NCBI GenBank assembly: GCA_002256025.1 | Contig: NKIB01014934.1 | Span: 1 to 39,456 of the forward strand | Length of the DNA: 39,456 nt | Source: Asterionella formosa | Lineage: Eukaryota | Direction: 5' to 3' | In this document: piece after piece, positions 1 through 39,456 of the stretch | How the letters are laid out: each line of letters begins with the position of its first letter | Position numbering within the stretch: the stretch's first letter is position 1 | Notes under the pieces: generated by a model | The model's database searches: none | What the model saw: the letters and a program-made list of their open reading frames with translations, nothing else | What the model was told of the DNA's origin: nothing | Made by a program: the position numbers and the translations under genes

Positions 1-513
1 ACGTAATATAGTGATGATCAGGAATGCATGCATGATACTCTGATCAAATAATGTACGTGATGTATTCAGATAATATATAGATATATTCAAGTAAGCATTT
101 TGATGTATTCAACTAATTCATGTGATCAATTCAAAATCAACTAGGCTTATTTACGTGATGGTCACTTCACGTAATACGCGGTTTAGATGGAAGAGAAAAC
201 AAGCCATACCCCTTGAGCCCCACTGCCTTTCCAGATCCATTAGCAGGGCTTTCCCTTGGTGTCCAGCAGACGGCAGAACCTCTGGATCTTTCCAGCCACA
301 AGCAGATATTATCATCTACTGTCATGTCTTCATCTTCTTCCCTTACCGAGCAAAGGAGATATTCTACTTCTTGGCTGAATAGTAAAATGATCGAAAGTCA
401 TTGTTTGCCTGAGAATCTCCTGATAGCATCATACTAGCCTGTTGTTAGGGACAGCACCCCTGCCTTTTGTAGCCAATAGTCGACTTTCTTTTTTTTCAGC
501 CAGCCAAGGTAAG

Positions 514-656
514 TATACATTCTGAACAGCCTTCACCATGTTGGTAATGGCTCAGTATGGGAGCTTTTCATTATAGTTGGCCTTATACGTTCTGAACAGC
601 CTTCACCACCATGTTGGTAATGGCTCAGTATGGGAGCTTTTCATTATAGCTGGCCT
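514..656. repeat. Direct tandem duplication (70 bp + 73 bp)
   Basis: 514-583 (tatacattctgaacagccttcaccatgttggtaatggctcagtatgggagcttttcattatagttggcct) is repeated at 584-656 with an extra 'cac' and two substitutions. Confidence 0.95.
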
Positions 657-1594
657 TGATTGCTTCAAGTGCAGGTTCTGTAACAATGCCTGTCTCCTTG
701 TTCTTGATGTTGGAAGCTCGACTTCTTCTTCTCTTTCGAATGGCGGTACTGGTTTGCGTGATAACTGTGCACTGTTTTTCATATTTTGTGGACTGGCAGA
801 TACATATATTTCAAAATCCTCAATCAGATACTATAGGTGTGCTCATATCATTTGTCATAACTGTACAATTCAATACCAGAACAAAATTTATATGGTTGCG
901 AATGTGGTTAATGTTCAGATACTAATCAAATCATTTTAAAAATATTTGTATGTATTGTTGTATATATTATATGACCATGAGGACTCCAAACTTACCCTAA
1001 TCCGTGTTCTCCATTTTTTGGTCGATTCACTATTTCTGGCTATCTATTGAGATGAACAAGAACTGACTCCAAATCTCAAACTAAATACTTAGATGACTAG
1101 CCTTCATGCTCAGGAAGGAGATAGAACTCTCAGAATTTACAATTATTTGTAAGTTTTGATAGCAAAACGTATTATTCTGCGTTCGATGGGTCACAACAGC
1201 TCAAAAATATTCTCAATGGGTCATGGCAGATTTTTCTGGTTGTCTACCAGTACTAATTATCCACCTCTCCTCTTTCCTTCACGTGTTGTTGGCTATTACT
1301 ATTCCAGCAAACTGTGGCAATTTTGCTGTAAGTTATGCATGCTCAATACCAAAAGATATTTCTCAATGAAAATTGTAAAGAATATTTGACATTATTAGTT
1401 TCAGCTGCTGTTTGGTGGCTATTTCAGCTTGCTTGGTGCTTGCAATATCTTCCAGTCATACTTGTTGGCTTTTGCACCCTTCCTCTTCCCTTATTCTTTC
1501 TTTTATCAGGTCAAAATTTCTTTTATCACTACTACATAATATAATCAACTAGCATTATAAAAGCACTATAAGTATGATTGTCTTTGTCTGTTTC

Positions 1595-2848
1595 CTAACT
1601 CAAAAGAAGGCCTACTGATATTGGTTCTTGGCAGTATGGACAAGTTCCAATTATTCGATCAAAGGATTTTCTGGCCATGGGCAAGGATTGAAGCCATTCA
1701 CGCAAACAGCTGCTATGATAGAAACGTCCACATGCATCATTGTCGCATGGCTCTGATGGGAACTCCACATCAAGTACTCTGCAATAGCAAATGGCACAGT
1801 CCATGACAGTGATTTCCGACAATATGTTTTGTTCAAATACAAGAGTTGGGGTTAACTTAACTTGAATGGCCTTCTCCAAGTTTTCCTTGACTGACAAATC
1901 ACCCAACCAAAGGTAATTGTTGTATAGTTCTTCCATAATGCGACGTTGACCTCCGATGAATTGACAAGCTTTGGGGAAGCATGTGAATGGATCCAAAGTC
2001 AATAGTATGGAAGTATTTGTTCGAGGAATCTGAATATAGCGTTCAAATGGAACGTCGCTGTTTGGCTGTTCCAAAATTTCACAACATACATCCAACGCTT
2101 CCAGTTCCTGGTACGCTCGTTGTTGTTGTTGAACCACATTTACAAACTGTTGAAAGATTTCACATATTCGGATGCTTCCCCAATCTGGTTTCCAGTCCCC
2201 CCACAAAATTGCGTGCTTTGAATTTGGGGTAATATAAGGAACTACCTTATTGAGATTGAGCTTGAGTGAATGTTTTCGGCCAGTCATTGGATCCATGTGC
2301 TGCAAGGTTAGCAGGTGCATGTCGTGCGATAAAAACTGTATGGACGATTGTCCACAGGTACACTCCAACTCTTCCAATTGCTGCTGTAGATCAATCAATT
2401 GCTCTGGAGACCATTCCTGTTCTGGTTCCTCAATGACTTGTGCCCGTTCTCGAATGAGGACATTCATGAGTTCACGAAAGATAGCACTGCACTGTTCGAT
2501 GAACGCCAATAATGGCACCTTTGGACAGTCCTTGAATGATAACAATGCTCCTTCTTGAGTTGCTACTGCCAAAAGTCGTTCCTTGAGATCAGTTCTTAGT
2601 GGATACGGTACTTCGGTAAGACATAGGTCGAGCGTAGAAGTATTCGCCAATGCTGATGCTGATGCAGATGCAGATGCAGATGCAGATTCTGATGGATCTG
2701 CCAGTAACAATGATGATAGTGTGAATGGATCGTCGTCATTCTCATTTGCCCTTGCTGTCAACACAAATATTCCAAAGTCATTTGCGTCTAAGCAACACTT
2801 TGGGATTGGATCAATCTCGATCAAGAGCACTGGGTTACTCGTCATCAT
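1595..2848 (-). CDS. FANCL: E3 ubiquitin-protein ligase FANCL (Fanconi anemia core complex), ~417 aa, intronless
   Basis: C-terminal FANCL-type RING: CAICY...CDNDACGRFYHSSCLREWLQSLPMARKSFDRIIGTCPYCQEPI. It is preceded by a UBC/RWD-like region (ELEALDVCCEILEQP...FERYIQI...LTLDP...FIG). The ORF track starts at a TTG (2866); the first in-frame ATG is at 2848. Confidence 0.88.
   Translation of the reverse strand: MMTSNPVLLIEIDPIPKCCLDANDFGIFVLTARANENDDDPFTLSSLLLADPSESASASASASASALANTSTLDLCLTEVPYPLRTDLKERLLAVATQEGALLSFKDCPKVPLLAFIEQCSAIFRELMNVLIRERAQVIEEPEQEWSPEQLIDLQQQLEELECTCGQSSIQFLSHDMHLLTLQHMDPMTGRKHSLKLNLNKVVPYITPNSKHAILWGDWKPDWGSIRICEIFQQFVNVVQQQQRAYQELEALDVCCEILEQPNSDVPFERYIQIPRTNTSILLTLDPFTCFPKACQFIGGQRRIMEELYNNYLWLGDLSVKENLEKAIQVKLTPTLVFEQNILSEITVMDCAICYCRVLDVEFPSEPCDNDACGRFYHSSCLREWLQSLPMARKSFDRIIGTCPYCQEPISVGLLLS
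2651..2687. repeat. Coding hexanucleotide microsatellite (GCWGAT)n encoding poly(Ser-Ala) in FANCL
   Basis: tgctgatgctgatgcagatgcagatgcagatgcagat; translates to SASASASASASA on the minus strand. Confidence 0.9.
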
Positions 2849-3192
2849 ATCCGTTTTCGCCGTCAAGTTTCACCATTTTCAACATGGCTGTGGTGGAAGA
2901 ACACAGTTTACCACAGCAGTTGTAAAATGATATGTACCGGTGTTCTTTCGTCGCGATACGATTCATGGTGCTAAACCAGAGCGCGCATTTCGAAGTTTCT
3001 CTTTGCTTCTTGACGCGGGCTGCAATATTCCTATGTATACCGCCCGCCACAGCCTACCCGGTACTCCAACACAGCTTGTTACTAATAATGCATGCCTGAT
3101 AAAAGTAACATGTAAATTACTACGACAGCATACTAAATGGCAAAATAATATTACCGTCACTGTTATTTATCATCAGAGACGAATCGTTCACC

Positions 3193-4669
3193 ATGGCGAC
3201 CGCAGCAGTACTAGCTATGCCTACCATGGTGAGTCATAATTGTTCCCCTTGATGTCTCTGCGACCGTTGTCGTAAAATGAAACACCGATCACTCCTGGTT
3301 TGCACAGCGCAGCAGCAATATCATGTCAGACAATCAGAGGTAGAAGTGAATTGGAACTCCCAACCGTTTGCACGATTCTGTCTGTTGTGTTTGTTTGTTT
3401 TATCTGTCTTTCTCTCGCACACACACACACACACACACACTCACTCACTCACGTTGCTGATCATACTTCATACTTTCAAAGGCTGTGGAATCAGCTCCTC
3501 CCAAGGTAGAGACCGAAGAAGAAGAAGTCGATCTGTACCGCGAGATGAAGTCGTTGGAGCAGCAGCTGGAGTTCGTGGAACTTCAAGAGGAATACCTCAA
3601 GGATGAAATGCGCCATTTGCAAAGAGAGTTATTGCGCGCAAAGGAAGAGATTCGTCGAATCCAGTCGGTGCCGTTGGTCATTGGACAGTTTAACGAAATG
3701 ATCGATGCCAATTATGGGATTGTGTCGAGTACAGCAGGCAGCAATTACTACGTACGTATTCTTAGCACGTTGGACCGGGAACTGCTCAAGCCCAACACGA
3801 GTATTGCGCTTCACAGGCACTCGCATTCTGTTGTGGATATTCTGCCGCCCGAGAGTGACTCGACGGTCAAGCTAATGACGGAAAAACCAACTGTCACATA
3901 CAAGGATATTGGAGGGATGGATATTCAGAAGCAAGAAGTCAGAGAAGCCATTGAGCTACCTCTCATTCAGCATCATCTATATCAACAAATCGGTATCGAT
4001 CCACCTCGTGGGGTATTGCTATACGGACCTCCTGGCACTGGAAAGACAATGATGGCCAAGGCCGTTGCCAATGCCACGGCTGCTACATTCATCAGTATGG
4101 TGGGATCAGAATTCGTCCAAAAGTACTTAGGAGAAGGACCACGTATGGTCCGTGACGTCTTTCGTTTGGCTCGGGAGAACTCGCCATGCATTGTCTTTAT
4201 TGATGAAATCGATGCCATCGCGACCAAGCGTTTCGATGCTCAGACTGGAGCCGATCGAGAAGTTCAACGGATTTTATTAGAACTCTTGAATCAAATGGAC
4301 GGCTTCGACCAAACAACCAATGTTAAGGTCATTATGGCCACCAATCGGGCGGACACGCTGGACCCTGCCCTCTTGCGTCCTGGACGTCTCGATAGAAAGA
4401 TTGAGTTTCCAAACCCAGACCGCCGCCAGAAACGCATGGTCTTTCAAGCCGCAACAAACAAGATGAATTTGAGCGATGAATTGGATTTGGAAGACTATGT
4501 CAATCGGTCGGAAAAGGTTTCTTGTGCTGATGTGTCGGCCATTTGCTCTGAAGCTGGATTGCAAGCTGTTAGAGAAAATCGGTATGTTGTTTTGCCCAAG
4601 GATTTTGATACGGCATACAAAAAGGTTGTCAACAACCGAGACAAAGAGTTTAGTTTTTACAGCATGTAG
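3193..4669 (+). CDS. RPT3: 26S proteasome AAA-ATPase subunit RPT3 (regulatory subunit 6B); exons 3193-3228 and 3482-4669, ~407 aa
   Basis: Walker A GPPGTGKT, Walker [12 protein letters not shown]3-type motifs [11 protein letters not shown] and [23 protein letters not shown]. The ORF-track start is a GTG. An upstream exon [12 protein letters not shown] ends at ATG|GTGAGT (3228/3229) and splices in phase 0 to the acceptor ctttcaaag|GCT (3481/3482), with a branch-like gctgatc just upstream. Confidence 0.95.
3418..3452. repeat. (CA)n / (CTCA)n microsatellite inside the RPT3 intron
   Basis: cacacacacacacacacacacactcactcactcac. Confidence 0.95.
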
Positions 4670-4888
4670 TACAAGCAGATCTGAGCATATACTTCCAAGG
4701 GCATGGCATTCAAGCAAAAGTAATCAAGTTTATGGGGGTTTATTTCTTCAATCATGAGGCACTTAGTCTAGTCCATGCTCCGTATAAGGCCATTACACTG
4801 GCTACTATAGGGACTAGATGTCAGTCACAGCGTAATACTGTCATGTGATGTATCATTTGTCAGCAATAATGAAAATCCAATGCGATTA

Positions 4889-6958
4889 TTATAGCAACTT
4901 TAACGCTTTGTCGATGATAGCCAGCGCTCCTAACGCGTCATGTTCCTTGGAGACCCTCTCAACATCTTGTGCATCCATCTTTCCAACTGCTCCCCAGAAA
5001 CGCTTGACTCTGGCAATATTGTACTCACTTTCCTTCACAGGATCAGTTCTTTGAGGGAAGGTATCAAAGTAAAAGTGGCCCTTATAGTCTATTCGTTTGA
5101 GTTGGTAGATGATCTCCAAAGCCATGGAGGGATGGACGGATCCAAACATCAAACCATCTTCAGCTGCTAACCGAGTGTACCCATCGTTGAGCTGAATACC
5201 AAAGACCTTATTGCCTGCCATGGCAATCGACTGACCTGGATTCTCTCCACTCATGAGCATATGACCAACATCAAGCGTAAGACCCATGTTGCTACGATCA
5301 ATTTCCTTTACTAACAACAAGGCTGCACCTGTGGAGGGAACGGTAAAGAATCGGGTGTTTTCGTCCGTGGGTTTGTACTCAAGTGAAAACTTGATATCGG
5401 GAAAAGCATCACAACACTCTCGAAAGGCATGCACTAACTGTTCCCACTTGTCGTCATAGTTGACTTGAAAGGGGTAATCATAGCCATCATATGCACTCCA
5501 CACAACCACTTCGTTACAACCCAACTCACGAGCTACCATGGCTGCTTCTTTGGTCAAGGCAATCGCTTCTCGGCGGAATTCTTCCTCGGGATGATTCATA
5601 GCACCTCGGGCAAATTTGGATGGATATCGCAAACAAACTGCGCCAGCAACTAATCCCGCATCATCCAACGCAGCTTTAGCGTCGGCACTAGACCACGTCA
5701 GAAAGTGCTGAGGGTAATTGAAATCGACGCAGGTCAGGCCCTTGATTGTTGCTTGACGTTTGACATAGTCACTGGGGTCCTTCAATGACTCTGACCAAAG
5801 TTCTGGTCTATCCTTCATTGAGTTCAATCGAGACCCAAACAAAAAGGGGAATGACTTCTCCTTACCACCTCGTGGAATATTCAATACACTTTCCTGGATC
5901 GATTTGTGACATTTTTCTTCCACTTCCGCTCTGGAGGGCGTTGACGGAACAGCTCCTTTCTTGGTTACCGCACATGACCCTGCAGCACTAGCAAAAGCCA
6001 AACACTCTGGCAATGACCTTTTCTCCAAGAGACTGACACAGAAGGCAGCACGGAAACAATCACCGGCACCTGTCTCATCAACGACGTCTGACACCGGAAA
6101 GGCTGATTGAGTCACTACATTGCCATCTGTTGTAACTAATGTTGATCCTTTTGAACCTCGTGTTACCAATACATTATGGGCTCCGTGTTTTTGAAGGAGC
6201 TTGGCATATTGAACAATGGTGTTGTTGTCATCACTGATGGATACGTTATCATTGCCGAGACTCTGAAGTAGTCGAACGAGTTCTGATTCATTCGGGACAA
6301 GATAATCACAAACTTGTAACATTTCTTTCGAAATAGAACGATCTTCTCCGCCAACGTCTTGCACGACCAAGATATTTCGTTTCTTGGCTTCGGTCGCAAT
6401 GAGTAGGTTCACGTATTCAGGTACTTCCCGTTGCAGCATGACACATGTCTTGTCCGACAGGAGAGCATCCAGATCCACTATTGCACTGCTATCATCTTTC
6501 CAGTGCTCCTCCCAATCTGACCAACCTCCCGCATTAGATCCTCCGCTGACGACAGCACTGACCGTCCCATCTTTGGTAATAAACACATATCCCCGCCCGC
6601 TTGGTAAATGGTGGTGAGTGCCACAATGTGTGATATCCACATGAGCATCTTCCAGAGCTTGTTTCAGAACATCTGCAGCTGCGTCATTCCCAAATTGACC
6701 AACAAACGTAACTGTTTCCCTGGACAGCTTACTGGCTGCCACCGCTTGCGTGCATCCCTTCCCGCCGGGTATATCCACATCGGGGTGACACTTGTCATCT
6801 CGTAAACCAATATTTTCACCATCCTTCGGTAAGCGAGCCACAGGCAAAAACGTGTCGGCGTTGATACTTCCTACTACGAGAATGGAAGCGTGGGTGGTAC
6901 TTGGGATAAGCAAGAAAGCAAGGAGCTGACACCAAAAATAAGAGAGGCGCATCGTCAT
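4889..6958 (-). CDS. Signal peptide + PfkB ribokinase-like domain fused to a xylose-isomerase-family TIM-barrel sugar isomerase, 689 aa
   Basis: Hydrophobic N-terminus ending ...PSTTHA|SILV. PfkB motifs: ILVVGSINAD, PGGKGCTQAVAASKL, FVGQFGND, PNESEL, DETGAGDCF. C-terminal half: SRLNS, VDFNYPQH, DGYDYPFQ, SLEYKP, LDVGH, QLNDG, DGLMFGS, YFDTFP (xylose/rhamnose/apiose isomerase-like metal sites). Confidence 0.88.
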   Translation of the reverse strand: MTMRLSYFWCQLLAFLLIPSTTHASILVVGSINADTFLPVARLPKDGENIGLRDDKCHPDVDIPGGKGCTQAVAASKLSRETVTFVGQFGNDAAADVLKQALEDAHVDITHCGTHHHLPSGRGYVFITKDGTVSAVVSGGSNAGGWSDWEEHWKDDSSAIVDLDALLSDKTCVMLQREVPEYVNLLIATEAKKRNILVVQDVGGEDRSISKEMLQVCDYLVPNESELVRLLQSLGNDNVSISDDNNTIVQYAKLLQKHGAHNVLVTRGSKGSTLVTTDGNVVTQSAFPVSDVVDETGAGDCFRAAFCVSLLEKRSLPECLAFASAAGSCAVTKKGAVPSTPSRAEVEEKCHKSIQESVLNIPRGGKEKSFPFLFGSRLNSMKDRPELWSESLKDPSDYVKRQATIKGLTCVDFNYPQHFLTWSSADAKAALDDAGLVAGAVCLRYPSKFARGAMNHPEEEFRREAIALTKEAAMVARELGCNEVVVWSAYDGYDYPFQVNYDDKWEQLVHAFRECCDAFPDIKFSLEYKPTDENTRFFTVPSTGAALLLVKEIDRSNMGLTLDVGHMLMSGENPGQSIAMAGNKVFGIQLNDGYTRLAAEDGLMFGSVHPSMALEIIYQLKRIDYKGHFYFDTFPQRTDPVKESEYNIARVKRFWGAVGKMDAQDVERVSKEHDALGALAIIDKALKLL

Positions 6959-7130
6959 CCTAGTCCTGCAATCCTAACAATAATACGATACACTGATGGC
7001 TGGGACAGGCGCATAATCAGCATGAATGAAGATTTTGCGGATCTGTTCATGGGCTTTTTGTGTCGTACGTACCGGTAGCTAAATACAAGTGTTACAAGTT
7101 GCAAGTATCCATAGTCCATAGTACCAAGAA

Positions 7131-7152
7131 CCTGGTACCTGGTACCAGGTAC
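7131..7152. repeat. Short array of the 7-bp unit CCTGGTA/TACCAGG (palindromic cluster) in the divergent promoter region
   Basis: cctggtacctggtaccaggtac; similar arrays occur near 24138, 35543 and 38410. Confidence 0.85.
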
Positions 7153-7526
7153 TGAACTTCTTAATGGCTGTTTATATTCTCGATATTATCAAACAATTAC
7201 ATGTTGCATGCCGGTATGTAGTAAAAATCCATGATGACATGCCGAGAAACGCGTACGTGTTCAGACTGGAAATATCAATCAGTATTCTTTCATTCTACCC
7301 AGTACATACTTAGCTCATACTCCCTGGTACTGCCATGTACCTTACTCCTCCCCCGCAAGAATTATGTGTTGTATGTTGCTTCAACATGCATCATTTCAGT
7401 GATGCAGTTTGTGCTTCTGTTGACCTGCCTCTAATCATATCGTTACTATTCTTCATAATAGGGGTAGCATATGTTTGTATAATAGTCTTATCACTATTAT
7501 AGCACACACTCTAGAACCCAATCGAC

Positions 7527-8414
7527 ATGACACTCTCGCTTCGCCTGTGCCTCGTCACAGTCCTTCTTTCTGCAGTAACTTGCTTCCGTCCTCAAGTTTC
7601 GTTTGTGGTTCGATCCACAACATTGCATGGAACCACACTCGAGTCGCCACCGCCTGCTGCAGTCGACAAAGTAGTTGTCCTTCCCGATGCAGCGGCTGTG
7701 GGCCACAAAATTCGGGACATTGTCGTATCCGCCGCCAACACTGCCATTGCCGAACGAGGATCATTTGCTTTGGCCATTCCTGGAGGTAGCATTTTGAAAA
7801 TGCTGGTGGGTGATGACATTCTTGGCGATTGGACCTCCAAAACAACCATTGCCTATGTCAATCATAAATGTGTGGACATGACCGATGCCACATTGGCAAC
7901 ACATGCCAAGGCCATGTCTCTCTTCATGGGAAAATGGGAAGGGTGCAATCCCATTGTTATGGATGGAACCAGCAATGGCGATGCAGAAGCGGCTAGTTAT
8001 GAACGGCAACTCAAGGGCCTTTCAGAGTCGGTTCTTCCGCGTGATGACAAAGGAATGCCAGTGTTTGACTTGGCCTTGATTGGAGTTGGAGATGACGGAC
8101 ATATTGGGTCTTTGTATCCTGGACGTGAGGAGGTTTTGGAAACGGACGCATGGGTCATTCCTGTTGCCATGAAGTCTCCTCCCTCCATTACATTGAGTTT
8201 GCCAGTCATGGCTAATGCGAAGCAAGTGGTGGTGGCAGCATGTGGCGTGAGTGATAAGTATCCACAAGGCAAGTCAGCTGGTATGCAACGAGCCGTTGTG
8301 GCAAAAGGAGAAACACTCAAAACGTTCCCTGCGGTGGGTCTTCGAGCCGTAGCTACTTGGGTTATGGATGAAGCAGCGGCTTCCAAACTCGGGGATGCAT
8401 ATACGTCCAAATAA
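7527..8414 (+). CDS. PGL: 6-phosphogluconolactonase with bipartite plastid-targeting presequence, 295 aa
   Basis: Motifs AIAERGSFALAIPGGS, PVFDLALIGVGDDGHIGSLYP, KSPPSITLSLPVM and WVMDEAAASKL. The N-terminus MTLSLRLCLVTVLLSAVTC|FRPQVSF is a signal peptide with Phe at +1, followed by a Ser/Thr/Arg-rich transit peptide. Confidence 0.9.
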   Translation: MTLSLRLCLVTVLLSAVTCFRPQVSFVVRSTTLHGTTLESPPPAAVDKVVVLPDAAAVGHKIRDIVVSAANTAIAERGSFALAIPGGSILKMLVGDDILGDWTSKTTIAYVNHKCVDMTDATLATHAKAMSLFMGKWEGCNPIVMDGTSNGDAEAASYERQLKGLSESVLPRDDKGMPVFDLALIGVGDDGHIGSLYPGREEVLETDAWVIPVAMKSPPSITLSLPVMANAKQVVVAACGVSDKYPQGKSAGMQRAVVAKGETLKTFPAVGLRAVATWVMDEAAASKLGDAYTSK

Positions 8415-8984
8415 GATAACATTCATTGTTGCATGGTCTAATAATTTGTAAGATTTTCCATCTTGTAATACCAAGAAATATGGAGAGTTCCTACATTCCT
8501 ATTTGTTTTCCTGTAAGTTTCGGGGAGAAACACTATCTGGCATAATTCGCCTTTTACCGAAAATGGCTGCAGACACAAACAGAGATAGATTGACCTTGGA
8601 AGACAGAATAAACACGCAACTGATGCTTGGTGAGTTTTCCTACATTTTAGGCAATCATCACTTAATGGACCTAGCAGTTCAGAGTTCCATACTCCAAATG
8701 TATCGTTTCTGTTGTCCTATCATGTAAATCTGCTACCGGCATACAATTATTCCACCTTGTTCTGTTGATACTGGCATGTTGTAGACTCACGAGGGTAATA
8801 ATAGTATATCTATACCGGTAGTCTCAAAGTTCGCTTGTAGTATGAAAACGAGGTTAAGAAGCGTTTGCTATTTGGTCATCCATACATATAACAAATGCCC
8901 CAAATACTGTACCTCTCAACATATTTTGGTATAATATCCCAGAAATACTTACCTATATTGACTATAAATAATATGAATACTAGT

Positions 8985-9418
8985 ACAGTATGAGTAGTTG
9001 CCAATCCCAGAATGTGACAATCTCCATTCCACTGCTAACGAAGTGCCTCCCACGGAGCTTTTAATTAGTGGAACATCTTCATCAAAGAAATTTCCCATAA
9101 CGTGTCAAATTCCAGTTCTGGACCAAAATAATAATATCGAAGAATCCATATCCAATGGTGAGGCCACCAAATCTTCCACTTGGAAATTCAGAAATGAACA
9201 CATCGTCCCGAATGACCCATCAACCGTCCGTCTGTCGAAGATGTTGATAAGTTGGAGCCGTCGTTGGATCGTTAAGCAACTCTGTCAGATGCACTCCAGA
9301 ACCTGATCCAACCATGTTGCTGCCAAGCCAAAACGAAGATCTGCACCAGTTTGGCATCAGCTAATTTTGCGGCCAAGGTGGAGCAAAGGAAAATGAACAT
9401 GTTAATAATAGCCTTCAT
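8985..9418 (-). pseudogene. 5' half of a secreted SASA/SGNH (sialate O-acetylesterase-like) carbohydrate esterase pseudogene
   Basis: Manual translation from ATG 9418: MKAIINMFIFLCSTLAAKLADA-KLVQIFVLA[fs]SNMVGSG...HLTELLNDP...YQHLRQTDG*WVIRDDVFI...GGLTIGYG[fs]FGPELEF[fs]HVMGNFFDEDVPLIKSSVGGTSLAVEWR...SGIGNYSYC. This matches the FxLAGQSNMxG, FGPE and IKxAxGGxSL blocks of the family, with three frameshifts and one stop. Confidence 0.8.
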
Positions 9419-9683
9419 ATTGAGGTGGGCGAGAGCGGTGAATACTTTGCTCAGCAATCCTGTTGCATATAGCAAACGAAATTGCTGGGTCTAATTCATG
9501 CATTCTTTCTGCCAATCACAACCACAAAATATTCTGTAGCACATCATGAATCATTGCTATCATGTATCATGTCATTAAAAGATTCTCAATCAACAAAGAA
9601 AACGCAAGCAACGCATATGTTGAATCATGTTGGTTCACATTTGAATCGATTCATCAAAACCAATGAAAGTCTTGACGTTGTTG

Positions 9684-10090
9684 ACTGTCTTCCATATAGA
9701 TCACTGGAGTATGTTCAATTGTACATAGATACAGTGGCAAGGGTTCAAGATACTCTGGAAAACCTTGTGAAACTTAATGATACATATGGACTGACTGTAT
9801 GCTCCATGGGAACATTTGGTTCCAAGGATTCAACGATGTGATTGATCCGTCCAAGGCAGCCAAGTATGGTCCTAACCTCATCAATCTTATTCATGACATA
9901 CACGTAGATCTGGATACTCCTAGAACACCCTTTATCATTGGAGAACTTGGGATGCAAGGAGTGCATCCAGATCCACTGGCAAGCAACAGACACCTCAACT
10001 TTTGGAGGACACAAAGAAGTGTTGCCTACTGGTATATGCCCAAATTTCGAAATGATACCATATACGTCAAAACGAGTCCAAATGTCAAAT
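9684..10090 (+). pseudogene. 3' half of the same SASA/SGNH esterase pseudogene, on the opposite strand
   Basis: CLPYRSLEYVQLYIDTVARVQDTLENL...[fs]GNIWFQGFNDVIDPSKAAKYGPNLINLIHDIHVDLDTPRTPFIIGELG...FWRTQRSVA...FRNDTIYVKT. WFQGxND and PFIIGELG are SASA-family motifs. The 3' end is degraded and its boundary is approximate. Confidence 0.8.
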
Positions 10091-10633
10091 ACAGGATATA
10101 TCTTTGGGCTGCTCTTATCATTTTTTCATGTGTCACAGAATTTTGAAATTTTTTCAAAATGTATCAGCAATGGTAACTCGATTTGAACTGAATTTCATTC
10201 ATTCCAAAAGTGACACTGTATCACTAATTTGTGATCACATTGTATCATGGAGTAACATGGATCTTCAATGGCAACAGGCTGGCAAAGATCATGTGTTTAT
10301 CCCTCCAGAAAATGATGATGGTCTTGATTTCAAGCAGCAACATAAAATATAACTACCGGTAAACTATATATATATCATATTAAAAACACAGCATTGCATC
10401 AATCATGCCGTTGGGGTAGTATACCGGTATTTCAATTCACGGACGACCGACAGGCAGACATCCGGTGTAAACGTTCTGCCTGGTAATAAATGTGCGTACA
10501 GAATCAGAGCAAGGTCGAGAGAGCCTCGTGGTACTCTGTAGCTTTTGAAATTACCTCACATCAATGATCCTCCCCTCTATCGTCGCTCATTTGTTGATCG
10601 GCTGTTCTAGTTCGTCGTGACCTTTGACTGTTG

Positions 10634-13600
10634 ATGACAATGACACCCGAAAGCATCTTTGTTGAGGAGTCTGATGTAGATTTATTGAGCGACTTGGTCT
10701 CTGGCAAAGCAGATCAGAATCGCATTGAAGCATGCTTCCTCCGATTTCAGAACGACGTTGAAGCAGACGCTTTGGTAGAGCAAGACTACTGGAAGGACAG
10801 GCTGAAAGAGCTCAGTCTTCTCGGTTTTCATGTGAAAGAATCGTTCGCTGCTCCAAGATCAATTACAGAGCCATCGGCCTATGTGCTTCCAGCAGAGTTT
10901 GACACTCCATCTGGCAAAAAGCACGTGCTGGCCATTGCGAAGCTGCTGCGCATTTCTAGTCATCGCGCTTTGACACTAACGCTCTCTGCGCTGCAAGAAG
11001 CGAGCGATAACACAGATTTGAGATCCACTCTAGGCACACAATCCTTTGTCAAGACGGTGGTGGAGTACAGCCATAGTCAACGAGCGGCGCGGCTACTGAT
11101 TCTAGCTGAATGCCTACGGATGGAACAAGACGTGGCATGTCCCATCTTTGTCTACCAACAATTAGAAAAGATAGATACATGCTACAAAATGGATAGTAAA
11201 AATCGAGGTCTGATGCGACGATTAATAAGTTTAGCCACCGCTCCAGACTCACGACCACGCCGTGATGAACTCCTGCCCTTGAAGGATATGTTGGGAAACG
11301 ACGATCAATTTGTCACATCCATGATGAAAGAGCCACCCAACTTGCGAGAATATGCCTTGGAGGCTTTGGTAGTACTGCTTTACTCTCGCGTCAAGGTATC
11401 GCGATGTGACGTGATTCTCCTGTTGCAGGCCTTTGCATCGTATCGTTGTTTCTTTACGGAATTGCCACAACGACAACGGAGATTGACCTTGTTATGTGGA
11501 TTGGTATGTGCAGAGTGCTTTTCACTTAGAAATGTGACAGGAACGAATTGGGTTGACGAACATCCCATCCTCGTAGGAATCTTGCATGGAACCGCGACTG
11601 CTCAAGATGAATTGGAAGCCATGCGTATTCTGATGCTAGAGTACTCAACCAACTTAGTTCAGCGTCGTGGGGCATTGTTGGCGGGCGTCTCAAATGCGCC
11701 AGAAATTATTGTTGACGCCCCTGAGTCTTTGGCCATATTGGCTTTTGGCTTGTTGCTACAATTGGCATATACATCGCTACCAACACCCAATGAAGAAATG
11801 TGTATGTATTGGCACAAATTCAAAGGCTTTTCTTGGGAATTTACTAAAACCGCATCAGAACTATTGGGTGCATTTGGATACTTAGATTCGACCATGCGAG
11901 GATTATTGATGGAAACCGATGCCAATGGTATAACAACTTATGAAGAAGCCATTCCTTATGATTGGCAATGGTCCATGCCAATTGCACCGACTGAAAACCA
12001 TGCAAACGTGAGCCACCTTGATGCGACGAAAGTTCTATATACCAATAGTATTGGATTAGAGTTGCTTTCCGCTATATTGAGCGCCTTTTCTGGATCCATT
12101 TTGACATGCACCGAAAATATAAGTATGCTCGCCAATCTAGCTGCTGTCATTTACTCAAATAATCCCATTATGTGTGAACCATTTTGGAAGGATTGTCAAA
12201 CTTTTGATGCATGTTCGAAGCTTCTTTCTCCTAACCAGCAAGTCGCTGCCTTGCTAAATGCTACATACATCCTTGCAGCAACTGCAATGAACCAAATAGA
12301 GGAACAAAGTTTGCCCTCGATAGCTCCCTTGATGCGACTTTTGTCTTCCCTTTGTTTCGATTCAGATAGTTCCTCCAGGGTCCTTGGGATGCTTCCCGTT
12401 GATCTGATAGAAAATTCACTCTTGTTGTCCGCACCCACCGGATACCTTGTGGATGAAGCTGGCTATAGCACTAGTGTGCGGGGGATCTTGGAGTCTATCT
12501 ATACTATTGCCATATTGGACAAAACAATGTTGCTACAAAAATCTTTGAAAGCCGAAGGACCGCGATTAGTTTACTCCATCTTGTCATCAACCAAAGAAGA
12601 AAATGTGAAAAACGTTTCTCTAAAGCTAATTGGTGCCTTGATGAGCGATGACTGGGCCATCAGCACATGTAAATTATTTGATCACGATACTCTGGAACAT
12701 TATTTTACTACCCCCAATCTGACGGTCCCTGCTGTTGATCTATTGTGTGTATTTATACATAGCATGTCATCAGCTGTGGTTAAATCACCTTCAGAAAAGG
12801 AAACACTGGGCTATCTCAATGTAATCCTGCGAAGCGTCTTGGATGCATGTAGCGTCTTCGCCATGTCAGTACTGTCAATTGGGACCAAGCGAAAGTCGGA
12901 CGCAGGCAACCCCTCTCTGCCGATCCTCCAGGCCCTCGCAAGCTTCATTCGTTCAATTCGTCAAATTATTATTCTCCACCCCTCCTCTACCATTCGTGCT
13001 GCAGCATCGGAATGCAGAAACGCATTGATTCAGACATTGGCAACCAACACACAGTTGGGGTGCGCATTGGCTCATTCGGCTTGCTCTCCAGTCATGATGA
13101 CTCTCGTCCTTGAACTTGAACTCGATTTTGCCGAAGCGAATCAATTGAATTTTGCGTCTAATGAATTTGCTGTTGACAAGGATACAAACCGGTTTGGAGC
13201 ATGGAGAAATTTGATAAGAAATGCATCGAAGTCAGACACGACTAAGCATGTCCGAATCCGATTTCATGAGCGACTCTTAAACATTCAGGGCATCAAGTTG
13301 GACACGGCTGCTGTGAGTGAACAAGGATGGGTGGACCATGATGTGGCTCAACTAGCAGCATCGGCAATTGAGATTTTGGGTCTTTGGGCCTTCCTTGTTG
13401 ACGACATACTGGCGGAACGTTTTGATCTCGTCGAACCCTTGCCACTTGATGCAATCACTTTCATCAAAAGTACCAGTCCGAATCGCCTCATCTTGAGTCG
13501 TGCTTTGTTGCCACCTCGTGTGGGCGCTACCAGCTCTCTCTCGATTTTTTGGCAGTCAGAGTCACTCTCGGTATTGGATATACTTTCAACAAGCATCTTT

Positions 13601-16600
13601 TGCAAATCCAATGTTTCCACTTGTTCGACGTTTGATCTACTGACGGTCTGTATCCAGCATGAAACTTCGGTGGGGGAACAAAATCCGGTCTTGCAGCGGG
13701 CTTTGGCGCCCAAGGGCCAACTAAGTCTGGTATTGTTTCACTCTTTGCATCAATGTTGCACTCTTCTGTCTGGGGGGACCATTGGCTCTTCAAACAGCGA
13801 GATGACGAAAATATTGAGTCAAGGAATCCGAACGCTCAACCTCTTGCAGGTTATTATCGTATCTCAAGTGTGTTCTCTGCAGTTTCTAACGGAAGGTACT
13901 GTTCTCGAATCGCTTAATAATATTGTGTTTACTGTCGCTGCATCCATGAAAATGTACGGCAGCTCGCTTCACCAACAATTGCTGGACGACGATGTCTTGT
14001 TAGTCAAGGTGAGGCTATTGTCGGAGATTCTTCACGCATTTACTATGGCACAGAAAATTGGACACTCCCCTGCAAGTTCACTTCCCACTATACTTTCAAG
14101 CAATTTCTCAAGCGCACCCTTCTTGAGTGATTTGAGTTCGATGGTCTCGACTATCGTATCGACCCACTCATCTGCCTCTGCTTTGGACCATCGTGCTTCG
14201 TCCATATTGAACAATGTTCTGTCTTACTGCTTTGACTTACTTGCTGCCGAAGCTGTTGATGAAATGAATAACAGCAAAATCAGAGACAAAGATAGGATCG
14301 CAACCAATGGCATCACTCAAAATTGCGGCTTGTCTGGTTTTGAATCTAACCATAATTCTCTTAACTTTCATGGGCCTGTCCTCGTATCCCAGGCCTTTGG
14401 AAGACTGGTATCAAGGACACAATCAATTGCAATCTTGTCACAGCCATCATCACTACAGGCTGCATTCCCTGTTTCAATCACAAGCAATTTTTTCCTGTTT
14501 AGCCATGGTACATGTGATGTAGTTGAAGCAATCTCTTGGTTTTCCAATCTGGATGCTTCCGAAGATTTCAGCGCCTTTATTAAGGATTTAGACATAGCCA
14601 ACTCACTACTAGTGAGTGAATTGGCTCTTGTATCCTCGTGGAGTCGAATTTCTCAGGTATTTTCGCTTGCGAGTTGTTTCTCCACTATTGCTACTGTATC
14701 TTGTGTGATTGAGCAATACTGCCAGAACTGTAAAGGACTAGAAGAAGCTATGTTACAAGAAAACGAGTCAAGAGTTTTGGCTACCATTTTGATGTGTGAT
14801 TCCTTTTCCTCAGTACTGGTTTCCCATTTTCAACAATTTGAATCAACTACACCCTCAAGGCAATCATATGAGCTCTTGGCAATGCTCACCTCAACACTCG
14901 AGAAGCAAATGGCACTGTCTGCTTCAAGGAGTGTCATCTCTGTCAATCTTCAAGTCAAATTATCAGAAACCTTGTGCACATCACAGCAGCGACTGTTGAC
15001 TTGCTGTACATCGTTGATTATGACTATGCAGAGAAATAACTGTGACATGAACGAGAACCAAAACATGTTGCTCAGGTTGATGGACATCACTGGGGCATGT
15101 GTAGTTCATGCGATTCAGGCAAGCGACAATCCAAAAATGTTGTCACCAGCTCGGAATCTCTGCTGTGCTGCGATGTCATTTTTGACCCTTTGTATTTCTG
15201 TTAGCAGCGGAAGGCCATCGTTTTACGCTGGTGCAGCTGAAGCAATGGAATTGCATGGGACAGTCAAACACTTGATTGTGAGGGCATCAAGCGAAGAATT
15301 TGAGAAGGACGATGCTCGCGCCATTCATTTTTTAAATGCTACCCTCCAGTTCATCTTGATCATTGCCGAAGCTGGAAATTCTTCGCCAGGAATGGCTAGC
15401 TTGCTCATTGACCACCAGCTTCCAAAACTGCTTGTGTCTTGCCCACTCAGGATCAGTGAGAGTCGCAGATGGTCGGAGAATGCCAAACTTGGAAACGAAG
15501 GCATGAGATACCGTGGTTATATACCAAGCGCAAAAGTTTCAAAAGCAGTTGCCAAAGTTGAAGGCATTACATTAGAAACCGATAGACTTCTATTAAGTGG
15601 GAAAGACGACCCTCTGCATGCTTTGTGGGTTGATGCAATTGTGGTGGTGCGAACCCTCGCAAGGATGAAATCAATTATAATTGCCGACCCCAACAAGAGG
15701 AGATTTTTTGTGAACATAGCTATTGATTTTGTCACTACACACAAATCCACTCTTCTATCATGTTTACATCACTGTCACTCATCAACGTCGGAGTCAGTAA
15801 CAGTTCTCACTTACAATATTGTCAGAGAAGCTACAGAAGTATTCTCGCTCGTTACTGAGCTGTGCAATATAGCAAATAAGGATTTGTTTGAATGCTCTTG
15901 TCCCGAGCTATACAGGGAATTTGTGCTAGCCGCAAAGTCAGTGGTTGGAAGCATTTCGATGTTCCTGGGTTCCTCTGGAACAGCACGGGAATTGTTCTCG
16001 TTGCTGGCCAAAATTGACTCCTTGACAGGCCAGGACAACCAAAGCAACCAATATGATCAGCCTCAAGAAATTCACCTCTCATTTTCATCTGGAAGTCCAA
16101 GTGACCGACACGAGGCTATCCGAAATGCTCATCTGGCACGCCGGTGCTATGCACTTGTGACAAAGAGTGAGTATGATGCTTCCTCGATTGAGAACCTAGC
16201 CCAAGGGAAGTCTTCTCAATTTTCAGCAGCGACACTTGAGCAAAGTTGCCAAAAGGCAGTAAATAGCCCCTTTAATCTCAAAATGGAGCATGCTGCTGCG
16301 TTGTGCTTATCGTATGCCATTTCAATTCTCTGGAAAACACATCCCATCTCATCTGGTTTCATTATGTTTACGGAAGAAGAATCTCAGCAGCTCAACGCAA
16401 TGGCACTTGTCAAGCCCGGAATGATAGTTGCTCTTCGGGATAATGCCAGGTTAGGTAGCATACAATTTGCACGTGTTCAAAGCATTGACACAGTGAAGCG
16501 GACTTGGAATGTCAGTTATTTGCATTCTGAGTTATCGCAACCTTTGGGTGATATCCACGATGTAGTGGTTCATGCCGCTCAACTGGCTGGAATGGAGGAT

Positions 16601-17131
16601 CTGATGAAACGAAAAACAATCCTGAAATATGTTCCCGCTCCTGATTCTGCAATCGAACTAGAAAATGGGGGACCTGGTCGGAACTTGGCTTGTGTTGGCC
16701 ACCTGATAATTGCTCTGAGATGGTGTTACCAACATGAAGGTGAGGGTCCTTTTCGCGACTTACTTGTGCGTCGTTCCCTTGCTGCAGGTGCATCCATGCT
16801 GTTGAGCACTGAAATTTCTCTTCACAAGGAACTTGGGACTACCAGAAGGTTTCAAACCAATGAGGATATGAAACGTGTGAACCAACAACTGTATCACATC
16901 TTTGATACTTCTTGTTTAGAAGTGCAAGGGGATTTGTCCCAAAGCATGCATCAAGAACACATCGGGAGACTCCAAAAACTAATAGGTTTGGCAACTTGGA
17001 ATGGGATTCAACAGCAGCTTTGGAGCCAAATAGATTCTGCAAGGGAGGCCAAGCAACAAGAACAAGAGCAAAGAAAAGCAGCACTACTCAGTTCAAACCC
17101 ATGGCTTCATGGGGTCAGGAGTCCTTTCTAA
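10634..17131 (+). CDS. Large intronless Leu/Ser/Ala-rich alpha-solenoid protein, ~2165 aa; possibly nucleoporin Nup188/Nup205 family
   Basis: Uninterrupted 6.5-kb ORF (first ATG 10634) with a helical repeat-like pattern. Size and the N-terminal segment VVEYSHSQRAARLLILAECLR resemble the 'YY.ER..LL..L' segment of Nup188/205. The coding call is secure; the family call is tentative. Confidence 0.55.
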   Translation: MTMTPESIFVEESDVDLLSDLVSGKADQNRIEACFLRFQNDVEADALVEQDYWKDRLKELSLLGFHVKESFAAPRSITEPSAYVLPAEFDTPSGKKHVLAIAKLLRISSHRALTLTLSALQEASDNTDLRSTLGTQSFVKTVVEYSHSQRAARLLILAECLRMEQDVACPIFVYQQLEKIDTCYKMDSKNRGLMRRLISLATAPDSRPRRDELLPLKDMLGNDDQFVTSMMKEPPNLREYALEALVVLLYSRVKVSRCDVILLLQAFASYRCFFTELPQRQRRLTLLCGLVCAECFSLRNVTGTNWVDEHPILVGILHGTATAQDELEAMRILMLEYSTNLVQRRGALLAGVSNAPEIIVDAPESLAILAFGLLLQLAYTSLPTPNEEMCMYWHKFKGFSWEFTKTASELLGAFGYLDSTMRGLLMETDANGITTYEEAIPYDWQWSMPIAPTENHANVSHLDATKVLYTNSIGLELLSAILSAFSGSILTCTENISMLANLAAVIYSNNPIMCEPFWKDCQTFDACSKLLSPNQQVAALLNATYILAATAMNQIEEQSLPSIAPLMRLLSSLCFDSDSSSRVLGMLPVDLIENSLLLSAPTGYLVDEAGYSTSVRGILESIYTIAILDKTMLLQKSLKAEGPRLVYSILSSTKEENVKNVSLKLIGALMSDDWAISTCKLFDHDTLEHYFTTPNLTVPAVDLLCVFIHSMSSAVVKSPSEKETLGYLNVILRSVLDACSVFAMSVLSIGTKRKSDAGNPSLPILQALASFIRSIRQIIILHPSSTIRAAASECRNALIQTLATNTQLGCALAHSACSPVMMTLVLELELDFAEANQLNFASNEFAVDKDTNRFGAWRNLIRNASKSDTTKHVRIRFHERLLNIQGIKLDTAAVSEQGWVDHDVAQLAASAIEILGLWAFLVDDILAERFDLVEPLPLDAITFIKSTSPNRLILSRALLPPRVGATSSLSIFWQSESLSVLDILSTSIFCKSNVSTCSTFDLLTVCIQHETSVGEQNPVLQRALAPKGQLSLVLFHSLHQCCTLLSGGTIGSSNSEMTKILSQGIRTLNLLQVIIVSQVCSLQFLTEGTVLESLNNIVFTVAASMKMYGSSLHQQLLDDDVLLVKVRLLSEILHAFTMAQKIGHSPASSLPTILSSNFSSAPFLSDLSSMVSTIVSTHSSASALDHRASSILNNVLSYCFDLLAAEAVDEMNNSKIRDKDRIATNGITQNCGLSGFESNHNSLNFHGPVLVSQAFGRLVSRTQSIAILSQPSSLQAAFPVSITSNFFLFSHGTCDVVEAISWFSNLDASEDFSAFIKDLDIANSLLVSELALVSSWSRISQVFSLASCFSTIATVSCVIEQYCQNCKGLEEAMLQENESRVLATILMCDSFSSVLVSHFQQFESTTPSRQSYELLAMLTSTLEKQMALSASRSVISVNLQVKLSETLCTSQQRLLTCCTSLIMTMQRNNCDMNENQNMLLRLMDITGACVVHAIQASDNPKMLSPARNLCCAAMSFLTLCISVSSGRPSFYAGAAEAMELHGTVKHLIVRASSEEFEKDDARAIHFLNATLQFILIIAEAGNSSPGMASLLIDHQLPKLLVSCPLRISESRRWSENAKLGNEGMRYRGYIPSAKVSKAVAKVEGITLETDRLLLSGKDDPLHALWVDAIVVVRTLARMKSIIIADPNKRRFFVNIAIDFVTTHKSTLLSCLHHCHSSTSESVTVLTYNIVREATEVFSLVTELCNIANKDLFECSCPELYREFVLAAKSVVGSISMFLGSSGTARELFSLLAKIDSLTGQDNQSNQYDQPQEIHLSFSSGSPSDRHEAIRNAHLARRCYALVTKSEYDASSIENLAQGKSSQFSAATLEQSCQKAVNSPFNLKMEHAAALCLSYAISILWKTHPISSGFIMFTEEESQQLNAMALVKPGMIVALRDNARLGSIQFARVQSIDTVKRTWNVSYLHSELSQPLGDIHDVVVHAAQLAGMEDLMKRKTILKYVPAPDSAIELENGGPGRNLACVGHLIIALRWCYQHEGEGPFRDLLVRRSLAAGASMLLSTEISLHKELGTTRRFQTNEDMKRVNQQLYHIFDTSCLEVQGDLSQSMHQEHIGRLQKLIGLATWNGIQQQLWSQIDSAREAKQQEQEQRKAALLSSNPWLHGVRSPF

Positions 17132-19135
17132 CTAAATTAGCACAACAATCTTGCAACATGAAAGGGTCTAGTCATTACAACCATACTATTTGCATTGCAA
17201 TGCTCTCCATGCTATAAATTAATTAGAGGGTGGTTATAAGTTTCATTTCTGCTTGTGGTGAATTCACAAATAAATCTTGCTATGGGCATTCATTGTCATT
17301 ATTCAAGCTCGTCTTTGGATGGGAAGCAGAATACTTCTGCTGCTGAAAGGGAGAATTCAAACGCACTAATATTCCTAAATTCAGAACTGGTTATGTCTTG
17401 TTGATTGATGCTATTTCGGCATTTTTGTGATTTCAATTGATAATTAGATATAAGTACCAGTAGTTTGATCTCTCATTTTTAGGTGTTGTCAATGTCAAAG
17501 GCAGGACCTTGCTTTTTGAATTGCTATTTCGACATGATCAATTTTATGGCAATTCTGTTTACAATAGGTCTGCCATCACCATGTAGTTAAGATTTTTTGG
17601 TGTGGATGTACCATCACGTTCCCGTTATCGGCGACATCCATCATAACGGGATACGTTTGTGTGCCCCTTGGTATTTTATGTACATGAGCGAACAAAGAGC
17701 CACATTTTTACTCCTGGACCTACCGGTATATCATCAAATGATGATGGACATATGGACAAAGAAAGGGCTTTATGTTCTGTATTTTTACTAAGTACTGTTT
17801 TTGGTGTTCTCATCGTAGTTCTCATCGACCCACAAAACGTGACACCATTTTTCTATTGATGGTTCAGGCAATGGCTGGACGAAGGATTTGGGGTTCGCTT
17901 CCCCAAAATGTATCTTTGTCACGGTCCACCTCAAGAATGCTTCCCTGTGGAACCAATGCTGATGCAATAAAGTGCGATGAACGCACGATGTATTAATTTA
18001 AAATGGTATGTCATGGAGCTTATCACGGATGACGACTCTCGTCGGTATTATGGCCCTTACTTGGCCCCGCATCGTTGCCTTGCTTGTTGGTGATCCAACC
18101 CTTTAGCTGACAACAGGAATCTGTAAACGACGAGCTCGCCATCAAGCGACTATTCCCGCTCATCTACAGCCAAGTCTGGACTTCCACTTCCATACTTGTT
18201 CAATATGGCACTTGGAGCATGACATCCAAAATGCCGTCGCCAGTCCTCAAGACTGTAGATCTCTCTATCAAGGAAGTGAGTTATGCTGGACTGAATGTTT
18301 TGCTTCAATGGCGTTACTTCTACTACTATGCGTGCTGTCCGCGCTCCGACTTGATACTTCGTTTCAATTGATTCAAGATCCAACGGCAATTGCAACTGTC
18401 ATGGGCAGGCAGTTTCAAATGCAAGTCTGTATTTCTGTTGTTGTAGATCGTACTCTTTCAATGATCCCATAAAATGCCGCGTAGTTACCGAGGATGCGAA
18501 ACTGAAATGCCCGGTCATCATTACGCACAATGAGCTACGCCTATTCCTAGGGAAACTACAGCATACGCGCCAACCTATGATTTTTTACACATTGGAACCA
18601 GCGTTCTGGGAAAGACTATAACCACGAAAGGAAGCAGATTTTCTTATTGTGAAAACAAAACTCGTCCTCACGGATGGATCCACGTCGAAGTATTTCTCGG
18701 TATCTGGTATCAATATACCGGTACCATGAGTCTTTCTTGATTTTATACATTTCAATGCACCCCATCGTGCTGGCCATGATGGTGCGCAATCTGACTAAAT
18801 TCGCAACGTAGCAAGGTTGCGGTCTGCTGATCTCCCGTTTTTGACAGCAGCTATCCGCCAGTGAATGTGACGTCATACTTCGAACACGGATAATTCCGAC
18901 AGCCAATAATACTAAGTCGTGACAAAACAAGTCTTTGGTCGGAGTTCGACTGCGATACTTCTTCGTAATTGATTCCTGACTAAAAGTACAGTAAACATTC
19001 TACAGAAATATCCACTATTGCGGAGAATGAGAATTCTACACAAATAACCCCTCAAAATCTATCCGGCTCCCTGACTGTGTTCTGACAAGCTGAGTGTCAC
19101 CAAACAGAACTTGCATACTATTTCTTTACTGGGCA

Positions 19136-21230
19136 ATGCCGTCATCAACGGTATCGTCTGTGACGAGTGGGGACTCGATGGACGGCGTTATGTCCCCGTC
19201 GACGCCTTCATCAAGTATGGAAACGATAGAAAGGAAGAGAGCACGGAAAAATGCCATTAGCACAGCTTCAAGCAAACGTTTTGTCTCGACAAGATTATTT
19301 GATGGGTCCAGCAGTATGATGTCTACGGCCGTTCTAAAAAAATTGAACGGCAAGGTTCCATCAACAGCGCAGACTGCCGGAGTACCCGTACCCATGTCGC
19401 TCGCAGGCTGCTGTTCACCTACTCTCCCATTAGATGGAGGCCTTGCTAATGGTCCAATTTTTGCAATGCCGTGCCCTAGCAATCAGAGTGTTGCTCAACT
19501 TCACCCTCAAATGATTTTTGGAGCATTAGTGACTTCAGGATTGACGGATGCACCACCGACTCAACTCTTTTCCAGTTTTCCACTCAAAAATTCTTGCAGA
19601 AAGCATTCTCCCATTGATCGATTGCAGCGCAGGTGAGTCATTGACCCGTGCTCAGGGTTACTCTCAACTCATTTTTTTCGCTCTTTCATACGTGGTGTCT
19701 TTCTCGCCTTTACGTCGGGAAGGGCAGCTGCTGAGGGTTACATATCTTCTTCGTTGCATATATGTGTCGCTATATACATAAGAATTCGTTTGCCTTGTTC
19801 GTTGTCGCGGTGTTCCAGTACCAGGTACCCATGGATATCGTGACATCACGGTAAATTTCGTTTATCCAATCAAATCGCTCAGTTGATGTTCCAACTGCAA
19901 CTGTGATGTCATATATACCTTTTTCTTCATGCATTAAGTCATATTTCAGCGGTAATTGCCTTCGTCTAAGAACACGCGTCGCCCTTCTTTGCCAGCTGGC
20001 TGGCTTTTCTTCGCCTTTCATGGTGATGTACTAAGTACATATATACACAAAATGATTTTGTGGTATCTCCTTGTAATTGATGTTACTTTTGGCTGGTGGA
20101 TGGAGGACGAATATTGATGGTGAAATGCCAAATCACCGACCACAACAAACGTATATTTGCTCACCCTATATGCTATCCTTCTGAACATGCTTTCTCGTAT
20201 CTTTCTAACCTCTTCTGCTAGTCGTGAACGCAACAGAATGCACGCCAGAAAAACTCGCCAGCGAAAGAAGGAGCATACTCAGGTGCTGCAGGGCCGAGCT
20301 GATGAGCTAAAACACGAACAGATTCGATTAAGGCAGGTCATCAACGAGAAACAAACCGCCAATATTCTAGTTGGTCTCTTTGCTTCGGCTGACACCAAAC
20401 TAGACACGATGGATGACCCGAAAATCGAGGCGCTCTTGAGGAGACCAGTCGAGGACATCCCGGACGCTACCAAGATCCCTGAACTACCAGCGTTGATTCT
20501 TCCCGGTCATCATAATACAACTCGACCCCGTGCTTCGACCTCTTGTTCTGAAAAGCCAGAGAACAAGCAGCCTCAGCATATCCTACCAAGCATTGAAAGA
20601 CTGGATAGCATTCCAGACGATGGCATTGACTATGACCTGCTCGGAAAGGATCGTTCCAAATGTACTCCCCAAGAATTGGACCGGATTCGCCGTGAGAGAA
20701 ATCGTATGCATGCCAAGCGTACTCGTGATCGAAAGCGCCTGTTCATGGACGAGATGGAAGAATTGATTAAAGCATTGGAGGATGAGAACAAAATGTTGGT
20801 TAATTATCTTTCCAAGCTTGGCAATGAGATGATTTCCTACACTGCCAGCGAGACGCCAACAGCAGCATTGGTCTCTCCCTCTTTGGCCCCTGTCGCTCCC
20901 AATTCCAATGGCCAATCCCCCTCTCCTTCGTTTTTGAACAAGGCAGATTTTGGTCGTACTGACGCGTCACAGGTCGTTGGTCAACTCAAATCACTTCTTG
21001 CCGCTGCGGGTGCATTTGAACAAATGAGGGACACCCAAAACACCATGGATCTATTATCATCTGCTGCTACTGCTGTATCTGTTTCTGCAGATGTTTCAGG
21101 TAACTCGTGCTGCTCCGATCACGACTCGGAATACACTCAGCCCAAACGACAAAGGCTTATGGTGACACCCATCCCTATGTCTGTGGTCCCTTCGTCCATT
21201 ACAACAACTACTGCAACTGTTGGATGCTAG
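19136..21230 (+). CDS. Transcription factor with two bZIP domains; exons 19136-19632 and 20222-21230, ~501 aa
   Basis: Donor AG|GTGAGT at 19632/19633 and acceptor ttctaac...ctgctag|T at 20221/20222 join in phase 2, giving DRLQRSRERNRMHARKTRQRKK plus a zipper. The second basic region is RIRRERNRMHAKRTRDRKR plus a zipper (MDEMEELIKALEDENKML). Confidence 0.9.
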
Positions 21231-22558
21231 TTTGTTTTGATTACGCAAGGTTTTTCCCGAGAATGCTGGCTCGAGATCTTACATTCATTTATTTATCTTA
21301 CATTCATTTTATTGTCGCACGCTTCTTCATCGGCAAGCCGGGCCCATAAAAGGCTTTCTACAATTTCGAAAGGAACTCATTGTTTTAAGCTGCTCAGTTT
21401 GTATCATTATTTCATGTATCACATTCAACACACTCACTACTCCATACCATTCCCGTCGTTCAAACCATTATCATGTATTTTTATTACGGTCCTTTCTTAT
21501 CATACAGCCATTGTGGCAAGCGAAGACTGCGGGCCGTGAAAAACTTCCAGCGATGTTATCCTTGTATCCCCTACCATGAACATGAACTGCATCCTCGTCC
21601 TGCAATGGTCACAATATCACGTGTGACATACACCAATGATGTGACCATCAAAGCAGATCACTAATGGTGCATTGAAGTAGCAAGCATCAATCGGGTTTTT
21701 GATGCTCCGCTCTTCTTTATGTTCTGTAGACACATCCACACCATAAACACATCATCACATTCACAACATTGTCTTGTTCTATTTTTTGTTTTCTTCACGA
21801 CCATGTGATTTCAAGCTACGAAAGCGTGCCATTTGATGTCGAGATAGGCCATTTTAGTTTAGGAAGGTGAAGGCAAAATACAGAATAATTGTACAGCCGC
21901 TCACATCCATTCTTCACGACACACATTATACCGAACAATATAATGCTGCAAGAAAATTTAGGTACTTTTTGCCCTTCCTCATGTAGACACGAACACCACA
22001 AGTCGCATCCAAGAAGGAAGGAAGCAAACACTAGTCTACTGTGGAGATGTTATTGTACAATCCATGTTGCAAATGATTCCAACGACCGTGAATTTCCAAA
22101 AATTTTGGGACCAGTCCATTAGCAATTATCATAAGGTGTATGGTAAGAGGCTTCGCGCCGAGAAGATTAAAGAATAATAATATCTTTTAGTGATGTGGCC
22201 CATTAAAGGTGCAAAAATTCTTTATAGATGCTATTATATTTAGTCATGTTGTGACAACTATCAAGGCGGCCTTGTATCGATCGTCAACAAATCCCAATTG
22301 AGGGAGAGTTGATTGATACCCGTTTTCAACTGTGGTGCATCTTTCTGGTACATTGAAACCAGAACTCATCAGCGGTAATGCTTACAAACACTACTATGCT
22401 CGATCCTGAAATAGGTTGTCAATATAGATCACATTAGTGAGACAATGATTCCAGAGGTAAACTTCCATATTAAAAAATGTGATAGCACGACGGGACGTAC
22501 GATGCTTCCTAACCACAATTTGCAGTCTTGGCTTCGGCCTTTTGCGTATTTGTGCAAG

Positions 22559-23893
22559 TTAGGTACCACGAAAGGTGCTCTCTGTGGAAGTCGAATGATA
22601 TAAAGTCTTCTCATCACCAGCTTGCCTTAACAAAGATCCGCCTTCTTGTCCATCATGCACAATCAAGTGCGGGGCCAGAATATGGGTGGCGGTCGATTCA
22701 AGTACTGTCATAAAGAACACGAGACCAGAGTAAAAGGCAATCACATGAACAGGATCAGTCCATCCTAATCCAGCGGTTCCAAAGGGAACCACAACCAAAA
22801 CACCTAAAACAACCCACCAACACCACATAATAAGCTTCACATCTGGAGGGTCGAAAGGTCTTGGCATTCTTCCTCCATAGTGAAGAACGCGCAACAAAAA
22901 GAGGATTGTGAGAGCAACTCCAATGGAAATGCCCATGAGACGCGAGGCAAACGGTGGCAACATCTCCTCTTGTATCACAGCAACGACAAACATCTTCACT
23001 GAAACTCCCACCGCCAGCAATGCCAGTCCCAAAAGTCGGGTGAAAAAAATGAGCACAGCTCCGTGGATACGAGAGCGCCGAATGGCGTGGTCTGCCATTG
23101 GTGGATCCATGTGAAAGTACATGAGTGTGAACATGAACACCAAAAGAAATTCCAACGAAAGCACTATATTGTATCCCTGGTCGCTTGCAACCATTGTCTC
23201 TTTGCCTCTCATCTCACGGTAAAGAATTGTAGCAGACACGACAGTTTCCCCGAGCATGACAAGAACGATACACCCAAATCGATCCCTCGTATGTTCAATA
23301 TTTAATGGTATCAATGCGTTTCCTTTTAAAACCAAGATTCCAACAAATTCTAAGGAAAGTTCGATTACAACAGCAATCCACCAACAGATAGGCGCTAGCT
23401 CTGGGCGAATGGAAGCCACCAAGAACATCGAAATTACTAGAACAATTGAGAGGACGAGCAACGTACAGAACTGACGGGCTCTCGGGATGAACACATAGAT
23501 ATTCACCAACATGATGAGAACCGCGAGGCGCTGCAATATGGCTCCCCTTGAAAACTGAATAGCAGTATCATAGCCAGCATTGATTATGCATTGTGCAAAC
23601 CCAAGTAAATAAACAAAGAAATTCAATGTGTGCAACAAGGTGCCATCTTCAAACCTAGTTGTGATGTGGTGAGTATATAACAGCCAACTGTTGATGAAGC
23701 AATAGTAAATGACACAGAATTCGGCAACGCCAGCCATGGTCGGATTGTCCTTCAATCCATCCGCAGTGGCGCTAGCAGCTGCCACCAAAAGCAAATCTAG
23801 AAAGAGTTCCCAGTATCTCGCACTCGCTGCTGTTTCCTCAGTGTCCCAGTCCTGCAAGAGCACCGGAGCTCCGTAGAGCATTCGGGCTACCAT
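22559..23893 (-). CDS. Low temperature requirement protein A (LtrA)-family polytopic membrane protein, 444 aa
   Basis: Motifs ARYWELFLDLLLVAA, TRFED and IPLNIEHTRDRFGCIVLVMLGETVV, plus roughly 11-12 hydrophobic segments. Confidence 0.85.
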   Translation of the reverse strand: MVARMLYGAPVLLQDWDTEETAASARYWELFLDLLLVAAASATADGLKDNPTMAGVAEFCVIYYCFINSWLLYTHHITTRFEDGTLLHTLNFFVYLLGFAQCIINAGYDTAIQFSRGAILQRLAVLIMLVNIYVFIPRARQFCTLLVLSIVLVISMFLVASIRPELAPICWWIAVVIELSLEFVGILVLKGNALIPLNIEHTRDRFGCIVLVMLGETVVSATILYREMRGKETMVASDQGYNIVLSLEFLLVFMFTLMYFHMDPPMADHAIRRSRIHGAVLIFFTRLLGLALLAVGVSVKMFVVAVIQEEMLPPFASRLMGISIGVALTILFLLRVLHYGGRMPRPFDPPDVKLIMWCWWVVLGVLVVVPFGTAGLGWTDPVHVIAFYSGLVFFMTVLESTATHILAPHLIVHDGQEGGSLLRQAGDEKTLYHSTSTESTFRGT

Positions 23894-24137
23894 TGCTGGC
23901 TACTGATGATACGTATTGTGAAATTGAATGAATGATGATAGTGAGTTCTTCAAAGGCAACAATCACATCAGGATGTATCACAAAATGGAAAAATGCAACA
24001 GAAAATATATAACACTACTAAAATAAGTATAGATATAATGCAACACCAATTAAATAAGAACGAAAAAATCACAAATTGAAGTCGGCAGTACATGATACCG
24101 GTAGCACAAATCATATATCGGCATACGGGACGAGGGA

Positions 24138-24170
24138 GTACCTGGTAACCTGGTACCTGGTACCTGGTAC
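24138..24170. repeat. CCTGGTA 7-mer tandem array upstream of the LtrA-like gene
   Basis: gtacctggtaacctggtacctggtacctggtac. Confidence 0.9.
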
Positions 24171-26103
24171 ACAATGGACTGCATGCAAATATCAATAAGA
24201 ACACATAAATATCCACATTTAAACATACCGAAAGTCATTTCATAAAAGGAATTTTCTATCTGTCATTTGTGAGTTTTCCTATGGTGCTGATGATCAGTTA
24301 CCTTGAAATTTTAACTTTGTCAAAAGTATAGAATTTCTGGAAAGCATTGTTTCTTGAGCACCCCCTGAAACAATAGGATGCATCCCTGAAATGCTTACCA
24401 GAAACTAAACTTGATGTAGTGTATGTTCATGTTCATGTCCATCAAAATGTGCAAATGTCATGATTTGAGATTTGGGCTATGTTAGTATCTTGCTATGTAA
24501 ATTAGTAAAAGCATAATCATCTTTAAATTTCTCCTAAATAGCTTTAGAAAAACACATTGAAAAAAACAAAAAAATGGACAAACCAAATGGCATCATCATA
24601 CATGATTGTCCTTCAGGGATGTTTACACTGGCTCAGCACATAGTTCCAACCTTGCTGCCATGATACTCCATCAAGAAAGGTAAGTGTTGTATTGTATGAC
24701 AGCTCTTTGATGGATGATAGTCAGAGGACTCATGTAACGAAGTTGTCAACTTGGCATGTGTTGGTTGAAAGTGAATTGGCTGATTGATGATTGTTGTGGG
24801 GACACCAGCAATATCCACTTATTACCCTTGTTGCTCTTCATCCTTGGCTCTCCATCAGACAGTGTCGTTCAAGATACTACTGAGTGTAGTAGGTAGACAT
24901 GGTTGAAATGAAAATTTCGATTTACGGCTGGACAAGCAAAATACTTTGGGGCCAACATCTGTGGCAATATGCAATAGTGTAACTGGCGATCCTCAAGCAG
25001 GTGCCCAGCCAACAAGGAAGGCATAAGAGTTTCCAGGATCTTCTTCATTGTAGAAGTGTAATCGAATTCATGAGGAAGATGAACAGCCTCGCATAAACAA
25101 CCAGCCCATCAAATGACAAGTAATATAAACCTCAAAACTCTCTGGAATGACAAGCAACCCTTGCTTACATGCTCGTCTGTGAACTAAAATCGCATTCCAA
25201 TTAGTAAGCAGCACAATTGACTAGCAAGTGCAGGTACTATTAGAGCTCTTTCTGTATTAGCTGCAATACTCATCCAACAAACCAACATACTAGCAAGGTA
25301 TTGATGGTAAGGATCAAACAATGAAAAACGGAGGTATTCATCATGGTGAGTGAAGTGTTCTACTGCAAGGTTAGTGTACGGTATATGGCAAGTGTTGTCC
25401 TTAGAGTCATGATCATTAATTATTATCGACTGCTGGTATATTCATGCATATTCTTTGAATGAAGTGGAAATGAACATCAAATAAGAAGGTGATTCTACTT
25501 TCGTGTATGTATGTAAAACTTATGAATATTTTATAGATGATTGCCGTGGGTAGGAATGGTACAAGGGTGGATGGCTGGGTACTGTAAATAGTGGCATGGT
25601 GAGGAGTTGAAGCAAGTCAGCCTTGACAAGGGAGGAATTTTTTCAGAAACTGAGTAGTATAGTAACAATGGCTGGGGTTAGACCAAGCAACAAAATTTTC
25701 TAGTCATATCCAGAAGATAAGAAAGGCGCAATGTTGAAAAAATACTATTACTAGTATAGTACTGCCATTATGCACAAGGATGGCACAATGACTTCCAACT
25801 AATCTTGAGAATATATGACACTATTTTACAGGGAAATAAAATACTTTGGGGGGATCCAAGTGGTGCTGAGCCAAGAATCTCAAAGCCAACCAAATGCTTG
25901 ATGAAAGGAGTACCGTTGCCCGTATTCCTATATTTTTCAGCCTATGTACAGTAACTACATAACATGATGCTCATTTCATCACATCAATTACAACATATCG
26001 GTATATTCTAGTGCTGATCTCTGCTTGTTGTTTGAGAATCAAACTGATGGACGAACTCTGAATAACACAACCACATCTACCCTCGAATCCAAAACACTGC
26101 AAT

Positions 26104-26907
26104 ATGTCTTCCGACGACTCCGACAACTCCTCAGTCGAGGAACAAGAAGACGTTCCGGAGCCGCTTACCAAAAAACTGAAGAAGAGCGATGTTGGCTCAG
26201 TCCCACTCGAATTGGCGCCCATCATCACGACCAAACAAAAGAAGCAATCGGCTCGCATCATTGTGTTGCTTGACCAAGCCACGTTGGAAACTGTCAAGAA
26301 TCGCAATGGCGTGTACGAGTTACTTAACTGTGATGATCACCGAGATTTGTGCAAAAAGAAGCTCAAGGTGGACCCCAACGATTTCCGACCTGATATTCTT
26401 CACCAAGAGTTCCTTGCATTGATGGACTCACCCCTGAACAAGGCTGGATTGCTTCAAATTTACATTTCAACTGCCAAGGGTGTTTTAGTGGAAGTAAACC
26501 CAGCGACACGTATTCCTCGTACGTACAAGCGATTTGCTGGATTGATGGTTCAATTACTGCACAAGATGAAAATCAAGGCTGGGGCCGAATCAACAACTTT
26601 GCTAAAGGTGGTGAAGAATCCGTTTTCGATGCATCTGCCTGCTGGAGCACGGTGTTATGGAATGTCCTGTGAAGGAACGTTGTATAGTCCTATTGCCTTG
26701 CCCAAAGCCTTGATCCCTACAGATGCACAGGCTCAGGATGCACCACCCACATGCTTTATTGTTGGGGCAATGTCGAGTGGACACATTACTATCAATGACC
26801 ATCCTTACATCGAGAAAATGATTAGCATCAGTGAATATCCACTGAGTGGAGCAGCTGCTTTGTCGAGAATTATGGGAGGAATTGAACATTACTGGGGTAT
26901 CGTATAA
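26104..26907 (+). CDS. EMG1: 18S rRNA pseudouridine N1-methyltransferase EMG1/NEP1 (SPOUT family), 267 aa
   Basis: Motifs YELLNCDDH, RPDILHQ...LMDSPLNKAG, VNPATRIPRTYKRFAGLMVQLLHK, VGAMSSG, ISISEYPLS, C-terminal WGIV. Confidence 0.96.
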   Translation: MSSDDSDNSSVEEQEDVPEPLTKKLKKSDVGSVPLELAPIITTKQKKQSARIIVLLDQATLETVKNRNGVYELLNCDDHRDLCKKKLKVDPNDFRPDILHQEFLALMDSPLNKAGLLQIYISTAKGVLVEVNPATRIPRTYKRFAGLMVQLLHKMKIKAGAESTTLLKVVKNPFSMHLPAGARCYGMSCEGTLYSPIALPKALIPTDAQAQDAPPTCFIVGAMSSGHITINDHPYIEKMISISEYPLSGAAALSRIMGGIEHYWGIV

Positions 26908-27073
26908 CACCATCACAGAATGTACGGTAATTTCAAACTAAAAGGTTGATCATGGTTTTGCTCTATATCCCCAATTAGTTTCCTATGTGGCAGACCATGT
27001 CTCCATTTCTATCATGAAATTTTTTTGAGTATCTGATGGATGCATTGTTACCAGCACTATTGGCAGACACCCA

Positions 27074-28825
27074 TCAAGATATGTTACGAAAAATATCAGG
27101 TTTTTGCTGCAAGAAGTAAAAAAATGTGCTCACATTTTCGTTAGATGCCTTTTCCAGCACCTTGGGCCACAATTCGACGGGGAAGTCCGAATCAAGTGCA
27201 AGTTTTCTTCCAAATCTGTTGAGATTCAAGAAATATTCAAGGCGCATGCTTTCCTTCCTTGGACAAGCGAGTCCAAGCAATGAGGCAATGTGACCTTCAA
27301 GACGAGTAATGGATGAGTTCTGTGCAAAGGCGTCCACAAAGAGAACTTCGTCCTTTTCTGCAATGGAAAAGTTCAGATGAAGGTTCGTTATGGTCTTATT
27401 TGCCGCTATACCATGAGCAAGTTCCTTCACAGCAGGGGTACCAATCATTACGCACTCATCTTCTCCCATACGCATAAGGGTTAGTTTTTGAAGATGTGAA
27501 CTATATTGCCCACCATGTCGCCCTTCCAAAAGGTATCGTACTCCGTTGAAAGCTCCAATACCCCATTCACAAGAACCAATGGTAAGCGCTTCCATGGTTG
27601 GGTTGCATACGACGCGGCGACAAATCCAGGCAACGTCAGAGACTTCCAAATGTGCACTCACAATGTCGACCTCTTTTATAGTTGGGTGGCGTTCTAGGAG
27701 GAGAGCCAGTTCTTTGCCATGGTGTATCAATTCTTTGATTGGGGAATGTTTCCATAATAGTTTCCTGATAGACTGATTTTTTCTTAGGGCTTTCACAATG
27801 ACATTAATAGATTCGAATGGAGTTTTGCTTGAATGGCACAAGCAAAAACACTCCAAGTAGTTGAATCCAAATATCTTGGCAAGCTCGATAGCGCCATGTG
27901 CGAATATTGGGCACTCCAAAATAGCAATCACTTTCATGTTGGTGATGGGTAGCTTACTTAGAAACACAGCAAGTGCGTTTTGATCCGTCATATCCCGCTT
28001 GGCCCTGAGGCACAATTTCGAGAGAGTTGTAAACATTTCAAGATGGTCTGCCCACAATAGCATTTCTTCAGGCGATACATCGAGAAGGAGCTTGGTCAAA
28101 GGGCTTGTTTGAAGTGCATTAATTAGTCCTCCAAATGTGGCAGCGTCAAACATGGGAGCGACAAAGTCAGGTCTTTGGGTAATCCCAAAAGTTTCGAGCC
28201 TTTTCATTCGGCGTAATAATTTTTCAAGCGTATGTTGTTGTTTAGAATTCAATGGTCTACATGGAGCAAACGTAAATGCTCGGAGATTCGAAAAGTCTTG
28301 ACACAGTCCAGCAGGTGAATCCATTTTTCTCATCCATTCCGTTTCCCAATATTCATGAGACGTATTGTCAAAATCACAGTCCAATAAATGCTTGCTACGC
28401 GGACAAGCCAAGGTGGAAAGCTTCAAATGGGCAAGGCGTGTCGCAGTCTTACATGTAAACGCAGAAAGGAATCGAGTCTCAAATTTTCTATCAAAGCCTC
28501 TCACAATCAGGTCGGTAAGGAGGTTAACATGATCGCGAAGGAAGCCGTGAAACACATGTAACAAGAAAAAGTGTGCTCTTGTTGACAATTTGTAGTCATC
28601 CTCCAACGCACTTGCAAATTCCAATGGTGTCACCATCACCATTGACTTATTCGCATACATAATAGTGAGTGTAATGAGGCAAGGAACGTCGGGATTTGCC
28701 TCAATGGTCAAGTGTTCTGCCAATGTGAGCCTGCTCAAGAGATCCATGACATCTTCAGGATAAACGGAATGTCGGAGTGCTCCAAGCAAGGTGTCCCTGG
28801 CGCACTTGTGAGGAAAGTCTGTCAT
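27074..28825 (-). CDS. RNI-like leucine-rich-repeat protein of a diatom-expanded family, ~583 aa
   Basis: Repeats such as ALRKNQSIRKL, LLERHPTIKEV, GIAANKTITNLHL and AFAQNSSITRL. The typical C-terminal cap is LEYFLNLNRFGRKL...PVELWPKVLEKA...FFYFLQQKPDIF. The ORF-track start (28912) is a GTG; the first ATG is 28825. Confidence 0.8.
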   Translation of the reverse strand: MTDFPHKCARDTLLGALRHSVYPEDVMDLLSRLTLAEHLTIEANPDVPCLITLTIMYANKSMVMVTPLEFASALEDDYKLSTRAHFFLLHVFHGFLRDHVNLLTDLIVRGFDRKFETRFLSAFTCKTATRLAHLKLSTLACPRSKHLLDCDFDNTSHEYWETEWMRKMDSPAGLCQDFSNLRAFTFAPCRPLNSKQQHTLEKLLRRMKRLETFGITQRPDFVAPMFDAATFGGLINALQTSPLTKLLLDVSPEEMLLWADHLEMFTTLSKLCLRAKRDMTDQNALAVFLSKLPITNMKVIAILECPIFAHGAIELAKIFGFNYLECFCLCHSSKTPFESINVIVKALRKNQSIRKLLWKHSPIKELIHHGKELALLLERHPTIKEVDIVSAHLEVSDVAWICRRVVCNPTMEALTIGSCEWGIGAFNGVRYLLEGRHGGQYSSHLQKLTLMRMGEDECVMIGTPAVKELAHGIAANKTITNLHLNFSIAEKDEVLFVDAFAQNSSITRLEGHIASLLGLACPRKESMRLEYFLNLNRFGRKLALDSDFPVELWPKVLEKASNENVSTFFYFLQQKPDIFRNIS

Positions 28826-29247
28826 GGCTGAGACAAATGTTGTTGTTGATGTTAATGATGATGAGGCGTGTCGTTTGGTATTGATTGCTGCGCCTCTTGT
28901 TTTTCTCACCACTTGAGTAGATTTGTGATTTCCAAATTATGGCATAGTCTGTGTTTCTGTGTTTCATCCGAACTGGACAATGACAGAATTCATCCAAACT
29001 TCGTTCCACATGTCGAACGAAATCTTGCACTCATCACGTTCACGGCGAGGGCGAGGAATTCTCGCTCTCGCTCGCAAGTCAGTCCATTGTCTTGACGTGG
29101 AGTGAGTGGATATCCGCAAGCTATCCAAGCACCTTGCAGCTGACCACCAGGTACGGTAATACTATATGTTATGTCTAACAATCTACCGGTAGAATGCTCA
29201 AATCAGTCTCCATAAAAGAAAGGCTCATCCTAAAACACTGATACATT

Positions 29248-29265
29248 TATATATATATATATATA
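29248..29265. repeat. (TA)n microsatellite
   Basis: tatatatatatatatata. Confidence 0.9.
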
Positions 29266-29400
29266 GATTGATTGATGTGGATCCTTCATTCGTACTCGTA
29301 CTATTATACATACATATAAGAGAATACAGATTACCGGGACTTTTCCCAAACAGGGTTGAAAAAGAGAAAACTATTCGTAAATTCAACTGCCCATAGGCAT

Positions 29401-29732
29401 TTGCACCACAATTGCACCACCGATTGCACCACTATTACTTAGAGAAACCAAAATTGCACCATCAGACTATCCATATATAAAATCCGTGCTACGGCCTGCA
29501 CTACCGTAGTGATATTTTCTACATAGGATCACGATCAGATTCATATAAGATATGAATTTTGTAGTAGCTAACGGCCGAAGACTACCCGGTACATACATGT
29601 AATAGGACATACCGGTACTAATAAAGTATTGCTAGCATTTTGTATCATATATATAGGTTACTACCGGTAATGAATTTTTAACTAAGGCACTCCTTGCTGA
29701 CGTCATCTTGTCGCTGCACCACATTGCACCAC
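29401..29732 (+). promoter_or_regulatory. Cluster of six same-strand TGCACCA(C) motifs in the divergent LRR/PLAC8 intergenic region
   Basis: Four copies in 29401-29461 (ttgcaccacaattgcaccaccgattgcaccac...aattgcacca) and two in 29714-29732 (ctgcaccacattgcaccac). The regulatory role is inferred only. Confidence 0.45.
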
Positions 29733-30475
29733 AATAGACCTACTGGTACTATACCGGTAGTTCAAAAATTGAACTGTACGCTACCAGTCCCTGGAGTGGA
29801 TCCTACATAGACATGCGTAAAGAATTGAATAGGCGCTTCTACAAAGTGATAAAACACACATTTAGCTCGCATGCAAGATTTCTTATATATATTTATGTAT
29901 GTATAATAGTAAGCGTGACAATCATGGCATTTTGCTAAATAAATAATTGATAAAACGATATATCAACGAAATCAATTATATCCGTTTATATGTTGCTTCG
30001 TATCTGTTTACATTTTAAATTTAAACCATATTTGTCGATACCGCCAATGCTGTGGTTTCGCGCTCACGAGGAAGGCGATGCCATATCGAACAAATGTTCT
30101 AAAATATACATATATGAATATTAATTTTCAGTTTTGTCATATGTGGGCATGATCGCTGACAAGACACTCTGCCCGTCATTTACCGTTTCTTTAACAGAAC
30201 GAAAGGAGCACACCATCAGGGTTCCTGTCCTCAATGTAGAAATCCCTCACATCATCCAGCATTTGATCGTTGGACATTGACAAGTCGCAGCGATCAGCAT
30301 CTTCCTCATTGTCGTCATCCATCACAACAGCCGTTCACCCTTCCACTCTAGCGGTGGGCTGATTACGTCTGTGTAGCTGTCATCAGTGGATAGTATCCAG
30401 ATTCCGTGTGCACCACGAAAACGAGACACAAACACCTTCCACCAACTACTAGTACAGTACAAAGCACAAATCACC

Positions 30476-32559
30476 ATGGCAGACAAGAGGATTTTAGAGG
30501 CCCACAACGCCTTTTCGTCCCCCACCAAACTAGGCCTCAGGTACACTGCTCCTCCAAAGTCACCCATTCAGCGCAATAGTCCCACGACTGCTTCCTCTCC
30601 GTCGCGGCAGTCTCACTTCTCCGATGCCACTGCATCCACGTCGCCAGGACTCAGCAAGGCGGACTTGGCGGCTGCCATTAATGATGCTGATAGTGCACTG
30701 GCCGGAGTGGCGTCTTCACAAGTTCCAGAAATCAGCAGGTCGTCCCCTGTCAAGGAAACGATTGTTGGCAGAGCGATGAACCAACAGCACACGGGAAGCA
30801 GAGATGGGTCGACCAGCTCTGCTTCCTCAATGTCCTCTGTCTCACGCAAAGAATTGGATTTCAAACACAATGACAATACCTTTCACGTAGTAGCGAACTT
30901 GATCTTGGAGAAATTTCAGGCGAAGATGACTCCTGGAGACACATTCTTGACATTGGATGCGGCGGATATTGCCCATTTGGACCAAATAGCGCCCCATAAT
31001 GTCAGAATTTCATTTGTGGAAGCGGTTCGCTATCGGTTGGAGCACAATTGTCCTCCAAACTCGGATTTGAACATTCATGCATTGACGCGGGAATGTGGTG
31101 ACATTGGACTTGCAAGACATGGGAATGATAATCCATTGTTGGCCACTCTAAATGCTGCTGGGATGAAAGCCATTACAATTGCGGTGAGTTAGTTGACTTG
31201 AACATATATATCAATACTTTTGTAATCAAATGCCTCATTTTATCGCATCGTCACATTCTATCATAGGTCCCACCTTTGAGGAAACACAGAAACAGTGGGT
31301 CCCTTACTAATCCTGCTCGACCTGGCATCCCACCTCCATACCCCGGCACGCATTCATCTGCAATGCCAATCTCTGTACCGCCTACAAGAGGCGATGCTTC
31401 CGTTGCCTCCGCAGGGGGGTCGACCATTACTGGGGTTTCGGTTACCGAAGCTCATGTCTCCACCACTGAATCACTGGCACGTCAACAGCTCATGGCGGAA
31501 CTCCGAGAAGCGTCCAACTTAATGGCTGAATCGGTCACTCCAGAGGCGGCCACGTTCTGGAGAAATCACGTAGTGGATCTTCAAGCACGTCTTCGAGCCT
31601 TGCATGGGGAAGGATCGGGTGATACCACCCGTGGACAGTACGAGCACACACCCATCAGTTATCACCAAGGACCTGTTTATGAACCCGCGTTCCCAGATGC
31701 ACCTCCCACCTACCAACCAGAGCCTAAGGCAAAGTACGAGCCACCCCACCAGCAACAATCCCGAGAATCGATTGCCCCTCCAAAGCCAGTTGCTCCAGCT
31801 CCCGAGAAACGATCTACTGGCGGTCGTGGACGTCCAATTGTGGATGTGATTGCTCCTGCAGCCTTGCCCGGTGGATATCATTTTGAAGCTGAAATCCAAG
31901 GCCGCCGTTTCCTGGCCGTTGTACCTGCAGGTGGCGTCAAAAAAGGAGAGACATTTTCGTGCTTGATGCGGGACCTTGAAATAGTCGCACCTGGTGTTCC
32001 TGTTGGTCGCTGGAGAGACAGACTTTGCGACTGCTGCAATTACGGCATTACCCATGCACTCTTTTGCAATGCACTCTTTTGTCCCCTCCTCGCCCTCGGA
32101 CAAGTGATGACTCGCCTTAATTATGATTTTTTGGGGCGTCCATCGCCAGTGAAGAGGACAATGACTGCCTACTGCACCATGTGGTCGATTGTGATCTTTG
32201 CCATTCTCATGAATTCATTGATTTATGCTGCTTATTGTTACAAGTGGTCTTTCAACATGCCTCTGTCATATGCCGATATTGCTGCAAGTGTCCTTTTGAA
32301 TGCGTGCCTTGTGGCTTTTACCATTTCTGCCACATCGGCGGCACGAGCAACTCTCCGTGACAAATATATGATTCGAGAGCATCGATTTTTTGATTTGGAA
32401 GATTGCTGCTGTGCCACCTTTTGCATGCCTTGCACCATTTGCCAAATGGGCCGGCACACGGTGAACTATGATGAAGTTGATGCTGTCTGCTGCAGTGCGA
32501 ATGGGTTGAGCGCAAAACCTACTAATTCAACAAAGAACACGTCAGGATATATAATTTGA
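30476..32559 (+). CDS. PLAC8 (Cys-rich, PCR/CNR-like) family membrane protein with long N-terminal extension; exons 30476-31183 and 31267-32559, ~666 aa
   Basis: An 83-nt intron GCG|GTGAGT...tcatag|GTC in phase 0 joins two ORF-track entries. PLAC8 motifs: GRWRDRLCDCC, NALFCPLLALGQVMTRL, RATLRDKYMI, EDCCCATFCMPCTICQMGRH. Confidence 0.88.
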
Positions 32560-32703
32560 AGTTGCTGATCATTCTCTCCCTCGTCCAATTTTGTCAGTTA
32601 ACCGTAGTTACTATTCCATAACGCTTTAATCAATTCTATTTCTCTTGTTTTATCAATTGACTTTTGTAATTAATGTCAACTTAAACTCATAGTACTGTAT
32701 CGT

Positions 32704-35202
32704 TTAGGAAATATTATTTTCAATTCTGGACTTGGCAAGGGGCTCAGTCATGTTTGAGTTCTCTGATGTTGTTGGTGAAGGAGGTAGTTCCACATGAACA
32801 TGAAATGGTAAGCCATTCGATGACCAACACTGAGCACTAAAAGTTTCGTAATCAGCGGTGTGGCGGTGCATTTGCATCAATACCAACGGGTAGCATGCAA
32901 ACGTTATTGCGGTGTCTTCTTCTCCCACACACGATTGTTCCGGGATCATATAACGCTGTCGCAGACGTTTTCGGGTTCTTGCTACGTTGGTCAAAAAGTA
33001 AATGAGAACAAGCGTGTCAACGACAATGAATAGAGCGATTTGCAAGAAGGAAAAGGCTCCAAACATGACGCCTTGTACGGGTAGATAATAGAGAAGGCAG
33101 TTTATGATGACAAAGATCATCGATAGTATCAACGAGATCCGAAAGGCATCCTTTGCTTTGTGCGGGCGACCGGGAAGACCAATCCAACTGATCTTTAACC
33201 TCGACATCACTTGAGCTAACGAGAGAATCGGACAAAAGAGGGAATTAAGAACTGAGGCATGCAAGGGGCCAAATTTGCAGCAATCCAATAATCCGTCATT
33301 CCAACGCCCCATTCGATTTGACGTGTTCACTGTGAACTTTGTTGTTACTTCATCCTCAAGAAGGGTACTTCTGAAGACTTCCCCCTTTCGAACTCCCCCT
33401 TGCGGCACGGTTGCTCGAAATGTGTGATCCTCTGTTTGTGCTTGGAATTGATAGTTTCCAGGCAAGTCCATCGGTGCCATAACATCCATTCCTTGTGTAC
33501 TCGATGGTGTTGCGGAGATCTTATTGTCACCTTTAAATTCAGTGACTTTATCGTTTATTGCAGGTACTTTTCGTATGGGAGCAAGCCTTGTCGGTAACAC
33601 TTTCTCATTTTGTATATCCAAAATCTCATTAAGCTCAGATTGGAGCTTGCGAATGCGATCGCGGCATTCAATCTTGACCCGTTCATTTGATGTTAAGTGC
33701 ATCATACGAGTAACCCGCTTTATCTGCTGGTGAGTAGTGTTCATGTCGGAGATTGCAGTTCTCGGTTTCTGCATTGCATCCAGGTTCGCCGATTCTGTTT
33801 GCGGACCATGACGTTGCCTTCCATCCTGTAATTCTTGAATGCCGGTCCCGTCCAAGAAATGATCTGTACTGCGAACTTGATGGGAATTTGGGATCTCACG
33901 GAAGACAACCGTCTCAGTTTCGAATGATCTATCTGGTCTCATGTCTGCCGTAAATTTTTTCCCGTTCACTGATCCGCTTATGTCAAGTACATTTGTATTG
34001 ACATCCTCATAATATTCACTTTCCGCAGCAAGCATCTCATCATAACTTAGAGATTGCTGCATTTCGTCTACTACTTCAAATATAACATCTTCATTTCCTT
34101 GTAACACATCAACCTGTATGTGAGAAGATGGATCGAACCTGTAAGGCGAAACATCTTCTGAGAATTCAAAGGGTGTATCTTCATTCATGGTATAGTTGAC
34201 TGCATCGACAATCCCCGTCTCTGCATGAGCATTGTTATCTTGTGTTGGCATGTTGTCAGGAAAGAAATGTTGCCGAGCCCCTTCATGCCGTTGCGAAGCG
34301 GGACAACCCATCTCGTCATTTAGTATTTGTGAGCTGCTTGTTGGAGTGTCATCTTCCGGGAAGAAATGACGTCTCTGTTGTGTTTGTTTTTGATGCCTCA
34401 TCCTTTCTGGAGCATTAACCTCTTGTGTACCATCGGCCTTGGGTTCGGTTTTTGTTTGAGTGGTTGTGGGAGGAAGCACTTCGCCAATAAAAGGCATGCC
34501 GTGCATACAAAGCGCTCTGGATACTTCCCTTGTTAGAGCAGTAACTTCAGTTTCTTTGATGGAAGGCTGAAATGGCATGTACTTGAGTCTGTGCTTGAGT
34601 GCTGCCTGAAAGTCTTGCAGAATTTTATCCGTCAAGTAAGGAGGTCGAGGTCTTTGCTGTTGGTCTGCATTGTAAAATTTTTCTCCAGTAGCGGATTGGT
34701 AAATCGCGTCGAGCATATCTATAAAGACCGAGGTCGTATGACATCCTGTATCTACCGAACTCGAAGCATCATCTGACCACCTGAAGTAGTTGAGCAAAAG
34801 ATGCGCCACGAACGAAAACTCGTCGTCGTTGTGTCTCATATCAATCGTGGTGGCTTCAATCTCTGCCGTGTGACTACTGAAGGACACCTTCTTGTTGATC
34901 TTGTCGTTCTGGTGTTTCCTGATATTGCTTGGCGAACTTTTCGTGGCCGGCAATCTGCTGGAAGGACTTGGAACGGACTGTGCTTCGTAGAAGGATTGTG
35001 GAAGAATGATGGGAAGTGCCCCATTCGGACTCATGGTTGGCTGAGATCGCGGAGGGTGGAGGATTGAGTTGGAATCTGTGTCATCAAAGGCTCTCTTGTG
35101 ATCATTCCTGTTTTGCCGCTTTAACGACGAAGGAAGAGTACAGTTATAATTCGGTGCATCATGTTGTTCTTGATTGTGATGATTGTAACTGAACGACGAC
35201 AT
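32704..35202 (-). CDS. Second PLAC8-family protein with long N-terminal extension, 832 aa, intronless, convergent paralogue
   Basis: Motifs GRWNDGLLDCC, NSLFCPILSLAQVMSRL, RKRLRQRYMIP and EDTAITFACYPLVLMQMHRHT. The pre-PLAC8 module DVMAPMDLPGNYQF...VPQGGVRKGEVF is shared with the neighbouring gene. Confidence 0.88.
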   Translation of the reverse strand: MSSFSYNHHNQEQHDAPNYNCTLPSSLKRQNRNDHKRAFDDTDSNSILHPPRSQPTMSPNGALPIILPQSFYEAQSVPSPSSRLPATKSSPSNIRKHQNDKINKKVSFSSHTAEIEATTIDMRHNDDEFSFVAHLLLNYFRWSDDASSSVDTGCHTTSVFIDMLDAIYQSATGEKFYNADQQQRPRPPYLTDKILQDFQAALKHRLKYMPFQPSIKETEVTALTREVSRALCMHGMPFIGEVLPPTTTQTKTEPKADGTQEVNAPERMRHQKQTQQRRHFFPEDDTPTSSSQILNDEMGCPASQRHEGARQHFFPDNMPTQDNNAHAETGIVDAVNYTMNEDTPFEFSEDVSPYRFDPSSHIQVDVLQGNEDVIFEVVDEMQQSLSYDEMLAAESEYYEDVNTNVLDISGSVNGKKFTADMRPDRSFETETVVFREIPNSHQVRSTDHFLDGTGIQELQDGRQRHGPQTESANLDAMQKPRTAISDMNTTHQQIKRVTRMMHLTSNERVKIECRDRIRKLQSELNEILDIQNEKVLPTRLAPIRKVPAINDKVTEFKGDNKISATPSSTQGMDVMAPMDLPGNYQFQAQTEDHTFRATVPQGGVRKGEVFRSTLLEDEVTTKFTVNTSNRMGRWNDGLLDCCKFGPLHASVLNSLFCPILSLAQVMSRLKISWIGLPGRPHKAKDAFRISLILSMIFVIINCLLYYLPVQGVMFGAFSFLQIALFIVVDTLVLIYFLTNVARTRKRLRQRYMIPEQSCVGEEDTAITFACYPLVLMQMHRHTADYETFSAQCWSSNGLPFHVHVELPPSPTTSENSNMTEPLAKSRIENNIS

Positions 35203-35542
35203 GATGGTATATTTATTCTAATCTGAGTAGAGTAGACTACCGGTAATAAAGCTTGTTGGCGTTCCCCTGCTCATTATGGCCATGCCATGACGGTGGTGTT
35301 GGATGGTTGCCTACGACAAACAAATTAGAATTTATCTAATTCCGTCGTTGATTTATTGAGTTTTGAACATCATTCAAATCGAAGCTAATCTATCTCCTCT
35401 AAAAGAACCCGGTCATGAGCGAATCAACGAGGATCTCCGGAATCTTTACATATAAATAATCACATGCAGTCGCTCTACGTACCGGTACGGTATAAATTCA
35501 CCGCCCATGATGGATTTCGGGATCTATTTGTATGATACGGGT

Positions 35543-35562
35543 GGTACCCTGGTACCTGGTAC
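35543..35562. repeat. CCTGGTA-type array in the PLAC8/glutaredoxin divergent promoter region
   Basis: ggtaccctggtacctggtac. Confidence 0.8.
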
Positions 35563-35693
35563 ATGGTGATACCATAATATGGTGCCAGACCAGGAGGTCA
35601 TCATAATCATATCGCTACATACATACAAATAATATTGTGCTCTACCTGAATATCTTATATATTTATTTGATGCTCTTGACGCTATCCACGACG

Positions 35694-36236
35694 ATGATGA
35701 TGAAGCTCCAAATGATGGTCGCACTGCTGCTTTCCCTCTCCGCATCCGCACCCATGTTTGGAGATGCATTTGTCCTTCCATTCGGAGTGACTGCCCCCAC
35801 CATCCGTTGCACTAGTACCACCCAGCTCCCCATGATTATGAACTTTCTCAATCAAGGCAAGAAAGCTCTAGTCAAGTCATTTGCTGGAGACTTTGATGAA
35901 GCGTCTACCCGTGCATTGTTAGACAGCTACATTGCCACTCCTGGTGTTATGATGCTCTCCTTCACGACATGTCCCTACTGCATCAAGGCCAAGGAAGTAC
36001 TGAATTCAAAAGGGGCAAAATATGAAGTAGTGGAATTAAATATCATTCCCGAGGGCAAGGCCATTCGGGCTGTCATGGCGGATGTTATTGGACGAACATC
36101 TGTTCCTGCCGTCTTTATTGATGGGGTGTTTGTAGGTGGATGCAATGATGGACCTTCTGCGGAATACAATGGTTTAGTCAAATTGGATCAAGCTGGGAAA
36201 TTAGACGCCATGTTGGCCAAGGCTGGGGCGGTCTAA
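35694..36236 (+). CDS. GRX: Dithiol glutaredoxin (CPYC) with bipartite plastid-targeting presequence, ~180 aa
   Basis: SFTTCPYCIKAK, GRTSVPAVFIDGVFVGGCND; N-terminus MMMKLQMMVALLLSLSASAPMFGDA|FVLP. An alternative ATG lies at 35670. Confidence 0.92.
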   Translation: MMMKLQMMVALLLSLSASAPMFGDAFVLPFGVTAPTIRCTSTTQLPMIMNFLNQGKKALVKSFAGDFDEASTRALLDSYIATPGVMMLSFTTCPYCIKAKEVLNSKGAKYEVVELNIIPEGKAIRAVMADVIGRTSVPAVFIDGVFVGGCNDGPSAEYNGLVKLDQAGKLDAMLAKAGAV

Positions 36237-36572
36237 TATTGCCTGCTTCATGAGGAAAACTGAATAGATATGTACGTAGTAGTAGCTATGCGCATGCAGT
36301 TTTACCTCAAAAAACATGCAATCTTCCAATACCTTTGTCCCGCCAAGACGTTAAAATATTTCGAATATGTGTAGACCCAATAGTTCTTGCTTCATGTCGA
36401 TGGACTGCAGCACTATCGTGAAGTTGATTATTTCTACAAAGCAATTTATGCAGGAATGATGTACATATAGGACTAAAAAAGACAGGCATGAAGCAAGATA
36501 TATAAAAGACGTAACGTACTGGCTATAACACGAAAACGTAATGTAAACCAAATTGGTTCAAGAAATTGCACA

Positions 36573-37982
36573 CTAGAAAGAAATGGAACTAACGATACGG
36601 TCCCAGTTGGGCAATCCAACAATATCAAGATGATGATGCAAGTATTCACCTTTGTTTGGAGACGCAAATGGGTCGACATACGTTTCCAAGGTGTAACGGG
36701 AAGCTGCCACATTCCAGGGATCCTTGGGATTTCCAAAGGCCATGTACTCCCTCTGCTGGAAAATCGCAAAGTGATCAAGAGAATGAAACACAGATACTTG
36801 CCAAATCAATGTCACCAACATTGTCATGGGGTCCTTGATTTCGATTGAGGGCACAGCTACTTTCAAGAAGGCAACAAATTCTTCCAATAGGTCAGATTCC
36901 ACACCATATTCTCGAACGTATTTGTCGATGTACGGGTAATACATCTTGACAACCCGATGAAAGACAAATCGATCATCAAAGTCATACATGTCCTTGTACT
37001 GACAAGAAGGAGGCACGAAGCTACCACCCTGATCTTTCCCAGTCAGGTAGTAGTAATGCTGAGTACGGGCAATGTTCAAAAACGCAAAGTCGTGCTGCGT
37101 AATGGAGAAACAATGAGGAAAGGCCGAATCTTGTTTCTGGACCGGGATGAACATATTGTGTCCAGCAAAGTTGAACACCAAAGTGAATCTCGTGTGTGTG
37201 TCCAACAGCTTCGCCAGTCGGCTTCCTTGTTTGACGGGGTCGTGCATGAGTTTATCGGCAAATAGTGCCATCGAGGTGGGCAAATGGAAGTGAATGAACG
37301 AGTGTGTGTAGGCCAGAAGGGCAGAGCTCACCACCGTCGTGACATTCGGAGTGCTGGGCAGTACGGAATCCTCTCCTTCAAAGACGTACGCCTTTCGATT
37401 GATATGGTCCAACTTGAAGGTGTATCCAGGCAAGACCGGATTCTTGCGATCAGGACTCTCTGGCACGCGATTGAAGATGGTAAGGTCCAGAGTCTGGCCA
37501 TCCGGAGCACAGGAGAAAGAGAGGGACGTGGTGGCGATGAAGTTATAGAGCGACGACTCGTTGTGGGGCATGGCAGTGATGCCTCGAATATAGGACGGCA
37601 TGACCCGACTCATGAACCCAAGGGAGCGGCGGAGGTAGGCACCGTGCTTGTTGGTGTAAAAGTCTGCCTGCAGGCGCTTGGAGAGCTGCTTGAGGTTGGG
37701 TTCAATAATGGCTTCGTCAACGTGGTTTGCAGGGTCGTAATCCCAGGACACAACTGGAGTTGGCAACAGCGAGCCTTTGATGGAATTATAGAGCTTCAAC
37801 AACGGCACGAGAATATAAAGCTCCGCGGTGATGTGGAGCCTGAATTTCAACACTGATAAGCGACGCGGAAGATACATGGGGTTAAGGATCATCAGCCAGT
37901 CGTACCAGGACGATGGAGTTGCGATGATCATGGTACCCGCCTTCGAAAGAGAGGGAAAAAGAGGAGTTGATTCGTCTTTCAT
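36573..37982 (-). CDS. Divergent compact lipoxygenase-like protein, 469 aa, intronless
   Basis: LOX-like motifs in the canonical order: YTHSFIHFH (metal His cluster), LAKLLDTHTRFTLVFN (cf. YKLLxPHxRxTMxIN), IWQVSVFHSLDHF (cf. IWxASAxHAAVNF), C-terminal SSISF (cf. NSISI). Confidence 0.68.
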   Translation of the reverse strand: MKDESTPLFPSLSKAGTMIIATPSSWYDWLMILNPMYLPRRLSVLKFRLHITAELYILVPLLKLYNSIKGSLLPTPVVSWDYDPANHVDEAIIEPNLKQLSKRLQADFYTNKHGAYLRRSLGFMSRVMPSYIRGITAMPHNESSLYNFIATTSLSFSCAPDGQTLDLTIFNRVPESPDRKNPVLPGYTFKLDHINRKAYVFEGEDSVLPSTPNVTTVVSSALLAYTHSFIHFHLPTSMALFADKLMHDPVKQGSRLAKLLDTHTRFTLVFNFAGHNMFIPVQKQDSAFPHCFSITQHDFAFLNIARTQHYYYLTGKDQGGSFVPPSCQYKDMYDFDDRFVFHRVVKMYYPYIDKYVREYGVESDLLEEFVAFLKVAVPSIEIKDPMTMLVTLIWQVSVFHSLDHFAIFQQREYMAFGNPKDPWNVAASRYTLETYVDPFASPNKGEYLHHHLDIVGLPNWDRIVSSISF

Positions 37983-38409
37983 TTCAGCAAAGATCCATTT
38001 CGTTTTGTGTGGAACAAGGACGGTATTATTTTTGTCGTATTTTCATCAGCCAGAATGTATGAGCTAACAATTATATCATGATACTCCGAGCATTAATTAA
38101 TCAATTACCATATACAGTATTCACCACAGCCAAAATACATACCGGTAGACAGCAGTCAGCTAAATAGGATAGAAGATCCGTCCTGTGTACCAGTACCGGT
38201 ATACAGTGTATATTTCTTCATTGTAAATAAATAGTCAATACCGTTTATACAGACGAATGCGTCGCTCAATAAGATACATACCAGTATCTTATTCGCACAG
38301 CACAGGATTTGTTTTGCCCTACCTCGTACCTGGTAGGAGGAACTATCGTCGTATGTACTGTTTGCCAGAGTACATGTTACCGAAATGCTTGTTTGCACAG
38401 GTTAGCTCC

Positions 38410-38434
38410 GGTACCAGGTACCAGGGTACCAGGT
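38410..38434. repeat. TACCAGG-type array upstream of the LOX-like gene
   Basis: ggtaccaggtaccagggtaccaggt. Confidence 0.85.
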
Positions 38435-39456
38435 GAGCGATCTTGCGCATCAATACAGATGTATATAGGGTTAGTGTTATATCATATATGTATAAGAACT
38501 CAATAATGAGAGAACTCGACTAACCCTCATTGTATACTTTGATGTCGACTTGGAGAACGAGTAACACACAAGGATTAACAAATAAGCTCATATATTCAAC
38601 AAATACTACTACTTCTAGTTAGATACTTCACTTTGAATTCAAAAAAAGTCCAATTAGAATTAATATTGTTGATGTCCTCTCAAGTTCCAGTGGTCCCATT
38701 GATGAAGGATAACAACATACTAAACATCAAGATTCAAACTTCTTTGTGTATCCTTACAAGCCAGGTCGAAATTTGGAGTCTTACAGAAAAGATATGATCA
38801 ATTGACGCTCAGGGGAAGCTTGTTTATTGATTTCAGTAAATCCTGTGATATGGCTAACACATATATCTTCAGTCCAGCAGATTCCTTACTTGTTCATCTA
38901 CTGCTACAAAAGATGACTCACAGATATCGTCTTGTCTGACTGGATGAGCGTTGCAATACACTCAGATGCTCAGTCCCAACATAACAGTCTCAACAAGAAA
39001 GTCATAGTGATGTGGCTGGAAGATTACCTTCTTCATGATATCTCTGAGAGTCAATAACAGTGGCTGGATGCCATGATATTACTCAATAAAACATTTCAAC
39101 ATGTTTATAATCGACTTCGCTGCCTGTCTCAAGACCTTAAAGAAGCTCCTAAAACTCATGATAACTCATCCAGAAGATCAAGAGGTTTCCGCCAAGGAAG
39201 ATTTGAGGTTGATTGTCATTTTGCTTGATTGACAATGCGTGGCAACAAGTGTTTGAATGGAACAATGAAAAGAACACAAAATAATTGATTCGCTTGGTTT
39301 TGACTTACTTCGAGAGTCAACAATCATTCAAAGATCAACTCAAGCACATCCTCAAGCATGAGTTCTACCATAAGCCGAAATCGACTTCGCATCGCTTGTT
39401 GAAGGCAATCGTGTTATGTCGAGAGAACGCGCGTGCCTGGTGTCAATTTTCTAACA

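What the first reader, a model, noticed from the sequence alone, without database searches (positions are those of the whole stretch)
4889..6958. Secretory-pathway/periplastid sugar kinase-isomerase fusion
Seen: a signal peptide followed immediately by a complete PfkB ribokinase-like domain (no plastid Phe motif or transit peptide), fused to a xylose-isomerase-family domain. From memory, its motifs (SRLNS, DFNYPQH, DGYDYPFQ, EYKP, DGLMFGSV, YFDTFP) resemble the bacterial D-apiose isomerase (ApsI)-like subfamily more than classical XylA; this needs confirming. Inference: a bifunctional isomerise-then-phosphorylate enzyme for a pentose or branched sugar. An ATP-dependent kinase behind a signal peptide suggests the ER lumen or periplastid compartment, where such a pathway is not well described.
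Basis: partly seen in the sequence, partly recalled or inferred. Interest (0 to 1): 0.75.

Follow-up and report, generated by a model that had tools for sequence, protein, structure and literature searches.

The report
Algal signal-peptide pentose kinase–isomerase fusion
This diatom gene encodes a signal-peptide enzyme, shared with green algae and haptophytes, that most likely first phosphorylates a non-ribose sugar (best guess D-arabinose) and then isomerises the sugar phosphate, which would be an untested job for the xylose-isomerase fold and may also explain similar uncharacterised gene clusters in bacteria.

Summary
In detail: an intronless 689-aa gene, covered by one RNA contig, with signal peptide, ribokinase-type kinase and xylose-isomerase-fold domain. 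The fusion and its leader recur in diatoms, haptophytes, a pelagophyte and green algae. The interpretation needs changing. The isomerase is not ApsI. It belongs to a sister subfamily (RLNS, NYPxH, D257→G) whose bacterial genes sit beside a ribokinase-like kinase or a phosphorylating PTS, almost never both (1 of 79 loci). None of the RLNS loci examined showed the apsI transketolase-plus-FGGY context. The isomerase therefore probably acts after phosphorylation. The kinase is not a plain ribokinase. Its lid residues facing ribose C2 are G/V/A-S (A98G in 140 of 141 fusions; controls keep Ala98 and Ile110, 28 of 28), and a similar change arose separately in the bacterial partner kinases. A98G is the published mutation that boosts D-arabinose activity 15-fold. 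Best guess: D-arabinose → arabinose-5-P → ribulose-5-P (about 0.45). A bolder rival is hamamelose-5-P → fructose-6-P by carbon shift. Compartment is open between secretory lumen and periplastid space: green algae, which lack a periplastid space, keep the leader, but a linker RGG motif (100 of 112) favours the latter in diatoms. No activity has been measured.

The parts
4889..6958 (-). Intronless CDS, 689 aa: signal peptide + PfkB kinase + linker + xylose-isomerase-fold domain
   Evidence: RNA contig 4627-7049 without joints
6887..6958 (-). Predicted signal peptide aa 1-24 (cleavage after Ala24 inferred); no +1 Phe, no transit-peptide-like spacer
   Evidence: sequence; hydrophobic leader in 95 of 108 scorable top homologues and 19 of 20 scorable divergent fusions, 0 of 5 scorable stand-alone kinases
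5933..6886 (-). Ribokinase-type kinase aa 25-342 from the eukaryotic plant-type RBSK clade. Sugar/catalytic residues N33, D35, G66, K67, E178, D300 kept; T70 replaces EcoRK Asn46; lid triad G123/V125/A135 replaces Ala98/Ile100/Ile110
5849..5932 (-). Inter-domain linker with an RGG motif (aa 363-365, window 5864-5872); a possible processing site
   Evidence: RGG in 100 of 112 extractable linkers, 4.0 expected from shuffles
4892..5848 (-). Xylose-isomerase-fold TIM barrel aa 371-689, 'RLNS' subfamily. W487, E527, K529, D563, H566, D592, E600, D632 kept; XylA Trp16→N379, Asp257→G602, no His in register with His54; R377, N414, H418, R444 near-invariant
6959..7077 (-). Sequence upstream of the ATG covered by RNA contigs (probable 5' UTR)
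   Evidence: contigs end at 7049 (X1) and 7077 (X2)

Best explanation
A bifunctional salvage enzyme made on the ER and working in the endomembrane lumen or, in diatoms, the periplastid compartment. Step 1 (inferred): the kinase phosphorylates C5 of a pentofuranose that carries extra polar bulk on the face where ribose has its C2 hydrogen, most likely D-arabinose. Step 2 (inferred): the metal-dependent xylose-isomerase-fold domain converts the aldose 5-phosphate to the ketose 5-phosphate (arabinose-5-P to ribulose-5-P), which enters the pentose phosphate pathway. Conserved Arg/Asn/His residues that replace XylA's aromatic and His residues are inferred to hold the phosphate. Shown: gene, RNA cover, domains, conservation, gene contexts, residue patterns. 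Not shown: any activity, substrate, metal content or location. My odds: kinase-first order about 0.8; substrate other than ribose about 0.85; D-arabinose specifically about 0.45.
For: Order: in 79 metagenome loci of the subfamily (best 80 kept of 533 confirmed), PTS only 33, ribokinase-like only 23, both 1, neither 22. Among the 33 loci with at least 4.5 kb downstream the split is 15/15/0/3. The signature is shared by both types (NYPxH 79/79, DDG-type 79/79, DTFP 79/79, RxNS 72/79). Of 57 unassigned ORFs near PTS-type clusters, 37 were scanned and the only sugar kinase was the L111 PfkB. The Lactiplantibacillus locus has isomerase + PTS + rpiB + rpe and no kinase in the 12.8 kb shown. Coupling: a ribokinase-like gene directly follows the isomerase in 11 of 11 GTDB loci and lies in the cluster in 7 of 8 RLNS-type plasmid loci examined. 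Pocket: A98G in 119/120 and 21/21 fusions, I110A/S in 120/120 and 21/21; stand-alone controls keep A98 and I110 in 28/28, as do the own-genome RbsK and 8/8 second SAR324-type kinases. Fused and bacterial partner kinases fall in separate clades (99 and 95 SH-aLRT), so the change is convergent. EcoRK A98G raises kcat on D-arabinose 15-fold because the Ala98 beta-carbon lies closest to the arabinose 2-OH (PMC9604405, abstract and passages). Pentose product: Rpe and RpiB accompany 20 of 34 loci with PTS EIIBC, and the L026 Rpe passes the rpe cut-off but not the AlsE one. The mutarotase scores as FucU-like (96 bits) over RbsD (34 bits), and D-arabinose is a close analogue of L-fucose (PMC11301363 passage). 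One locus pairs the isomerase with two nucleoside hydrolases and a PnrA-type binding protein (L070).
Against: PTS-linked isomerases are nearly one clade (2 state changes), so this is about one evolutionary event. At 70% clustering the exclusion is not significant (p 0.15), and a kinase elsewhere in those genomes is not excluded. In the same paper I110V cut arabinose activity fivefold, I100V did not help, and the A98G mutant still had KM 310 mM for arabinose against 0.28 mM for ribose; the natural triad was never tested. SAR324-type partner kinases keep A98 (11/11, with I100D) and 5 of 7 plasmid ones have S98. Rpe/RpiB were found in none of the 23 kinase-only loci. The binding protein scores closer to allose- than ribose-binding proteins, and the PTS is beta-glucoside-like; both hint at a six-carbon sugar. 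L003 has an FGGY kinase upstream, which fits a ketose route. No source of D-arabinose in an algal lumen is shown.
Confidence: 0.45

Rival explanations
1. Same order, but the substrate is the branched sugar D-hamamelose (2-C-hydroxymethyl-D-ribose). The kinase makes hamamelose-5-P and the TIM barrel performs a 1,2-carbon shift (alpha-ketol rearrangement) to fructose-6-P instead of a hydride shift.
For: All three lid residues shrink or turn polar (GVA, GVS, SAA, ADA, GNA) while Asp16, and outside diatoms Asn46, are kept; this suits a CH2OH added on the C2-H face of a ribo-configured furanose. The binding protein is allose-like. D257→G is invariant. The sister subfamily handles a branched sugar. 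Plants make hamamelose from fructose bisphosphate (PMC9833046 passage) and Rhizobiales relatives assimilate it (PMC8914248 passage). All named fusion holders are algae.
Against: Rpe + RpiB in 20 of 34 PTS loci would be unnecessary for a fructose-6-P product. The nucleoside-hydrolase locus L070 points to a nucleoside sugar. I found no report of hamamelose in algae in the 25 of 49 listings seen (titles and abstract starts only). I know no xylose-isomerase-family carbon-shift enzyme (own knowledge).
Confidence: 0.15
2. Same order with another C2/C3-altered sugar (D-lyxose or D-xylose to xylulose-5-P, 2-C-methyl- or 2-O-methyl-ribose, or psicose/allose).
For: The lid also faces the C3 hydrogen. 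Rpe + RpiB are needed for a xylulose-5-P product too. Allose-type pointers exist: AlsB-like binding protein, RpiR regulator, RpiB.
Against: Hexose phosphates would need downstream enzymes that the kinase-type clusters lack. The only experimental link of the A98G change is to arabinose.
Confidence: 0.17
3. It is an ordinary ribokinase fused to an analogous ribose-5-phosphate isomerase (ribose → R5P → Ru5P), for example for luminal nucleoside salvage.
For: The nearest solved kinase is a ribokinase (6ILR, E 4e-54; Arabidopsis origin recalled). Six of seven listed ribose ligands are kept. A98G alone only doubles KM for ribose. L070 has nucleoside hydrolases.
Against: The lid triad differs from every stand-alone control. 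The genome has a separate canonical RbsK (283 vs 197 bits). 5 of 5 SAR324-type genomes tested have RpiA, 8 of 11 such loci hold a second, canonical-triad kinase, and PTS clusters already carry RpiB.
Confidence: 0.1
4. One reading: the isomerase acts on a free sugar (ribulose to ribose, or apiose to apulose) and the kinase follows.
For: XylA, RhaI and ApsI act on free sugars (established knowledge). 3KTC is the top structural match (TM 0.91, 32% identity). An FGGY kinase lies upstream in L003.
Against: PTS-only clusters. Motifs and context differ from apsI-type clusters. The 3KTC-like DDD group forms its own clade (100). Ribose as the product is disfavoured by the lid triad.
Confidence: 0.13

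Closest known systems
D-apiose isomerase ApsI / PDB 3KTC (titled 'putative sugar isomerase YP_050048.1, Erwinia carotovora atroseptica'; that this entry is ApsI is recalled, not shown by a call)
   Same: Same fold (TM 0.91), 32% identity, shared DG[YW]DYPFQ and EYKP, Asp at the XylA Glu217 position.
   Different: G-L-W-H-F vs R-L-N-S, TPE vs CLR, DDDL vs EDGL, DQFP vs DTFP. ApsI works with an FGGY kinase and transketolase (PMC13001218 passages), not with a PfkB kinase or PTS.
Xylose isomerase XylA and L-rhamnose isomerase RhaI
   Same: TIM barrel with W137, E181, K183, H220, D245, D287 equivalents (XylA numbering and roles recalled).
   Different: About 25% identity; far below the cut-offs (63.8 vs 447 and 40.6 vs 531 bits); Trp16→Asn, no His54 in register, Asp257→Gly; probably a phosphorylated substrate.
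Plant plastid ribokinase RBSK and E. coli RbsK
   Same: Same clade as plant-type RBSK; N14, D16, G42, K43, E143, D255 kept.
   Different: Lid A98/I100/I110 → G/V/A-S; N46→T in 96 of 120 top hits; a signal peptide, whereas plant RBSK is exclusively plastidic (PMC12589546 passages); fused to an isomerase.
Arabinose-5-phosphate isomerases KdsD/GutQ/KpsF and the GFAT isomerase domain
   Same: The proposed reaction, A5P ⇌ Ru5P (PMC11301363 and PMC11591822 passages).
   Different: Those are SIS-fold enzymes (own knowledge); this would be an unrelated, metal-dependent TIM-barrel analogue used for catabolism or salvage.
D-arabinokinase (EC 2.7.1.54) plus phosphoarabinoisomerase of Propionibacterium (recalled, nothing read)
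   Same: The same two-step route, D-arabinose → A5P → Ru5P.
   Different: I could not test whether that organism carries this subfamily; the link is a lead only.

Membership tests
PfkB carbohydrate kinases | PF00294 above cut-off with GAGD anion hole and catalytic Asp | tested here: met
   168 bits vs 25.8; D300 in 120/120 and 20/20
Ribokinase (RbsK/RBSK, true ribose specificity) | TIGR02152 cut-off 299.65 bits | tested here: not met
   194 bits; a bacterial model, so weak evidence for a eukaryotic sequence
Ribokinase (RbsK/RBSK, true ribose specificity) | Ribose ligands N14, D16, G42, K43, N46, E143, D255 | tested here: inconclusive
   6 of 7 kept; N46→T in the query and 96/120 top hits, N in 19/21 divergent fusions
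Ribokinase (RbsK/RBSK, true ribose specificity) | Hydrophobic lid A98/I100/I110 over C2-H and C3-H | tested here: not met
   G/V/A in the query; A98 and I110 in 28/28 controls
Ribokinase (RbsK/RBSK, true ribose specificity) | ATP-dependent ribose phosphorylation | not testable with these tools
   needs an assay
Xylose-isomerase fold superfamily | TIM barrel with Glu/Lys/His/Asp metal and O1 residues | tested here: met
   model pLDDT 96.8; TM 0.79-0.91 to XylA, RhaI and 3KTC; residues near-invariant
XylA (EC 5.3.1.5) | Model cut-off; Trp16, His54, Asp257 | tested here: not met
   63.8 vs 447 bits; N379, N414/Y415, G602
ApsI D-apiose isomerase | G-x-W-H-F, TPE, DDDL, DQFP motifs as in 3KTC and enzymes of apsI-type clusters | tested here: not met
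ApsI D-apiose isomerase | Homologues cluster with FGGY kinase AplK and transketolase AptAB | tested here: not met
   no transketolase pair beside the isomerase in 8 of 8 RLNS-type plasmid loci; present in L030 and L031. L003 has an FGGY kinase, but its TPP enzymes score as dehydrogenase E1 subunits
ApsI D-apiose isomerase | Apiose ⇌ apulose activity | not testable with these tools
   needs an assay
Plastid-stromal protein (ASAFAP) | Phe or similar at +1 followed by a transit peptide | tested here: not met
   Ser at the inferred +1; an [ASG]F pair in only 9 of 95 post-signal spacers (rule from PMC12136025 passages)
Periplastid (PPC) protein | Bipartite presequence without +1 Phe | tested here: inconclusive
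   no spacer in the query; median 10 residues from hydrophobic core to first strand. The published predictor finds only 25% of PPC proteins. The linker RGG also ends the presequences of 2 of 2 signal-bearing Der1 paralogues read in G000
ER-resident soluble protein | C-terminal KDEL/HDEL-type signal | tested here: not met
   0 of 120 and 0 of 21

The most novel reading that the evidence does not exclude
The RLNS domain is a hamamelose-5-phosphate ⇌ fructose-6-phosphate mutase: a xylose-isomerase fold that has lost Asp257 and catalyses a 1,2-carbon shift. This is the reaction type inferred from labelling for fructose bisphosphate → hamamelose bisphosphate on the route to the Rubisco inhibitor CA1P. 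In diatoms and haptophytes the fusion would be a periplastid polyprotein cut after RGG, and SAR324 would have taken the isomerase from an alga.
Probability: 0.12. Interest if true: 0.88.

Novelty: new variant of a known kind. Interest (0 to 1): 0.64.

Why it matters
The protein is already in databases under automatic names such as 'ribokinase/xylose isomerase', but my searches found no paper on it. If the reading holds, it defines a xylose-isomerase-fold subfamily that acts on sugar phosphates, and a natural arabinokinase that evolved twice from ribokinase by the substitution engineers found. It would assign a widespread uncharacterised bacterial cluster (rhizobia, enterobacteria, vibrios, SAR324, gut-type and lactic Firmicutes). 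It would also place ATP-dependent pentose salvage in the algal endomembrane or periplastid space. A natural D-arabinose kinase is of practical use for arabinoside synthesis (PMC9604405). Cheap tests exist.

Tried and rejected
ApsI membership: rejected on motifs, tree and gene context. Two genes, an intron, or a leaderless start: rejected. The isomerase as a stand-in for a missing Rpi: rejected, RpiA found in 5 of 5 genomes (one only as a partial match) and RpiB in 0 of 5. Simple fission or fusion with the SAR324 kinase: rejected, 24-30% identity and a separate clade. A fructoselysine-type deglycase cluster: rejected, the SIS protein is an RpiR regulator. A sulfoquinovose route: sulfofructose kinase matches at only E 1e-11, and I saw no SQ genes among the neighbours annotated. 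Direction of transfer with SAR324: nested within the algal clade, but the AU test is borderline (p 0.047, 40 rows, LG+G4, group chosen after seeing the tree), so it stays a lead. Literature: 'apiose+isomerase+apulose' 0 papers; 'diatom+ribokinase+xylose isomerase' 0; 'ribokinase+xylose isomerase+algae+fusion' 1 unrelated; 'LRGG+diatom+signal peptide' 1 unrelated listing. 'RGG' does not occur in the text of PMC3774753 or PMC12136025, so my recollection of a published RGG motif is unverified. The apiose pathway paper and the Arabidopsis ribokinase paper were not held. Four look-ups of earlier findings were empty. The first tree run did not finish in time. The ESM Atlas gave only automatic names. 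No supplements were read.
Full report
Observation. The minus strand holds one open frame from 6973 to 4889. The first ATG at 6958 gives 689 residues. Pfam finds a complete PfkB domain at aa 25-342 and a xylose-isomerase-like TIM barrel at aa 418-642. A hydrophobic leader of about 24 residues leads directly into the kinase. One RNA contig from a polyA library covers 4627-7049 without gap or joint, a contig from another study covers 4895-6950, and the intergenic bins 7079-7360 are empty in 4 of 4 runs (4 of the 19 runs listed were laid). There is no Met between residues 3 and 174.

Spread. A search with the whole protein gave 453 hits; all 120 listed carry both domains and the named ones are diatoms. 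A Hemiselmis isomerase fragment was also hit. By a hydrophobicity heuristic, 95 of 108 scorable top hits (12 of the 120 lacked the motif or a leader) and 19 of 20 scorable divergent fusions have a signal-like leader. None of 5 scorable stand-alone kinases does; 8 more have no leader and 5 could not be scored. No C-terminal KDEL-type signal occurs in 141 fusions. Green algae have no periplastid compartment (established knowledge), so the leader cannot mean periplastid everywhere.

The isomerase is not ApsI. The closest solved structure is 3KTC by sequence (E 3e-46 against 4e-13 for XylA) and by fold (model pLDDT 96.8, TM 0.91, 32% identity). That 3KTC is ApsI is recalled. The apsI cluster is described with an aplK kinase and transketolases (PMC13001218, passages). 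Two plasmid loci have this layout, and their enzymes share 3KTC's G-x-W-H-F, TPE, DDDL and DQFP. The query reads R-L-N-S, N-Y-P-x-H, C-L-R, E-D-G-L and D-T-F-P. R377, N379, S380, N414, H418, R444 and G602 are invariant in 120/120 top fusions, 20/20 divergent fusions, 11/11 GTDB loci and 4/4 plasmid enzymes tested. The DDD group forms its own clade (76 rows). I call the query's group the RLNS subfamily. It keeps the W137, E181, K183, H220, D245 and D287 equivalents but has Asn for Trp16, no His in register with His54, and Gly for Asp257 (XylA numbering recalled).

Bacterial context. The nearest stand-alone relatives (50-55% identity) are 11 GTDB loci, 4 titled SAR324; the 7 placed in the tree form one clade. 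In 11 of 11 the next gene is ribokinase-like, and 8 of 11 hold a second kinase. Of 144 plasmid records, I examined 12 neighbourhoods plus one XylA and one RhaI reference. Seven show isomerase + transporter + RpiR-type regulator + ribokinase/PfkB (the signature of L028 was not checked). One, in Lactiplantibacillus, shows isomerase + PTS + rpiB + rpe with no kinase. Two are apsI-type and two 3KTC-like loci have no clear catabolic context. In 79 metagenome loci, PTS only occurs in 33, kinase only in 23, both in 1 and neither in 22; among the 33 long loci the split is 15/15/0/3. A PTS delivers phosphorylated sugar (established knowledge), so the isomerase must act on a sugar phosphate there. Caveat: the PTS-linked enzymes are nearly one clade (2 changes), and the exclusion loses significance at 70% clustering (p 0.15; p 0.007 at 90%). 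The transfer of this conclusion to the algal enzyme rests on the shared active-site signature. Of 57 unassigned ORFs near PTS clusters, 37 were scanned and only the L111 PfkB is a sugar kinase.

The kinase is not a plain ribokinase. It belongs to the eukaryotic plant-type RBSK clade (support 99), apart from the clade of bacterial partner kinases (95) (72 rows). A paper on E. coli ribokinase (PMC9604405; abstract and passages) shows that Ala98, Ile100 and Ile110 face the C2 and C3 hydrogens, and that A98G raises kcat on D-arabinose 15-fold. I found this paper after favouring arabinose on context grounds; I had noticed the query's Gly in the alignment before counting. With E. coli RbsK as ruler, fusions have G98 in 119/120 and 21/21, V100 in 120/120 and 19/21, and A/S110 in all 141. 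Metagenome-cluster kinases have G98 in 17/23 and A110 in 17/23. SAR324-type partners read A/D/A (11/11), and plasmid partners S/A/A (5) or G/V/S (2). All 28 stand-alone controls keep A98 and I110, as do the genome's own canonical RbsK and the 8 second kinases of the SAR324-type loci. The pocket was thus opened twice independently in kinases partnered with this isomerase. Three stand-alone kinases with the canonical triad (two named as dinoflagellate) nest inside the fusion clade, which may be reversion or misplacement. Against arabinose: I110V lowered arabinose activity fivefold, and A98G alone still prefers ribose strongly.

Mechanism. Most likely: D-arabinose + ATP → arabinose-5-P → ribulose-5-P. 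Rpe and RpiB in 20 of 34 PTS loci fit a pentulose phosphate product. The mutarotase is FucU-like. One locus pairs the isomerase with nucleoside hydrolases. In an alga the role could be salvage or metabolite repair, since A5P forms from Ru5P spontaneously and through GFAT and inhibits phosphoglucose isomerase (PMC11301363, passages); that role is inference. The main rival is hamamelose with a carbon shift to fructose-6-P. It is favoured by the size of the pocket change, the allose-like binding protein and the loss of Asp257, and disfavoured by Rpe/RpiB. Plain ribose is disfavoured by the triad, by the separate RbsK in this genome and by RpiA in 5 of 5 SAR324-type genomes.

Compartment. It is not stromal by the Phe rule. 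PPC proteins normally have a bipartite presequence (PMC12136025, passages), which the query lacks. However, the linker carries RGG in 100 of 112 extractable top-hit linkers (4.0 expected) and in 8 of 25 divergent ones. These include the haptophyte sequences, which also have RGG after the signal peptide; the named green-algal linkers extracted and Aureoumbra lack it. In this genome both signal-bearing Der1 paralogues read end their presequence in RGG, while the Ufd1-like one and three proteins with plastid-type leaders do not. An Rpe paralogue has a Phe-less bipartite-looking leader, and a G6PDH has a hydrophobic N-terminus. RGG resembles the ubiquitin C-terminus (own knowledge); I found no paper on it. 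I put secretory lumen at about 0.5 and PPC at about 0.45 for diatoms.

Evolution. The SAR324-type isomerases nest inside the algal clade (algae + SAR324 supported 100/98); forcing the algae together is rejected only marginally (p-AU 0.047). An alga-to-bacterium transfer followed by re-pairing with a bacterial kinase is possible but unproven.

Verdict. A real and conserved fusion with automatic database names and no study found in my searches. It works like a kinase-plus-aldose-phosphate-isomerase route and is not a member of ApsI, XylA or, by its lid, true ribokinase. New variant of a known kind; interest 0.64. All functional steps are inferred.

Noticed in passing
window 7527-8414 (+): 6-phosphogluconolactonase-like gene (Pfam PF01182; TIGR01198 91 bits, below cut-off) with signal peptide and a C-F junction typical of plastid targeting, head to head with the fusion about 570 bp away. 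Synteny in other diatoms was not tested.
   Followed up: partly
window 3461-4669 (+): Proteasome AAA ATPase gene converging on the fusion; RNA contigs of the two run into each other at their 3' ends.
   Followed up: no
L017:1315-3036 (+), G000:C3016: The genome's canonical ribokinase is fused to a Ham1/ITPase domain.
   Followed up: partly
L118 and L119 (G000:C4593, C3535); window 5864-5872: RGG ends the presequence of both signal-bearing Der1 paralogues and sits in the fusion linker; it may be a general processing motif in algae with red complex plastids.
   Followed up: partly
L123:1243-2214 (+), G000:C15343; L126, G000:C12642: Ribulose-phosphate epimerase paralogue with a signal peptide, no +1 Phe and a long extension; a G6PDH with a hydrophobic N-terminus. 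Possible periplastid pentose phosphate enzymes.
   Followed up: no
L002-L012: SAR324-type isomerases nest within the algal clade, a possible eukaryote-to-bacterium transfer (p-AU 0.047).
   Followed up: partly
L070:5001-10611: RLNS isomerase followed by two nucleoside hydrolases and a PnrA-type ABC transporter.
   Followed up: partly
P0097, P0099, P0104, P0107: Fusions of 1,100-1,180 aa (one named Thalassiosira) carry a roughly 400-residue N-terminal extension with hydrophobic stretches instead of a short leader; this may be real or merged gene models.
   Followed up: no
window 31267-32559 (+) and 32704-35217 (-): Two convergent PLAC8-domain genes side by side.
   Followed up: no
window 10628-17131 (+), 27074-28936 (-), 36573-38042 (-): Long ORFs (2,167, 620 and 489 aa) with no Pfam match at E 0.001.
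   Followed up: no
window 22559-23899 (-): LtrA (bacterial low-temperature requirement A) family gene.
   Followed up: no
L019:1447-3468 (-), G000:C9231: A PfkB kinase fused behind another domain that looks like pseudouridine-5'-phosphate glycosidase (by eye, name recalled).
   Followed up: no

Follow-up and report, generated by a model that had tools for sequence, protein, structure and literature searches.

A putative, deeply divergent PLAT-less lipoxygenase encoded in Asterionella formosa

The window analyzed here, a 39,456-nucleotide stretch of Asterionella formosa DNA (contig NKIB01014934.1), carries on its minus strand, at positions 36573..37982, an intronless open reading frame for a single-domain protein of 469 amino acids with a predicted, divergent lipoxygenase (LOX) fold. 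Its neighbors in the window are ordinary eukaryotic genes, with Pfam matches to glutaredoxin, PLAC8, EMG1, bZIP, proteasome ATPase and FANCL, and none of them is linked to lipid oxidation. The glutaredoxin gene (35670-36236, plus strand), whose product has a signal-peptide-like N-terminus, is convergent with the LOX-like gene; one of its RNA contigs reaches position 36508, and the 3′ ends of the two genes nearly meet. Pfam also identified two convergent PLAC8-domain genes (31363-32559, plus strand, and 32704-35202, minus strand) and a membrane protein gene of the LtrA family (bacterial low temperature requirement A; 22559-23893, minus strand), while an uninterrupted 2165-aa reading frame (10634-17131, plus strand) had no Pfam match at E ≤ 0.1.

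The reading frame at 36573-37982 on the minus strand is a genuine gene, transcribed and polyadenylated. A single RNA contig spans 36585-37922 without gaps, with no joints inside the gene, and a 3′ untranslated region (36503..36572, minus strand) ends at a poly(A) site near 36503, where four contigs of one poly(A) RNA run carry a loose end formed by a run of T. Parts of the stretch were present in 20 of the 22 runs listed, with 17 lake, freshwater, estuary and algal studies represented. An alternative start codon, Met18 in the 469-aa numbering, lies at 37931 and would give a protein of 452 aa. Since RNA contigs from three studies end at 37922-37948, near this codon, and the close homologues begin at the Met18 position in the alignment, Met18 rather than Met1 may be the true start, although this is a weak hint. 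The gene is under purifying selection and widely expressed: dN/dS was 0.26 against a metagenome gene of 98% identity (12 non-synonymous and 13 synonymous changes). A second copy lies at 2789-4195 of contig C7254, with a dN/dS of 0.43 relative to the window gene. The protein encoded by this copy is 94% identical with all ligands intact; the sequence common to the two loci is limited to the gene and about 180 upstream bases. The reading frames on either side of the second copy resemble retroelement gag and recombinase genes.

The translated frame contains, in canonical order and within 469 aa, the four LOX-type motifs that the sequence-only reading had recognized: HSFIHFH (H227, H231, H233), a KLLxxHxRFxxxFN segment, HSLDH (H400, H404) and the C-terminal SSISF. 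A pattern of these four ordered motifs matched none of 200,000 shuffled versions of the protein, a test which, as the pattern was composed after the protein had been seen, excludes only compositional chance for the motif order. The first pair of predicted ligands, H227-x3-H231, is followed by a conserved Phe232 (37290..37304, minus strand). In a profile alignment, the next segment (37149..37196, minus strand) holds H263, then N271-x-x-G274, in which Gly274 occupies the Coffa-Brash position and is aligned with the alanine of 5-LOX three residues beyond the Asn, and Phe278, which takes the place of the Leu clamp. The second ligand pair, H400-S-L-D403-H404 (36771..36785, minus strand), precedes the terminal S-I-S-F (36576..36587, minus strand), whose Phe469 carboxylate is the predicted fifth ligand.

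Conventional domain searches did not recognize the protein. Neither PLAT, PF00305 nor any other Pfam domain was found in it at E ≤ 0.1, a search of the PDB with the single sequence returned no match, a profile built from eight close homologues found no LOX, and NCBIfam yielded nothing relevant across 47 family members. The ESM features of the protein pointed to PF00305 clusters (0.90, a value that is weak on the tool's own scale), and when the ESM Atlas was searched with P0014, a bacterial homologue, no cluster of LOXs came up. Among 33 proteins of the divergent family or candidates for it, PF00305 gave seven sub-threshold matches and none above the cut-off, against two of two canonical controls above it. 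The family profiles did reach LOX sequences, with E-values of 2.7e-9 for 5-LOX and 1.4e-8 for CspLOX2.

An AlphaFold model (AF2) was obtained from a 47-sequence family alignment that contained no canonical LOX (pLDDT 87.4, pTM 0.87). An earlier model, built from eight sequences (pLDDT 48.5), had no match at E ≤ 0.001 and was discarded as evidence. With the family model as query, 39 Foldseek matches reached E ≤ 0.001, and all those listed were LOXs. Compared with 48,161 representative chains, the model matched 12 with Z ≥ 8, all of them LOXs (Z 15.3-21.6), whereas the next fold reached only Z 5.2. A VIA-align superposition on human 12-LOX (Z 21.9, rmsd 3.2 Å over 356 residues, model range 72-469) ended at residue 469, matched to the last residue of the solved chain, which would place the C-terminal Phe on the C-terminal metal-ligand position. 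From the range of this superposition, the histidines and the C-terminus would converge on one site. By its modeled fold and predicted ligand set, the window protein belongs to the lipoxygenase superfamily, but it lies outside the canonical family in its PF00305 score, first-pair spacing, C-terminal residue and clamp.

The absence of a PLAT domain, noticed from the letters, also held in the model, in which residues 26-69 form helices and not a β-barrel. These basic and hydrophobic N-terminal helices (26-32 and 35-69; residues 26-69 at 37776..37907, minus strand) occupy the place of the PLAT domain, and most of their length precedes the structurally matched range, 63/72-469. The best 19-residue hydropathy in the N-terminal region, 1.37, indicates no clear transmembrane segment; the helices may take over the membrane-binding role of a PLAT domain. 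Two differences account for the small size of the protein: it has no β-barrel, and only about 65 residues follow the second ligand pair, compared with 116-128 in four canonical bacterial LOXs and more than 100 in most other members of the family.

To describe conservation, 33 of the 47 alignment rows were used, leaving out seven near-duplicates and seven fragments. Seven close homologues (54-97% identity; 67% for that of Attheya) share the S-I-S-F terminus, and the four histidines are retained in each. The equivalents of H227, H231, H400 and H404 are histidine in 33/33 members, most of them only 13-30% identical to the query; the first 25 members were found with the single protein, and those found by profile were partly selected for motifs. 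The spacing Hx3H is thereby confirmed. H233, which had been counted in the His cluster, is histidine in just 16/33 members and was rejected as a metal ligand. A Phe follows the second histidine in 32/33 members, an Asp or Glu precedes the fourth in 32/33, and the chain ends with Phe in 23 members and with Tyr in 8, while Ala and Val each occur once. Glycine at the switch was found in 13/13 tabulated proteins of the sub-branch and 17/33 of the family. Several features of canonical enzymes are lost. The Glu four residues before the first His, present in 6/6 canonical bacterial controls, occurs in 0/33 members, as does the Gln three residues after the fourth ligand, which the canonical controls keep. 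At Asn+7, the Leu-clamp position as defined by a sequence offset that leaves a register shift possible, Leu was found in 0/33 members versus 5/6 controls, and 13 different residues occur there across the family.

The HSLDH motif, proposed to be non-canonical, turned out to be of the ordinary three-His-plus-His type and lies within the range of ligands known from the consulted part of PMC13059375, while the aromatic C-terminus and the lost clamp lie outside it; the same excerpt describes a C-terminal Ile or Val as common to all LOXs. The profile alignment to 5-LOX runs without gaps through the His cluster: the first histidines of the two coincide, the second of the family comes one position early, and the conserved Phe of the family aligns on the second His of 5-LOX. 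Other alignments place a gap within the His pair and a compensating gap later, likewise with no net change in length. Counted from the first His, the downstream His lies at a distance of 32 in 14/33 members, as in 6/6 canonical controls, and of 31 in 6/33; in the diatom group the distance is 36, owing to a loop insertion. In most of the family, then, the second His has been shifted, not deleted. A deletion between the two histidines as a rule for the family was discarded for the type of the window protein, and fits only one branch (P0077-79/84/85).

The family is not diatom-specific, as members also occur in scattered bacteria. A full HMMER scan with the single protein gave 25 hits at E ≤ 0.001, including proteins of Thalassotalea loyana and of a Kiritimatiellia genome bin; one hit, the repeat protein P0018, was dropped as spurious. 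Shewanella maritima carries a family gene as well. Profile searches of sampled bacterial genomes, in samples that overlap and include the seed genomes, gave matches in 4/401, 7/151, 4/401 and 15/301 genomes, of which 4, 2, 2 and 4, respectively, held family members and the others canonical LOXs, which the family profile reached at E 1e-4 to 1e-8. A scan of metagenome contigs yielded one relative among 511 candidates, and plasmids gave no match to P0077. A quick maximum-likelihood tree of 39 rows and 547 columns, with SH-aLRT support only and limited to the family and bacterial LOXs, split the 33 family rows from the six canonical bacterial LOXs with a support of 100. Six diatom-type rows form one group (support 100) inside a 12-row branch (support 98) that also holds the Thalassotalea, Shewanella and Kiritimatiellia proteins and three others, two of these 12 rows being long. 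The window protein lies in a compact, Gly-switch sub-branch that it shares with marine bacteria.

Stand-alone bacterial orthologues of 385-386 aa with the full ligand set were located at L003:6001-7161, L004:6001-7158 and L011:1501-2658. The orthologue in L004 sits among unrelated genes, while those in L003 and L011 adjoin what we take to be a twitching-motility-type ATPase gene. No operon context was common to the two bacterial loci of Thalassotalea and Shewanella.

The suggestion of a little-described mini-LOX clade is supported. Its ligand pattern is not new, since the combination of Hx3H and HxxxH is already listed in silico for diatoms (PMC10968607, main text and supplement part 1). In these parts of their work, based on modeling and docking only, Giordano et al. 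(2024) report 45 diatom LOX candidates, among which group III comprises three sequences, from Phaeodactylum (XP_002180840), Synedropsis and Corethron. Two of the three carry HswvH-HstdH (Table S2), and in the one from Phaeodactylum a Ser follows the first His, the switch residue is Ala and the clamp residue is Gln. Group III resembles the window protein in Hx3H, a His as fourth ligand, Ser after the first His and the lack of a Leu clamp, but its sequences are longer (569-596 aa against 469) with Ala and Gln where the window protein has Gly and Phe. The bacterial-type members P0062 and P0063 of our family carry exactly HSWVH and HSTDH. Judged by its motifs, group III very probably belongs to the family of the window protein, on a different branch. 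The source treats the His spacing of group III as a deletion, and no discussion of the C-terminal residue, manganese or bacterial relatives was found in its main text and first supplement part. In the literature covered, which excludes most subscription journals, we found no description of the aromatic C-terminus or of bacterial members, and no biochemically characterized member of the family.

Among LOXs of known structure, the best matches were mammalian 12/15-LOXs and the coral 8R-LOX (8ghb, 3rde, 1lox, 4qwt; Z 20-22). Porcine 12-LOX shares His as the fourth ligand in the alignment, and 8R-LOX shares Gly at the switch (PMC10968607, parts cited above); these enzymes differ in having a PLAT domain, Hx4H, a C-terminal Ile and the Leu clamp. 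The PLAT-less iron LOXs CspLOX2 of Cyanothece (5med; Z 20.6, 352 residues) and PA-LOX of Pseudomonas (5ir4; Z 19.9, 349 residues) have a similar catalytic fold and also no β-barrel. Unlike the window protein, they are about 100 or more residues longer, with Hx4H, Asn as the fourth ligand and about 10% identity.

On this basis, we somewhat favor the reading that the window protein is a non-heme, probably iron-dependent, fatty-acid dioxygenase. The enzyme would be soluble and lack a PLAT domain, and its place in the lipoxygenase superfamily would be on a deeply divergent branch. A mononuclear non-heme metal, most likely iron, would be held by the histidines H227, H231 and H400 and by the carboxylate of Phe469, H404 being the variable ligand. 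From a polyunsaturated fatty acid, which in a diatom would be EPA or a C16 acid, the metal-hydroxide would abstract a bis-allylic hydrogen, and addition of O2 would give a hydroperoxide that enters oxylipin chemistry. The pocket, in which Ser follows the first His, the switch is Gly, Phe replaces the clamp Leu, the distal wall carries Thr/Tyr and the part beyond the third His is shorter by about 55 residues, appears rebuilt, so that a non-standard positional specificity is predicted. The Gly at the Coffa-Brash site, correctly read from the sequence, makes R-specificity plausible but uncertain, given that the otherwise invariant Leu with which the Gly/Ala switch cooperates has been exchanged. 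LOX-derived products have been reported from freshwater diatoms (PMC4483651, excerpt). The loss of the clamp is the strongest argument against plain LOX activity: in the consulted part of PMC12383934, this Leu is described as completely conserved in canonical iron LOXs, and fungal LOXs with Cys at this position fold and bind metal but show nominal activity only. The missing second-shell Glu and Gln and the aromatic C-terminus also count against the dioxygenase reading, as does the fact that many of the bacterial carriers are not known to make PUFAs.

As the main alternative, the altered site could serve a LOX-fold enzyme acting on hydroperoxides as an isomerase, epoxy-alcohol synthase or lyase downstream of another LOX, like eLOX3 or the multifunctional red-algal LOX. 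The loss of the Leu clamp and of the second-shell network, together with the conserved acid gained beside the fourth His, argues for this possibility; eLOX3 and the G316A variant of MnLOX show that the LOX fold is capable of hydroperoxide processing (PMC13319228, excerpt), and the downstream oxylipin steps of diatoms are described as largely unknown in the part of PMC7401250 consulted. We nevertheless hold it to be unlikely, since the Thalassotalea and Shewanella homologues stand alone with no LOX adjoining, and the Gly that all tabulated sub-branch proteins have in the O2 channel agrees with open access of O2. A broader proposal, to which we likewise give only a minor chance, makes the whole family a separate class of LOX-fold metalloenzymes in bacteria and protists, mostly missed by Pfam, with non-dioxygenase chemistry. 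Its site would combine four histidines, the shifted second His, an acidic second shell, an aromatic C-terminus and no Leu clamp. If true, for example with hydroperoxide lyase or epoxy-alcohol synthase chemistry, the family would supply missing steps in the formation of diatom oxylipins and volatile hydrocarbons, and no LOX-fold enzyme encountered in this analysis would be smaller than its bacterial members of 385 aa.

As for the bound metal, fungal manganese LOXs have the Hx3H spacing of the first pair, which had been taken as a hint of an unusual metal. A manganese LOX convergent with these enzymes, in which the four-His site and the acidic residue gained in the second shell might shift the redox potential, appears rather improbable. 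The low-confidence first model did rank 5fx8 at the top (E 0.024), and the fungal enzymes (5fno, 5fx8) also have the LOX fold and no β-barrel. However, the PDB matches of four family profiles at E ≤ 10 contain only iron LOXs and no manganese LOX, the family model fits 5fx8 and 5fno no better (Z 19.4 and 19.1) than iron enzymes (Z 20-22), and the shifted second His involves no net deletion. The fungal proteins further differ as secreted glycoproteins that, in the consulted part of PMC13059375, end in Val where the window protein ends in Phe. Iron is the default candidate for the metal. That the protein binds metal in a LOX fold yet uses another substrate (other lipids, monoenes, sterols or carotenoids) or has little activity seems quite improbable to us. 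The wide variation of the pocket at the clamp position would suit such a role, and class II fungal LOXs are near inactive (PMC12383934, same excerpt), but the full ligand set is kept in very distant members, and purifying selection and wide expression speak against it.

The family may make some of the defense and signaling lipids of diatoms, whose oxylipins shape grazing and bloom ecology. Searches of the A. formosa genome with PF00305, the canonical bacterial LOX P0081 and P0077 returned no candidates, and with P0030 and P0062 nothing beyond the window gene and its second copy came up; the searches are insensitive, and absence is not implied. With the canonical searches empty, divergent genes like this one become candidates for the oxylipin chemistry of the genome. 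Gene surveys that start from canonical LOXs and PF00305 miss the window protein, in which near-universal features (Hx4H of iron enzymes, C-terminal Ile/Val and the Leu clamp) are broken while the predicted fold is kept. The family is directly testable, as its 385-aa bacterial orthologues occur in cultured marine species.

Two other variants were observed in the family. In P0030 (861 aa), the divergent LOX domain is preceded by a long hydrophobic extension that apparently crosses the membrane several times. A proteobacterial branch (L007, L008, L009, L018, L024) has genuinely lost one residue from the His helix and is nearer to canonical LOX, its profile matching porcine 12-LOX at E 2.6e-11. 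In L008-L010, the neighbors resemble signaling genes for a cyclase, a kinase and a sigma-54 activator.
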